A stretch of 64,000 bases of DNA from Syntrophales bacterium. Its GTDB lineage: Bacteria; Desulfobacterota; Syntrophia; Syntrophales; PHBD01. Made by a program: the position numbers and the translations under genes. This document shows positions 1-64,000 of this stretch, in pieces. The stretch's first letter is position 1. The number at the start of each line of letters is the position of its first letter. The notes under the pieces were generated by a model. The model saw only the letters and a program-made list of their open reading frames with translations, had not been told where the DNA came from and made no database searches. The DNA lies in NCBI GenBank assembly GCA_963668175.1, contig OY764159.1, forward strand, positions 256,001 through 320,000, given 5' to 3'.

Positions 1-105
1 CAGCGGTTTGCATAAACAATGAGCCCGCGCAAACGGAGAGAAACGGTTGCGGGAAAACAGCGGGCGTGCTAGTGAAACCGGCAAATCGTGTTATAGAAAG
101 GCATT

Positions 106-291
106 ATGGATTTCTTTCTTTGCGTTCTGGGAATGGTTTTGATCATCGAAGGCGTTCCATACTTCGCCTTTCCGGACAAGTTGAAGAATTATCTCAACAA
201 GATTAGGGAGATACAGGATTCCCACCTGAGGATTATGGGATTTGCCGCCATGATCGTCGGACTGATTCTGTTATATTTCGGGAAAAGATAA
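106..291 (+). CDS. DUF2065 family small membrane protein
   Basis: 61 aa with the GMVLIIEG..YFAFP and LRIMG pattern typical of DUF2065; lies just upstream of queA. Confidence 0.8.
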   Translation: MDFFLCVLGMVLIIEGVPYFAFPDKLKNYLNKIREIQDSHLRIMGFAAMIVGLILLYFGKR

Positions 292-298
292 ATATCTC

Positions 299-1333
299 AT
301 GGACATCGACGAATTCGACTATACGCTTCCGGAAAGGCTCATCGCCCAGGAGCCTTCCCCGGAGCGCGACATGTCCCGGATGATGATCGTAAAACGCGCC
401 GAAGAATCAATCTCGGCGGGTCACTTCCGGCAGCTGCCCGATTTTTTGAAAAAAGGCGATGTCCTGGTGATCAACGATTCGAAAGTGATTCCCGCCCGCC
501 TTTACGGCCGGAAAGATACGGGCAGCGTCATTGAAATCCTGCTGCTGGCGAGGCAGGATTTTTACGACGATGCCGTATGGGAGGTCCTTTTAAAACCGGC
601 GAAACGTGTTCGCATCGGCACGACGATCTTTTTCGGGTCCGGCGTCAAAGGACAGCTTATCGACCGGAAGGGGGACAAGAAATGGCTCCTTCGATTCGAT
701 ATGGATACCCCCCTTGATCAATTCCTGGAGGAACACGGCAGCATACCGCTTCCACCCTACATCAAAAGACCTAAAGCCGATATGACGACAAGCGACGACC
801 GGCAGCGATACCAGACGCTTTACGCCCGCATCCCCGGTTCGGTCGCCGCACCGACCGCCGGACTCCATTTTTCGGACGGCATGCTGCAACACATAAGGGG
901 GTATGGCATCCCGGTCGTATCGGTTACGCTTCATGTCGGCTATGGAACGTTCATGCCCGTCACCGCAAAAAAGGTGGAGGATCACATCGTGGACGAGGAA
1001 TTTTTCGAAGTGACGGAAGAAGCGGCGGATGCGATCAACAGAGCAGAAAGAGTAATAGCCGTCGGAACGACCTCCACCCGTGTCGTCGAGGCGGCGACAG
1101 GCAAAGACGGCCGCGTCAAACCCGGGTCGTGGCATACCGGTCTTTTCATCTACCCCGGATATCGATTCAAGCGCCTGGGGGCCCTGCTTACCAATTTTCA
1201 CCTTCCGCGCTCGTCCCTTTTCCTCTTGGTGTGCGCCTTTGCGGGCTCCGGGCTGATGCAGAGGGCATACCGCCGGGCCGTGGAGGAAGCGTTCCGTTTT
1301 TACAGCTACGGGGATTGCATGCTTATCCTTTAG
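299..1333 (+). CDS. queA: S-adenosylmethionine:tRNA ribosyltransferase-isomerase
   Basis: FDYTLP..LIAQEP, PLPPYI, AAPTAGLHF, TNFHLPRSSL, FYSYGD motifs. Confidence 0.98.
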   Translation: MDIDEFDYTLPERLIAQEPSPERDMSRMMIVKRAEESISAGHFRQLPDFLKKGDVLVINDSKVIPARLYGRKDTGSVIEILLLARQDFYDDAVWEVLLKPAKRVRIGTTIFFGSGVKGQLIDRKGDKKWLLRFDMDTPLDQFLEEHGSIPLPPYIKRPKADMTTSDDRQRYQTLYARIPGSVAAPTAGLHFSDGMLQHIRGYGIPVVSVTLHVGYGTFMPVTAKKVEDHIVDEEFFEVTEEAADAINRAERVIAVGTTSTRVVEAATGKDGRVKPGSWHTGLFIYPGYRFKRLGALLTNFHLPRSSLFLLVCAFAGSGLMQRAYRRAVEEAFRFYSYGDCMLIL

Positions 1334-1365
1334 TATATTATTTAACGACAGTTCTGCAAGATTGA

Positions 1366-2526
<1,161 letters not shown>

Positions 2527-2531
2527 ACCAT

Positions 2532-2870
2532 ATGATGGATGTAGCATATGCCATGGGAGGCTTCGGAGGAGGAGGCGGCGCTCCGGCCGGCGGTATGGAT
2601 TGGGGCTTCATGGTGATGATCGCCGCGTTGTTCGGTATTTTCTACTTCCTGCTGATCAGGCCCCAACAGAAGCAGCAGAAGGAACACAAAGATATGCTGG
2701 CGAACCTGGCGCATGGCGATACGGTGATGACCAACGGCGGTATTCATGGGAAAGTCGTGGCTATCACGGACAATGTCATTACACTGGAAGTGGCCGACAA
2801 GGTTCGCATCAAGGTCGGACGTAATTTTATCGGCGCCGTGCTGCAAAAGACAGAAAAAGATAAAGAATAA
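2532..2870 (+). CDS. yajC: Preprotein translocase subunit YajC
   Basis: FYFLLIRPQQK and GDTVMTNGGIHG; tgt-yajC-secD-secF synteny. Confidence 0.97.
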   Translation: MMDVAYAMGGFGGGGGAPAGGMDWGFMVMIAALFGIFYFLLIRPQQKQQKEHKDMLANLAHGDTVMTNGGIHGKVVAITDNVITLEVADKVRIKVGRNFIGAVLQKTEKDKE

Positions 2871-2889
2871 TTAAGTCAAGGGGTTGATA

Positions 2890-4488
2890 ATGATTAAGAG
2901 TATTCCCTTAAGAGCGGCCATTGCGGCAGTCATCTGTCTCGCGGCCCTGTTTTGCCTAACACCATCCCTGACTTCGGATTTGCCCCCTTTCTGGAAAAAG
3001 ATGGTGGATAAGATTCCTCTGGGTCTCGATTTGCAGGGGGGAACGCATCTCGTGCTGGAAGTCGACACGGCGAAAGCCGTCGAAGGCTTTCTGGATCAGA
3101 CGGCCAACGGCCTCAAGGAAACGCTGATGGAGAACAAGGTGCGTTTCCGCTTCATTGAGAGGGCGGCCAAGGCCAATACCGTGACCTTCGAACTTCCCGA
3201 TGCCGCCTCGCGTACCGCTTTTGAAAAGACGCTTAAAGACCGTTTCCTCGATTTGGACATCGCATCGTCGGAAATCCGTGAAGGACGCGAAGTCGTTTCG
3301 CTCAAGCTCAAAGAGAGAAGGGCCGAGGAAATCAAGAAGCAGGCCGTCGAACAAAGCGTAGAGACCATCCGCAACCGTGTCGACCAGTTTGGCATCACGG
3401 AACCGGAAATCATTCCGGAAGGCAATGATCGCATCGTCATCCAGCTTCCGGGTATCAAGGACCCGGCGCGGGCAAAAAAACTCATCGGCGAAACGGCCCT
3501 TTTGGAATTCAAGCTGGTTGACGAAGAGCATTCCGTTGAGGAAGCCCTTAGAGGCAAGATCCCCGAAGGTGATATGATTGCCTATGAATCGCGTGTGGAC
3601 CGGGATTCGGGCCGCCGTAATTCCAGCGCCATACTCTTGAAAAGCAAGACCCTCCTTGCCGGCAATTCTCTGGAAAGCGCAAAAGTTCAGATGGGCGACC
3701 GGTTAGGCGGAATTCATGTTTCCATTAAATTCAATGCCCAGGGCGCAAGGGATTTCGAGAGAATAACGGGTGAAAACGTCGGCAAGAGGCTGGCCATCGT
3801 TCTTGACGGGACAGTCCATTCGGCGCCTGTCATCAAAGACCGTATCGCGGGCGGACAAGCCGTCATTGAGGGCCAGTTTACCGTAGATGAGGCAAGGGAT
3901 CTTGCCATTGTCCTCAGGGCGGGCGCCTTACCGGCACCGGTGAACTTCCTGGAAGAAAGGACCGTCGGACCGTCCCTTGGCCAGGATTCCATCGACAAAG
4001 GCATCTGGTCCGCCATCATCGGCCTTGCCCTCGTTGCCGTCTTTATGGTGATCTATTATAAACTCTCGGGGATCGTTGCCAATATCGCCCTGATTCTGAA
4101 TATCGTGATCCTGTTGGGTGCGCTGGCGGCATTTAGGGCCACACTTACCCTCCCCGGCATCGCCGGCATCATCCTCATCATCGGTATGTCGGTGGATGCC
4201 AACGTCTTGATCTTTGAAAGAATCCGGGAAGAGCTTCGCGCCGGCAAAACGGCCCGGGCTGCCATTGAAACCGGTTATTCCAAGGCCTTTTTGACGATCC
4301 TCGATACCAACGTCAATGCCCTGATCGCCTCACTTTTCTTATTCGGATTCGGAACATCCGCGGTGAAGGGGTTCGCCGCGACGCTGAGCATAGGCATTGT
4401 CATCAGCCTTTTTACGGCCGTTTTTGTCACCAGGATCATATTTGACTATTTCGTCTGGCATCAAAAGATTACGAACGTCAGCGTCTAA
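2890..4488 (+). CDS. secD: Protein translocase subunit SecD
   Basis: LGLDLQGG, RVDQFGITEP, LRAGALPAP, VGPSLG, VDANVLIFERIREE; ATG at 2890 chosen over TTG at 2884. Confidence 0.97.
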   Translation: MIKSIPLRAAIAAVICLAALFCLTPSLTSDLPPFWKKMVDKIPLGLDLQGGTHLVLEVDTAKAVEGFLDQTANGLKETLMENKVRFRFIERAAKANTVTFELPDAASRTAFEKTLKDRFLDLDIASSEIREGREVVSLKLKERRAEEIKKQAVEQSVETIRNRVDQFGITEPEIIPEGNDRIVIQLPGIKDPARAKKLIGETALLEFKLVDEEHSVEEALRGKIPEGDMIAYESRVDRDSGRRNSSAILLKSKTLLAGNSLESAKVQMGDRLGGIHVSIKFNAQGARDFERITGENVGKRLAIVLDGTVHSAPVIKDRIAGGQAVIEGQFTVDEARDLAIVLRAGALPAPVNFLEERTVGPSLGQDSIDKGIWSAIIGLALVAVFMVIYYKLSGIVANIALILNIVILLGALAAFRATLTLPGIAGIILIIGMSVDANVLIFERIREELRAGKTARAAIETGYSKAFLTILDTNVNALIASLFLFGFGTSAVKGFAATLSIGIVISLFTAVFVTRIIFDYFVWHQKITNVSV

Positions 4489-4533
4489 GAAGCATCAGCA
4501 GCCGTATACCGGCTTTACGGACAGGAGCATGGC

Positions 4534-5442
4534 ATGGAACTTGTAAAACCAGGGATCAATATAAACTTTGTAGGCATGATGCGGTATGCGGTCATCTTCT
4601 CGACGGTCCTGACCATTATTTGCATTATATGCTTCATATTCAAAGGCTTCAATTACGGTATCGATTTCGCCGGCGGGACGCTGGTACAGATCAAATTTCA
4701 GAAGACGACGGCTGCGGACGATATACGCAAGGTTTTGACCAGCATCGGCATCAACGACAGCATCATCCAACCTTTCGGACCTAATGAGGTCATCGTCAGG
4801 ACGGCGGAATCCACATCGGATGTCAAAGGCCTGTCCTCCAAGATAGAAGAGGCCATGAACGCCGCATACGGTAAAGGCGCCCTTGAGGTTCAGCGGGTGG
4901 AAGTCGTGGGCCCGAAGGTCGGAAAAGACCTGACGAGAAAAGCCATCCTCGCGGTTGTTTTCTCCTGGATCGGTATGCTGATTTATATAGCCATCCGTTT
5001 CGAGTTCCGCTACGCCTTGGGCGGGATCATAGGTGTTATCCACGACGTCATCGTCGTCCTCGGGATCTTCGTCATTTTCAACAAGGAATTCACATTGACG
5101 ATCGTCGCCGCGGTACTGACGGTCATCGGTTATTCCATCCATGATTCGATCGTCGTCTTCGACCGGGTCCGCGAGAATGTCAGGAAAGATCCGCGCAAAG
5201 ACCTACGGACGGTCGTCAATGAAAGCATCAATCAGACGTTGAGCCGGACAATCCTGACCTCTTTCACGGTTGCCCTCGTCGTCGCTGTTCTCTTCTTCTT
5301 TGGCGGAGCCGTCATCCACGATTTTGCCTTCGCACTCCTGGTCGGTGTCATCTTCGGAACGTATTCGTCGGTAGCTATTGCCAGCCCGGTGGTCCTGGCA
5401 TGGGAAAGGTTTAAACCTTCAAAGAAGAAGAGGAAAAAATAA
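4534..5442 (+). CDS. secF: Protein translocase subunit SecF
   Basis: GIDFAGG, VGPKVG, GYSIHDSIVVFDRVRE, TLSRT. Confidence 0.97.
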   Translation: MELVKPGININFVGMMRYAVIFSTVLTIICIICFIFKGFNYGIDFAGGTLVQIKFQKTTAADDIRKVLTSIGINDSIIQPFGPNEVIVRTAESTSDVKGLSSKIEEAMNAAYGKGALEVQRVEVVGPKVGKDLTRKAILAVVFSWIGMLIYIAIRFEFRYALGGIIGVIHDVIVVLGIFVIFNKEFTLTIVAAVLTVIGYSIHDSIVVFDRVRENVRKDPRKDLRTVVNESINQTLSRTILTSFTVALVVAVLFFFGGAVIHDFAFALLVGVIFGTYSSVAIASPVVLAWERFKPSKKKRKK

Positions 5443-5443
5443 A

Positions 5444-5956
5444 TTGTCTCCCCTCGAAATAGCTGGAACGACCCTCTTCATCCTCTTGCTGTTTCTGGGC
5501 ATATTCACCACGGTCTACGGCTTACCGGGCACGATCATCATCCTTATCGATGTGATCATTTATGCCCTCCTCACCGGTTTCGACCAGATCGGCATCAAAG
5601 TCATTTTGGTGCTGATTTTTTTGTCGGTGCTGGGAGAAGCCATCGACTTCGGGCTCAGCATGGCAGGGGCGCAAAGATTCGGGGCGTCGAAGAAGGGGGC
5701 ATGGGCATCGGTTATCGGAGGCGTGATAGGCATCGCCGTCATGTCGCCTTTTTTTTACGGACTAGGTACGCTGGCCGGAGCGTTCCTGGGAGGTTTTGCG
5801 GGTGTGTTTATCGTCGAAATCCTTCGCCAAAGGAGTTTTAAACCGGCCTTGCGGGCAGGTTACGGGTCTATACTGGGCAGAGTGGCGGCAACGCTGAGCA
5901 AAGGATTCATCTGCCTGGTCATGATCATCGTCGTTTTAATCAACATCTACTCATAA
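5444..5956 (+). CDS. DUF456 family membrane protein
   Basis: Hydrophobic; GLPGT, AQRFGASKKGAW and G-rich helices. The TTG at 5444, just after the secF stop, is more plausible than the 5378 ORF start. Confidence 0.75.
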   Translation: MSPLEIAGTTLFILLLFLGIFTTVYGLPGTIIILIDVIIYALLTGFDQIGIKVILVLIFLSVLGEAIDFGLSMAGAQRFGASKKGAWASVIGGVIGIAVMSPFFYGLGTLAGAFLGGFAGVFIVEILRQRSFKPALRAGYGSILGRVAATLSKGFICLVMIIVVLINIYS

Positions 5957-6028
5957 ACAAGCGATTCGTCCGGGTGACCGGCTTGCGGCCTGACCGCCTG
6001 CGGGGAATCGCAGCATTAAGGATCATAA

Positions 6029-6643
6029 ATGACCGTCAATAAAGACAAGATCAGGGAATATGCGGAAGCGATCATTATCGCCATCTTGATCGCTTTTTTC
6101 ATAAGAACGTTCATCGTTCAGGCCTATAAAATACCGTCGGAGTCAATGAAGCCGACGCTTCTGATCGGGGATCACATCCTGGTGAACAAATTCATCTATG
6201 GTGTAAAGATACCCTTCGTTCGCTCGACCCTGATACCGATCGGCGATCCCAAAAGGGGCGATATTGTGGTCTTCATCTACCCGGTTGAACGGGACAAGGA
6301 TTTTATCAAACGAGTCATCGGCATCGGAGGCGATAAAGTGGAAATAAAGAACAAGAAGGTCTTCGTCAACGACAAGCCCGTCGACGATCCTTTTGCCGTA
6401 TTCGTGGACGAGAACATTTACCCCAGCGCCATAGAGCCGAAGCGCGACAATTTCGGGCCTGTCGTCGTTCCCCAGGGAAAATTGTTTGTCATGGGAGACA
6501 ACAGGGACAGAAGTCTTGACAGCCGTTATTGGGGGTTCGTCGATTTGAAAGACGTCATGGGCAAGGCCTTTATCATCTACTGGTCATGGAACAGCGAAGA
6601 GCATTGGGTACGCGGGGACCGGTTCGGGAAAATCCTTCATTGA
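6029..6643 (+). CDS. lepB: Signal peptidase I
   Basis: IPSESMKPTL (catalytic Ser), FIKRVIG (catalytic Lys), GDNRDRSLDSRYWG. Confidence 0.97.
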   Translation: MTVNKDKIREYAEAIIIAILIAFFIRTFIVQAYKIPSESMKPTLLIGDHILVNKFIYGVKIPFVRSTLIPIGDPKRGDIVVFIYPVERDKDFIKRVIGIGGDKVEIKNKKVFVNDKPVDDPFAVFVDENIYPSAIEPKRDNFGPVVVPQGKLFVMGDNRDRSLDSRYWGFVDLKDVMGKAFIIYWSWNSEEHWVRGDRFGKILH

Positions 6644-6659
6644 CGTCCCCCATTCCAGC

Positions 6660-6688
6660 TTGACAGTTCAAGGACATTTCATTATATT
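6660..6688 (+). promoter_or_regulatory. Sigma70-type promoter of the pyr operon
   Basis: TTGACA (6660-6665), 17-bp spacer, TATATT (6683-6688). Confidence 0.75.
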
Positions 6689-6713
6689 AGAGAAGTCCTT
6701 TAACTGCTTAAAG

Positions 6714-6747
6714 CCTTTTAATTTAATCCTGCGAGATTAAAAAAGGG
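6714..6747 (+). promoter_or_regulatory. PyrR-binding RNA stem-loop (anti-antiterminator)
   Basis: CCTTTTAA-TTT-AATCCTGCGAGATT-AAA-AAAGGG matches the CUUUAA...ARUCC-NGNGA-GRYU...AAAG PyrR element; lies directly upstream of pyrR. Confidence 0.8.
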
Positions 6748-6786
6748 TGGTTATGAAAGATCCGATTGTACATCATATGCGTCACG

Positions 6787-6820
6787 AAGCCTTCTCTTCT
6801 CCGGGGAAGGTTTTTTTTTT
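6787..6820 (+). terminator. Attenuator terminator in the pyrR leader
   Basis: AAGCCTTCTC...GGGGAAGGTT hairpin followed by a run of ten T, between the promoter and the pyrR start. Confidence 0.8.
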
Positions 6821-6870
6821 GAACGAACGGTTACGATGGGCGGCTCGCCGGTATCATCGATGAGCCATAA

Positions 6871-7443
<573 letters not shown>

Positions 7444-7521
7444 CCTGGAAAAGAGACCGGTTCTCAGTTGTAAATCCCCTGCAGGGGATGACCATTTAAA
7501 AAGGATATCAAAGGATAGCAG

Positions 7522-8454
7522 ATGTCGCTCATGAAATTGACCCAAAAAGACCTGCTCGGCATTAAGGAACTCGCCGTGGACGAGATTCAGCTCATTCTCG
7601 ATACGGCGGAGTCCTTTATCGAAGTATCGACCCGGGAGATCAAAAAAGTCCCGACCCTGCGGGGCAAGACCGTGATCAATCTCTTTTTCGAGGCAAGCAC
7701 CCGGACCAGGACGTCCTTCGAAATTGCCGGCAAGAGACTCAGTGCCGACACTATCAATATCTCGTCGTCCACGAGCAGCGTCGTTAAAGGAGAGACCCTC
7801 ATCGATACGGCCAGAAACCTGGATGCCATGAATCCGGACGTGATCGTCCTCAGGCACAGTACGCCGGGAGCTCCCCACATGCTGGCCAAGCGCGTTCGGC
7901 AGTCGATCATCAACGCCGGAGATGGGGCTCATGAACATCCGACGCAGGCCCTGCTGGACATGATGACCGTCCGTATAAAGAAAGGCGGGATAGCCGGACT
8001 CAAGGTCGCCATTATCGGAGACATCGCCCATAGCCGCGTCGCCAGATCGAACATCTACGGGTTTCAGAAGATGGGGGCGCAAGTGGTCGTTGCCGGACCG
8101 GCGACGATGATGCCGCGCGGCATCGAACAGATGGGCGTCCAAGCTTTTTTACGCATCGAAGACGCCATCAGGGATGCCGACGTCGTCATGATGCTTCGCG
8201 TCCAGATGGAGCGGCAGCAGCAGAACATATTCCCCTCGTTGAGGGAATACTCTTCCTACTTCGGTTTGAACCGCAAGAATCTCGCCCTGGCCAAGAAAGA
8301 CGTCCTCGTCATGCACCCGGGGCCGATGAACAGAGGCGTGGAGATATCTCCCGAGATAGCAGACGGCCCCAGCTCCGTTATCCTCGCCCAGGTCACCTAC
8401 GGCATTGCCGTGAGGATGGCCATTCTCTATCTGCTGACGGGAGGTCAATCATGA
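7522..8454 (+). CDS. pyrB: Aspartate carbamoyltransferase catalytic subunit
   Basis: [32 protein letters not shown]; start could be 7531. Confidence 0.98.
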
Positions 8455-9737
8455 AAAGACTCATTCTGAAAAACGGGCGGGTTGTCGACCCCGCCTCCGG
8501 AATCGACGAGGTCATGGATATTCTCATCGAAGACGGCCGCATCAGGAAAACAGGCAAGAACCTTACCGAAGGGAAACAGAAGAGCCCGGCGGAAATCGTC
8601 GATATTCAGGGTTTGACGGCTGTTCCGGGCCTTATCGATATGCATACCCACCTTCGCGAACCGGGATTCGAATATAAAGAAACCATACGCTCGGGATCGG
8701 AGGCGGCATTGGCCGGCGGCTTTTCCGCAGTGGCCTGTATGGCCAACACGATGCCCGTCAACGACAACCGGTCCGTTACCGAATTGATCCTGGGCAAGGC
8801 CGCTCAGTGCGGTTTGGTCCGCGTTTATCCGGTGGCGGCGGTCACCCTCTCTCTGAAGGGCGAAGTCCTCACTGAGTTCCAGGACCTGAAGGCCGCAGGC
8901 GCCGTCGCTTTCTCGGACGACGGAAAGCCTGTTGAAGACGCCTCCTTGATGAGGCGGGCAATGGAGTATGCGGCATCCATCAATATGCCCGTGATCTCCC
9001 ATTGTGAAGAGCCGAGCCTGTCGGCAGGCGGGATCATGAACGAAGGTTTCGCCTCCACCGAACTGGGATTGAGAGGCGTGCCGGCGATTGCGGAGGATAT
9101 CATGGTGGCCCGGGACATCCTGATCGCCGAATTCACCGGCGCCCCCGTCCACATTGCCCACGTGAGCACTGCCGGGTCGGTTCGCTTGATCCGGGAGGCC
9201 AAAAAGAGGGGGATCGCCGTAACGGCAGAAACCGCGCCTCATTACTTCACGCTGACCGAGGACGCCGTCCGGGAATTCGATACGAATACCAAGGTCAATC
9301 CCCCGCTGCGGGAAAACTCCGATATGAAGGCAGTGAAGGAAGGCCTCAGAGACGGCACCATCGATGCGATCGCCTCGGATCACGCCCCTCACGCCGTGAC
9401 GGACAAGGAAGTAGAGTACGATTACGCCGCGAGCGGCATCGTTGGGCTGGAAACATCCCTGGGTTTGAGCCTGGCATTGGTGGCCGACGGCACGATCTCT
9501 CTTGCCGACCTTATCATGAAGATGAGTGTGAATCCCGCCCGCATCCTGAACGTCCCGGGCGGTACGCTGGCGCCATCTGCCATTGCCGACATAACCGTCA
9601 TCGACATCGAGAAGGAATGGCAAGTGAATGCCGCTACTTTCCGTTCCTTAAGCAGGAATACACCCTTCGGCGGCCGGACCCTTAAGGGCAAGGCCGTCAT
9701 GACGATCGTCGGCGGGGAGATCAAATACCGGGAATGA
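8451..9737 (+). CDS. pyrC: Dihydroorotase (type I)
   Basis: [29 protein letters not shown] overlap with pyrB. Confidence 0.96.
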
Positions 9738-10507
9738 ACACGAAAAGCAGTCACAAAACGCCGGCGGTCGTCCTTCGCTGCCTGGATTACGGCGAATCGG
9801 ACCGCATCGTCACTTTCTACACCCTGGAGTTCGGAAAACTAAGCGGTATCGCCAAGGGCGCCAAGAAGAGCCAGAAGCGCTTTGCCAACGCCCTCGAACC
9901 TTTCTCTTCGTCTCATATCCTCTTCTCAAAAAGGGGCCGTGATTCCCTGGCCTTCCTTGAGAACTGCGACATGATCAATCACTACGGCGCCATCAGGGAA
10001 GATCTGGAAAAAACGCTCCTCGCCTCCTACCTGGTGGACGTGACAGAACAGTTTACGGTGGAAGGGAAAAGGCAGGAGAATCTGTTTCACCTCTTGACCG
10101 ACTTTCTGGCGCTTATCGCCGAGGGGAAGCCCACGGAAGGTCTTATCCGTTTCTTTGAGATGCGGCTCCTGAAACTTGCCGGGTACGAACCCGTTCTTGA
10201 TCGTTGCCTGGCCTGTCATCATCCCGTCGACAACGGAGACAGCTACTATTTTCTGCCGAAAGACGGAGGCGTTCGCTGCCAGGCCTGCCGAGGCAGCAAC
10301 GAGCAGGCGATTCAGCTCTCCGCCGGCACCATCAGAAGCCTTCTCCTGGGCCGCGATATGGAGACAAGCCGGATCGGCAGGCTGATTCTGTCGCCCCAGT
10401 CGGCCGATGAAAGCAGAAAAATGATGACCTCGTTCATTCGTCATATTCTCGGCCGGGACCTCAGGTCACTCCAGGTCCTTCAACAGATCCGGCGCCTGGG
10501 CATCTGA
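9734..10507 (+). CDS. recO: DNA repair protein RecO
   Basis: YGESDRIVTFYT..GKL..IAKGA, CxxC...CxxC zinc finger; ATGA overlap with pyrC. Confidence 0.95.
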   Translation: MNTKSSHKTPAVVLRCLDYGESDRIVTFYTLEFGKLSGIAKGAKKSQKRFANALEPFSSSHILFSKRGRDSLAFLENCDMINHYGAIREDLEKTLLASYLVDVTEQFTVEGKRQENLFHLLTDFLALIAEGKPTEGLIRFFEMRLLKLAGYEPVLDRCLACHHPVDNGDSYYFLPKDGGVRCQACRGSNEQAIQLSAGTIRSLLLGRDMETSRIGRLILSPQSADESRKMMTSFIRHILGRDLRSLQVLQQIRRLGI

Positions 10508-10659
10508 CGGATGACCGACGAGTCGGCGCATTGCCCTCCACATCCGGATCTGTTGTTATCGTCGCATGACCCGTCTTGCGCCCAGAAAACATATCCTGCT
10601 TGAAATACGATACATTTTTGGTATAAGTACTAATATCATTTTCCCGGGGAGGGAATGTC

Positions 10660-10824
10660 ATGCCGACATACGAATATCAGTGCGAGAAGTGTGGCAAGAG
10701 GTTTTCTGTGAAGCAATCGATTGCCGAACACGGCAATGTCAAGGTGCTCTGTCCAAAATGTAAAAACCGGAATGTCCGACAGCTCATCACGGCATTTACA
10801 GCCAAAACGAGCCGAAAAAGCTAA
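10660..10824 (+). CDS. FmdB family zinc-ribbon protein (54 aa, not in the ORF track)
   Basis: Translated by hand: MPTYEYQCEKCGKRF...LCPKCKNRNVRQLITAFTAKTSRKS; GGAGGG ribosome-binding site upstream. Confidence 0.9.
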   Translation: MPTYEYQCEKCGKRFSVKQSIAEHGNVKVLCPKCKNRNVRQLITAFTAKTSRKS

Positions 10825-11038
10825 TCGATAAAAGAGAATCGGAGGAAACGGTCTCCCGGGAGAAAGCCGGACAAGCCGTATCCATCAAAAGGAAACATGA
10901 TCTTGAGGTTCCGGACCCGGGCGAACTGCAGCGGACACCGTCTCTTCGAAAGAGGTAGGATATTATTGATACCACGATGTCTTTTGTTATCGCAACGGAC
11001 GCACAGCCCTCAAAAAACCAAGACTAGGCAATAATTTC

Positions 11039-12091
11039 ATGATTGATGCTCCTAAAATCCGCAACATTCTCTTCTTCGGCCTCATGGCCCTCGTGTTGAT
11101 CATTTTTCTGTTTATCTTGCGGCCTTTTTTCTTCCCCATCTTTTGGGCCGCCGTCATCGCGAGCGTCTTTCGCCCCGTTTATATCAAAGTGCGCCAAACC
11201 ATCGGCAACCCCGATCTCAGCAGCATCCTCGTCCTGCATGTGATTCTCCTGATTCTGCTCTTGCCTGCCGGCATCATCGGAGGTCTCGCCATTTCGGAAT
11301 CGCTCGACCTTTACGGCAATATGGACAGCAACAACCGTTACATGCAGGCTGTCTTACAGGATATCTTTAATCAGTTCACCCACCATCCGATCGTACAAAA
11401 ACTTCATATCGATGAAAAGATCTGGATAGAGAAGCTTACGGAGACCACCAAAGCCCTGGCCGACTACCTTCTGGGAAGCATACGCAGCTTAACGGAAAAT
11501 ACCCTGATATTTATCGTCAAGTTCGGGGTTATGCTCTATGCCTTGTATTTCTTTATCCGGGACGGAGACAGGTTCCTGAATATGATCATCCGCTACTTCC
11601 CCCTGGGCGGCGGACGGGAAGAGATTCTTTTAGAGAAATTCAAGACCACGGCCCTTGCCACCCTCAAAGTCACTCTGATTATCGGAGGAATCCAGGGAAC
11701 GCTGGGAGGAATCGTTTTTTTCATCACCGGCATCAAGGGCAGCATGATGTGGGGGATTGTCATGGTCTTGACGTCCATCATCCCAACAGTCGGCTGTTCC
11801 ATCATATGGGCGCCGGCGGGAATCATCATGCTCTTAACCGGTCATCTCTGGCAGGGAATCGTCATTCTGCTGTTCGGCGCGCTGATTATCAGCACCGTCG
11901 ATCAATTCTTGCGGCCGTTTCTTTTAGGCAAGGACGTCCAGATGCATCCCCTGATGATATTCCTGTCCACGCTGGGAGGCATCATGCTGTTCGGTATTTC
12001 CGGGTTCGTGATCGGGCCGATTGTCTGTTCCCTTTTCCTGGCCATCCTGGAGATGTACGAGCAGTACTACAAGGACGAAATCAGCCGTTGA
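11039..12091 (+). CDS. AI-2E (PerM/YdiK) family transporter
   Basis: Multi-pass membrane protein; YFFIRDG, IIPTVG..IIWAP, DQFLRP, GFVIGP. Confidence 0.9.
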   Translation: MIDAPKIRNILFFGLMALVLIIFLFILRPFFFPIFWAAVIASVFRPVYIKVRQTIGNPDLSSILVLHVILLILLLPAGIIGGLAISESLDLYGNMDSNNRYMQAVLQDIFNQFTHHPIVQKLHIDEKIWIEKLTETTKALADYLLGSIRSLTENTLIFIVKFGVMLYALYFFIRDGDRFLNMIIRYFPLGGGREEILLEKFKTTALATLKVTLIIGGIQGTLGGIVFFITGIKGSMMWGIVMVLTSIIPTVGCSIIWAPAGIIMLLTGHLWQGIVILLFGALIISTVDQFLRPFLLGKDVQMHPLMIFLSTLGGIMLFGISGFVIGPIVCSLFLAILEMYEQYYKDEISR

Positions 12092-12164
12092 TGTCTTGAA
12101 ACGCAAGTACAGAACCGTCCGGCCGCGTTCATACAAGCCAAGGAGACGGCGTTGCAGGCATGCC

Positions 12165-12674
12165 TTAGGAAAACCCCTCCTCGCCTGCCAGTGTTTTGAC
12201 ATAGATGATCTTCCCGTCTCCCGGTGCGTAAAAATCCTCCAGGAAAGCCCCTTGACTGTAACCTAAGGCTTCGTAGAACAAACGGGTCGGCTCATATTGG
12301 GTTCTCGCCGAGGTTTCGGCATATACTCGCCGGCCGCCGCGCTTACCGATGAGATCCTCCGTTTTCGCCATGAGCTTCTTTCCGACGCCTTCGCCGCGAC
12401 GGACTTCGTCGATGGCAATCCAATACAGATCGTAACTCGACCGGGTCGCCGGGATGGGACCGTAACAGGCGAATCCGAAAAGTTCCTTGCCGTCGCCGGC
12501 AATGACATAATGATAATCGCTTTCCTCCCCTCGGGCTAATCTGTCGTCGACAAGTTCCAGCGCAAGTTCGATTTCCGCCTTCGAAAAAAAACCTGAGGAA
12601 GAGACGATGCGCCTGATGTCATCCCGATCGGAGTTCCGAAGCTCTTCCCGATATATTAACTTCTTCGGATTCAT
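12165..12674 (-). CDS. GNAT family N-acetyltransferase
   Basis: YDLYWIA...RRGEGVGKKL acetyl-CoA motif; TRLFYE..GY. Confidence 0.9.
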   Translation of the reverse strand: MNPKKLIYREELRNSDRDDIRRIVSSSGFFSKAEIELALELVDDRLARGEESDYHYVIAGDGKELFGFACYGPIPATRSSYDLYWIAIDEVRRGEGVGKKLMAKTEDLIGKRGGRRVYAETSARTQYEPTRLFYEALGYSQGAFLEDFYAPGDGKIIYVKTLAGEEGFS

Positions 12675-12810
12675 ACAGCACCCGCTTTACACGTGAATGG
12701 TATAAAACTTCCCTTGTTAAACGCATGATTGTATGTCATGAAATGGCAAATTAGTAAAGACCCGTGCCGACGGGCAGAAGTCTATTCAGGGTCAGGGTAC
12801 AGCAGAACTT

Positions 12811-13299
12811 ATGGAAGACTACAACCGGGCAGATATCCTCGACAGAGACGGCATGATTCGATATTTCGCTTACGAGAATAACATGTGTGTCGAATCGATG
12901 GCCCGTAAATGTCCTGCCTCCGTCATGCTTGGTGTTTCCAAACTCGTCCATCACCGCTTCATTATCAACGAACAGGGCATGGCCACCGTCATTCCCAAGG
13001 CCGCCAGTACCGTTTTCGGTGTCCTCTGGCTGTTAACCGAAAAAGACGAAAGGGCGCTGGACAGGGATCAGAGAATCGCCGAGGGTCCCTATATGAAAAG
13101 CATCAGGGAAATCGAAACGATAAGAGGAAAGACAACGAAAGCCATGACCTATGTCTCTTCGAATTTTATATATGGACTCCCCGGGCAGCACTGCATGGAC
13201 GATATGATCGACAATGCCGTCAGGCTCCATCTGCCGAAGGCTTACATCAATGAAATAAGAAGATGGACGAAGGCCTCCGACCCCGGCGACGCCAAATAA
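12811..13299 (+). CDS. Gamma-glutamylcyclotransferase-like (GGCT/AIG2) protein with degenerate motifs
   Basis: RYFAYENNM, VFGVLW, LDRDQ and YI..I framework of the family; start may be 12853. Confidence 0.7.
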   Translation: MEDYNRADILDRDGMIRYFAYENNMCVESMARKCPASVMLGVSKLVHHRFIINEQGMATVIPKAASTVFGVLWLLTEKDERALDRDQRIAEGPYMKSIREIETIRGKTTKAMTYVSSNFIYGLPGQHCMDDMIDNAVRLHLPKAYINEIRRWTKASDPGDAK

Positions 13300-13564
13300 A
13301 ACGACCATTTCCCAGGCCGGTCATCTATTTCCCATATCCGTCTCAATGAGACACGGGGATATGAAGACGGCGGACGGCCCAGAGCTCTCTGTTTGCGGGT
13401 GAAGGCGCTTTCAGAAAAACAGAGGCTGTCCTGCACATGGACTGAGAGGCCGGAAGCACGGCCGCATGGGGATTTTGTGTTGACAGGGACTGCGCTCCGT
13501 GTTAGGGAGCCGGAGAAAATACATAAGAAATACGGCATGCAACATGGTCGTGGAGGAGGTTGAT

Positions 13565-14449
13565 GTGACCTTTCAGGATTTAATCATGTCCCTGGAACGG
13601 TATTGGGCTGGCCAGGGTTGTGTCATCCAACAGCCCTATGACCTGGAAGTGGGCGCCGGAACCTTCAATCCAGCGACTTTTTTAAGATCTTTGGGACCTG
13701 AACCGTGGAATGTGGCCTATGTGGAACCTTCGCGGAGGCCAACGGACGGACGTTACGGCGAAAACCCCAACCGCCTCCAGCATTACTACCAGTATCAGGT
13801 CATCATGAAACCATCGCCGACGAATATCCAGCAGCTCTATCTCGACTCCCTGAAGAGCTTCGGTATCGATCCCCTGGATCACGACATTCGTTTTGTTGAA
13901 GACGACTGGGAGTCGCCGACGGTCGGGGCGTGGGGGCTGGGCTGGGAAGTATGGCTGGACGGCATGGAGATCACCCAGTTCACGTATTTTCAGCAGGTCG
14001 GCGGCATCGACCTGCGTCCCATCTGCGCCGAGTTGACTTACGGCATCGAACGCATCGCCATGTACATTCAGGGCGTGGATAACGTTTACGACCTCATGTG
14101 GAACGAAAAGATCAAGTACGGCGACGTCCATCACCAGGGGGAAGTGGAGTGGTCCAGATACAATTTCGAGCACGCCGATATCCCGATGCTCCGCAACCTG
14201 TTTGATATCTATGAAGCGGAGGGTATCCGCTTATCGGAACGGGACCTTGTCCTGCCGACGTACGACCATTGCCTGAAATGCTCACATACGTTCAACATGC
14301 TCAATGCCCGGGGCGCCATCAGCACGGCGGAAAGGACCAGCTATATCGGCAGGGTGAGAAATCTTGCCAAACTCAGCGCCGAGGCCTACCTGAGGCAGCG
14401 TGAAAGCATGGGATTCCCCTTACTGAGATCAGAGAAGACCTCTTCGTAA
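13565..14449 (+). CDS. glyQ: Glycine--tRNA ligase alpha subunit
   Basis: [33 protein letters not shown] at 13565 follows a GGAGG site. Confidence 0.98.
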
Positions 14450-14508
14450 ATCTGCGAACCAAGCTTCACTCAAGCTGCGATCGCCGAACGATAGAACCGG
14501 AGAACACT

Positions 14509-16587
14509 ATGGGTAAAGAACTCTTGTTGGAAATAGGTACGGAAGAAATACCCGCCGCCTTTCTGCCGAAGGCCATAACCGATATGGAAGATATGATCCG
14601 AAAGATCCTTTCCGAAAAGAGGATCGGTCACGGCGCCGTCAAAGCCATGGCGACCCCGAGACGGCTCTGCCTCTATCTTGCCGAGGTGGCGGAAAAGCAG
14701 GAGGATCAGCTCGTCGAAAAGATGGGACCCGCCAAAAGGGTGGCTTTCGATGAAAACGGAAATCCCTCCAAGGCACTGGCCGGCTTTGCCCGGGGCCAGG
14801 GGATGAATATTGAAGACCTCATCAGTGTCACCACCGAAAAAGGCGAATACCTGTGTGCCCGGAAGATGATTACCGGAGAGGAAACCAAGGCGCTGCTGCC
14901 CGACATCCTGGCAAAATTCATTCCGTCCATACCTTTCAAGAAATCGATGCGCTGGTCCGATCTCGAACTGCGTTTCGCCAGACCGATACATTGGGTTCTC
15001 GCCCTGTTCGGAGGAGAAATCGTTCCTTTCCGGATCGAAAACATCGCGTCCGGAAGAGAGACGCGCGGGCACCGTTTCATGAGCCCGGAACCTGTCGCAG
15101 TGAAGGATTATAAGGATTATCTGGTCAAAGCCAGAGAAAAATGCGTCATCGTCGATCCCGATGAACGCAGAAAAGTCATACTGGAAGAGGCGGACAAAGC
15201 CGCCGCGGGAGTCGGCGGCAAAGTACTCCGCAACGATGAACTCCTGGAAGTCGTTACTTTTTTGATCGAGTATCCGACGGCCGTCTGCGGGAGTTACGAT
15301 GCGAGCTACCTGGAACTGCCGGCGGAAGTTCTCATCACCTCCATGATGTCCCATCAGAAATATTTCCCCGTTGTCGACGACAAGGGAAAACTGATGCCTT
15401 ATTTTATCACGATCAACAACACCCTGGCGCGCGATCCGTCCGTTGTGGCGCGGGGAAACGAAAAAGTCATCCGCGCCCGTCTCTCCGACGCCCGCTTCTT
15501 CTTCCAGGAGGACCGGAAAATCTCCCTGGACAAACGCGTGGAGGATCTGCAAAAAGTCGTTTTCCATTCTCAGCTTGGCACTTCCTTTGAGAAGGTCCAG
15601 CGCTTCAGGAAGCTTGCCGCCTATATTGCCAAACAGTTTAATCCGGCCCTGCTGGCGACGGCCGACCGGGCGGCCACCCTGGCCAAGGCCGACCTCGACA
15701 CCCAGATGGTCGGAGAATTCTCGGAACTTCAAGGCGTCATGGGCAGGGAGTATGCCCTTATCGCGGGGGAGAATCCCGTTGTCGCCAAGGCCATTTACGA
15801 GCACTATCTGCCCATCGCCGCCGGGGGCGAGCTACCGGCGACGGACGAAGGGGCCATCGTTAGCATCGCCGACAAGATGGATACCATCGTCGGTTTTTTC
15901 GGCGTCAACCTCATCCCGACGGGAACGGCCGACCCATACGCTTTGAGACGACAGGCGCTCGGCATAGTCAACATTATTCTGGATAAAAAATATCCCCTCC
16001 TTCTGGACGGCCTAGTCGACGAAAGTCTCCGCATCCTCGGCGACCTCCTCAAGAAGCCGGCCGCGCAAGTCAAGGCTGAGGTTCTGGAATTCTTCAAAGC
16101 AAGGTTCGAAAACCAACTGATTTCACAGGGACATCCCTATGACGTGGTTGATTCCGTCCTGGCAACGGGCATATCGGACATCACGCGCACATTCAAGAAA
16201 ATCGAAGCAATGGAATCATTCAAGAACCATGTCGATTATGCGCCGCTGGCCGTGGCGTTCAAACGCGCCGGCAATATCATCAAAGACTTTCACGGCGGTT
16301 CCATCGATCCGGCGATATTCGAGACCGATGAAGAAAGGGTTCTATTCGAGGCCTTCGAAGCATTAAAGCGAAAAGCAGCCACCCTTATCGACAACGACGA
16401 TTATCAGGGAGCCCTCATGGAAATGGCCCTCCTGAGAAAGCCGGTCGATGCCTTCTTTGAATCCGTCCTGGTTATGGCCAAGGATGACAGGATACGCTAC
16501 AACAGGCTTTCACTCCTGGAGGAAATTTTTGTTTTCTTCCGACGCATTGCGGACTTCTCCAAAATCGTGACCGAGAGCAAGGCTTAA
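14509..16587 (+). CDS. glyS: Glycine--tRNA ligase beta subunit
   Basis: LLLEIGTEEIP, TPRRL, RFARP, EFSELQGVMG, DPYALRR. Confidence 0.98.
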   Translation: MGKELLLEIGTEEIPAAFLPKAITDMEDMIRKILSEKRIGHGAVKAMATPRRLCLYLAEVAEKQEDQLVEKMGPAKRVAFDENGNPSKALAGFARGQGMNIEDLISVTTEKGEYLCARKMITGEETKALLPDILAKFIPSIPFKKSMRWSDLELRFARPIHWVLALFGGEIVPFRIENIASGRETRGHRFMSPEPVAVKDYKDYLVKAREKCVIVDPDERRKVILEEADKAAAGVGGKVLRNDELLEVVTFLIEYPTAVCGSYDASYLELPAEVLITSMMSHQKYFPVVDDKGKLMPYFITINNTLARDPSVVARGNEKVIRARLSDARFFFQEDRKISLDKRVEDLQKVVFHSQLGTSFEKVQRFRKLAAYIAKQFNPALLATADRAATLAKADLDTQMVGEFSELQGVMGREYALIAGENPVVAKAIYEHYLPIAAGGELPATDEGAIVSIADKMDTIVGFFGVNLIPTGTADPYALRRQALGIVNIILDKKYPLLLDGLVDESLRILGDLLKKPAAQVKAEVLEFFKARFENQLISQGHPYDVVDSVLATGISDITRTFKKIEAMESFKNHVDYAPLAVAFKRAGNIIKDFHGGSIDPAIFETDEERVLFEAFEALKRKAATLIDNDDYQGALMEMALLRKPVDAFFESVLVMAKDDRIRYNRLSLLEEIFVFFRRIADFSKIVTESKA

Positions 16588-16891
16588 GATTGCCATGTCA
16601 GAGTATTGACACCACGCGGTCCTGGATACATTTTCCCGCGAGTATCGTCCTTGACGGATGGTATGTTATAGCCTGATCGTTTATTCCCTGCGATTTGCGG
16701 AAAACGAATTCGGATGGATCTGTAGATTTCCTTTACGGCAACGCCGCAATAAGCCATTTAAGAATCCATAAGTTTTGATTGAATTTATTTTGATTCTGAT
16801 CTAGTTTTACTTTGTATTTGCGCAAGGGATTACCTACGAACACAACCGTGTCCCCGTTAACCGGGCGGATAAACAAGGAGAAACGATCATA

Positions 16892-19192
16892 ATGGCCGAA
16901 CCCGCCGTTAACAGCAAGAAACTTTCCGAACTCGAAGAGAAGCTTTTTGTCCGGAAAGGGTTGTTGGATGTAACCAATCGAATTCATGCTGCAAAAAACA
17001 TCAAGCAGATCCTTGTCGATCTGAAGGATGCCATCCAGAATCTCTTTAATGCCAACTCCATCACCATTTACGTCGTTGATCGCATTAAGAACGAAATCTA
17101 TTCCATGTTCCTCGTGGGAACCCAGTTGAACGAAATCCGGGTCCCGATCAACAACAAGAGCATTGCCGGCTATGTCGCCAACACCAAAAAGGTCGTCAGC
17201 ATTGCCGACGCTTACGATATAGACGAGTTGAAGAGCATCGACAAGGAGCTGTCCTTCGATATCAGCTGGGACAAGAAGTCCGGATTTAAGACGAAGCAGA
17301 TTCTGGCCGCCCCTATCTTCTACAGCTCGGCCCTTATGGGAGTCCTGCAGGTCCTGAACCGCAAGACGGGAACGGGCCGTTTCAGCGAAGAAGAGAAATC
17401 CATCCTTATGGAGATCAGCCAGGTTCTGGGTCTCGCTTTTTATAACCAGGAGCGGATGAACAAGCGGCGTAAAACCCGTTTCGACTGGCTTCTCACCCGC
17501 GATTTGATCAAGGAGGAAGAGCTCGACAGCGCCTGGGAGGAAGCCAGGGAAGCCAAAGAACCGATGGAAGCCTTTCTGATGAGAAAGTATAAGATCTCAA
17601 AGGACGACATCGGCCGATCCCTCGGCGAATTCTATCGATGCAAATTTATTCAATTCAACGACAAGCTGCCCATACCCGGCGACCTTCTGAAAAACCTGAA
17701 GAAAGAGTATCTGCGCCGGGAGCTTTGGGTTCCCGTTGAAAAAATCGACGGCAACATCCACGTCATCGTCGACGATCCCAACAACATCCTGAAACGCGAC
17801 ACAATCGAAAGTCTCTTAAAGACCAAGGCGGTAACGTACGATGTCGCCTTATCCGAGGACATTGTCAAATTCATCAATCACTTCTATCACGCCCCGGAAG
17901 ATGAATCGTCGTTCAACGATATTCTCCACAAACTGGATTCGGACGAGGAGAGCGAAGATGAAGAAGACAACGGCGAAATGATCAGCGAATCGGACAGCGC
18001 CATTATCCAGTTGGTGAACAAGATCATCAACGACGCCTTCAACAGAAGGACCTCCGATATTCACATCGAACCCAACGTCACGAGAAAGAACGTGGAGGTG
18101 CGGTTCCGGATCGACGGCGATTGCCAGCTCTACCAGACCGTCCCATACAGCTACAGAGGACCCATCGTCGCCCGGCTAAAGATCATGTCGAACCTCGACA
18201 TCACGGTCAAGAGGCTCCCTCAGGACGGAAAGATCAAGTTCCGCCGGGGAGGCGGTGACGAGATCGAACTTCGTGTGGCCACAATTCCGACCCAGGGCGG
18301 CGTCGAAGATGTCGTCATGCGTATCCTCGCCAAGGGAGAAACGCTGCCGTTGGAAGCGATGGGCATGATTCCGAGAAATTACAAAGAATTGCTCGGCATT
18401 TGCGAAAAGCCTTACGGCATGATCCTCGTCGTCGGCCCTACCGGTTCGGGAAAAACGACTACCCTGCATGCGGCCCTACACCATATCAATACGCCGGACC
18501 GCAAGATCTGGACGGCCGAGGATCCCGTCGAAATCACGCAATACGGACTCCGACAGGTGCAGGTCCAACCTAAGATAGGTTTCGACTTTGCCGCCGCCAT
18601 GAGATCGTTCCTCCGGGCCGATCCCGACGTCATCATGGTCGGTGAAATGAGAGATTTTGAAACGGCCAAGACCGGAGTCGAAGCCTCGCTGACGGGTCAC
18701 CTGGTTTTCAGCACCCTGCATACCAACAGCGCCCCCGAGACCATCACCAGGCTCCTGGACATGGGAATCGATCCCCTGAATTTCGCCGACGCCCTGCTCG
18801 GGATACTTGCCCAGAGGCTCGTCCGAACCCTCTGCAAGAACTGCAAGGAGGCCTACCATCCGACGAAAGAGGAATACGACGAGATCGCGGACAGTTACGG
18901 ATCGGAGGAATTCGCCAAGCTGAACGTACCGTATAACGATAAATTCATGCTTTACAGGCCGAAAGGATGCGATGCCTGCGACAAGACGGGTTACAAAGGC
19001 AGGATGGGCATACACGAATTGCTGGTCGGGACGGATGCCATAAAAAAACTGATTCAGCGGCATGCCACCATCGAAGAAATGCGCAACACCGCGATGGCAG
19101 AAGGTATGACCACGCTGCTGCAGGACGGCATCATGAAATCGATCCAGGGTGTAACCGATTTTAAACAGGTACGCCGGGTCTGCATCAAATAG
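16892..19192 (+). CDS. GspE/PulE/PilB family secretion ATPase with N-terminal GAF domain
   Basis: GAF region (SIAGYVA, DKKSGFKTKQILAAPI, GVLQVLN), SDIHIEP, PQDG, Walker A GPTGSGKTT, AEDPVE, MVGEMRD, GHLVFSTLHTN, CKNC/CDAC zinc motif. Confidence 0.93.
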   Translation: MAEPAVNSKKLSELEEKLFVRKGLLDVTNRIHAAKNIKQILVDLKDAIQNLFNANSITIYVVDRIKNEIYSMFLVGTQLNEIRVPINNKSIAGYVANTKKVVSIADAYDIDELKSIDKELSFDISWDKKSGFKTKQILAAPIFYSSALMGVLQVLNRKTGTGRFSEEEKSILMEISQVLGLAFYNQERMNKRRKTRFDWLLTRDLIKEEELDSAWEEAREAKEPMEAFLMRKYKISKDDIGRSLGEFYRCKFIQFNDKLPIPGDLLKNLKKEYLRRELWVPVEKIDGNIHVIVDDPNNILKRDTIESLLKTKAVTYDVALSEDIVKFINHFYHAPEDESSFNDILHKLDSDEESEDEEDNGEMISESDSAIIQLVNKIINDAFNRRTSDIHIEPNVTRKNVEVRFRIDGDCQLYQTVPYSYRGPIVARLKIMSNLDITVKRLPQDGKIKFRRGGGDEIELRVATIPTQGGVEDVVMRILAKGETLPLEAMGMIPRNYKELLGICEKPYGMILVVGPTGSGKTTTLHAALHHINTPDRKIWTAEDPVEITQYGLRQVQVQPKIGFDFAAAMRSFLRADPDVIMVGEMRDFETAKTGVEASLTGHLVFSTLHTNSAPETITRLLDMGIDPLNFADALLGILAQRLVRTLCKNCKEAYHPTKEEYDEIADSYGSEEFAKLNVPYNDKFMLYRPKGCDACDKTGYKGRMGIHELLVGTDAIKKLIQRHATIEEMRNTAMAEGMTTLLQDGIMKSIQGVTDFKQVRRVCIK

Positions 19193-19215
19193 TCGACGAA
19201 GGATTGGGAAGCCCT

Positions 19216-21696
19216 ATGAAAGGATTGAAGGAGTCGTTGCGCTCGGACTGGGCTGTTGGTCTTGTGCTCATGCTGTTGATGCTCCTGGTCTTCTACTTCG
19301 AATGGAAGCCCGTGGAGATACTGGAATACAAGTTCTACGATTTCGGCTTCAATCTGCGGCAATCACCCCCGCCTGCTCCCATCTCCATTGTAAGCATCGA
19401 TGACGCCAGCATCGCCAAGATAGGACGGTGGCCGTGGCCCCGCCAGCGTATAACCGAGGTGGTCAAACTGCTCACCGATTATGACGCGCGGGTTATCGGT
19501 ATCGATATCATTTATTCGGAAAGTGATTCCAGCCAGGGGCTGGCGGAAATACGCAATGTTATCAAAAACATGGAAGGGGGTGGCCTCCAGGGTACGGCCG
19601 CAGGCGGTAAAATTCTCGAAGCGCTAAAAAAGGCGGAGGCAAACCTGGACAGCGATATGCCTTTGGCTTCCGTTATCGGGGAAAGCAACCGCGTGGTCCT
19701 TCCTCTCTTTTTCGGCAAAATCAGCAGCGCCATGGGGAGCACCGGGGCGAAAATGCCGGATTATCTCAAGTTTAATTCCATTTCTGCTTCCAATCTCTGG
19801 TTCCAGATGTCTGCCAAAGAGATTACGGCGCCAATTCCCGATTTTGCTACCCGGGCATCCGCCCTCGGGCATATCAACGTCATCCCCGACCGGGACGGAA
19901 CGGTACGAAGCGAGCCGATCCTGATCAACTACGAAGGCCTATTCTTCCCGTCTTTCTCGCTCCAGTTGACCCTTCGGTATTTGAACGCCGAGTTGAAGGA
20001 ACTCACGGCTTCGCCGGGCGGTCTCAGGTTCAGGAACGTCACGATTCCGATCTCCGGCGACAATCAGATGTTGATCAGCAGTTTCAACAAGCAGTACCCT
20101 AATTATTCCTTTGTCGACGTCATGGAAAAAAAAGTACCTGCCGACGCCTTTAAAAACCGGATCGTCATGATCGTCGTCACGGGATCGGGCATCGGAACGG
20201 TGTATACGACGCCGTCCGCTTCCCTCGACTACCCCTGGGTGATTCATGCCAATGCCATATCCGGCATCATCAACAACAGCCATATTGTGCGGCCGGACTG
20301 GGCCTTTTTTGCGGAAATAGGCGTGATCATCCTCTTCGGCCTCATGCTGGCTTTCGGCATCCCACGTTTGAAAGCAGGCATCAGCGCCGTGGTTTCCCTG
20401 GGACTCCTTGTGGTCTTATGCGGAGCGGCTATTTATCTTCTGATCGATCAGGGCTACTGGATCAAGGTCGTCAATCCTTCTTTGCTCCTCGTCGGTGGCT
20501 ACATCATCATCGTTTCGAAGAGATATTTCCTTACCGAAAAATCGAAGGAGCACATCGAGGCGGACAGCATTGAAACCAACAAGATGCTGGGCTTGTCCTT
20601 CCAAGGCCAGGGACTTCTTGATATGGCGTTCGAAAAATTCCGTAAATGCCCGGTGGACGATCCCGCCGTCAAGGAACTGCTCTACAATCTCGGTCTCGAC
20701 TTCGAAAGAAAGAGGATGTTCAACAAGTCGGTGGCTGTTTATGAACATATCATGACGGCCGGCGATTTCAAGGACATCAAGGACCGCATCAAGAAATTGA
20801 ATGCCGCCGGGGAGACGATGATCTTCGGACTGAGCGGGGCAAAAAAGGATGCAACGGTCCTCATGGACAACACCGAAACGAAGCCGACCTTGGGACGCTA
20901 CGAAATCGTCAAGGAACTGGGACGGGGCGCCATGGGTACGGTCTATCTCGGAAAAGATCCGAAGATTCACCGGGAGGTCGCCATCAAGACGTTGCGTTAC
21001 GAAGAAATCGACGAGGACCAGCTGGCCGAAACCAAGAAAAGGTTCTTCCGCGAAGCGGAGGCAGCAGGAAAGCTGTCTCACCCGAATATCGTCACTATCT
21101 ATGATGTGGGGGAAGATTACGAGATCGCTTATATGGCCATGGAACTGCTCGACGGCGCCGATCTTACCAAATACTGCCAGAAGACGTCGCTCCTGCCTGC
21201 CCACGAAACGGTGAGGATCATATCCGCCGTGGCCCAGGCCTTGGATTACGCCCACAGCAACGATGTCGTCCATCGCGATATCAAGCCGGCCAACATCATG
21301 ATCCTCAAAAACGGCGAGGTTAAAGTTGCCGACTTCGGTATCGCCAGGGTCGTGACGTCGTCAAGAACCCAAACGGGGGTCGTTCTGGGTACGCCCAGTT
21401 ACATGTCGCCGGAACAGATTGCCGGCCAGAAAGTAGACGGCCGCTCCGACTTCTTTTCGCTGGGTGTTGTGCTTTATGAGCTCCTGACGGGAGAGAAGCC
21501 GTTTAAAGGCGACAGCATCGCTACGCTGATGTTCAATATCACGATGTCGCCGCCCGTGACACTGAATGAAATCAATCCCGATGTACCGGCGGGCTTTATC
21601 TCCGTTATTGAAAAGGCCCTGGCCAAGGATCGGGATATGAGATATCAAACCGGCAAAGAGATGGCGGCCGATCTCTCGGCATGCCTGAAGGCATGA
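19216..21696 (+). CDS. Membrane CHASE2-domain Hanks-type Ser/Thr protein kinase
   Basis: N-terminal TM helix; CHASE2 (IDDASI..IGRWPWPR, GHIN..PD.DG.VR); three TM helices; TPR-like linker; kinase motifs LGRGAMG, VAIK, HRDIKPAN, DFGIA, GTPSYMSPEQ. Confidence 0.93.
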   Translation: MKGLKESLRSDWAVGLVLMLLMLLVFYFEWKPVEILEYKFYDFGFNLRQSPPPAPISIVSIDDASIAKIGRWPWPRQRITEVVKLLTDYDARVIGIDIIYSESDSSQGLAEIRNVIKNMEGGGLQGTAAGGKILEALKKAEANLDSDMPLASVIGESNRVVLPLFFGKISSAMGSTGAKMPDYLKFNSISASNLWFQMSAKEITAPIPDFATRASALGHINVIPDRDGTVRSEPILINYEGLFFPSFSLQLTLRYLNAELKELTASPGGLRFRNVTIPISGDNQMLISSFNKQYPNYSFVDVMEKKVPADAFKNRIVMIVVTGSGIGTVYTTPSASLDYPWVIHANAISGIINNSHIVRPDWAFFAEIGVIILFGLMLAFGIPRLKAGISAVVSLGLLVVLCGAAIYLLIDQGYWIKVVNPSLLLVGGYIIIVSKRYFLTEKSKEHIEADSIETNKMLGLSFQGQGLLDMAFEKFRKCPVDDPAVKELLYNLGLDFERKRMFNKSVAVYEHIMTAGDFKDIKDRIKKLNAAGETMIFGLSGAKKDATVLMDNTETKPTLGRYEIVKELGRGAMGTVYLGKDPKIHREVAIKTLRYEEIDEDQLAETKKRFFREAEAAGKLSHPNIVTIYDVGEDYEIAYMAMELLDGADLTKYCQKTSLLPAHETVRIISAVAQALDYAHSNDVVHRDIKPANIMILKNGEVKVADFGIARVVTSSRTQTGVVLGTPSYMSPEQIAGQKVDGRSDFFSLGVVLYELLTGEKPFKGDSIATLMFNITMSPPVTLNEINPDVPAGFISVIEKALAKDRDMRYQTGKEMAADLSACLKA

Positions 21697-21700
21697 GGGT

Positions 21701-22510
21701 ATGGCATTGAAGCTCGATATCTGCGGTCAGACGGACATAGGCCTCATCAGGCCCAACAACGAAGACAGCTTCCATATCGGCGAAAAGACGGGGCTCCTGG
21801 TCGTAGCGGATGGAATGGGCGGTCACGCATCCGGGGAAGTGGCCAGCCGTATGGCCGTCGATATCATCCAGAATTATTTTGAAAACAGGAAAGAGCCCCA
21901 ACCCTTCATCGGCACGTATCAGCCTGAATATTCGGAGGAGACAAACAGGCTGGGCGCGGCGATACGCCTGGCCAATATGGCGATCCACGATCTTTCGGAA
22001 TCGACACCCCATTATCACGGGATGGGCACAACGGTAGTCGCCGTCCTGATCAACGACCGTAAGATGAGCATCGCTCACGTAGGTGACAGCCGGGTCTATC
22101 TCATCAGGTCCCAGGATATCGAGCCGCTCACTGAGGACCACTCCGTGGCATATGAGCAGGTCAAGAAAGAGATGATATCGGCAGCGGAGGCGGCGGTATC
22201 CGAGATGAGAAACGTCTTGACCCGGGCTTTGGGGGTTCACGCTCAGGTTGATGTCGATCTCGGCGAGCTCACCCTGATGCCCGATGATCGTCTGGTTTTA
22301 TGCAGCGACGGCCTCTATTCCATGGTGCCGGATGACGACATTCTGGACGTCGTGATCTCGGCGGGCGAATCGTCCCAGGCCTGCCGAACGCTTGTCACAA
22401 TGGCGAATGAAAACGGCGGCCGCGACAATGTTACCGTGATTGCCGCGCACATCATAAAGAAAAATTGGTTTGCTTCCCTACTAAATATTATGAAATGCTT
22501 CAGGAGGTGA
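21701..22510 (+). CDS. PP2C-type Ser/Thr phosphatase (Stp1/IreP family)
   Basis: R..NED, VADGMGG, MGTT, HVGDSR, LTRALG, LCSDGL, GGRDNVT. Confidence 0.95.
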   Translation: MALKLDICGQTDIGLIRPNNEDSFHIGEKTGLLVVADGMGGHASGEVASRMAVDIIQNYFENRKEPQPFIGTYQPEYSEETNRLGAAIRLANMAIHDLSESTPHYHGMGTTVVAVLINDRKMSIAHVGDSRVYLIRSQDIEPLTEDHSVAYEQVKKEMISAAEAAVSEMRNVLTRALGVHAQVDVDLGELTLMPDDRLVLCSDGLYSMVPDDDILDVVISAGESSQACRTLVTMANENGGRDNVTVIAAHIIKKNWFASLLNIMKCFRR

Positions 22511-22513
22511 TAT

Positions 22514-23209
22514 ATGGCAAAGGTGTTGCTAAAGTTCAAAGACGCCTTGGTTAAGGAAATCCCGCTTGATAAGGATCTTATCACAATCGGCAGAAAGGCG
22601 GAGAACGACATTGCCGTCGACAATCAGGCTGTTTCCGGTTTTCATGCAAAGATCTTTAAAGATTCCGAAGGGTTTTCCGTCGAGGACTTGAACAGCCTGA
22701 ATGGCACCTTCGTCAACGGACAGAAAGTCGCCAAGACCCCTCTCAACAATGGCGACGTCATCCTCATCGGGGTTCATACACTGGAAGTCGTCGTAGAGCC
22801 GCGTAAAGGCATGGATGCTACGAAAGACCGGATCAGAGGCCGCTCCATGGATGAGACGATGGTCATCGATCCTAAGGACCAGCAGAAGATCATTGCCTCC
22901 ACCGAAAAGGTGGATGTCCTGGGCGGCTTCATCATCGTCGAAGGATCGTCGGAAAGAAAAGATTATGAGCTGAAAGACCGCGTCAGTACGATCGGCAAAG
23001 ACGACGGTGCCGTTATCCGCCTGAAGGGCTTTTTTGCCCCCCAGGTGGCCGCCCTCGTCAACCGGCGGAAGGAAGGGTACTTCATCAGTCCTTCGGGCGG
23101 GAAATCGATCAAGGTCAACGGCCGCGAGATCAGCAACCGTTATGACTTGAAAGACGGCGACGTCGTAGAAGTATCAGGACTGAAAATGCAGTTCTACATC
23201 AAAGAATAG
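22514..23209 (+). CDS. Tandem FHA-domain protein
   Basis: First FHA: IGR..NDI, VS..HA, DL.S.NGTFVNG. Second C-terminal FHA-like domain is degenerate. Confidence 0.9.
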   Translation: MAKVLLKFKDALVKEIPLDKDLITIGRKAENDIAVDNQAVSGFHAKIFKDSEGFSVEDLNSLNGTFVNGQKVAKTPLNNGDVILIGVHTLEVVVEPRKGMDATKDRIRGRSMDETMVIDPKDQQKIIASTEKVDVLGGFIIVEGSSERKDYELKDRVSTIGKDDGAVIRLKGFFAPQVAALVNRRKEGYFISPSGGKSIKVNGREISNRYDLKDGDVVEVSGLKMQFYIKE

Positions 23210-23219
23210 GGGGGACCGT

Positions 23220-23993
23220 ATGTCTAGAAACTGGCTGTTTCCGCTGATGGTGCTTTTCTTTGCATCGACACTAGGAGGCTGCGTCGCCAAGAGCGATTAT
23301 CTAAAGAAGGAAGCCGAGGCCACAGCCCTGGCGGACCAGGTGGCGAGTCTCTCCAAGGACAAGGAGAAATTGACCCAGGAGAAGAGCGATCTGGATAAGC
23401 TCCTGAACGCGAAAGCGGACGACCTGACCAAGGCGAACAGCGATCTGAGGTTTCGCAACGCCGATCTGGAAGCCCAGAACACAAAACTGAAGCAGGATTT
23501 GGCCGACCTCAAAAAGAAAGAGGCGGAAGTTCAGGCGGAAAGCAGCACCTACAAAGACCTGATGAAGGAGATGAAGTCGGAGATCGCCAAAGGACAGATT
23601 GCCATCAGCGAACTGAAAGGTAAACTGACGGTCGATGTGGCCAACCAGATTCTGTTTGCCTCCGGGGAGGCCGATGTTAAGAAAGACGGCCTGGCGATCC
23701 TGAAACGGGTCGTCGACATTCTCGCAACGGTGAAGGACAAGGCGATCCGCATTGAAGGGCATACCGATAACCAGAAGATATTCGGACAACTCGCCAAGAA
23801 GTATCCGACGAACTGGGAACTCTCAGCCGCGCGGGCCATCAATGTAACAAAATACCTGATCTCGCAGGGTATTCCGCCAGAGAATCTTTCTGCCGTCGCC
23901 TACGGGGAATTCAAACCGCTCGCAGACAACGCAACCCCCGAGGGACGTCAGAAGAACAGGAGAATCGCCATCATTCTGCTGCCGAAAGACTGA
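23220..23993 (+). CDS. OmpA/MotB family lipoprotein with coiled coil
   Basis: Lipobox LGGC, heptad coiled coil, ILFASG, IEGHTD, NWELSAARA, GRQKNRR. Confidence 0.9.
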   Translation: MSRNWLFPLMVLFFASTLGGCVAKSDYLKKEAEATALADQVASLSKDKEKLTQEKSDLDKLLNAKADDLTKANSDLRFRNADLEAQNTKLKQDLADLKKKEAEVQAESSTYKDLMKEMKSEIAKGQIAISELKGKLTVDVANQILFASGEADVKKDGLAILKRVVDILATVKDKAIRIEGHTDNQKIFGQLAKKYPTNWELSAARAINVTKYLISQGIPPENLSAVAYGEFKPLADNATPEGRQKNRRIAIILLPKD

Positions 23994-24103
23994 TTATTCA
24001 ACAAAGCAAATAAGACCGATCATTATGCAGGGGCGCGGTGTATGCCGTGCCCCTGTGTGGTTATCGCGGAAGAGAAAATGAGGGAGGACGGAAGAATATC
24101 AAT

Positions 24104-26035
24104 ATGGGCAAATCCATAACCCAAAAAATCATCGAACTTCATCTTGTCTCGGGCCGCTTTGTTCCAGGCTCGGAGATAGCCATCCGGATCGACCAGACTC
24201 TTACCCAGGATGCCACCGGGACTATGGCTTACCTGGAATTCGAATCCATGAATATCCCTAAAGTCAGGACGGAACTCTCGGTGAGCTATATCGACCATAA
24301 TACCGTCCAGATAGGATTTGAAAACGCCGACGATCATCGCTATCTGCAGAGCGTCGCCCGCAAGTACGGCATCTTCCTGTCCCGGGCGGGAAACGGGATA
24401 TGTCATCAGGTTCACCTGGAGAGGTTCGGCAGGCCGGGCAAGACCCTGATCGGCGCAGACAGCCATACGCCCACAGGAGGGGCCCTGGGTATGATCGCCA
24501 TCGGTGCGGGCGGGCTAGACGTCGCTCTGGCCATGGCCGGTGAGCCATTCTACCTGACCTGCCCGAAGGTCATCCGGATCGATCTTGCCGGGACGCTGCC
24601 GCCATGGGTTTCGGCGAAGGATATCATTCTTCATGTCCTCAGTCTCTTTACAACCAAGGGGAATGTCGGCTCCGTCTTCGAATACGGAGGCAACGGCACG
24701 TCGGCCCTGACCGTCCCGGAGCGGGCAACAATCGCCAATATGGGGGCCGAGTGCGGTGTCACGACTTCCGTTTTTCCCAGTGATGCCATGACGAGACGTT
24801 TTCTGGAATTTGAACACCGGGCAGAGAGCTGGACGGAACTGCTGCCGGACCCGGATGCCGCTTACGATCGCACCGTCCGGATCGATCTCGGTGCTCTAAC
24901 GCCCCTGGCGGCAATGCCTCACAGTCCCGACCGCATCCGTCCGGTCAGCGACCTGGCGGGAATCGAAGTACAGCAGGTATGCATCGGGAGCTGTACCAAT
25001 TCGTCCTACAAAGACCTGGTGACTGTGGCGAAAATCCTCAAAGGCAAGACAGTCCATCGCGGCGTCAGCCTTATCATGGCCCCGGGGTCCAAACAGGTGC
25101 TCGACAATCTGGCCAGGAACGGCTATTTGTCTGATCTTTTATCGGCAGGCGTCAGGCTCATGGAGAACGCCTGCGGCTTTTGCATAGGCAACAGCCAGAG
25201 CCCGCCGTCCGGGGGCGTTTCGCTGCGCACGTCGAACCGGAATTTCCTCGGAAGGTCGGGAACCAGGAACGCCGATATATACCTCGTCAGTCCGGAAACG
25301 GCGGCGGCGGCCGTTATCACCGGCCGCATCACGGACCCCCGCCAATTGGGCATGGATTACCCGAAGGTCGACATGCCGGAACAGATCGTCATCGACGACG
25401 GCCTGATCATTCCGCCTGATGATTCAAAGGATACATCCCATGTCGCCGTCAACCGGGGGCCGAACATCGGCGAAGCACCGCAGAACGGTCCCCTGCCGGA
25501 AGTATTATCGGGAAAGGCCGCCATCAAGGTAGGCGACAAGATCACGACGGACCACATCATTCCTGCCGGCGCGCGGATGAAGTACCGGTCCAATATTCCC
25601 AAGTATGCCAAGTACGTCTTCGAGATCGTCGATAAATCCTTCGCCGAGCGTGCGGGCAAGAACCGCGATGAAGGGCTTCACAATGTCATCGTCGCCGGCA
25701 ACTCGTACGGACAGGGGTCGTCGCGGGAACATGCCGCAATCTGCCCCATGTATCTCGGCGTCAAAGCGGTCATTGCCAAATCCTTTGAAAGAATCCATGC
25801 AGCCAACCTCGTTAATTTCGGTATTTTACCCCTTCACTTTCAAAACGATAAAGACTATGAAGGAATCGACGAAGGCGACCTCATCGAGATTGCAGATATG
25901 AGAGCAGCCGTCACGGACGGACACAGACTGACGGTAAAAAATCTTACGAAAAAGAATTCGTTTGAAGTTTCTTATGAACTATCTGACCGCCAGAAGGCCA
26001 TCGTACTGGCCGGCGGCATCCTGAATCTTCGCTAG
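24104..26035 (+). CDS. Aconitate hydratase (short ~640 aa type)
   Basis: [55 protein letters not shown] at 24104. Confidence 0.92.
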
Positions 26036-26079
26036 GCATCGGATTCTTATTTTTTATTGACCAAGGAGCGACGGGGAGA

Positions 26080-27306
26080 ATGTCTGGAAAAAAAATCAAA
26101 GTGAAAACAACCATCGTGGAGATGGATGGCGATGAAATGACCCGTATCATGTGGGATATGGTCAAAAGCAAACTGCTTTTACCCTTCCTTGACATGAAAC
26201 TGGAATACTACGACCTGCATGTGAAACATCGGGACGAAACGGACGACCGCGTAACGGTGGATGCCGCACAGGCCGTCGTCAAATACGGCGTCGGCGTCAA
26301 ATGCGCCACCATCACGCCGACGGAAGACCGCGTCAAGGAATACGACCTCAAGAAGGCATGGAAGAGCCCGAACGCAACGATCCGCGGCATCCTTGACGGC
26401 ACGGTATTCAGGAAACCCATTCTCGTCAGGAATATTCCGCCGATTGTAACGTCCTGGCACAAACCCGTCGTCATCGGCAGACACGCTTACGGCGACGTAT
26501 ACAACAATGTTGAACTCCTGATACCGGGTCCGGGCAAAGCGGAAATCGTCTTCACGCCGGCTGGGGGCGGAGAACCGCTCCGCAAGACAATCCACGATTT
26601 CAAGAAATCGGGCATTATCCAGGGCATTCACAACACGGACGAATCCATCGAAAGCTTCGCCCGGGCATGCTTCGCCTTTGCCCTCGACGAAAAAATCGAT
26701 CTGTGGTTCAGCACCAAGGACACGATATCCAAAACCTACGACGCCAGATTCCGGGCCATCTTCGATAAAGAATATACGACCAACTGGAAAAAGAAATTCA
26801 CCGCCGCCGGGATAGAATATTTCTTCACACTCATCGACGACGCCGTGGCCCGGATCATGAAGACCGAAGGGGGTGTCCTTTGGGCCCTTAAGAATTACGA
26901 TGGCGACGTGATGTCCGACATGATTGCATCGGGGTGCGGCAGTCTGGCGATGATGACGTCCGTTCTCGTCTCGCCCCACGGCTACTTCGAATATGAAGCC
27001 GCCCACGGTACGGTCCAGAAACATTACTACAAGCACCTCCGGGGGGAAGAGACATCCTCGAATTCCATGGCCCTTATCTTCGCTTGGACAGGCGCCATAA
27101 GAAAAAGAGGGGAGTTGGACAAGACTCCCCAGGCCGTGGCCTTTGCCGACAAGCTGGAAAAAGCCGCCATCGAAACGATAGAAGGCGGGACGATGACGGG
27201 GGACCTCCTTGCCATAGCAGAGGCGAATCCCGCCAATCGCAAAGTGAACACGGAAGGATTCATTGATGCGATTGCCGACCATCTGAAAAGAATGTTGAAT
27301 GCTTAA
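26080..27306 (+). CDS. icd: NADP-dependent isocitrate dehydrogenase (eukaryote-like subfamily)
   Basis: [38 protein letters not shown]. Confidence 0.95.
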
Positions 27307-28327
27307 ACCGAACCTCAGGGACCTGACCCTGCCCGAGATAGAAGACTTTATCACCGGCCTGGGCAAAGAGAAATACCGGGCGCGGCAAGTGATGAAGTGG
27401 CTCTATCAACATGGCGTCACGTCGTTCGAGGCGATGACCACGCTGTCCAAACCGTTCCGGGAACAATTGCAGGAGAAGGCGCGCATTGCCGGCCCGGAGA
27501 TTATCAGAACCGAAGTGTCACAGGACGGAACCAAGAAGTTTCTCTTCCTCCTCGAAGACGGCCATACCATAGAAAGCGTCCTCATCCCGGGCAAGAACCA
27601 CTGGACGGTATGTGTATCCACTCAGGCGGGCTGCCGGATGGGCTGCCGCTTCTGTTACACCGGAAGCCTCGGTTTCAGGAGAAATTTGACGCCCGCCGAG
27701 ATCACGGGTCAGATTACAGCCTTGAAGTTCCTTACCCCGGAGGGCCCCGATATCAAGAACATCGTCATGATGGGCATGGGAGAGCCCCTGGACAATTACG
27801 ACAACGCTTTGAAGGCCATCAGGGTCATAACCTCCGACTACGGCCTGGGTTTCTCCAACCGGAAAATCACGCTTTCCACCTGCGGCCTGGCTCCAAAAAT
27901 TATCCAACTGGGCCGCGATATCAGCATCAACCTCGCCATTTCGCTGAATGCGACAACCAACGAAACGCGAAGCGAGTTGATGCCTATAAACCGGCAGTAC
28001 CCTCTGGAAGATCTCTTCGCCGCCTGCCGCGACTATCCGATGCCGGGCCGTCGCATGCTTACCTTCGAATATATCCTGATGGAAGGCGTCAACGCCTCGA
28101 CGGAGGATGCCGAGAGGCTCGCACGGCTCCTGAAGGGTATCCGCAGCAAGATCAATCTTATCGTGTTTAACGAGTTCCCCGGCACATCCCTCCGCACCCC
28201 CTCCGCAGCCACCGTGGCAAACTTTCAGAAAATTCTCTTAAACAAACACTTTACAACCATTCTCCGGGCGAGTTGCGGCGCCGACATCCTGGCGGCCTGC
28301 GGGCAGTTGAGCGGTCGGAAACATTGA
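27299..28327 (+). CDS. rlmN: 23S rRNA m2A2503 / tRNA radical SAM methyltransferase
   Basis: [34 protein letters not shown]. Confidence 0.95.
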
Positions 28328-28423
28328 TATCAACATTCAGAACAAATCCGGCTATCATATCTATTGACTGTTGGCCCGAAAAAGATTAATACTGTTTGGG
28401 CAGCAAGCCCACCGTATTGATCC

Positions 28424-28858
28424 ATGGAAAAAGAAATCGATCCCAGAATGCACACGGCGGAACACATCCTCAATCAGACGATGGTACGGATGTTTGGATG
28501 TGGACGGTGTTTCAGTGCGCACATCGAGAAGAAGAAGTCGAAATGCGACTACCGTTTCGACCGCCCCCTACTTGACGAGGAACTGCGGGAAATCGAAAAA
28601 ACGGTCAACGACGTCATCGCGGAAGATTTCCCGGTCACCGAAGAATACTTGACCCGGGAAGATGCGGCGTCTCGATTTGTTCTGGACAGGCTTCCCCAGG
28701 ATGCAGGCGACAAAATAAGAATCATCAATGTCGGCGATTACGATGCCTGCCCGTGCGTCGGACCCCATGTCCGTTCGTCCGGACAACTCGGTGCATTCCG
28801 GATAGTTTCCTCAAGTTTCGAAGACGGCGTTTTACGTATCAGGTACAGACTGTCCTGA
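28424..28858 (+). CDS. Stand-alone alanyl-tRNA editing domain protein (AlaX-like)
   Basis: 144 aa; HTAEH and CVGPH match the HxxxH/CxxxH zinc editing site; C-terminal RIRY. Confidence 0.8.
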   Translation: MEKEIDPRMHTAEHILNQTMVRMFGCGRCFSAHIEKKKSKCDYRFDRPLLDEELREIEKTVNDVIAEDFPVTEEYLTREDAASRFVLDRLPQDAGDKIRIINVGDYDACPCVGPHVRSSGQLGAFRIVSSSFEDGVLRIRYRLS

Positions 28859-29012
28859 GATACACCGGTCTTACCGGTCCATGGATTCCTGAAACGCCGG
28901 CCGCACATCATTAAGCGAGGGTGTATCCGGACAGGGCACCGGCAGGTGGGTTTCGGTACAGATAAGCTAATCATAGGTATTTGTTGCGATTCTCCAGAAA
29001 ACCAACCATTGA

Positions 29013-30629
<1,617 letters not shown>

Positions 30630-30848
30630 GGTTTCCGAAACCGCAGGCATTTATCAATAACCGGGGCATCGGTTTGCATCGTCGACGGCGCGGATGTGAT
30701 GGTCGATCTCGATTGCTGGTTGCGACAGTGTACCATAGCGCCGGATGCATCATGATATATGCGAAATATCCATCGCTTAAGCTAATCCGTATTTTAGTCA
30801 TATAATCCGGTATCGGTCTTTTTACCTGACTGTCGAGGAGGTTCCGGG

Positions 30849-31853
30849 ATGAAGACACCGCTCCTGATGGATCTGGAAAACAACGTTTTCCTGGAAGACG
30901 GTAAACTGGTCGTCATCGACAGGCGAAGACTGCCGGCGGATATCACAAGAATCATCTGTCAGGATGACCGTGACGTCGCGGCGGCCATTGTCGATATGGC
31001 CGTTCAGGGTGCCGGTGATATCGCCATCACGGCGGGATTCGGGCTCTATCTCACAGCAGTTAAGGCCGAAAACGAGGCCCCGCAAAACATCGACGCAACG
31101 CTGCAGGAAGCCTCCGATCGCCTCTGCTCAACAAGACCTACGGGATTCCACCTGGCGGCGCTCCAAAAGAAAATTCTGGATAAGGTTCGATCCGGACCGA
31201 GGGACAAGAAGTACTCCGAGACGATTCTCGATTATCTTGAGCTGGTTCTAGCAAGGCAGAAGGCCGTATCGCAGGACACAGGGAGGCATGCGGAGGGTCT
31301 CCTTGTCTCGGGAGACCGGATACTCACGCACTGCTTTGCCGGGGCCGGATTGTTATACATGCTCCGATTCGCCATGGACAACAACAAAGACATCCGGGTG
31401 ATCTGCACGGAAACGAGGCCCTATTTGCAGGGAGCCCGTCTCACCGCCTGGTCGATCAGCACCATGGGGATCGATACGACCCTGATTACGGACAACATGG
31501 CGGCACATTGTATGTCCAGGGGAATGATCGATAAGGTTTTCACCGCTGCCGACAGAATTGCCATGGACGGCGTCGCGGCCAACAAGGTGGGGACGTTGCA
31601 GCTGGCCATCTGTGCGAAGTTCTACGGTATCCCCTTCTATATCCTCGCCTACGGAGGCCCGGACCGCAACACTGCAAGAGGCAGCGAAATCCCTATCGAA
31701 GAGCGCAACCCGCTAGAGGTTCTGGAGTTTCGAGGCATTCCTACGAGCGGCCCCGATGTGAAGGCCTACTACCCTTCGTTCGACCTGACACCGCCGTCAC
31801 TGATTACGGCCATGATCACCAGCCGGGGTATTCGCGCCTCTGAAGAAACTTGA
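30849..31853 (+). CDS. mtnA: Methylthioribose-1-phosphate isomerase-like protein (eIF2B family), divergent
   Basis: IDRRRLP, STRPT, ILTHC, ETRPYLQGARLT, ADRIA, ANKVGT, IPIEER, FDLTP. Confidence 0.8.
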   Translation: MKTPLLMDLENNVFLEDGKLVVIDRRRLPADITRIICQDDRDVAAAIVDMAVQGAGDIAITAGFGLYLTAVKAENEAPQNIDATLQEASDRLCSTRPTGFHLAALQKKILDKVRSGPRDKKYSETILDYLELVLARQKAVSQDTGRHAEGLLVSGDRILTHCFAGAGLLYMLRFAMDNNKDIRVICTETRPYLQGARLTAWSISTMGIDTTLITDNMAAHCMSRGMIDKVFTAADRIAMDGVAANKVGTLQLAICAKFYGIPFYILAYGGPDRNTARGSEIPIEERNPLEVLEFRGIPTSGPDVKAYYPSFDLTPPSLITAMITSRGIRASEET

Positions 31854-31855
31854 TT

Positions 31856-32065
31856 TTACTGCAATTTCCAGGAAGCACCTGTAGTGGCTATATCGGGGGC
31901 AAGAAGAGATTGGGGGATCAGGAAACTTCTCATGCGGGAAGGAACATAGACCAATATCCACATATCATCCTTACCACAGGCTCCCCGCCTGCCGACCACC
32001 TTCCCCTTGCACCCGTTCAGGGGATGCCTTCGGTTATTGACAATAATGAGGTCTCCGGGTTCCAT
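31856..32065 (-). CDS. Small hypothetical protein with KOW/SH3-like N-terminus
   Basis: 69 aa, PGDLIIV....PLNG.KGKVV pattern; GAGGAG ribosome-binding site upstream; fills an intergenic gap. Confidence 0.6.
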   Translation of the reverse strand: MEPGDLIIVNNRRHPLNGCKGKVVGRRGACGKDDMWILVYVPSRMRSFLIPQSLLAPDIATTGASWKLQ

Positions 32066-32225
32066 GTCATCACGCTCCTCTCTTATTCATCTATTTCAGA
32101 TAAAAGACAAAATGTCAAAACAAATCAACTTTTTGAAGCACTTCTTTTTTCCAATTTATCATAGACATCGCCAGATGGATGTGTTAAAAAGCCGCCGATC
32201 ATCTATAATTAAAGGAGGATTAATT

Positions 32226-33458
32226 ATGGCAGAGAACAAGGTTTTTGGGATGTCGGCCGAATCGGGCCGATGGATTTATGTTGTCCTGGGTTTTATCATC
32301 AATATCTGCTTGGGAAGCGTTTACGCTTACAGCGTCTTCAGAAAACCGGTCCAGACGCTGCTGAATGCGAGCGCAACCGAAGCCGGTATGCCCTTTACCG
32401 TCTTTCTGGCCCTGTTTGCGACGATGGTTTTCTTTGGTGGGCAGATCATCGCTAAACTGGGCCCCAGAAACCTGGGCATCCTGGGTGGTATCGTGGTGGG
32501 GGCCGGCTGGATTGCGGCCAGCCAGTCTACGAGCATCAACATGCTGACCATTACTTACGGACTGATCGGTGGTGCAGGTGTCGGATTGGCCTACGGAGTA
32601 CCCCTGGCTTGTGTCGGGCGCTGGTTCCCCGATAAGCGCGGCCTCGCGCTGGGACTGACCTTGGCCGGATTTGGAGGCTCTCCATTCGTGTCCGCCAATG
32701 TGGCCTCAGCCCTTATCAAAGCCTGCGGACCGATGGCGACTTTTCTATACATGGGGATCGCATTCCTGGCCATCGTTGTCATCCTTTTCATACCCTTCCG
32801 CTATCCGGCAGACGGATGGAAACCCGCCGGCTGGACGCCCCCGGCGACATCGGCAAGCGCATCCGCCGATTTCAACATGAAGGAAATGGCCAAAACATCC
32901 ACCTTTTACGGCCTCTTCCTTTGCTACATCATTGGTTGTCTTGCAGGGCTTATGGCTATCGGTATCTCCAGCCCCGTTGCCCAGGAAATCATCAAAATCC
33001 CGGCGGCGACGGCAGCCACTCTGGTCGGCGTATTCGCCATTTTCAACGGTGTCGGCAGACCCCTCTTTGGTGTCCTGACCGACAAGTTAACCCCCAGAGT
33101 CGCGGCGATTATATCCTTTATCATGATCATCGCCTGCTCGTTGGGTATGCTGGCGGCGGGCGAGGGTAGTCTCATGCTGTACGTGATCTGCTTCATCGGC
33201 TTCTGGCTTGTGCTCGGCGGCTGGCTGGCGATCGCCCCCACAGCGACGACGACTTTCTTCGGCGTTACGAATTATGCGAGAAACTATGGTCTCGTTTACT
33301 TTGCTTACGGCATCGGGGCGATTCTGGGCGGCATTATCTCGGGTGCGGCCAAGGATACCTTCGGTTCCTATGCCATCGCTTTTTACCCGACGGCGGGCTT
33401 GGCGGTCGTCGGTCTGATCATTGCTTTCGTGCTTTTAAAACCGCCGAAGAAGGCATAA
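32226..33458 (+). CDS. OFA (oxalate/formate antiporter) family MFS transporter
   Basis: GSVYAYSVF, GRWFPDKRGLA.G, FNGVGR, NYG; ATG at 32226 follows AGGAGG. Confidence 0.9.
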   Translation: MAENKVFGMSAESGRWIYVVLGFIINICLGSVYAYSVFRKPVQTLLNASATEAGMPFTVFLALFATMVFFGGQIIAKLGPRNLGILGGIVVGAGWIAASQSTSINMLTITYGLIGGAGVGLAYGVPLACVGRWFPDKRGLALGLTLAGFGGSPFVSANVASALIKACGPMATFLYMGIAFLAIVVILFIPFRYPADGWKPAGWTPPATSASASADFNMKEMAKTSTFYGLFLCYIIGCLAGLMAIGISSPVAQEIIKIPAATAATLVGVFAIFNGVGRPLFGVLTDKLTPRVAAIISFIMIIACSLGMLAAGEGSLMLYVICFIGFWLVLGGWLAIAPTATTTFFGVTNYARNYGLVYFAYGIGAILGGIISGAAKDTFGSYAIAFYPTAGLAVVGLIIAFVLLKPPKKA

Positions 33459-33484
33459 CCTATCGATATTTATAAAAAGAATCT

Positions 33485-33516
33485 CGCCGGTGTTTCCTGC
33501 CGGCGTTTTTCTTTTT
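33485..33516 (+). terminator. Rho-independent terminator after the MFS gene
   Basis: CGCCGG-loop-CCGGCG followed by TTTTTCTTTTT. Confidence 0.75.
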
Positions 33517-33572
33517 GAACAGATGTGGCTGAACGCAACCCATGGACCCTAGGATACCGAAAAGAACTTTTA

Positions 33573-33619
33573 ATACAACATATTGTGTCTTCGATTTCCA
33601 TGCATACCGTTTGTTGTAT
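33573..33619. promoter_or_regulatory. Putative tandem NrdR boxes upstream of smc
   Basis: ATACAACATATTGTGT (33573-33588) fits the acaCwAtATaTwGtgt consensus; a weaker ATACCGTTTGTTGTAT (33604-33619) starts 31 bp later. Confidence 0.65.
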
Positions 33620-33626
33620 TTAGCCC

Positions 33627-33655
33627 TTTACAAGTGATTATTCTTTTGTTAAATT
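33627..33655 (+). promoter_or_regulatory. Putative sigma70 promoter of smc
   Basis: TTTACA, 17-bp spacer ending in TGn, TAAATT. Confidence 0.55.
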
Positions 33656-33688
33656 TCTCGCGCTTTCTGACAGAGGGCATTTACCCGT

Positions 33689-36600
33689 ATGAGACTAAAA
33701 CGCCTCGAAATAGCCGGTTTTAAATCCTTCCGCGACAGGGTCGTCCTCGACTTCCGGGGCGGCATCAGCGCCGTGGTCGGCCCCAACGGCTGCGGGAAGA
33801 GTAATATTGTCGACGCCATACGATGGGTCATGGGCGAGCAGCGCGTCAAGATGCTTCGCGGCAAGAAGATGGACGACGTCATCTTCAACGGCAGTGAAGG
33901 CGCATCGCCTGTCGGCTTGTCCGAGGTATGCATGACAATGTCGAGCGATGACGGACTGGGATTCACCGGCACTTATGTCGACTGCACCGAAGTCTCGATT
34001 ACGAGACGCCTCTTCCGGGATGGAGAAAGCGAATATGCCATCAACAACGTGCCCTGCCGGCTTCTCGATGTCCGGGAATTCTTCATGGGAACGGGCGTCG
34101 GCTCCAAAACGTACTCCCTGGTGGAACAAAACAGCGTCGCCTCCCTCGTCGAAGCGAAACCGGAAGAGAGAAGACAGTTCATCGAAGAGGCGGCAGGCAT
34201 TTCCAAGTATAAAAGCCGCAAGGAATCCGCCATAAGGAAGATGGAGGCCACCCAGCAGAATCTGGTCCGGGTGAACGACATCATCAGGGAAGTGAAAAAC
34301 CAATTGAACGCCCTGTCCCGACAGGCCAAAAGGGCGGAACAATACAGAACGCTGAGAAAGGGCATCAAGGAAACGGAGCTTACGATCCTGCTCCAGACAT
34401 CCGCCGACCTGGCCGAAAAGCGCGAAGGCCTGGAGATCGCCCTGACCTCCGTTCAGAACAGGGAATTGGAATCGAAAACCCGAGCCGAATCTCTGGAGGC
34501 GGAACTGGAACAGGCCAAGCTCGTCCTGTTGGATCACGAGAGCAAGGTTTCGGAAACACAGGAAAAGATTTACTCGATCAAAAACGAAATCGGCATCAAG
34601 GAACAGGCCATCAGCTTTCTTAAGCAAAAAAGCGAGGACCTCAGGGGCAGAAAGTCGAAAATCGAAACGGACCTGGAACGCCTGAGAAACCAACTGGAGG
34701 AAGCCGCCAAGGAGATGGAAGCCGTCCGGTCGGCCCACATTGCCTCCGATGAAGATATCGAGACCGCCGCCAAGGAAATAGATCAAATTCAATCTGCGCT
34801 GGAAACGCTGAAGGCCAATGACAAGGAAACACACAGAACCATTGAGGAAAAAAAGATTTCTTTCATCGACGTCGTGACCCGCAAGGCCAGCCTCAGGAAC
34901 TCCCTGACAAGCCTCATTAAAGGTGTTGAAGACTTGCAGAAACGGGGCGAGAAGAACACCCTGGAGAGAGAGGAGCAGGACAAGAGGCTGCAGAGCGCCC
35001 GAAGAACCCTGGAAGAAACCCAGGAAGGGCAGGCCGCGGATGAGGCGGCACTTGACGATCTGATCATCAGGAAAGGGGACGCTGCCGACGAACTGGAAAG
35101 GGTCAAGTCCGAACGCCAGGAACTGGAAGAAAAAATAACGGAAACCAAGGAAGAAATCAGCAAGATATCCGCCCGGCTGCAATCACTCCGTGAATTTCAG
35201 GAAGGATACGCCTGGTGCAGCGAATCGACCAAGACCCTCATGTCCGCAAGACAGTTTGAAGACCTGGAAGGGTTGAGGCGCGAAGATTTTCTGGGGCTGG
35301 TGGCCGATCATATCGATGTCCCCAAGGAGTATGAAACCGCCGTAGAGGCCGTCCTGGGAGAAAAGCTTCAATACATCCTCGTAAAGACCCAAAGGGAGGG
35401 CGTCAGGGCCATCGATTACCTCAAGAGTTATTCCCTTGGCCGGTGCAGTTTTGTTCCCCTTGAAGCCAGATATCATGTCTCGGGAACGGAATCGTGGGAA
35501 CACCTGAAAGACACGGTCAAACTGATCGATGTCGTGAAAACCTCGGATGACATCAGGGGCATCGCACCCACGCTATTGGGTGATGTTGTCTTGATTCCCG
35601 ACTTGTCGAAAGGGGTCCATCTCTGGAGGCAGAATGGTTTTATGGGCACCTTTGTCACGCCGGAAGGGGACATCATCACCCCTCAGGGCGTGCTGACGGG
35701 CGGAAGCAGGGCCAACGGCGAAAGGAGCCTTTTACAAAACAAGCGAGAGATCGCCGAACTGGATCATGAATTGAAGAGGTCGCTGGCCTCTCTTGAAGCC
35801 GACACCGAAACCAGGCGTCAGAAGAATGCCCAGATCGTCCAGTGGGAGGAAGAACTGGTCCAGTTGCGGTCCCGGATTCATCAGTGCGAAATCCAGATCA
35901 ACGGCAAGCGCAAAGACCTTGAACGCTTCGAGGACGAATGCCGCCGCTTGCAGCAGCGCCTCCACGTCCTTTCCCTTGATCAGGACAATCTGCTTTCCGA
36001 AATCGAGGAGGCGGCCGGCAAGAAAGAAGAGATCACCCGCGAGTTGTCGGCAACGGAAAAGGAAGAAGGCGATATCAACAGCGTGATCGCCGTCCTGCAG
36101 CAGCAATGGACGGACCTGCGCAGCGACGTGGAAAAGACGGAAGGCCGTCTGACCGAGAAGAAGGTCCACCTCGCATCCTTAAATCAAAAAAGGGAAGCGA
36201 ACAAGCAAACCATCGAGCGCCTGGAGGCAACCAGGACCCAGACATCCCTTGAGATCGAAGCAAGAACGGAGGAGGCGCGAACGGCGGAAGCCGAAGCGGA
36301 AGATGCCGCGGCACTTATCGCGGCCGATGAACAGGAGCTGGAGCGGCTATACGTTGGCCTTACGTCCGTAGAAGAATCGTTTTCCCACATGAAGGGATTG
36401 CAGCAGGAGAAGGAAGGTCTCGTGAAGGCTATTGAATCCCGAATCCGTGAGGCCGGGAATGCCCTTGAACGCATCAGAGAGGAATCGAAGGACCTGGAAG
36501 TCCAATATCGTGAAATCGCCTATCAATTGGACGGCATCAAGCAGACCATCCAGGAGAAGGACTTTGGCGATATTTCCCAGATTGTTGCCGACTTCGTGCG

Positions 36601-37261
36601 CCTGCCCGAGGAGGAGATCACGCGTTTAAGAGAACGGATCGCGAAGGACAGGCAGACTGTCGAGGGATTCGGAGAGGTCAACCTGCTTGCCATAGAGGAG
36701 TATGAACAGCTCAAGGAACGTCACGAGTTCCTTTCGACCCAGGCAGGGGACCTTAACACGTCCCTCAACGATCTCCAAAAGACCATTACGCAGATCAACC
36801 AGGTTTCCCGCAAACGTTTCGCCGAAACCTTCGAAGCGGTCAATGCCAGCTTCAAAGACGTCTTTGCCAGGTTGTTTCCCGGCGGCCGGGGAGAACTTAA
36901 GCTTACCGACGAGACGGACATGCTCGAAACGGGCGTCGATATCGACATCCAGGTTCCCGGAAAGCGGGCCCAGAACATCACGCTATTATCCGGAGGAGAG
37001 AAATCGCTCGCGGCCATCGCCCTGATCTTCGCGATCATTCTTCATCGTCCCTCGCCCTTCCTGTTGCTCGACGAGGTGGACGCCGCCCTGGACGATGCCA
37101 ATATTTCCCTGTTCAACAATCTGCTCAAGGATATTGCCGCCCACTCCCAGATCATGATGGTCACCCATAACAAGCGCTCCATGGAAGTCGCCAGCCATTT
37201 GTATGGAATAACGATGCAACAGCAGGGCGTATCGACCGTTGTGTCCGTCAACCTCCAATAG
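33689..37261 (+). CDS. smc: Chromosome segregation protein SMC
   Basis: GFKSF, GPNGCGKSN, long coiled coils, hinge, LSGGEK, LDEVDAALD; 1190 aa. Confidence 0.98.
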   Translation: MRLKRLEIAGFKSFRDRVVLDFRGGISAVVGPNGCGKSNIVDAIRWVMGEQRVKMLRGKKMDDVIFNGSEGASPVGLSEVCMTMSSDDGLGFTGTYVDCTEVSITRRLFRDGESEYAINNVPCRLLDVREFFMGTGVGSKTYSLVEQNSVASLVEAKPEERRQFIEEAAGISKYKSRKESAIRKMEATQQNLVRVNDIIREVKNQLNALSRQAKRAEQYRTLRKGIKETELTILLQTSADLAEKREGLEIALTSVQNRELESKTRAESLEAELEQAKLVLLDHESKVSETQEKIYSIKNEIGIKEQAISFLKQKSEDLRGRKSKIETDLERLRNQLEEAAKEMEAVRSAHIASDEDIETAAKEIDQIQSALETLKANDKETHRTIEEKKISFIDVVTRKASLRNSLTSLIKGVEDLQKRGEKNTLEREEQDKRLQSARRTLEETQEGQAADEAALDDLIIRKGDAADELERVKSERQELEEKITETKEEISKISARLQSLREFQEGYAWCSESTKTLMSARQFEDLEGLRREDFLGLVADHIDVPKEYETAVEAVLGEKLQYILVKTQREGVRAIDYLKSYSLGRCSFVPLEARYHVSGTESWEHLKDTVKLIDVVKTSDDIRGIAPTLLGDVVLIPDLSKGVHLWRQNGFMGTFVTPEGDIITPQGVLTGGSRANGERSLLQNKREIAELDHELKRSLASLEADTETRRQKNAQIVQWEEELVQLRSRIHQCEIQINGKRKDLERFEDECRRLQQRLHVLSLDQDNLLSEIEEAAGKKEEITRELSATEKEEGDINSVIAVLQQQWTDLRSDVEKTEGRLTEKKVHLASLNQKREANKQTIERLEATRTQTSLEIEARTEEARTAEAEAEDAAALIAADEQELERLYVGLTSVEESFSHMKGLQQEKEGLVKAIESRIREAGNALERIREESKDLEVQYREIAYQLDGIKQTIQEKDFGDISQIVADFVRLPEEEITRLRERIAKDRQTVEGFGEVNLLAIEEYEQLKERHEFLSTQAGDLNTSLNDLQKTITQINQVSRKRFAETFEAVNASFKDVFARLFPGGRGELKLTDETDMLETGVDIDIQVPGKRAQNITLLSGGEKSLAAIALIFAIILHRPSPFLLLDEVDAALDDANISLFNNLLKDIAAHSQIMMVTHNKRSMEVASHLYGITMQQQGVSTVVSVNLQ

Positions 37262-37448
37262 CCGTCCCGCCTGTTTTCGGAGGAAACCCCTTCATTCAAA
37301 AACCGAAAGAGAGGGCCGTCCTGATGCATGTCGGACTGGCGCCTCCAGCATTCGGAATCACGGTCATTGTTTTCGCGACGGCGGATTCCATCTTTACAAC
37401 ACCGGTCAAACATGGTTATAAGATTTTTTCATTTCATCAGGGTGCAAC

Positions 37449-38378
37449 ATGGGAATAGACAGAGACAGCAAAGGGTTCTTCGGGAGGCTCAAACAGGGCC
37501 TCGCCAAAACGAAACAGTTCCTTCTCACCGATGTCGAGGATCTTCTGCAAAAGAAGGAGATCGGCCAGGAGCTCTTCGACGAGTTGGAAGCCGTGTTGAT
37601 TGCCGCCGATATCGGACCTGCCTTCACTTATGACCTGATCGAGAAGATGAAGGATAAGGTCAAGCGCAAGGAGCTCGATAAACCGGAGTTGCTAAAGAAG
37701 GTCCTCCGGGATGCCATGACGGAGATATTAAAGGCCTCATCCTCACCGCTGACCATTCCCCGCGACGGCATCTTCACGATCATGGTCGTCGGCGTCAACG
37801 GCACCGGAAAAACGACGACCATCGGAAAGCTCGCCCATCAGTTGAAGAATGAAGGACGATCGGTCATGCTGGCCGCAGCCGATACCTTCCGGGCGGCGGC
37901 AATAGAACAGCTGGAGGTATGGAGCAAGCGCGTCAACGTCCCCCTGGTCAAACAGCAAACCGGGTCCGATCCTTCCGCCGTCGTGTATGATGCCCTGTCG
38001 GCAGCCAAGGCCTCCAAGAGCGAGATCGTCATCATCGATACGGCAGGCAGACTGCACACGAAGATCAACCTGATGGAAGAGCTGAAGAAGATGAAAAGAA
38101 TCATGGGGCGCGAGCTTCCCGGCGCACCGCATGAAACCCTCCTGGTCCTGGATGCCACGACGGGCCAGAACGCGATCTCCCAGGCCAAAATGTTCAACAG
38201 CGAAATCGGCCTTTCCGGCATTGTCCTGACCAAGCTTGACGGCACCTCGAAAGGCGGAATGGTCATCCGTATCGCCCGGGAACTTCAAATCCCCATCCTC
38301 TACATCGGCATCGGCGAAGGGCTGGAAGACCTGCGTCCATTCAACGCCGAGGAGTTCGTCAACGCCATATTCGAGTAG
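37449..38378 (+). CDS. ftsY: SRP receptor FtsY (NG domains, no acidic A domain)
   Basis: GVNGTGKTTT, DTFRAAA, DTAGR, TKLDG. Confidence 0.97.
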   Translation: MGIDRDSKGFFGRLKQGLAKTKQFLLTDVEDLLQKKEIGQELFDELEAVLIAADIGPAFTYDLIEKMKDKVKRKELDKPELLKKVLRDAMTEILKASSSPLTIPRDGIFTIMVVGVNGTGKTTTIGKLAHQLKNEGRSVMLAAADTFRAAAIEQLEVWSKRVNVPLVKQQTGSDPSAVVYDALSAAKASKSEIVIIDTAGRLHTKINLMEELKKMKRIMGRELPGAPHETLLVLDATTGQNAISQAKMFNSEIGLSGIVLTKLDGTSKGGMVIRIARELQIPILYIGIGEGLEDLRPFNAEEFVNAIFE

Positions 38379-38419
38379 CCGTCTGATTTGGCGATACAGT
38401 CGCAACGGGAAAGAACGTC

Positions 38420-39061
38420 ATGAAAAAACTTTTCGCCATAGGCGATATTCATGGTTGCGCCTCCAAACTCATGGATATCCTGCATAAGGTCTCCATTAAC
38501 GCCGACCGCGACACCCTGGTCTTTATCGGCGATTATATCGACCGGGGACCCCATTCCAAGGAAGTCGTCGACATCATCCTGGGTATCAAAAAACGCGTGA
38601 GAGACGTCATCTGTCTGATAGGCAACCATGAGCATATGCTGATCAATTACCATCTTCACGGGACCGGGGAAGAGATGTTTTTCCAGAACGGGGGCGACGT
38701 CACCGCCCACGCCTATGGACTCAAGCGAACGGCACAACGAACAAAGATGAATATCCCCGAGGAACATCTCGCCTTCTATCAGTCTCTTCTTCCATATTAT
38801 GAAACGGAGCATTTCATTTTCGTCCACGCCGGACTGAGACCGGGTATCCCTTTGAGCGGCCAGCACATGGAAGATGTCATCTGGATAAGAAACGACTTTA
38901 TCAAATCGACGTACGATTTCGGCAAGAGAGTAGTCTTCGGCCACACTCCTATATCTAAGCCCCTGATTGAAAAGAATAAGATCGGCATCGACACCGGTGC
39001 CGTTTACGGCGGCAAACTCACCTGCATCGAGTTGACCGAGATGAAAATCGAACAAGTATGA
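38420..39061 (+). CDS. PPP-family (calcineurin-like) Ser/Thr phosphatase / metallophosphoesterase
   Basis: GDIHG, GDYIDRG, GNHE, FVHAG, FGHT, IDTG. Confidence 0.9.
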   Translation: MKKLFAIGDIHGCASKLMDILHKVSINADRDTLVFIGDYIDRGPHSKEVVDIILGIKKRVRDVICLIGNHEHMLINYHLHGTGEEMFFQNGGDVTAHAYGLKRTAQRTKMNIPEEHLAFYQSLLPYYETEHFIFVHAGLRPGIPLSGQHMEDVIWIRNDFIKSTYDFGKRVVFGHTPISKPLIEKNKIGIDTGAVYGGKLTCIELTEMKIEQV

Positions 39062-39972
39062 ACCCCATGAAAATCATTGAATGTGTGCCGAATTTCAGTG
39101 AGGGGAGGCATCGGGATAAGGTCGAGGAGATGGTGGCGGCACTCCTGTCCGTCCCCGGTATTTCGCTGCTCAATGCCTGCCTGGACGCTGACCATAACCG
39201 CTCTGTTGTGACCTTCATCGGCGCTCCGGATGCCGTCCTCGCCGGTGCGCTGGTCATCTGCAGCAAAGCATGCGAAATCATTGACATGCGTCTCCACAAG
39301 GGGGAACACCCGCGGATCGGCGCCATCGATGTCGTCCCGTTCGTTCCCCTTGCCGGCGCCGCCATGGCCGATGCCGTCGATATCGCCCATCGTTTCGGCC
39401 GGACCTTCGCCGCCAGGAATCATGTACCGGTCTATTTCTATGGCGAGGCGGCCCTGGAAGCCCACCGGAAAAACCTGGCCGACATTCGCCGTGGAGGTTA
39501 CGAACGGCTCCATGAGAAGATATATGAGGCGGCCTGGCGACCGGATGCAGGAGGTACGGCGTTTAACGAGCGGTCGGGAGTGACGGCCGTCGGGGCCAGG
39601 ATGCCGCTTATCGCCTACAACGTCAACCTGAAGACCTCCGACAAGGATATCGCCAGGGCTATCGCCGGGGCTATCAGGGAATCGGGCGGGGGGCTGCCCC
39701 ATGTGAAAGCCCTCGGCATTTACCTTGAGAGCAGGAACCTGGCTCAGGTCTCTATGAACCTGACGGACTTCCGGATCACGTCTCCCCGGAAAGTCTTCGA
39801 TCTCATCCGGGAAAAGGCACGGGCTCTGAATACGGATGTCCTCGAATCGGAGCTCATCGGACTCATCCCGCAGGAAGCCCTCAAAGATACATCACCGGAA
39901 TATTTGATGATAACCGGTTTTACCGAGGATAGAATTCTCGAAAACCACATGCCGGACGATTTTGGTTCTTAA
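39058..39972 (+). CDS. ftcD: Glutamate formiminotransferase (stand-alone)
   Basis: ECVPNFSEGR, DHNRSV, HPRIGA.DV.PF, GAR..LIAYNVNL, QVSMN; no cyclodeaminase domain. Confidence 0.9.
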   Translation: MNPMKIIECVPNFSEGRHRDKVEEMVAALLSVPGISLLNACLDADHNRSVVTFIGAPDAVLAGALVICSKACEIIDMRLHKGEHPRIGAIDVVPFVPLAGAAMADAVDIAHRFGRTFAARNHVPVYFYGEAALEAHRKNLADIRRGGYERLHEKIYEAAWRPDAGGTAFNERSGVTAVGARMPLIAYNVNLKTSDKDIARAIAGAIRESGGGLPHVKALGIYLESRNLAQVSMNLTDFRITSPRKVFDLIREKARALNTDVLESELIGLIPQEALKDTSPEYLMITGFTEDRILENHMPDDFGS

Positions 39973-40067
39973 GGAGCACATGTCCCTTATCTTTATGCCC
40001 AGCCTGAAGGCCGGATCGCGGCTTGCTTTTTTTCACAGGGCATCATAAAAGATCCATGGAGCTTGCG

Positions 40068-40526
40068 ATGTTGACGGACAAGGAAAAAAAGGTGGCCGCC
40101 TATATACAGAAAGACATCCCCCTCGTGGAAAGCCCTTTCGCGCAGGCAGCTTCCGAGCTGGGCATCCCCGAGAAGGAGATCATCGCGATCACGGAAGATC
40201 TCATGAAAAGGGGTATTATCAGGAAATTCGGCGCCATTCTCCGGCATCAAAAAGCGGGCTATACAAGAAACATCATGGTGGTCTGGGCCGTTCCGGAGGA
40301 CCGTTGCGACAAGACCGGCACCCTTCTGTCCGCCTTTCCTCAGGTAACGCACTGCTATCGGCGGACACCGCCTTTCGAGGGGAAATACAACATCTTCACC
40401 ATGGTCCATCTGCAGAGCGAAAGCGACACGATTATCGATACGCTTTCCCTGGCGGCGGGGATCGACGACTACAAGGCCCTTGCAAGCGAAGAAGAGTATA
40501 AAAAAAGCAGCATGGAGTACTTCTAA
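40068..40526 (+). CDS. ahbB: Siroheme decarboxylase subunit (AhbB/NirH-like, Lrp/AsnC fold)
   Basis: Q.DIPL...[38 protein letters not shown]; adjacent to hemL. Confidence 0.8.
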
Positions 40527-40527
40527 T

Positions 40528-41811
40528 ATGGGATCGACATCGAAGGCGCTTTTTGAGAGAGCACAACAGGTCATACCGGGGGGCGTCAACAGCCCCGTCC
40601 GGGCGTTCAAATCCGTGAACGCCTCGCCGATATTCATTGAAAAAGCAGCCGGTTCACGCATTTACGACGTGGATGGTAAAGAGTATGTGGACTTTGTCCT
40701 GTCCTGGGGGCCCATGATCCTCGGCCATGCGAATCCGTTCGTCACGGCGGCGATCGGGGAGGCCCTCAAGGGAGGAACGAGCTACGGAGCCCCGACCGAA
40801 CGGGAAGTTGAACTGGCGCAGCTGATCACCGAGGCCTTCCCTTCCATCGACATGGTCCGTATGGTGAACTCCGGGACGGAAGCGGTCATGAGCGCCATCC
40901 GCCTGGCGAGAGGCTTTACCGGCCGGGACAAGATCCTGAAATTCGAAGGCTGCTACCACGGACACGCCGATTCCCTGCTGGTCAAGGCCGGTTCCGGCGT
41001 CGCAACGTTTGGAATCCCGGGCAGCCCCGGCGTACCCAAGGCATTGGCCGAACTGACCATCACGGTCCCCTTCAACGATGCCGACGCCTTCCGGCAGGCC
41101 GTCGCACAACACGGCTCCGACCTGGCGGCCGTCATCATCGAACCTGTCGCCGGGAATATGGGCGTCGTTCCTCCTAAACCGGGTTATCTCAAATCCATCC
41201 GGGAGCTGACATCGCAAAACGGCATCGTCCTGATCCTGGACGAAGTGATTACGGGTTTCCGTTTCCATTACGGCGGCTATCAGACCATAGCCGATATTCA
41301 ACCCGACCTGACCTGCCTCGGCAAGATTATCGGCGGCGGCCTGCCGGTAGGAGCCTTTGGCGGCAGGCAAGACATTATGGAGCAATTGGCCCCGGCCGGC
41401 AATGTCTACCAGGCGGGGACCCTGTCCGGAAATCCCCTGGCCATGGCTGCAGGCATCGCCACCCTGACAGCCCTCAGGGAGAGCGCCGACTACTACGAAC
41501 TTCTCAATAGAAAGGCCTTCAGTCTCTGCGACGACATGCGATCCGCCTTCGAGCGGAAGGGCCTTCCCGTACAGATCAACTTTGCCGGTTCCATATTTAC
41601 CCTGTTCTTTACGGACCGGGAGGTCGTCGATTATGCCACGGCCGCCATGAGCGACACGAAACTCTTTGCCCGGTATTTCGCCGGCATGCTGGAAAACGGC
41701 ATCAACATCGCGCCATCCCAGTTTGAGGCATCTTTCCTCTCGTTTGCCCATACGGACGAGGATTTCGAGAAGACCCTCGAAGCCTGCGACAGGACGCTGA
41801 AAAGCCTGTAA
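40528..41811 (+). CDS. hemL: Glutamate-1-semialdehyde 2,1-aminomutase
   Basis: [36 protein letters not shown]. Confidence 0.97.
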
Positions 41812-41843
41812 TGACGGCCCGAGGAAGAAATATACGCTGCCCC

Positions 41844-42755
41844 TTAAGACTCCGTTTCTGAAACGATTTCCCCGTCCCCCAGCTTTGGTCCCAGGAACGG
41901 CTCAAAGTGGTACCATTCCTCCGGACGGCGGCGGGCTTCATTCTCCAGCATATTGGCGTAGGCCTGCGCCGAGTCCTCAATAGCCTTTTTTCTGTCCTGC
42001 CGTGCCGCAGCACGTACATACTGAGGCTCGGAGACCCTCACATGATAGGCGCGATCTCCGGTACGGCTGACAAAAAACATGAAGAGCGGAGCGCCGGACA
42101 GAAGGGCAAAAATATGCGGCGCTTCGGGAAGATCGACCCGGTGCCCGAGAAATTTTACTGCAACGGATCTCTGCCCCTCGCTCCAAAGCCGGTCCCCCGT
42201 CAGGGAAACGAAGCCGCCCTCCCGGAGAAACTGGACCCCTTCGACAATATCGAAAGGAGACCCTCCTTCCGGACTGACGGCAATAATCCTGACCCCCAGG
42301 TCTTCCAGGCTCTTCTTCTGCGTTTTTTCGATCTGCTCCCGGTGTTTCTCTCCCAGATAAAGCAACAGACGGAAACCTTTCAATTTCAGGAGGTGAGCGG
42401 CGATTTCCCAACTTCCCATATGGGACATGAGCAGGATGCCGCCTGTGCCTCTATCCAAGGCTGCATGGAGATGCTCCCACCCTTCCCTCGTCACGGAGAT
42501 ATCGCCGGTATATTGCAGGAGGAAGCGATCCATGTAGACCGTCGTGAAGTTATGGTACTGGCGCCAGGCGCACCGCAGGTGATACCAGGGACTGCGGCCG
42601 GGGAAGAGCGCCCGATAAAACCTCATGCTCAAAGCGACCCTCACGGGAAGGAAGAAGAAATAACCCGTGGAAATCCACCACGAAAATATCTTAAAGACCC
42701 AGATTCCCAGACCTTTCGATAAAGAGACGATGAATCGATATAAGAGACCGATCAT
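41844..42755 (-). CDS. LpxL/LABLAT-like lysophospholipid acyltransferase
   Basis: SHMGSWE (HxxxxE), GDR, FLG, PEEWYHF. Confidence 0.85.
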   Translation of the reverse strand: MIGLLYRFIVSLSKGLGIWVFKIFSWWISTGYFFFLPVRVALSMRFYRALFPGRSPWYHLRCAWRQYHNFTTVYMDRFLLQYTGDISVTREGWEHLHAALDRGTGGILLMSHMGSWEIAAHLLKLKGFRLLLYLGEKHREQIEKTQKKSLEDLGVRIIAVSPEGGSPFDIVEGVQFLREGGFVSLTGDRLWSEGQRSVAVKFLGHRVDLPEAPHIFALLSGAPLFMFFVSRTGDRAYHVRVSEPQYVRAAARQDRKKAIEDSAQAYANMLENEARRRPEEWYHFEPFLGPKLGDGEIVSETES

Positions 42756-42827
42756 AGGACCTTCCGTTTAACATGACTTTGACAAATTAACTTCCAAGCC
42801 CCCCTGAGACATTTTCGCGATATCCGC

Positions 42828-45800
42828 TTATACCTTGAAAGCGGTCAGGATAAGGAACCTTGCCGGGGTTTCGGATTCGGGCTCTGCAACGTCGAAGCCC
42901 TCAGCGGTTAATATCGCCATAACCTCTTCGTGTGAACGGACCACGGGTTTTATTCCCAAGAGCCTGTTTCGCAAGGCACTCAGCGTATCCCGCCTTGATA
43001 AATCCGTCGAAGACGTAGCGCGCTCCCGGATCAATAACATCCCTCCCGGTGCCAGGGATTCCCGAATTTTCCGCAGCGTCAGGCTAAATTCCTCATCGGA
43101 AAGAAGGTGGATGACGTCAAGAAGCAGCGCCGTATCCGCACCGCTTGGAAGATTGTCCAACGCCGGTGCTTTTCCCTGCACGGCGACACCCTGCTTTCCT
43201 ATTACCCGCGACGCGAAGAGTACCCGCTTCTTTTCGGGATCGACGGCATGAACCCGGGCGGCCGGATAAAGTTCAAGGAGCCAGGCGCAGGCCAATCCGT
43301 AGCCACATCCTATATCAAGGATAAGCCGGGGCGCTTTCACGTATTCGGACAAACAGCCGTAAAGGGGATCGAAGCGCATCCTGAGCCAGGCATGAAGTCT
43401 CGGGGAGGCCTCCATATGCCGGTAGCGTACCATGACGCGCTTGCGGTGCCGTTTCGATGCGGGGACAAGGTCCTGCTCCGGCGGGCAATCGAGCGGCCGG
43501 TATATCCTTTTCATGAGGGGGGGAACGATGGCGATTGCTCCGAGGAAAGAATAGCCTATACCCAGCGCCAGGCCGATACCCACGCTGCGGAGGAGAACAT
43601 GTCCCGATATGGCCAGTACCCCGAATCCCAAAAATGTCGTGGCAAAGGACATAAAGACGGACAGCCTGATGAGGCCCAGCGAAGGATGGTACTCGTCCAG
43701 GTACCGTTGATAGGAGCGGACCAGATAGAGGGCATAGTCCGTACCCATGCCGATGATGACGACCGATACCATGATCATCGGAATGCCCAGGGGTTCATTC
43801 AGGAGATTCAATGTCCCGACGGTGCAGACGAGGGCGAAAACCGTCGGGGCAACGGCGATAAGGGTCAACGGCAAATCCAGGAGATAAAGAAACGCAACGG
43901 CCAGTGTCATGATGCCCACAATCAGGGCCACTTTCAGAAATCCCGAAAAGATAAACGCTCCCAACCTTTCGCCGAAGAATGTCGGATCGAAGACCTTCAC
44001 GTCGGATAGCGCTCTTAAACGCGTGAAGAAGGATACGGGACGATACTCCGGGCCGGGCGTCAGGGTTGTAAAGAATGAAAGACCCTGTCCGTCGTGTTTG
44101 CGGGCAATGCCCAGAAGACTGAAATACTGTTCGGGAACGCCGACTGCGCGGTATTCCCGTTCGGCCAGCATGCTCAGAAAGGGATTAAAGGCCCCGGGTC
44201 TGAAGCCCGACTCCCGGGCAGCCCGTTCTATGTCGGCGGTCAACGCCGATACGCGCTCGGAAGACCAGAATTCCCGCCAGTCCCGGAAATTTTGTCGCGC
44301 CCTCTCTTCGCCCGGGAACAAAAGTGACGGCACGAACGACGCGGACAGGACTCCGTTCGCCTCTTCCCGGTCTAGTTGGAACGCCAGCCGGTCCGCCCGC
44401 CGCTGCAGGTCGGCCACGTCGCCCCCTTCCTGAATAAGGAAAACACGATTCGCGATACCGCCCCAGACATCTTTGACCAGCTTCTCGGCAGCCACCGTCT
44501 GGGCGCTGATGCTGTTCATGGCGTTCAAATCGATGCGTATATCGGGCCTGGCAAAAAAGAGCATCACAAAGGCAAAAAAGAGTGCCGCCCATAATTTCCA
44601 GGGGTGTTCCGACGATGAAACGGCATTGACCATACGCTGCAGGGGAATGAAACCGTCCCGCCGCGCGGGCGGAACGGAGGGAAAAACGAAGGGATAAATC
44701 AAATGGACAAAAACGAACGTGAAAAACACTCCCAAAGCGGCGAACCAGCCGAGCTGGGAAAGGGCGGCAAAGCCGCCGAGGAACAGAAAGGCGAAGCTGA
44801 CGGCCGTCGTCAGCATGGCCAGGAGCCCCAGGGACCAGACTTCCTTCGTGGCTTCCAATCCATGCGTTTCATAAGGGCGGTCCAGAAAAAGCAGGTAGGC
44901 GATGCCGTAATCGACGGTGAACGATATGATGGCGCCTCCGAAACCGACGGCCAGCATGGAAATCGTCCGGTTAAAGAGGGAATAGACGAACAGGGCGGCG
45001 ATCGTCCCCGCAAACGCCGGAAGAAGTGCAAGCAATCCGATCAGCGGCCGGGGAAAACCGAGAATCAGGAGGATGGCAATGGCCAGGGTGGAAAAGATGA
45101 CGGCCTGGCGGGTGTCTCTCTTGGCGCTCGTTTCATTGTCCAGCGCGGCCCGATAAGCGCCGACAGGCGTCAAGATAAAGGCATCGCTTTGTCCGTAAGC
45201 GTGCGCCAATTCGCTTGTAATGCCGTCCATGACGGCAGTTACTTTGCGGGCATAGGCGGTATCCGCTGCCGGCACGGCAGGTTCGGCGACGATCAGGAGG
45301 TGTTTCTTGTCGGGGGAGATGATCTGGCCCCTGTACATGTCTATCTGCCGGGAAGGGGCCAGAGGAGCGAGACGGGCCATGACGATGTTCTTTAATCCCA
45401 GGGGGTCTTGAGCCGTGAACCGGGACTGGCCGATACCCTCCAGGCTTGAAAGCTGCGCGAAATTGGTTCGAACGGCGTCGCGGATGTGTCGGGAGTCAAG
45501 AAGCGGCAAAACGCGTTCTCGAAGGTCTTTGGCCGTAAAGAGAACGGTAAGGTGATTCACGACATACGCCATCAGTTCGGGAACGAGGGCATACTGATCC
45601 TCCAGGCCCACGCGCTTGAACAGACCGCTATCCCGGAGCCGCTTCTCGACCAACGCCCCCCCGTCGACCAGCCTGTCGATATCGTCGCCCCGATGGGCGA
45701 CGTCGATCACGATGCGGTCCTGGATGGGATGATTCCGGACGATGTAGCGGGCATCGGCAAGGACCGGATCGCTTTGCGGCAGGGAAGCGGTAAGGTCGAA

Positions 45801-45902
45801 ATCCAGCGACAGGCGTCCGACGCTGAGAGAAAACAGCGACGCGACGACGATGATGACCGCGACAACCAAAGGCCAGCGGATCGAATACCGACTCAAAAAC
45901 AT
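42828..45902 (-). CDS. MMPL/RND-type exporter fused to a C-terminal class I SAM methyltransferase
   Basis: Two membrane blocks containing TVDY and GTDY, QDPLG in the soluble loop, C-terminal ILDIGCGYG and LDVIH. Confidence 0.85.
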   Translation of the reverse strand: MFLSRYSIRWPLVVAVIIVVASLFSLSVGRLSLDFDLTASLPQSDPVLADARYIVRNHPIQDRIVIDVAHRGDDIDRLVDGGALVEKRLRDSGLFKRVGLEDQYALVPELMAYVVNHLTVLFTAKDLRERVLPLLDSRHIRDAVRTNFAQLSSLEGIGQSRFTAQDPLGLKNIVMARLAPLAPSRQIDMYRGQIISPDKKHLLIVAEPAVPAADTAYARKVTAVMDGITSELAHAYGQSDAFILTPVGAYRAALDNETSAKRDTRQAVIFSTLAIAILLILGFPRPLIGLLALLPAFAGTIAALFVYSLFNRTISMLAVGFGGAIISFTVDYGIAYLLFLDRPYETHGLEATKEVWSLGLLAMLTTAVSFAFLFLGGFAALSQLGWFAALGVFFTFVFVHLIYPFVFPSVPPARRDGFIPLQRMVNAVSSSEHPWKLWAALFFAFVMLFFARPDIRIDLNAMNSISAQTVAAEKLVKDVWGGIANRVFLIQEGGDVADLQRRADRLAFQLDREEANGVLSASFVPSLLFPGEERARQNFRDWREFWSSERVSALTADIERAARESGFRPGAFNPFLSMLAEREYRAVGVPEQYFSLLGIARKHDGQGLSFFTTLTPGPEYRPVSFFTRLRALSDVKVFDPTFFGERLGAFIFSGFLKVALIVGIMTLAVAFLYLLDLPLTLIAVAPTVFALVCTVGTLNLLNEPLGIPMIMVSVVIIGMGTDYALYLVRSYQRYLDEYHPSLGLIRLSVFMSFATTFLGFGVLAISGHVLLRSVGIGLALGIGYSFLGAIAIVPPLMKRIYRPLDCPPEQDLVPASKRHRKRVMVRYRHMEASPRLHAWLRMRFDPLYGCLSEYVKAPRLILDIGCGYGLACAWLLELYPAARVHAVDPEKKRVLFASRVIGKQGVAVQGKAPALDNLPSGADTALLLDVIHLLSDEEFSLTLRKIRESLAPGGMLLIRERATSSTDLSRRDTLSALRNRLLGIKPVVRSHEEVMAILTAEGFDVAEPESETPARFLILTAFKV

Positions 45903-46164
45903 ACCGGAATCACCTATTTACTGATTGCCTGACGAGGCATGGATACCTTCAAAACGCCCGAAATGTCAAGAATGCATTGGCACGACCCGTCAGGATGGCG
46001 AGAACAACGTCTCTTGCCCAATTCCGTGCCGGGGTCAGACATCGCAGCAATGCGACCAAGACCATGCTTTCACAAAAGATTTCGTCAGCCAAATCACTTG
46101 AAGATCACCGAATAACATGATAGGTAAGAAAAACTTATCATGACGACAGGCTGCGCGGGGGTCT

Positions 46165-46953
46165 ATGGGAATCTTCAAAATCGCCACCTATAATGTCAAT
46201 TCCATACGTTCCCGGCTTCACATCATTCTTCCCTGGCTCCAATCCCATCGTCCCGACGCCTTTTGCATGCAGGAAACGAAGGTGAAAGACGATCAATTCC
46301 CTGTCCAACCTTTTGAAGATATGGGCTACCACGTCTCCTTCAGGGGAGAAAAGTCGTACAACGGCATCGCCATGGCGTCGCTTAAGAAGCCGGAGTACCT
46401 TGCTTTCGGGTTCACGGACGACGGTCCCCGCGACGAATCCCGTTTGCTGAGGGCCGTTGTCGGGGGCATTTCTATACTGAATACCTATGTCCCCCAGGGG
46501 CGCGAACGGCCGAGCACTTTTTTCACCTACAAACTTGAGTGGTTTAAGCGTCTCCGCAGACTCATGGAAGAAAATTATTCTCCGGCGGCGCCGCTGATAT
46601 GGTGCGGCGATTTGAATGTCGCCCCTGAAGCCATAGACGTTCATCACCCCAAGCGCCTCCTGGGTCACGTCTGTTTCAATCCCGAAGTATGGGACGCTCT
46701 GAAAGCCGTTTCATCATGGGGTTTCACAGATATCTTCAGAAAGCATCACCCCGGCGAGGCCGGACAATATACATTTTTTGACTACCGCGTTCCGAAATCG
46801 ACGGAGCGGGGCCTCGGCTGGCGGGTCGATCATATATTCGCGACGGATACCCTGGCGGGAAAATCGCGTAGTTGTACCATAGATATGGGCCCACGTCTCA
46901 GCCAGAAGCCATCCGATCATACCATCCTTACGGCAGATTTCGGAATCGCTTGA
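46165..46953 (+). CDS. xth: Exodeoxyribonuclease III
   Basis: TYNVNS, MQETK, GDLN, YTFFDYR, GWRVDH, SDH. Confidence 0.96.
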   Translation: MGIFKIATYNVNSIRSRLHIILPWLQSHRPDAFCMQETKVKDDQFPVQPFEDMGYHVSFRGEKSYNGIAMASLKKPEYLAFGFTDDGPRDESRLLRAVVGGISILNTYVPQGRERPSTFFTYKLEWFKRLRRLMEENYSPAAPLIWCGDLNVAPEAIDVHHPKRLLGHVCFNPEVWDALKAVSSWGFTDIFRKHHPGEAGQYTFFDYRVPKSTERGLGWRVDHIFATDTLAGKSRSCTIDMGPRLSQKPSDHTILTADFGIA

Positions 46954-46985
46954 CCAGATCACAGATACGCAGAAAGGGATGTGCC

Positions 46986-47555
46986 ATGCACGACGATACG
47001 AAAACGATCAAACTCAACGAGGAGATTAAACGGAAATACGAGAATATCGAACAGCGGTTCCCTCAATACGCCGATGCCAGAACGTTGTTCGAAGGGCTCC
47101 TCTCCCAGATGGCCGAAGAATTCGCCATCCCTTATATTTGGCTGACCTTCAGCGACAGGGAAGACATGGCCGGCCTTGTCGATCTCCTTTCCGCATCGCC
47201 ACAGATTAAAGATCGCCTGAAGATCCTCGCCGAATCTTCCTTTGCGGAACTCTTTGAGAACAAGGACACATCGATCCTCGCCAATGAAGATTTAAGGCCG
47301 TTCTATCGCCTGTTGCCGCCCAACGTGAAATATTTTATCCGTTCCTTAGCCATCGCCCCCATAAGAATCGACGGTCGGTTGTCGGGAAGTCTCAACTGCG
47401 GCGACGCTTCGAGTCTTCGCTATCAGCCGGGCATGGATACGTCTCTCCTGGATCGGTTGGCCGCGCAAGTCTCAGATCGTCTGGCGGCTCTGATGGACTC
47501 CGAAAGGATGGCTACGCCGAATCCGGAAGACGCCCAGGAAACGCATAAGGGATGA
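46986..47555 (+). CDS. DUF484/GAF-like stand-alone protein
   Basis: SLAIAPI..DG.L.GSLN.GD....RY.PGM.T.LL; paralogous to the N-terminus of the protein at 57477-58490. Confidence 0.7.
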   Translation: MHDDTKTIKLNEEIKRKYENIEQRFPQYADARTLFEGLLSQMAEEFAIPYIWLTFSDREDMAGLVDLLSASPQIKDRLKILAESSFAELFENKDTSILANEDLRPFYRLLPPNVKYFIRSLAIAPIRIDGRLSGSLNCGDASSLRYQPGMDTSLLDRLAAQVSDRLAALMDSERMATPNPEDAQETHKG

Positions 47556-47830
47556 CGATCCCATGAGGGGCGGCATCTGGTCGGGAGATATCACGGAGAA
47601 GCCGAGGAAACCGTCGGGCGCGCTTCATACCTCTGGCCGTAACACCGGCCGGCGGGCGCACAGGCACGGTGTTCCACAAAGCTCCTCGCATGAGAGCAGT
47701 GGAAGTCTCCGGCTATAATTCTCGTATCATCTCCGTCATGAGAGGCATTCTCTCACTTGGCCTTCCCGGCCCGGCAACGGGACGGGCGTCGAAACAAGAT
47801 TGATTTAACGCGTTTAAATCGGGACGTTGT

Positions 47831-48277
47831 ATGAAATTTCTCGATCGGCTGTTGGCAAAAAAACGGGATAAAGAAGAGCCGGCGGATGTCCTGACGCTGG
47901 CCAATCAGATCAGCACCCTCATTGACAAGACCTCCTGGGACATCTTTTCAACATATCGCCTGGAACTCCTTGGAGAATCCATAGCTTATATTGTCCCGGC
48001 CATCTGGGGAGCCAGAAAGGAAGGAGACCTCACTCCGCTGCAAAGAACGATCAATGATCATGTTGAGCCCATTATCAAAGAGATTTTCTCTTCCCTGGCG
48101 ATTCGAGGGATGGAAGCCCAACAGGAATTTGCCTTGAGTTTTCTCATTCGCGGCCTTATCATCTCGAAAATCACTTACATGATCGAGGCGTTTCGCAACA
48201 GGCTCAACGAGCAGGCCTTCGACGAGCAGAAGTTGAAAGACGCCCTATCCAACATCAAACCTCTCGGTACGGCATGA
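47831..48277 (+). CDS. Hypothetical protein (148 aa, probably helical)
   Basis: Clean ATG ORF filling the gap between two genes; no family recognised. Confidence 0.6.
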   Translation: MKFLDRLLAKKRDKEEPADVLTLANQISTLIDKTSWDIFSTYRLELLGESIAYIVPAIWGARKEGDLTPLQRTINDHVEPIIKEIFSSLAIRGMEAQQEFALSFLIRGLIISKITYMIEAFRNRLNEQAFDEQKLKDALSNIKPLGTA

Positions 48278-48354
48278 CGGCAGGCCTTAATACCCCGTAC
48301 CGAAATTCCTTCATAACCCATTGCCTCCAACCAGCCATCGAGAATATCTATCGC

Positions 48355-48867
48355 CTATATTTCTTCGCAGCAATGCCCTCCCTTGGAACGGCAGCCATTC
48401 TCCTTGGCCTTCTCAGCCAGTCTCGTTTCTCTTCTGGCACGCGCTTCTTCGTTGCGGCGCCGTTCGTTATCCGTCTCCAGGATCAGGGGCGGTAACTCCC
48501 GGGGCCGGCCGTCCTTGTCGATGGCCACATAGGTCAGATAAGCCGACGCCGTATGGCACCGCTTGCCCGTGATGAGATTTTCCGACTCGACGCGGACGCC
48601 GACCTCCATGGATGTCCTGCCGACGTAATTTAAGCTGGCTCTCATGGTCACATAATCTCCGACATAGACAGGATAGTGAAAATCCAGTCGGTCTATGGAA
48701 GCGGTAACGGCATTCGATCTTGCATGGCGGATCGCAACGACGCCCGCAATCGTATCGATGAGTTTCATGATCACACCGCCATGGACATTGCCCGCAGGAT
48801 TGGCATCAAGGGGATTCATCTGCTGGGCCATGACGACACTGCTTTCCTGTACTGTCTTACTTTCCAT
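48355..48867 (-). CDS. Acyl-CoA thioesterase (hotdog fold, YciA-like)
   Basis: DANPAGNVHGG, VTASID, GRTSMEVGV, YVAID..GRP. Confidence 0.93.
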   Translation of the reverse strand: MESKTVQESSVVMAQQMNPLDANPAGNVHGGVIMKLIDTIAGVVAIRHARSNAVTASIDRLDFHYPVYVGDYVTMRASLNYVGRTSMEVGVRVESENLITGKRCHTASAYLTYVAIDKDGRPRELPPLILETDNERRRNEEARARRETRLAEKAKENGCRSKGGHCCEEI

Positions 48868-48961
48868 CTAATAACTCCTTTGTAAAAAATGATTCATGGT
48901 AAATCATACAGGCAGATACGGCCATAGGCAACGAAAAATTATGGCCCTTCATCCTTGCGGC

Positions 48962-48999
48962 AAAAGGAAAGGGCCCCGTTGAAGGAACAGGGCCCTTTT
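48962..48999 (-). terminator. Rho-independent terminator after the PanE-BKACE fusion gene
   Basis: On the minus strand: AAAGGGCCC...GGGCCCTTT then CCTTTT; could act in both directions. Confidence 0.7.
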
Positions 49000-49019
49000 C
49001 ATTCCGAGATGACGTCTGC

Positions 49020-51020
49020 TTACTTTTTCAAGCCCAGGATTTCCCGGGTCTCATCGGGACTTGCCGGCTCAAAATCGAATTCGCGCATGATCCTGACCAT
49101 TTTTTCCACGAGTTCGCCGTTGTTTTTGGCGAAGACGCCCTTCTTTACAAACAGGTTGTCCTCCATGCCGACGCGGACATGGCTGCCCAGGAAAAGCCCC
49201 TGGGTACAGACGGGAAATTCATTTCGGCCGGCGCCGATGACGGACCATTGATAATTGCCCCTGCCGAAGATACGGTCGGCCGTCGTATTCAGACTGATCA
49301 GATCATAGGGGGTTGACTGGATCCCTCCCAGAATGCCCGTCACGAACTGCAAATAGACCGGCGGTTTCAGATAACCCGCCTGCAGAAGGTAGCCGCAGTT
49401 GTAGAGATGGCCGATGTCATAGACCTCCAACTCGGGCTTCGTTCCGTTTTCCGCCATGATGGAGGTCATTTTAAAAAGATCCGCAAACGTATTCTGGAAG
49501 ACATATCCTTTGGCCAGCTCCATCATGGCCCCTTCCCAGGGATATTTCAGTTCCGTGTATTTCTCGATCATGGAAAAGACGCCCCAGTTCATCGATCCCA
49601 GGTTGCACGATGCCAGCTCCGGTTTGAACCGGGGAATGACCGACGCCCGCTGTTCCACCGTCATGCCGGCACCGCCGCCCGTCGTGATGCAGATGATCAG
49701 GTCCTTGTTCTTCGCTCTTATCTTGTCGATGATCTGTTCAAAGACATTGAGATCCGCCACGGGCATACCGTCCTGGGGATTGCGGGCATGGATATGCACG
49801 ACGGCCGCACCGGCAGCGGCCGCATCCAAGGCGTTCTGGGCGATCTGATCGGGTGTTATGGGCAGATAATCGGACATGGATGGCGTGTGAATGGAACCCG
49901 TAATGGCGCAGGTCACAATCCGCTTATGGTACGGTATCTTGCTCTTGGCCGGCCGGGATGCAGGCGCCGCTGCGGCAGGTTTGGCGGCCGTTTCCGCCGG
50001 ACCATCGGGAATATCAGGCAGGACGAACATCTCCAGGTTGGCCATGGCCGGCTTCAATTTGCCGTCCTGGCAGGCGGTGACGATCTCCACGACTTTGTCG
50101 TTGACCGGCGTCTTCACCTTGGCCTTTCGTCCCATCTCCGCCACTTTCCCGTTGATCGTGTTGATTTCGCATGGCAGCCCTTTTTCCAGGTCCTGAAGCA
50201 TGCTCGCCTTAAGTGCCCGATGCGGACCGAAAGCCATCTGGTAAATCATGAACGTCTTCTGCAACTGCTGCTTGTTCTGGAAAGAAAGGATGCCTACGTC
50301 AACGCCCTGAATCGGCTCCGGTTTGATGCCGAGGGCGGATGTCACCTGGAGGCATTCATTGGCGATGTGGGCCACGCAGGCCAGGGCTTTCGGGTTATCG
50401 AGAATATCCCCATAGGTGCAGCCCAATGCTGCAGACATGCCGCTGAACGTAGAATTGACAAGGAGCTTGGTCCAACGGATGCCTATCAATTTATCGGTCG
50501 TGATGGGCACGCCGGCCGACTCCAGCACTTCCTTGACCTTCTGCAGCCGCTCCGTCATTTTGCCGTCCAGTTCCCCGATATCATAGGTCATTTTGTCCGC
50601 CGGGGACGTCAACTGCGACACGCCGGGGGCCATCCAGGTGGCTCCCCAGCCAACGGCGGCTCCGAGGGTTCTCTGCGCGCCGACGTATTCGGCTACCGCA
50701 TCTTCAGGCAACCCGTTCTGAAGGGTGAGAACGATGCTGTCCTTGTGCAGATGAGGAACGAGCGCCGTCAGGGCCGCATCATTGTAATTCGTCTTTACCA
50801 GGTACAAGACCAGGTCGAATGTCCCTTCCATTTGGGCGGGTAAAATCGCCTTGACGGGGACGGTCATTTCCAGAAATCCGGTAATTTGGGCGCCTTTTTC
50901 GTTCAGAGCTTTCACATGAACTTCATTGGCATCGACCAGCACCACATCACGACCGCCCTTTGTCAGCATGGCCCCAATAATCGTCCCCAATGATCCTGCA
51001 CCAACTACTGCAATCTTCAT
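49020..51020 (-). CDS. Fusion protein: ketopantoate-reductase (PanE/ApbA)-like domain + beta-keto acid cleavage enzyme (BKACE/Kce, DUF849)
   Basis: N-half: GAGSLG, LQNG, WTKLLVN, SMLQD..G...E...ING. Pro/Ala linker. C-half: VTCAITG, HIHAR, KPELE.YD.GH, VRVGMEDN. ATG at 51020 follows GGAG. Confidence 0.9.
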   Translation of the reverse strand: MKIAVVGAGSLGTIIGAMLTKGGRDVVLVDANEVHVKALNEKGAQITGFLEMTVPVKAILPAQMEGTFDLVLYLVKTNYNDAALTALVPHLHKDSIVLTLQNGLPEDAVAEYVGAQRTLGAAVGWGATWMAPGVSQLTSPADKMTYDIGELDGKMTERLQKVKEVLESAGVPITTDKLIGIRWTKLLVNSTFSGMSAALGCTYGDILDNPKALACVAHIANECLQVTSALGIKPEPIQGVDVGILSFQNKQQLQKTFMIYQMAFGPHRALKASMLQDLEKGLPCEINTINGKVAEMGRKAKVKTPVNDKVVEIVTACQDGKLKPAMANLEMFVLPDIPDGPAETAAKPAAAAPASRPAKSKIPYHKRIVTCAITGSIHTPSMSDYLPITPDQIAQNALDAAAAGAAVVHIHARNPQDGMPVADLNVFEQIIDKIRAKNKDLIICITTGGGAGMTVEQRASVIPRFKPELASCNLGSMNWGVFSMIEKYTELKYPWEGAMMELAKGYVFQNTFADLFKMTSIMAENGTKPELEVYDIGHLYNCGYLLQAGYLKPPVYLQFVTGILGGIQSTPYDLISLNTTADRIFGRGNYQWSVIGAGRNEFPVCTQGLFLGSHVRVGMEDNLFVKKGVFAKNNGELVEKMVRIMREFDFEPASPDETREILGLKK

Positions 51021-51459
51021 ATCTCCTACCTCCCCCATGATCAATTTGCTAAACCTACAGGCCCCACGCTCACTCCGTGACGCCAGGGTTCTCCCGATCC
51101 CACATCACCCATCTTGCAGACTGCAAGAGGGGTCACCAAAATTATGAAACGGCCAGACTTTAAAACAGAAGAAGTACGGATACGGCCTTAAGTGGCAGTC
51201 GCCGTTCTGCAATGTAAAATAAATGTTGAAGGACGATCGATAGTGATCTTTGCTTCTGATCGCCTGAATCATAGGCTAATATATATCCTGTTAAAAAGCA
51301 ATTGTTGATGGATGGGCATTTTCTCATGCGCCGCATGCCCTGGCTGCATTACCGGTGACCGCGCAAATCTTCAGCCGGATCAGATGTTTGGTATTGTATT
51401 TTCCATAAATAGTGTGATAATTTACAGACTTTCTGGCACTGAACCCTGAGGAAAACGCC

Positions 51460-52626
51460 TTGCCCTTGAAATCGATGACGCAGATGCACCCTGAAAAACT
51501 TACTTGGACGGTCTCGGCCGAGGGACAACAGGGCGAGGCATGTACCGTTTTCCTCTCCGGCGATGTCGCTTTGAAAAGTATCCTGCAGATTCACTCCCGT
51601 CTATTGAGAATAACGGAAGATATAAAGCCGCAAAGCATTACCGTGGACCTCTCCGGGGTCCGCTATCTGGACAGCAACGGCGCCTTGATCCTGCTCAAGT
51701 ACCGGGACTCTCTGGAAAAAAGAGCGATACCCACACAATTCGTGCATATGACCGACGACGCCGCCAGGATATTCGGTCTTCTCGATTTCCGACACCTGAA
51801 GGCCGCTGCCGCACCCTATCCCGCAGATCATCCCGGTTTTTTCATCCGCGTCGGCGTTATAGGCAGACGCGCATATGCGGGCTTCGTTCTTTTAATGATA
51901 TTTGTCGGGGAAGTCATCAGCAGTTTGATATACTCCGCCCGGCATCCCCGCTCCATAAGATGGGACGCCGTCTTTTTGTACATGAAAAGGGCAGGCGTCG
52001 ACGGGCTCCCGATCGTCGGATTGATCAGTTTTTTGATCGGGCTGATCATGGCGTTCATGTCTTCACTTCAGTTGAGACAATTCGGAGCCAATATCTACGT
52101 TGCGTCACTCGTGGCGCTCGCCATTGTGAAGGAACTGGGCCCCATCATGACGGCCATCCTTGTCGCCGGCCGGTCCGGTTCTGCCTTCGCAGCAGAAATA
52201 GGCACCATGATGGTCAATGAAGAAGTGGACGCCTTAACGACCATGGGATTTGATTCAACCAGGTTTCTCGTTATCCCCAAGGTGCTGGCCTCTGTCGTTG
52301 TCGTGCCGATGTTGACCGTCTATGCCGATGTCATCGGTGTCCTGGGGGGACTTGTCGTCGGCGTCACGGGCTTGGATTTGACCTTTTCTTCGTATGTCAA
52401 ACAGACGATGTCCAGCATCAAGGTCTTCGATATCGGTTCAAGCCTTGTCAAGTCGGTATGCTTCGCACTACTTATTTCGGGAATCGTATGCCATCGCGGT
52501 TTTCAAGTGAGGGGCGGCGCCGAAGCGGTCGGGGAAGCGGCAACGAGCGCCGTCGTCTCTGCCATTTTCCTGATCATTGTGTGTGATTCCGCTTTTGCGA
52601 TTATGCTCCACTACATAAGGGCTTGA
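51460..52626 (+). CDS. mlaE: MlaE family ABC permease with N-terminal STAS domain
   Basis: STAS motif DLSGVRYLDS.GA; KELGP..TA, AGRSGS..AAEIG.M, TSAVV. Confidence 0.9.
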   Translation: MPLKSMTQMHPEKLTWTVSAEGQQGEACTVFLSGDVALKSILQIHSRLLRITEDIKPQSITVDLSGVRYLDSNGALILLKYRDSLEKRAIPTQFVHMTDDAARIFGLLDFRHLKAAAAPYPADHPGFFIRVGVIGRRAYAGFVLLMIFVGEVISSLIYSARHPRSIRWDAVFLYMKRAGVDGLPIVGLISFLIGLIMAFMSSLQLRQFGANIYVASLVALAIVKELGPIMTAILVAGRSGSAFAAEIGTMMVNEEVDALTTMGFDSTRFLVIPKVLASVVVVPMLTVYADVIGVLGGLVVGVTGLDLTFSSYVKQTMSSIKVFDIGSSLVKSVCFALLISGIVCHRGFQVRGGAEAVGEAATSAVVSAIFLIIVCDSAFAIMLHYIRA

Positions 52627-52649
52627 ACAGAATCCAATGGGGTGATTGC

Positions 52650-53423
52650 TTGATCGATTCTCAGCATAAGGCCGTTATCACCGTCGACGGCTTATCCGCT
52701 TCATACGGCGACAAGAAGGTTCTCGACAACGTCAGCTTCAGCGTTTTTCAAGGCGAAATATTCGTCGTCGTTGGCGCCAGCGGCTGCGGGAAATCGACCC
52801 TTTTGAAGTATTTGATCGGCCTTTACCGGCCGAAGACAGGAAAGGTCATCGTCCAGGATTTCGATCTCGGCACAGCCGACGACGAACAGCTCCAGAGGTT
52901 CAAAGCAGGCATCGGCGTTCTTTTCCAGTCCAGCGCACTCATCGGCTCCATGACGCTGGGGGAGAACATCGCTCTGCCCCTGCGTCACCACACGGACCTC
53001 CCTCCGGACATGATCGACATGATCGTCAAGATGAAACTGGAACTGGTCAATCTTTCAGGGTACGAAGATTATCTTCCCTCGGAACTGTCCGGAGGTATGC
53101 GCAAAAGGGCGGGGCTGGCCAGGGCCATGGCCATGGACCCGACGATTCTTTTTTTCGATGAGATGTCGGCGGGACTTGACCCAGTCACCGCCGTGGAATT
53201 GGATATCATGGTGAAGGATATCAACAAGGGCATGGGAACGACCATGGTCGTCGTCACCCATGAACTGGAATCGATTTTTACCATCGCCCATCGGGTGATC
53301 ATGCTTGATACGGAAACACGGGGAATCATCGCCGACGGCGACCCCAAAGAGCTGAAGAAGAATGCGACGGACCTGCGGGTCGTCAACTTTTTTAACCGCC
53401 GGGCTGCCGGTTCGTCGGATTAG
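52650..53423 (+). CDS. mlaF: MlaF family ABC ATP-binding protein
   Basis: GASGCGKS, LSGGMRKR, FFDE..AGLDP, VTHEL; start codon uncertain (TTG 52650 chosen). Confidence 0.9.
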   Translation: MIDSQHKAVITVDGLSASYGDKKVLDNVSFSVFQGEIFVVVGASGCGKSTLLKYLIGLYRPKTGKVIVQDFDLGTADDEQLQRFKAGIGVLFQSSALIGSMTLGENIALPLRHHTDLPPDMIDMIVKMKLELVNLSGYEDYLPSELSGGMRKRAGLARAMAMDPTILFFDEMSAGLDPVTAVELDIMVKDINKGMGTTMVVVTHELESIFTIAHRVIMLDTETRGIIADGDPKELKKNATDLRVVNFFNRRAAGSSD

Positions 53424-53453
53424 CGTTCCATCGTTGGTTACAGGAGGTTGAAA

Positions 53454-54386
53454 GTGGCCAGAGAAAAGACCTCAAAATTCGTCATCGGAATTTTCATAAC
53501 AGGGGCCATCATCATTACCGTGATCGCCGTCATCTGGCTTGGCGCCTCTCACTTTTTCGAAAAGGGCACCCGTTATGTCACCTATTTCGACGAATCCGTG
53601 CAGGGCTTGAATCCCGATTCAACTGTTAAGTATCGCGGCGTCGACATCGGCAGGGTCGAGAAAATCTCGGTGGCTCCGGACAAGAAGCTTGTGGAAGTTG
53701 TCATGAAAATCGATCTCAGTCCGGACAACGCCCGTCAAACTTACGCCCAGCTGAAAACCGCAGGACTGACGGGTATCGTGTTCATCGACCTCGACCGCCA
53801 GGACAGGAAGAACATGATCACCCAGCCTCCCTTGACTTTTGATGCGCCCTATCAGGTGATCTACTCCCGTCCTTCCACGACAACGCAGATTCTGGCCGGC
53901 ATAGACGTCATCCTCTCCAAGACCAAGGACCTCGACCTAAAGGGCATTTCCGACGAGGTCAAGACGGTTCAAAAGGCCCTGGCCGAATTCCTGTCGGGCC
54001 CGAGGACGAAAAGCATCATCGCCAATGTCGACGCCACTGCTCAGCATTTGAACAACACGTCCAGAAATATCGACCGGATCGTCGCCGAAAGCGGGATCGA
54101 TTCGATCCTAGCCGATACCAGGAAGACCGTTGCGGAGATGCGCTTGTTGATGACCACCATAAGGAAAGACGTCGAGGCGTTGCACATTGCCGAGACAGCG
54201 GCCAAGGCCGGGCGCATGGTCGATGGGCTGGATAAAAAAACGAAGGAGATTACGGCCGATATCAAGATAACCGCTGAAAATCTAAAGCAGGCATCGGCCA
54301 ATCTCGACCTTCTGGTTGAGGAGCTTCAGGCCAATCCCTCGGAGATTCTCTTCAGCAAACCGCCGCCACCTAGATCGAAGAGGTGA
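53454..54386 (+). CDS. mlaD: MlaD/MCE family protein
   Basis: N-terminal TM helix, SVQGL...S.VKYRGV.IG.V, helical C-terminus; GTG at 53454 follows GGAGG. Confidence 0.9.
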   Translation: MAREKTSKFVIGIFITGAIIITVIAVIWLGASHFFEKGTRYVTYFDESVQGLNPDSTVKYRGVDIGRVEKISVAPDKKLVEVVMKIDLSPDNARQTYAQLKTAGLTGIVFIDLDRQDRKNMITQPPLTFDAPYQVIYSRPSTTTQILAGIDVILSKTKDLDLKGISDEVKTVQKALAEFLSGPRTKSIIANVDATAQHLNNTSRNIDRIVAESGIDSILADTRKTVAEMRLLMTTIRKDVEALHIAETAAKAGRMVDGLDKKTKEITADIKITAENLKQASANLDLLVEELQANPSEILFSKPPPPRSKR

Positions 54387-54389
54387 AAC

Positions 54390-55079
54390 ATGGAATACGG
54401 AAAACGATTTTCAGCCGAACCTACCAAACATATATCGCTCCCTTTCCGAAAACGGAAGAGGGCGGCCCTCATTTGGACGGCGGTCATTCTCCTTCTCCTT
54501 ACGGGTTGCGTCGCCGGCGGAAAAGCTCCCATCGTGATCGACCAGTATATTCTAGAGTATCCGCCCCCCGCGCTTAAGGAAAGCGAACCGGTAGACCAGG
54601 TCGTGTCGGTGGGACGATTTGCCGTCGCCCAGGCCTTCAATACGCCCATGATGGTTTACCGCACGGGACCTTACGAATACTACACGGACTATTACAACCG
54701 CTGGCGGGTCAACCCGGGAGATATGGTGACGGACTATCTTCTGCGCGATCTGAAACGATCAGGCCTGTTTAAGGCCGTTTTCTCTTACAGGGATACAGAA
54801 GATGCGCGTTTTCTCATCCAGGGCAACATTGAAGATTTTCTCGGGAGCAGAGAGGGCGGCAGAAACGAAGCTATCCTGACCGTCTATATCACGATGCTCG
54901 ACACATCGCAAAAAGAGGCCACCAAGAGGGTCGTCTTCCAGAAACGGTATCGGCATGTCCGGATTCTCGATAACGATTCGGCCGTCGGTCTCGCCAAAGG
55001 CATGAGCGAGGCCATGGAAGCCATTTCGAAAGAAGCCTTGAAGGATATTGTCACCTTTGCACGTCAAGTCAAGCCGTAA
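54390..55079 (+). CDS. ABC-transport auxiliary lipoprotein (PqiC-like)
   Basis: Lipobox LLTGC, Y.L, RW...P; fourth gene of the MCE operon. Confidence 0.8.
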   Translation: MEYGKRFSAEPTKHISLPFRKRKRAALIWTAVILLLLTGCVAGGKAPIVIDQYILEYPPPALKESEPVDQVVSVGRFAVAQAFNTPMMVYRTGPYEYYTDYYNRWRVNPGDMVTDYLLRDLKRSGLFKAVFSYRDTEDARFLIQGNIEDFLGSREGGRNEAILTVYITMLDTSQKEATKRVVFQKRYRHVRILDNDSAVGLAKGMSEAMEAISKEALKDIVTFARQVKP

Positions 55080-55187
55080 AGACATTTCCCGAATCCCGAT
55101 CGTGATCATCGGGCACATCCCCAGGCTGCGACGGCAAAGGAAAAGAACGCACACCGATGGATTTACGGCACAGGTAATTTCTGCATC

Positions 55188-56327
55188 ATGACTTTTTTTC
55201 TCCTGGTATTTATTCTTCTATACGGCAGCCTCCATTATTACTTCTACGCCAAACTGACCCGGGCGATTTCCTTGACTCTGCCGAAGCGTCTCGGCCTCGC
55301 TCTAGTGCTTCTGGTCCTTCTATTTACGCCGATTATCGAACGATCGTTCGTCCGATTGGGCATCGAAACCCCGGCCCGGATTCTGTCATTTATCGGTTAT
55401 GTCTGGATGGGCGTTCTTTTCCTGTTCTTTGTCGCCGCCGTCATTTTCGACATCTATACGATCGCTGCACGCGTCGTCAGTTGCCTGTCCCGAAAAGATA
55501 TCGCCCGTATCGTACCCTCCCCGCGGCTTTCTTTTTTCGCACCCATGCTGCTGGCTGTTGTGATTGCCGGTTACGGGTACACCGAAGCGCAGGATATCAG
55601 AACCGAGTTTCTCACGATCAAAAGCAGCAAGATACCTGTTCACGCAGGCCGGATAAGGATCGTGCAAATTTCCGACGTCCACCTCGGGACCATCGTCAGA
55701 GAGGATCGTTTGCGTAGCATTCTCCATGCCGTGGCTGCAGCCAAACCCGATATCATCGTTTCGACGGGCGATTTGGTGGACGGACAGACCGACGGCCTGT
55801 CCCGATGCCGAATCCTTCTCAAAGACGTCGAAGCCAAATATGGTAAATACGCCATTACGGGCAATCACGAGTTCTACGCCGGCCTGGACTCATTCAACAG
55901 GCTTATGCAGGATACGGGGTTCAAGATCCTGAGAGGAGAAGGTACCGTCGCCGACGGAATGATCAATATCATAGGCATAGACGATCCGGCGGGCGAGCGC
56001 CAGGGGCTTTCCCGCCTGGTTCCGGAGAAGGAACTCCTTTCGCAATTTCCGTCCGGCCATTTTGCATTGCTCCTCAAGCACAAGCCTTTGGTGGACAAAG
56101 ACGCCGACGGGCGTTTCGATTTACAGCTTTCCGGCCACACGCACGGCGGGCAGATTTTTCCGTTCAGAGTTATTACAAGGATGGTCTTCCCCCTCAACCG
56201 GGGTTTATACCGCCTTGGCAGCGGCTCGCGTCTCTATGTCAGCAGGGGCACCGGAACCTGGGGCCCGCCGATCCGATTTCTAGCTCCGCCGGAGATTACC
56301 GTGATCGACCTGGTTCCGGATCACTAG
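55188..56327 (+). CDS. Membrane-anchored metallophosphoesterase (YkuE/YaeI-like)
   Basis: N-terminal TM helices; SDVH, TGDL, GNHE, SGHTHGGQ, GTWGPP.R. Confidence 0.9.
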   Translation: MTFFLLVFILLYGSLHYYFYAKLTRAISLTLPKRLGLALVLLVLLFTPIIERSFVRLGIETPARILSFIGYVWMGVLFLFFVAAVIFDIYTIAARVVSCLSRKDIARIVPSPRLSFFAPMLLAVVIAGYGYTEAQDIRTEFLTIKSSKIPVHAGRIRIVQISDVHLGTIVREDRLRSILHAVAAAKPDIIVSTGDLVDGQTDGLSRCRILLKDVEAKYGKYAITGNHEFYAGLDSFNRLMQDTGFKILRGEGTVADGMINIIGIDDPAGERQGLSRLVPEKELLSQFPSGHFALLLKHKPLVDKDADGRFDLQLSGHTHGGQIFPFRVITRMVFPLNRGLYRLGSGSRLYVSRGTGTWGPPIRFLAPPEITVIDLVPDH

Positions 56328-56387
56328 ATAAGAAGGCCGGGGAATGTGTGGGAATGACTCTTGGAGCCATCTTTCAGGGGAGGCTGC

Positions 56388-57395
56388 ATGAAGAAAACCA
56401 GACGGTTTTGCCAACATTGCGGAAGTATGATCGTAAGGAAAAGCGAGGAAGGAATCAGCCGCGACTTCTGCCAATCCTGCCGGGTCTACTTCTATGAAAA
56501 CCCTCTCCCGGTTGTTGCTGCGATTCTCGTCGAGGAACGCAATGTTCTCCTCGTCAAGCGGGGCAGGAAACCTTATCGTGGCAAATGGTGTCTTCCTTGC
56601 GGCTTCGCCGAAACAGGCGAGAACATTCACGACGCGACCCTGCGCGAGCTTGAGGAAGAAACGGGCATCCAGGGACGGATCAAGGGCCTGGTAGACGTGC
56701 AATCTCAACGGAACTATTTCTACGGCGATCTCCTCTTCCTAACGTTCGAAGTGGAACAGACCGGCGGCACACTTAAAGCCGGGAGCGATACCGTCGCTGC
56801 AAGTTATCGTTCTCTCGAGCATATACCTCGTCTAGCCTTTCCTGCCAATGAGCAGGCCATACAGACTTATATCCGCAGCAAGCAAGACTATTGGGCCATC
56901 GTCGACTCCTTCAATCTTACGATCGCCGACGGCGAAAGCCGCAACAGTAAGAAAGACTTTCTTTCGGACCAACTGGTGGCCGTCATCGCCGGAAACGCAG
57001 GCGATATTGCCCGCCTTTGGATCCAGGAAGCGACTACGCACCGGTCGACGACGGGTTATCACGATTTCGATCACTCCCGGCTGTACCGGGGTGTTCAGAA
57101 TATCCTTTCCCGATTCAACCAGTGGCTCGGGGGATATTTCGAAGATTCGGATATCGAAGATTTCTTCTCCAGGCTGGGAAAAGGCAGCAGGAAAGAAGGG
57201 TTTGCCTTGAGCGAGGTTTTAAGCGCCTTGAGTCTCGTCAAGAAACATCTCTGGGAGTTTGCCCTCTCGCGGGGGATGTGGCGGAATACGATCGATATTT
57301 ACAAAGCCCTGGAACTGGACCGGAGAATAGTCATCTTCTTCGACAAGGCCGCTTTCCATACGGCCAGGGGCTACGAGAAACATGATGTCCGGTGA
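56388..57395 (+). CDS. Zinc-ribbon NUDIX hydrolase with C-terminal helical (RsbRD-N/globin-like) domain
   Basis: FCQHCG/FCQSC; Nudix box GFAETGE.IHDATLRELEEETG; about 150 aa of extra C-terminal domain. Confidence 0.8.
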   Translation: MKKTRRFCQHCGSMIVRKSEEGISRDFCQSCRVYFYENPLPVVAAILVEERNVLLVKRGRKPYRGKWCLPCGFAETGENIHDATLRELEEETGIQGRIKGLVDVQSQRNYFYGDLLFLTFEVEQTGGTLKAGSDTVAASYRSLEHIPRLAFPANEQAIQTYIRSKQDYWAIVDSFNLTIADGESRNSKKDFLSDQLVAVIAGNAGDIARLWIQEATTHRSTTGYHDFDHSRLYRGVQNILSRFNQWLGGYFEDSDIEDFFSRLGKGSRKEGFALSEVLSALSLVKKHLWEFALSRGMWRNTIDIYKALELDRRIVIFFDKAAFHTARGYEKHDVR

Positions 57396-57476
57396 CCAAC
57401 ATGTGTCCGTTGTTCTCGTAAAACCGTCATAAGAAAAGGAGACGCCGGCGTCGGGCAGCCAAGGCCGGAAACAGTC

Positions 57477-58490
57477 TCAGACGACTTTTCGCTTTTTCGC
57501 CAGATAGAGTTCGGCGTCGGCTTTCTTGAGGAATTCCGGTGTATCGTCGATCTCGTCGCATGACGCCACTCCGTAGCTGAAGCGAACGGGAACATACGTA
57601 TCTTCGATCTGCAGGGGGTGGGTCTTGAAGTAATGCTTCAGCCTCTCCATGAAGACCCTGGCCTCTGTCGAGGATACGCCCGGAAGGATCAGGACGAATT
57701 CATCGCCGGCGAAACGGGCGATGATATCGCTTTCGCGGCTCAGATCCGTAAACGTCGAAGCCACGTAGACGAGAAGTTCGTCTCCCCGGTCATGGCCGAA
57801 CCGGTCATTGATCGGCTTGAAATCGTCCAGATCCACGAAAACAAGGGCCAGATCGCTCCCGTAACGTTTCGCCCGGGCCAGTTCCCATTTAAGAATCCGC
57901 TCCATCGCGCGCCTGTTGAGAAGGCCCGTGAGAGGATCTTTGAAAGCCAGCGTCTGCAATTCTTCGTGGGCGACAACATTGGAAAGGCAGATCGAGACGA
58001 CCACACCCAGTTGCGCAAGAAAGCTCGGATCGACGCCGGGATTGAACCGTTTCGATGAAGGATCGGCCTGATTGAAACTGCCGATGAGTTCGCCGTCCAG
58101 CGTAATCGGCGTAATGGCGATGGAATTGAAATCGAAAAACCTCTCCCCCGGCAACATGCAATAGACGCGCTCCAGGTTCTTGTTCAGGAGTACCGGTTTC
58201 GTACCGACGCCGACGATCTGGACCAATTCCTCCCGCGAAAGGCGGTTGATCGACTCCTTGCACGCCAGGCGGTGAACCAGGGTTGTGACGCGGCTGGGAT
58301 AAACCAGAGACAGCCAGACATAAGGCACGCCGAATTTCTCTTTGATCGTATTGAGAAGCTTGGTGAAGAAATCGTCAAAATTGAGTGTAGCCAGGACGCT
58401 CGTCTGGATTTCGAAAAACTTTTTGGCGAGTTCGTCGTTCTCTTTCAATCTGGTAACGAGTGTTTTATAATCTTTCAATTCATCGCGCAT
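57477..58490 (-). CDS. Sensor (DUF484/GAF-like) diguanylate cyclase
   Basis: DPLTGLLNRR, DLDDFK.IND.FGH..GD, RESD (RxxD), RFAGDEF, AD..LY.AK. Confidence 0.92.
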   Translation of the reverse strand: MRDELKDYKTLVTRLKENDELAKKFFEIQTSVLATLNFDDFFTKLLNTIKEKFGVPYVWLSLVYPSRVTTLVHRLACKESINRLSREELVQIVGVGTKPVLLNKNLERVYCMLPGERFFDFNSIAITPITLDGELIGSFNQADPSSKRFNPGVDPSFLAQLGVVVSICLSNVVAHEELQTLAFKDPLTGLLNRRAMERILKWELARAKRYGSDLALVFVDLDDFKPINDRFGHDRGDELLVYVASTFTDLSRESDIIARFAGDEFVLILPGVSSTEARVFMERLKHYFKTHPLQIEDTYVPVRFSYGVASCDEIDDTPEFLKKADAELYLAKKRKVV

Positions 58491-58628
58491 GTCGATCGCT
58501 TACAACCCAATATTTCATCCTGTATCAATGGTTTATAAAGAGATGGGGGCCTCTTGTCAAGCGAGAGCCTTGTGAAAGAGACAGACCATACGTTTTCGCA
58601 ACACGCTTTTCGCACCGCCAGGTGTCTT

Positions 58629-60197
58629 TCAGTCCTCTTTCGGGGGAGGCAACAGAAGCTGACTGTCCTTATCCCTGCTTTCTCCCACCCGTACGACCGC
58701 TACGGCCGGGCTGCCGATCACGGGACATTTGGTTTCACAAATACCGCAGCCGACGCACAAGTCGAGATCGATATGGGGCTGCTTGACGACGACGCGCTTC
58801 CCCTCCCTCGTGGACACCGTAACCGTCTCGAACCAGATGGCCTTCTTCCCCGTGGGACAGACCTCCTCGCAGACGATGCAGGGCGTGCCATGGGCATAGG
58901 GAAGGCAGCGGTTTTTGTCGATCATGGCCAGACCGATCTTGATCTTTTCCTTTTCGGGAATGGTCAGTCGCTTGATGGCTCCCGTAGGGCAAACCTGACC
59001 GCAGAGGGTGCAATGGTATTCGCAATAGCCGATTCTGGGGATCAGGATCGGCGTCCAGAGGCCTTCCAGGCCGGCCTCCAGGAATGCCGGCTGCAGGCCG
59101 TTGGTGATGCAGACCTTCATACATTCCCCGCATTTGACACACCTCCGGAGAAACTCCTTCTCCTGCTGTGCTCCCGGAGGCCTTATCAGGTGCGGTCCGG
59201 CAACGCCCGTTTTGGCCAGGGGCGTAATGTGCAGGAGCGGGACCGCCGCCACGCCAGAGGCCACCGATCCGATGAGGCGCCGTTTACCCAAGTCGACGGA
59301 AGCCGGGGACACCTTTTTCGCAAGCGAAAAGACGACGGCTTTCTTTGGGCATAAATCATCGCAATCCATGCATACCAGACATTCCGCCTTCTTCCACCGG
59401 GTCGGATCTCCGGGGAGCGCACCGCCCTGACAGGCCGCTTCGCAAAGGCCGCAATCGTTGCAGCCTTCGCTCACCGTTCTGTTCACGACGGCATAGCGCG
59501 AACATATGCCCAAGAGCGCCCCCAACGGGCACAAGTACTTGCACCAGAAGCGCCTTTCCCAAAAATTCAAGGCGAGGAGCGCGAAAAAGATGAGACCGGT
59601 GAAAACGCCCTGCAGGTAAAAAGGCTGCTCGAAGGGAAGGAATGCCCTTTTCATGAAACCGTAAAGCCAATCGGAGGCCCCGGATAACACGGGTATATTC
59701 CACCCGTAAAGGACATCAAATGTGTCCTTGATGCCGTAGCTTATAAGCGGATAGACGGACAACGACAGAGAGCGGATCAAGAGAGACAGAGGATCGACGA
59801 CTCCTGTCATGTGGAGAGTGAACAGGGAAGATACAACAAGAAAGATCAAGATAAGATATTTTAACCAATACCAGTTCCTGGGTGCGGCGTCTTTCCTGAT
59901 CCGCATTTTTTTCAATGAACCGACAATGTTGTGGAGTGTGCCGAAGGGGCACACCCACCCGCAGAAAAAGCGGCCGAAAATAACCGTTGCCAGCAGGACA
60001 AGGGCTGCCAGGAACGACAGGTTCTCGAAAGAACGCGTCCCCAAAATGGTTGTTATCGCAATCAGAGGGTCGGCGTCGAGGAAGATCTTGACAGGGTAGC
60101 CAAGTTCGTTTGCTCCCTTGGATTCGGTCTGGAGGAAAAGCCATAGGAAAACGAGGAGAAAAAGCGCCTGCGAGGCTATACGCGTTTTTCTTAACAT
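58629..60197 (-). CDS. Membrane polyferredoxin (NapH/MauN-like + NapG/MauM-like domains)
   Basis: GRFFCGWVCP, RFWCKYLCP, RPPGA, and multiple CxxCxxCxxxCP motifs. Confidence 0.9.
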   Translation of the reverse strand: MLRKTRIASQALFLLVFLWLFLQTESKGANELGYPVKIFLDADPLIAITTILGTRSFENLSFLAALVLLATVIFGRFFCGWVCPFGTLHNIVGSLKKMRIRKDAAPRNWYWLKYLILIFLVVSSLFTLHMTGVVDPLSLLIRSLSLSVYPLISYGIKDTFDVLYGWNIPVLSGASDWLYGFMKRAFLPFEQPFYLQGVFTGLIFFALLALNFWERRFWCKYLCPLGALLGICSRYAVVNRTVSEGCNDCGLCEAACQGGALPGDPTRWKKAECLVCMDCDDLCPKKAVVFSLAKKVSPASVDLGKRRLIGSVASGVAAVPLLHITPLAKTGVAGPHLIRPPGAQQEKEFLRRCVKCGECMKVCITNGLQPAFLEAGLEGLWTPILIPRIGYCEYHCTLCGQVCPTGAIKRLTIPEKEKIKIGLAMIDKNRCLPYAHGTPCIVCEEVCPTGKKAIWFETVTVSTREGKRVVVKQPHIDLDLCVGCGICETKCPVIGSPAVAVVRVGESRDKDSQLLLPPPKED

Positions 60198-60204
60198 GAG
60201 CCGC

Positions 60205-61113
60205 TTAGAGGTTGATTCGCTTGATTTTCATTTTGGATACGTTCATGTTGCCTAATCGCCTCTGCTGGCCGACCCTGACGCAACCGAGGGTCCCCTCCTT
60301 CATTCCGAAGAGGGTCGTTCCATAGGCGTCCACGGCTACCTGATCGCGGCCGGCGACTATCGTATCGAGACGTTTGACATCGGGAAGCCACCCGCCCTGG
60401 GGTCCGTTTGCCGTCAGAATCCGGACGGCATCCAGCACGACCAGTGCCGGCTTAAAAAAAACAGCCAGATCGACGAGGCATTCGTCGATATTCTGGTGGA
60501 GCCGGCCCCGTGAACCTCCGATAACGCCCATCCAGTTCTTCATGCCGAGCGTCAGCGTGGAAAGGCTGTGGTGCTTCGCAATAGGGACGTTGATCACCTT
60601 ATCGGCCTCAACGACTTCCGTATAAACGGGCCATGTTTTGAGAATCTGGCCGTTGACCTTCATCTCACGGTATTTGCGGTCATCCATGTAACCGACCTCG
60701 GCGCCGGCCTTGGCCGCCGCATCGGCAATGCCGCTTTGTTTATAGGTCCGGCGGGCATCATTGACGCTGTGATCGAATACTTTTACCTTCTTGGCCCCCG
60801 CTTCCAGGCACAGTCCGATCAGGGCGGCCACCACTTCAGGATTGGTCGTGGCCGCATACTCCGGAGTCCTGTCCCAGCCGATATTCGGTTTGATGACCAC
60901 GACATCGCCCCGGGAGATGAACTTACCGATTCCACCCAGGCCATCGATAGCGGCCCGGACAGTCCGGGTTGGGGCGGGCCCGCGAGCCACGGCAAGGTCC
61001 GAAGGATCGGCGGCATGCAGGATGCCGGCAAGAGGCGAAAGCCCGTCGGGAATCGATAAGGCCGCACCGGTTATCATAGCCGTTTTTAAAAATTCTCTGC
61101 GCTTCATCGTCAT
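60205..61113 (-). CDS. DUF362 protein with Tat signal
   Basis: KRREFLK twin-arginine signal; V.IKPN, TNP.VV, P..K.H, TL.MKN.MG, D.VAVD. Confidence 0.88.
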   Translation of the reverse strand: MTMKRREFLKTAMITGAALSIPDGLSPLAGILHAADPSDLAVARGPAPTRTVRAAIDGLGGIGKFISRGDVVVIKPNIGWDRTPEYAATTNPEVVAALIGLCLEAGAKKVKVFDHSVNDARRTYKQSGIADAAAKAGAEVGYMDDRKYREMKVNGQILKTWPVYTEVVEADKVINVPIAKHHSLSTLTLGMKNWMGVIGGSRGRLHQNIDECLVDLAVFFKPALVVLDAVRILTANGPQGGWLPDVKRLDTIVAGRDQVAVDAYGTTLFGMKEGTLGCVRVGQQRRLGNMNVSKMKIKRINL

Positions 61114-61133
61114 GATCCATCCTTACTTTTGTC

Positions 61134-61161
61134 ATTATAGCGGCCTTCTCTCCAATGTCAA
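61134..61161 (-). promoter_or_regulatory. Consensus sigma70 promoter for the DUF362-polyferredoxin operon
   Basis: Minus strand reads TTGACA-16 bp-TATAAT, 20 bp upstream of the start codon. Confidence 0.75.
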
Positions 61162-61455
61162 CGATATGTTCCGTCTACCCATACCCAAATGCTCCGATCC
61201 TGTCGGTCGTTCTATCGTGACATGGCATCGTTCGGTATAATTTTTCCAAGACGAAAACCGTCGTTTCACGAATTCGCCCTTTGCTCATATCTTTGCTAGA
61301 CATCCTTCATGGGCATAAAATATCCGCAACGTATCCGCAGCAGTCTGCACCGGAACACGTCGCCCGGAAGGAACGCTGTTGACAGCCCCCGGTTCCTGTA
61401 TTATATGCAGGTAGCGTCACCATATCAATGAGTTGCTTCGGGAAGGGGTTTACCC

Positions 61456-63144
61456 ATGACGATGATCCGGGGTTCGTTTCATCTGGGTGCCTATGAAGAT
61501 CCGGTCAACGAGGCGTTTGCGAAGCTTGCTGCCGAAAGGGTTGTAGACAGGATCTTCGGCCGGGATTATTCCGTCTGGAAACCTGATCGCTGCGAAATAG
61601 CCTATCGTCTCGGCTGGCTTCGCTGTCCGCAGACGACCCTGGATCAGAAAGACCGTATACAGGCTTTTGCCGACGACATTCGCCGGGAAGGTTTTACCCG
61701 AATCCTGCTTCTGGGCATGGGGGGCTCCAGCCTGGCACCGGAAGTGTTCCAAACCGTCTTCGGCAGACGTGACGGCTATCCGCTCCTTTCCATCCTTGAC
61801 AACACCGATCCTCAGGTCATCCATGACCATGAAGTAGCCGCCGGCAAGGAAAAGACGCTGTTTATCGTTTCGACCAAATCGGGGACTACAATAGAAACCT
61901 TGTCTCTGTTCAAACACTTTTACAGCCTTTCGGCAAAGTGTCCCGGACATAGCGGGGCGGGATCGCCATTTGTAGCCATTACCGATCCGGGAAGCGCCCT
62001 TGTGGAAATGGCCAGGCAATACGGATTCAGGGAGACCTTTCTCAACGATCCGGATATCGGCGGACGATACTCAGCACTTTCGCTCGTAGGGATGGTTCCG
62101 GCGGCCCTTGTGGGTATCGATATTCAGCCTCTCCTTGAACAGGCCGGAAAGGCAATAGAAGCGGAAAAATCGGCCGGAAAAGGATTCAGCGCTTCCCGGA
62201 TGGGCGTTGCCCTTTCAGTGCTTGCCAAGGGTGGCAGGGATAAGGCGACCTTCGTTTTTTCTCCGGGACTGTCCTGCTTCGGCGATTGGCTTGAGCAACT
62301 GATTGCCGAAAGCACTGGTAAAGAAGAGAAGGGGATTCTTCCGGTTACGGGTGAACCGCTTTCCGCTCCCGATAGTTATGGCCATGACCGCCTCTTCATC
62401 GCCATCCGTTGGCACGGCGACGAAACCTGCGAAAAGGAACTTTTAGCTCTTGAAGCGGCCGCTCATCCCGTTATCCGCATTACAGTCGACGAACCCTACG
62501 ACCTGGGCAGCCATTGTTTTTTCTGGGAACTGGCGACGGCCGTTGCGGGGCAGGGCCTGGACATCAACCCCTTCGATCAGCCCGACGTCGAAGCAGCCAA
62601 GGTCCAGACGAAGAGAATCCTAGCCGAATATGAGAAACGGGGATTGTGGCCTGACGAGAAATCATTCCTGACTGGCAGCTATGCTTCATTCTACGGGAAC
62701 ACGACCGCTAATGGCCCGGAAGAGACCCTCACAGCGTTTCTGGAACAAGGCGGTGCCGGCGATTACGTCGCACTGCTGGCCTTCCTGTCCCCGTCCGGCG
62801 CCGCAGATACAGCCTTGGAAGAGATGCGGAAACGGATACGGGACCGTTTTCATCTCGCCACGACTTGCGGGTACGGCCCCCGATATCTTCATTCAACAGG
62901 GCAACTTCATAAGGGAGATTCAGGCCGTGGACTCTTTATCCTGTTTACCGCCGACAGCGCCTCCGACATCCCCATTCCGGACACGGCGGATTCGCCCACG
63001 TCGTCCATCAGCTTTGACGTCCTGAAAAAGGCCCAGGCCCTGGGCGACCTGCAGGCGCTGAGGCAGGCGGGACGGCGTGTTCTTCGTATTCATCTCCACG
63101 GCGATGCGGCCCCGTCCCTTGCGTCGATTGTCCGCTCGCTTTAA
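61456..63144 (+). CDS. pgi: Glucose-6-phosphate isomerase (type seen in Tal-Pgi fusions, here stand-alone)
   Basis: GMGGSSL, STKSG.T.ET, ITDPGS, GGRYS, QLIAESTGK, PFDQPDVE, GPRYLHSTGQ. Confidence 0.88.
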   Translation: MTMIRGSFHLGAYEDPVNEAFAKLAAERVVDRIFGRDYSVWKPDRCEIAYRLGWLRCPQTTLDQKDRIQAFADDIRREGFTRILLLGMGGSSLAPEVFQTVFGRRDGYPLLSILDNTDPQVIHDHEVAAGKEKTLFIVSTKSGTTIETLSLFKHFYSLSAKCPGHSGAGSPFVAITDPGSALVEMARQYGFRETFLNDPDIGGRYSALSLVGMVPAALVGIDIQPLLEQAGKAIEAEKSAGKGFSASRMGVALSVLAKGGRDKATFVFSPGLSCFGDWLEQLIAESTGKEEKGILPVTGEPLSAPDSYGHDRLFIAIRWHGDETCEKELLALEAAAHPVIRITVDEPYDLGSHCFFWELATAVAGQGLDINPFDQPDVEAAKVQTKRILAEYEKRGLWPDEKSFLTGSYASFYGNTTANGPEETLTAFLEQGGAGDYVALLAFLSPSGAADTALEEMRKRIRDRFHLATTCGYGPRYLHSTGQLHKGDSGRGLFILFTADSASDIPIPDTADSPTSSISFDVLKKAQALGDLQALRQAGRRVLRIHLHGDAAPSLASIVRSL

Positions 63145-64000
63145 AAGGATTTTGCCCTCCATTCGTCAGGAACACCCCTCCGACCACCAGCACCGCCCCG
63201 ACCAGGATGGACCAATCCAGCGTTTCATTGAGGATAAGCCATCCCAGGAAGACGCCGCTTACGGGAACAAAATTGATGAAGACGGCCGCCCGGGAAGGTC
63301 CGACGGATTTGATGCCTTCATAGTACCAGATGAAGCCTAAAAATGTTCCGAAGAAACCCAGGAAGAACAGTCCTGCCCAGACCCGAATGGGAAGATGGAG
63401 GACTGCCGGCCAGAACCCCTCAAAACAGGCAGGAACGAAAAGTCCTATCGCGCCGACCACGCAAGCATACGTGACGGCGATAAGCGGCGACAATTCCGCT
63501 ATCACCGTCTTGCCTATCAGCGAATAGATGACCCAGCTTGCGACGCATCCCAGGATGTAAAGCTCGCCGATGCCCAGCCTTCCGGCAAATAAATCGGACG
63601 GACGGCCGTGGGAGATGACGACCAATGCACCGAGAAGACAGAGCATTATGCCCGTCGATCTGACCATTCCCAACTTCTCCTTAAACAGGAAAGCCGAGAA
63701 CAGGGCGATGAAGACCGGATTCATGGCAATAATCAGCGATGCCCGGCTGGCAGTAATCGTCTTCAGCCCCAAGAAGAAGAATATGTTATAAGCCATAACG
63801 CCGGTCAATCCTAGAAGAATGATGGGAATCGCGTAACGACTCCCTAAAGCGGGAATGCGGCCCTCTCTTTTTACGACCAGACCAACAAGAAAAAAGGATG
63901 CAACGAGGAATCTCAGGAAGGAGGCCGAGAGAGGCGGTACATGCTCGGTCACTATGCGGGCCGCGACGAAAGTGCCCCCCCAGAAGACAGCTGTTACGAA
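63008..64000 (-). CDS. DMT/EamA family transporter (5' end lies outside the window)
   Basis: FWGGTF.AAR, RFL.A, F.N.VP; frame is open up to the window edge and the 3' end overlaps pgi. Confidence 0.88.
   Translation of the reverse strand, partial: FVTAVFWGGTFVAARIVTEHVPPLSASFLRFLVASFFLVGLVVKREGRIPALGSRYAIPIILLGLTGVMAYNIFFFLGLKTITASRASLIIAMNPVFIALFSAFLFKEKLGMVRSTGIMLCLLGALVVISHGRPSDLFAGRLGIGELYILGCVASWVIYSLIGKTVIAELSPLIAVTYACVVGAIGLFVPACFEGFWPAVLHLPIRVWAGLFFLGFFGTFLGFIWYYEGIKSVGPSRAAVFINFVPVSGVFLGWLILNETLDWSILVGAVLVVGGVFLTNGGQNPFKASGQSTQGTGPHRRGDEYEEHAVPPASAPAGRPGPGPFSGRQS

Follow-up and report, generated by a model that had tools for sequence, protein, structure and literature searches.

[quoted passage not shown] Its open reading frame is single and unbroken from 49020 to 51044 and opens at TTG; because every homolog in the alignment begins at MKIA, we place the start at the ATG at 51020, giving a product of 666 residues (49020..51020). 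Pfam resolves this product into an ApbA domain of the NAD(P)-binding Rossmann type (residues 3-141; 50598..51014; PF02558, 100 bits, E 1e-28), an ApbA_C helical domain (residues 179-316; 50073..50486; PF08546, 98 bits, E 6e-28) and a BKACE TIM barrel of the ~310-residue subfamily (residues 367-664; 49029..49922; PF05853), the last a full-length family match (profile positions 2-274 of 274, 345.8 bits against a gathering score of 24.8, E 2e-103). Alignment and motif coordinates set off a 19-residue linker rich in Pro, Ala and Ser between the two halves (residues 340-358; 49947..50003), so that the first-pass annotation, which had described both enzymes in one frame around a Pro/Ala linker, was correct on this point. 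It was also right that a hotdog thioesterase follows on the same strand: a gene of 170 codons (48355..48867; Pfam 4HBT, E 1e-21) lies 153 nt beyond the fusion. In the gap, 22 nt past the fusion stop codon and likewise on the minus strand, RNA folding predicts a candidate intrinsic terminator (48968..48998), a 13-bp hairpin with seven G-C pairs followed by CCUUUU.

Both halves retain the motifs of their families. The Rossmann domain carries GAGSLG (7-12), an Asp30 that closes strand 2, and LQNG (100-103), and the helical domain carries K185 (in WTKLLVN), N189 and E285 (in CEIN). When aligned with the solved KPRs 3hwr, 5hws, 5ayv and 2ew2, N102 (of LQNG), K185 and E285 are the same residues, and all three are invariant across 15 aligned fusion proteins; on the basis of structural work on the E. 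coli KPR, we take this Asn/Lys/Glu set to be catalytic. The BKACE half contains HIH (409-411), R616 and GMED (618-621), in which H409, H411, R616, E620 and D621 are invariant across the same 15 proteins, and the matching positions H49, H51, R256 and D261 vary little or not at all among 46 BKACE sequences. The His-x-His and Glu presumably form the zinc site, with the neighbouring Arg and Asp beside it, roles that we carry over from the structure paper on Kce. One zinc ion per active site is described for BKACE15 in the available text of PMC11961710. A joint alignment of the fusions with single-domain homologs was dropped (N-domain homologs were misaligned, at 10-14% identity), and the halves were aligned separately. 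An AlphaFold2 model of the whole fusion, built on a 15-row alignment, gave pLDDT below 50 across residues 342-368, the linker region, with a mean pLDDT of 67, a pTM of 0.54 and most of the BKACE half below 60; because this model is too poor, we make no statement on domain packing. A complex prediction of the BKACE half with the PanE-like half, made from separate alignments and run without controls, returned no answer (score 0.00, mark 0.32) and neither favours nor disfavours binding.

If the junction were an assembly artefact, as had been considered for this locus, the same architecture would not be expected to recur. Of 17 related genome loci, nine (L001-L009), all from separate Syntrophales assemblies, hold the fusion with its linker length kept, which argues firmly against an artefact; one copy, in L008, ends at residue 654 with its contig. 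Six full-length protein clusters, at 76-96% identity, also contain it, the closest (P0003, 96%) lying on a 52.9-kb contig. Both halves are strongly conserved among fusions and the linker varies freely, its length being constant and its sequence variable among 14 close relatives. A distant protein, P0107, has the same architecture, although its halves are merely 34% and 25% identical to those of the window.

The BKACE half matches the structures 3lot, 3e49 and 8rio/8rip end to end, the alignment with BKACE15 of Paracoccus denitrificans (8rio/8rip) scoring 267 bits, and its predicted reaction is the conversion of a beta-keto acid and acetyl-CoA to acetoacetate and an acyl-CoA. It falls under every equivalog cutoff among the families listed. 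The nearest NCBIfam model, the equivalog NF053538 for 3,5-dioxohexanoate:acetyl-CoA acetone transferase / triacetate acetoacetate-lyase, gives 392.9 bits against a cutoff of 430; the relatives L010-L016 score 380-416, and a Paracoccus BKACE adjacent to a PanE-like gene passes (522 against 430). That Paracoccus protein, considered as the crystallised BKACE15, is instead a paralog of it (364 bits). A Kce-type model, of a family marked by a Glu that binds a 5-amino group, gives only 237.4 bits against a cutoff of 382. Two positions past a conserved Thr-Gly, Ile in the window protein stands against Glu in the Kce-like row P0163, a column that we take, by Kce numbering, to be that of Glu14. The binding of the substrate 5-amino group by Glu14 is described in the accessible part of PMC10470551, and that of PMC11961710 describes BKACE15 as a homotetrameric zinc enzyme active on neutral C5-C6 beta-keto acids. 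Our best guess at the substrate of the fusion is accordingly a neutral acid in the C5-C6 range, examples being 3-hydroxyhexanoate, 3-hydroxyvalerate and 3-hydroxy-5-oxohexanoate. Membership in the phloroglucinol pathway was considered and dropped: NF053538 is below cutoff, and a search of the window and L001-L009 for phloroglucinol reductase and the ring-opening dihydrophloroglucinol cyclohydrolase found no SDR or cyclase gene. Among the loci scanned, only L011 has a cyclase beside its BKACE.

Annotation pipelines label proteins such as the N-terminal half 2-dehydropantoate 2-reductase. Its likeness to PanE/ApbA (EC 1.1.1.169; 3hwr, 5hws/5ayv, 2ew2) lies in the two-domain fold by Pfam, the Rossmann motif and the aligned Asn/Lys/Glu, and it passes the broad subfamily model TIGR00745 (180.2 against 141.35). 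It differs from the solved KPRs in scoring only ~95 bits against the best structure and in carrying an insertion of ~18 residues in the ApbA_C domain. Among the best 25 of 37 families, it falls below all equivalog KPR models (136.4 against 500, 124.3 against 252, 112.7 against 382 and 100.6 against 371) and below the subfamily-type PRK06522 models (139.2 against 371 and 127 against 223). Neither the window nor any locus scanned has panB, panC or panD beside the fusion, and the gene neighbours of the subfamily are catabolic. From these comparisons, the PanE-like half is probably an NAD(P)-dependent hydroxy-acid dehydrogenase and not the ketopantoate reductase of the pantothenate pathway. Because the subfamily (~335-350 residues) retains in alignments the KPR-type Asn/Lys/Asn/Ser/Glu set, chemistry at the 3-position is in doubt; to our knowledge, the substrates of characterised KPR-family members are 2-oxo or 2-hydroxy acids rather than 3-hydroxy acids. 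Our literature search found no assayed enzyme of this subfamily, no paper pairing BKACE (DUF849) with ketopantoate reductase and nothing on the Paracoccus accessions, and the available main text of the NetSyn preprint contains none of the terms ketopantoate, dehydropantoate and ApbA. The founding BKACE study, reportedly that of Bastard et al. in 2014, may already mention PanE-like neighbours.

The surroundings of the fusion are richer in its relatives than in the window. Directly upstream of the fusion, six of the nine related loci carry a GntP/CitMHS-like permease together with a further dehydrogenase, of the 3-hydroxyacyl-CoA dehydrogenase (3HCDH) family, and in most relatives the fusion closes an operon of the order sensor/regulator, permease, 3HCDH-family dehydrogenase, fusion. 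The window copy lacks this upstream permease and dehydrogenase, and its neighbours include neither a transporter nor a regulator nor any further gene of the pathway.

The evidence that the two activities belong together comes from relatives in which they are separate genes. About 60 standalone PanE-like homologs were found, and gene context was read for a handful of subfamily members. In Sedimentibacter (L015) and a Ruminococcaceae bacterium (L017), a BKACE gene is followed by a separate PanE-like gene at 48% and 52% identity, respectively, to the fusion N-domain. A survey of plasmids returned 103 matching records, 12 of them at 44% identity or more, and in each of the five examined from these 12 the immediate neighbour on the same strand encodes an enzyme with a beta-keto acid as substrate; in the group at 37% identity or less, neither of the two records examined has such a neighbour. 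On a plasmid of Paracoccus denitrificans PD1222, a symporter, a PanE-like gene and a BKACE gene follow in order with overlapping stop and start, and an AraC-type regulator adjoins the genes PDEN_RS22575-22585; two Priestia records have the order BKACE, PanE-like gene, GntP permease; and in Bacillus mycoides and Niallia taxi an acetoacetate decarboxylase, passing NF002614 in both, precedes the PanE-like gene. In a tree of N-domains, the fusion N-domains and the PanE-like proteins adjacent to BKACE or acetoacetate decarboxylase form one subfamily, with the Burkholderia type outside. A PanE-like neighbour is absent beside the closest standalone BKACEs (L010, L012 and L013, 75-78% identity).

Dehydrogenase partners appear, moreover, to be interchangeable. 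L014 and L015 have sister BKACEs (support 100/94) of 78% identity, and the operons of the two loci are alike in make-up, each with a sigma-54 activator, a CoA-transferase and a GntP permease; yet the partner is a 3HCDH-family dehydrogenase in L014 and a PanE-like protein in L015. The Paracoccus BKACE is similarly sister to P0020, a BKACE-SDR fusion (support 98/89). Because the minimal operons of transporter, PanE-like gene and BKACE in Paracoccus, Priestia and Sedimentibacter hold no other dehydrogenase, the PanE-like protein is there the sole candidate producer of the beta-keto acid. This adjacency of split genes and exchange of partners, rather than anything in the window itself, make it most likely that the two halves are coupled as the first-pass annotation had proposed, with the PanE-like half supplying a keto acid to BKACE.

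We therefore favour, with somewhat better than even confidence, a bifunctional catabolic enzyme in which the PanE-like half oxidises a free hydroxy acid and the BKACE half cleaves the resulting beta-keto acid. The NAD(P)-dependent PanE-like domain would oxidise a free, probably 3-hydroxy, acid to the beta-keto acid, and the zinc-dependent BKACE domain would convert this and acetyl-CoA to acetoacetate and acyl-CoA. Because acetyl-CoA is used on the beta-keto acid, the acyl part would gain its CoA without ATP, and fusion could hold the labile beta-keto acid beside the enzyme that consumes it. How the domains are arranged, that their motifs are conserved, that the fusion recurs and that adjacency of the PanE-like subfamily to beta-keto-acid enzymes is conserved are direct observations; in which direction and at which position the dehydrogenase works, any channelling and the substrate are inferences.

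Acetoacetate is the one metabolite common to both kinds of neighbour, BKACE making it and acetoacetate decarboxylase using it, and it is possible to envisage the PanE-like domain acting on the product side, where it would interconvert acetoacetate and 3-hydroxybutyrate and thereby clear an inhibitory BKACE product or feed a decarboxylase, another dehydrogenase making the beta-keto acid. Acetoacetate does inhibit BKACE15 (IC50 1.45 mM), and its removal is flagged as a bottleneck by the authors in the available text (PMC11961710). Because a 3HCDH-family dehydrogenase is already upstream in six of the nine loci, and could alone supply the beta-keto acid as in L014 and as this family does in the phloroglucinol pathway (available text of PMC10470551), the fused domain may in these loci have another role. 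Nevertheless, we regard a product-side role as unlikely, because the Paracoccus, Priestia and Sedimentibacter operons make do without another dehydrogenase, and because in the exchange between L014 and L015 a PanE-like gene takes the place of the dehydrogenase that forms the beta-keto acid.

The thioesterase invites a further comparison, with carnitine catabolism in Pseudomonas, where the cdhCAB genes of the caiX-cdhCAB-hocS system supply a dehydrogenase, a BKACE and a thioesterase. As in such a three-enzyme module, the downstream hotdog enzyme would hydrolyse the acyl-CoA product; it is on the same strand and 153 nt away, and a homolog of 80% identity occurs 3 kb downstream, past an autotransporter gene, in L006, the locus that also has the closest BKACE half (92%). 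In the available flanks of the other eight fusion loci, this homolog is absent (downstream coverage was the full 10 kb in L001, L003, L007 and L009; in L002, L004, L005 and L008 it was shorter), and no other 4HBT protein was found among the 80 flank ORFs scanned. The thioesterase is far under the YciA cutoff (61 bits against 162), and a promoter-like site, its own ribosome-binding site and the hairpin with its U-tract part it from the fusion. The first-pass annotation had called this hairpin a terminator, which is plausible but not proven, since the version that a consensus scan caught has just 5 pairs, and terminator-like sites are fewer than in shuffled sequence (2 against a mean of 3.9). 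Moreover, a hydrolysed acyl-CoA would mean that the activation gained without ATP is lost to no purpose, except where the acid is itself the product wanted. Membership of the thioesterase in the system, once claimed for it, is thus doubtful, and a three-enzyme module is quite improbable.

A further reading, in which the N-domain would be a usual ketopantoate reductase serving pantothenate synthesis and the fusion would have no metabolic logic, fits the pipeline names, the retained KPR-type residues and the TIGR00745 match, but the failed equivalog models, the lack of neighbouring pan genes in the window and loci scanned, the repeated adjacency of the subfamily to BKACE or acetoacetate decarboxylase, transporters and catabolic-type regulators, and the shared architecture of the distant P0107 leave it with very little probability.

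Returning to the bifunctional enzyme, it is a speculative thought that the two dehydrogenases in the operons of its relatives take opposite enantiomers, or two hydroxyls, of one imported acid. More broadly, and tentatively, since we would not rate the whole as likely, the PanE-like subfamily could comprise unrecognised R-specific beta-hydroxy-acid dehydrogenases that complement the S-specific 3HCDH family. With BKACE, they would give anaerobes and soil bacteria an ATP-free activation of free (R)-3-hydroxyalkanoates (e.g., polyhydroxyalkanoate monomers) or of polyketide-derived hydroxy acids, with the Syntrophales fusion channelling its intermediate and the two-dehydrogenase operons taking both enantiomers. 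ATP-free CoA activation matters for energy-limited syntrophs, and the ability of BKACE pathways to turn carboxylic acids into CoA thioesters without ATP is presented in the accessible part of PMC11961710 as relevant to synthetic pathway design. Should the PanE-like half prove to be a dehydrogenase of beta-hydroxy acids, its family would be the third to partner BKACE, after 3HCDH and SDR, and many genes labelled as pantothenate biosynthesis would be misannotated. The natural fusion is a one-polypeptide, two-step catalyst that can be directly expressed and screened, and the genetically tractable P. denitrificans PD1222 has the split form.

Although the locus had been described as a candidate new catabolic pathway, its novelty lies in the family of the dehydrogenase and in the fusion; the scheme of dehydrogenase plus BKACE is established, in the texts available, for phloroglucinol (PMC10470551), deoxyribonate (bioRxiv 10.1101/205583) and carnitine (the cdhCAB operon; PMC5806209). 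As far as the first two of these sources extend, every characterised BKACE pathway includes a neighbouring dehydrogenase that takes a free hydroxy acid. In the anaerobic phloroglucinol pathway of Clostridium scatologenes (PMC10470551, in part), the NAD(P)+-dependent dehydrogenase TfD oxidises a free 3-hydroxy acid and feeds TAL, a BKACE-family enzyme that yields acetoacetate and acyl-CoA, and the TAL reaction is that of NF053538, the nearest model of the window BKACE half. A TfD-like 3HCDH-family gene is what stands directly upstream of the fusion in six of nine relatives; however, TfD is a separate protein of the 3-hydroxyacyl-CoA dehydrogenase family, whereas the window dehydrogenase is PanE-like and fused, in loci devoid of the phloroglucinol reductase and ring-opening cyclase sought. 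The deoxyribonate system (bioRxiv 10.1101/205583, in part), in which an SDR dehydrogenase oxidises a free 3-hydroxy acid that is then cleaved with acetyl-CoA, and the carnitine system (PMC5806209, in part) follow the same two-step logic and are each clustered with a transporter, but their dehydrogenases are SDR or 3HCDH enzymes encoded as separate proteins, and their substrates are polar or charged. BKACE15 (8RIO/8RIP/9HNF; PMC11961710, in part) belongs to the same ~310-residue subfamily as the window half and is a standalone protein where the window BKACE is fused. A precedent for fusing BKACE to the enzyme of an adjacent step is the bifunctional 3-aminobutyryl-CoA ammonia lyase/Kce (NF052389, against which the window protein scores 171, cutoff 725); in that case BKACE is joined to a hotdog-fold lyase that acts after cleavage, whereas its partner in the Syntrophales protein is a Rossmann dehydrogenase.

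The fusion occupies an uninterrupted open frame on the minus strand (49020..51044), and because MKIA begins every homolog in the alignment, the true start is set at the ATG at 51020, which gives 666 residues. Pfam recognizes ApbA (residues 3-141), ApbA_C (179-316) and a complete BKACE (beta-keto acid cleavage enzyme) domain (367-664; E 2e-103), and the linker quoted in the first-pass annotation corresponds to residues 340-358 (window 49947-50003, minus strand); the description given there, of two complete domains joined by a linker in one frame, agrees with both Pfam and the ORF scan. Its claim that the PanE Lys/Glu and BKACE HIH/GMED motifs are intact is likewise borne out: K185, E285 and N102 of the PanE-like half match the same residues of four solved ketopantoate reductases (KPRs), and these three, together with HIH (409-411) and GMED (618-621), are invariant in 15 aligned fusion proteins. 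Their catalytic or zinc-binding roles we take to be those of the KPR and Kce literature. An Asp ending the second Rossmann strand goes, as a general rule, with NAD rather than NADP, and Asp30 at that position hints at NAD. The G+C content around the gene is that of the remaining window. The CORE-cycle paper (PMC11961710) describes BKACE as a homotetramer with one Zn per active site.

A genome scan with the fusion returned 17 related loci: nine contain the same fusion at 83-86% identity (that of L008 ends early at a contig end), in two, neighbouring separate genes specify BKACE and a PanE-like protein, and six encode BKACE with no PanE-like partner. The possibility raised at first pass, that the junction is an assembly artefact, is ruled out by the nine loci, which come from separate assemblies labelled Syntrophales, Syntrophaceae or 'delta proteobacterium', and by the linker, which in 14 close fusions keeps its length and drifts in sequence between two tightly conserved domains. 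A word-indexed protein search yielded 29 matches, including six full-length clusters of the same architecture (662-668 aa, 76-96% identity; one labelled 'Firmicutes bacterium') and four fragments of it. An exhaustive search of 1.84 billion representatives gave 16,661 matches, and among the 150 best only two were relevant to the fusion: P0032, a 282-aa fragment crossing the junction, and P0107, 687 aa long, in which Pfam recognizes all three domains. Because the halves of P0107 share only 34% and 25% identity with those of the window and form long branches outside its subfamilies in both trees, P0107 probably arose by a separate fusion event. Overall the architecture is rare, its close form being confined to one clade. 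Other PanE-like fusions are P0028, P0029, P0131 and P0152, two of which combine an amidase with ApbA (728-790 aa); the other two, PanE-like proteins of 521-534 aa, have about 190 C-terminal residues with no Pfam match and group with the distant P0107 in the N-domain tree.

The thioesterase had been counted as part of the system, with a terminator between the genes. A 4HBT thioesterase gene (170 aa; 48355-48867; Pfam) does follow on the minus strand after a gap of 153 nt, but the link is not supported, in that, within the available flanks, a homolog accompanies the fusion only in the window and in one of nine relatives (L006, in the order fusion, autotransporter, thioesterase 80% identical to that of the window, FGGY kinase). 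RNA folding places a 13-bp hairpin followed by CCUUUU 22 nt past the fusion stop codon; the hairpin and U-tract are present but rated weakly by a consensus terminator scan, which detected no excess of terminator-like sites. The tblastn match to the L006 homolog covers residues 1-129 only, and the C-terminal tail of the window protein (about 40 residues; 48355-48480, minus strand) is highly charged and then Cys-rich. Upstream of the fusion lies a divergent Mla-type ABC operon (51460-55079), whose MlaE-type permease (51460-52626, plus strand) has an N-terminal STAS domain; downstream are the thioesterase and unrelated genes, and the remaining window is housekeeping. The window ORFs scanned included no transporter, regulator, 3HCDH, SDR, cyclase, second ApbA or pan gene. 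Elsewhere, a 1024-aa ORF (42828-45902, minus strand) shows an unusual combination of transporter and methyltransferase, with an MMPL-like membrane region (residues 659-798) and a C-terminal SAM-dependent methyltransferase domain (about 852-1003); a signalling cluster (19204-23993, plus strand) encodes, in a row, a CHASE2-Ser/Thr protein kinase, a PP2C phosphatase, an FHA-domain protein and an OmpA-family protein; and a conserved-looking pair (58629-61113, minus strand) consists of a DUF362 protein and a protein of 522 aa that is rich in 4Fe-4S binding motifs.

The relatives have a richer setting. In six of nine loci (L002, L003, L004, L005, L008, L009) the fusion closes a same-strand array of PAS histidine kinase, LuxR-type regulator, GntP/CitMHS-like permease and 3HCDH-family dehydrogenase, the last of which has as its best NCBIfam models 3-hydroxyacyl-CoA dehydrogenase (PRK06129) and L-carnitine dehydrogenase, none of them reaching its cutoff. 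Right before the L001 fusion, at 9757-9882, lie 42 residues left over from the N-terminus of the PAS histidine kinase (88% identity): L001 looks like a deletion variant in which the regulator, permease and second dehydrogenase are gone and the fusion is retained, and L007 looks the same.

Unfused PanE-like proteins of this subfamily also occur beside enzymes that use beta-keto acids. Sedimentibacter L015 encodes BKACE, a PanE-like protein (48% identical to the fusion N-domain), a butyryl-CoA:acetate-CoA-transferase-like protein, a GntP permease and a sigma-54 activator, and Ruminococcaceae L017 encodes BKACE (at the contig start), a PanE-like protein (52%) and a thiolase. The N-domain has 103 matching records in a plasmid collection, 12 of them at 44% identity or more, and context was viewed for five of the 12. 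Plasmid 1 of P. denitrificans PD1222 has a divergent AraC regulator beside a sodium:solute symporter, PanE-like protein and BKACE, the last two genes overlapping by 8 bases; plasmids of Priestia aryabhattai and P. megaterium encode a LacI regulator, BKACE (283 aa), PanE-like protein and GntP permease; and those of Bacillus mycoides (L020, 6243-8035) and Niallia taxi (L021, 4240-6038) carry, beside a divergent LysR regulator, an acetoacetate decarboxylase (ADC) that passes NF002614 and then a PanE-like gene, a pair that resembles a unit of two genes for turning a hydroxy acid into a ketone. Two records viewed from the group at 35-37% identity (Paraburkholderia, Burkholderia) have another context, of VOC, MaoC, CoA-transferase and shikimate dehydrogenase. 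In the N-domain tree the fusions form one clade (100/99), nested in a subfamily to which each of the six BKACE- or ADC-adjacent proteins belongs; the Burkholderia type falls outside. Every subfamily member with visible context, six standalone proteins plus the fusions, adjoins or is fused to an enzyme with a beta-keto acid as substrate or product.

The BKACE half belongs to a subfamily of about 310 aa with an extra segment not in Kce-like enzymes, and aligns end to end with 3lot, 3e49, 3e02 and BKACE15 (8rio/8rip). Its best NCBIfam model, the 3,5-dioxohexanoate enzyme, gives 392.9 bits where the cutoff is 430; the seven clade relatives scored are also all below that cutoff (380-416 bits), and the Paracoccus PanE-adjacent BKACE is above it (522). 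Because the clade has Ile after the Thr-Gly motif where the Kce-like sequence has Glu, an amino-substituted substrate is argued against. The nearest standalone BKACEs (L010, L012, L013; 75-78% identity) end clusters resembling beta-oxidation, with AMP-ligase, acyl-CoA dehydrogenase, thiolase-like proteins and MaoC, which fits an aliphatic acyl-CoA product. Those of L010 (2884-10924) and L013 (3276-10924) contain two thiolase-like proteins, DUF35/ChsH2-type OB proteins, acyl-CoA dehydrogenase and AMP-ligase, with MaoC in L010 only; in the BKACE tree their BKACEs join the fusion P0008 with weak support (80/68), so these could have arisen by fission. In L011 (Desulfocucumis MAG, 420-2195) a cyclase-family (PF04199) gene directly precedes BKACE, as in the phloroglucinol cluster, and this BKACE, at 416, stays below the 430 cutoff of the triacetate-lyase model; the contig start truncates what may be a cluster of the phloroglucinol type. 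Neutral C5-C6 acids are the favoured candidate substrates.

The main rival to coupled oxidation has the fused domain reducing acetoacetate, which potently inhibits BKACE (PMC11961710); this fits the ADC-adjacent cases well but fits the minimal operons of transporter, PanE-like protein and BKACE poorly. Under coupled oxidation, the PanE-like half would oxidize a free hydroxy acid to the beta-keto acid used by the BKACE half, and it is gene context alone that suggests oxidation at C3. The KPR-family enzymes known to us act at C2, and the subfamily retains the KPR residue set in alignment. The KPR product is (R)-pantoate. CsTfD prefers (S)-3-hydroxybutyrate (PMC10470551), and where a 3HCDH-family enzyme is already present, as in the six Syntrophales operons, the fused domain might act on the opposite enantiomer or might instead oxidize a second hydroxyl group.

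The dehydrogenase partner appears exchangeable. Fusibacter L014 (sigma-54 activator, CoA-transferase, GntP, BKACE, 3HCDH-family dehydrogenase) has the make-up of L015 except for the dehydrogenase family, PanE-like in the latter, and their BKACEs are sisters (100/94) with 78% identity; P0020 is a BKACE-SDR fusion, and its BKACE half is the sister (98/89, 65% identity) of the PanE-adjacent BKACE from Paracoccus. The simplest reading, by analogy, gives the PanE-like protein the slot that 3HCDH or SDR dehydrogenases hold beside BKACE. Context upholds the coupling of the two halves proposed at first pass, though not its thioesterase link or its 'new catabolic pathway': the dehydrogenase plus BKACE module is already known, and the fusion is a rare fused variant of it. 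PanE-like dehydrogenases are not linked to this module in the literature searched, a set without Bastard et al. 2014, and the fusion offers a clean, directly testable lead for re-annotating a sizeable subfamily labelled 'ketopantoate reductase'. In the characterized pathways a neighbouring dehydrogenase oxidizes the free hydroxy acid to the beta-keto acid; that enzyme is the 3HCDH-family TfD in the phloroglucinol system (PMC10470551) and an SDR in the deoxyribonate system (bioRxiv 10.1101/205583), whereas here the candidate for that role is PanE-like and fused.
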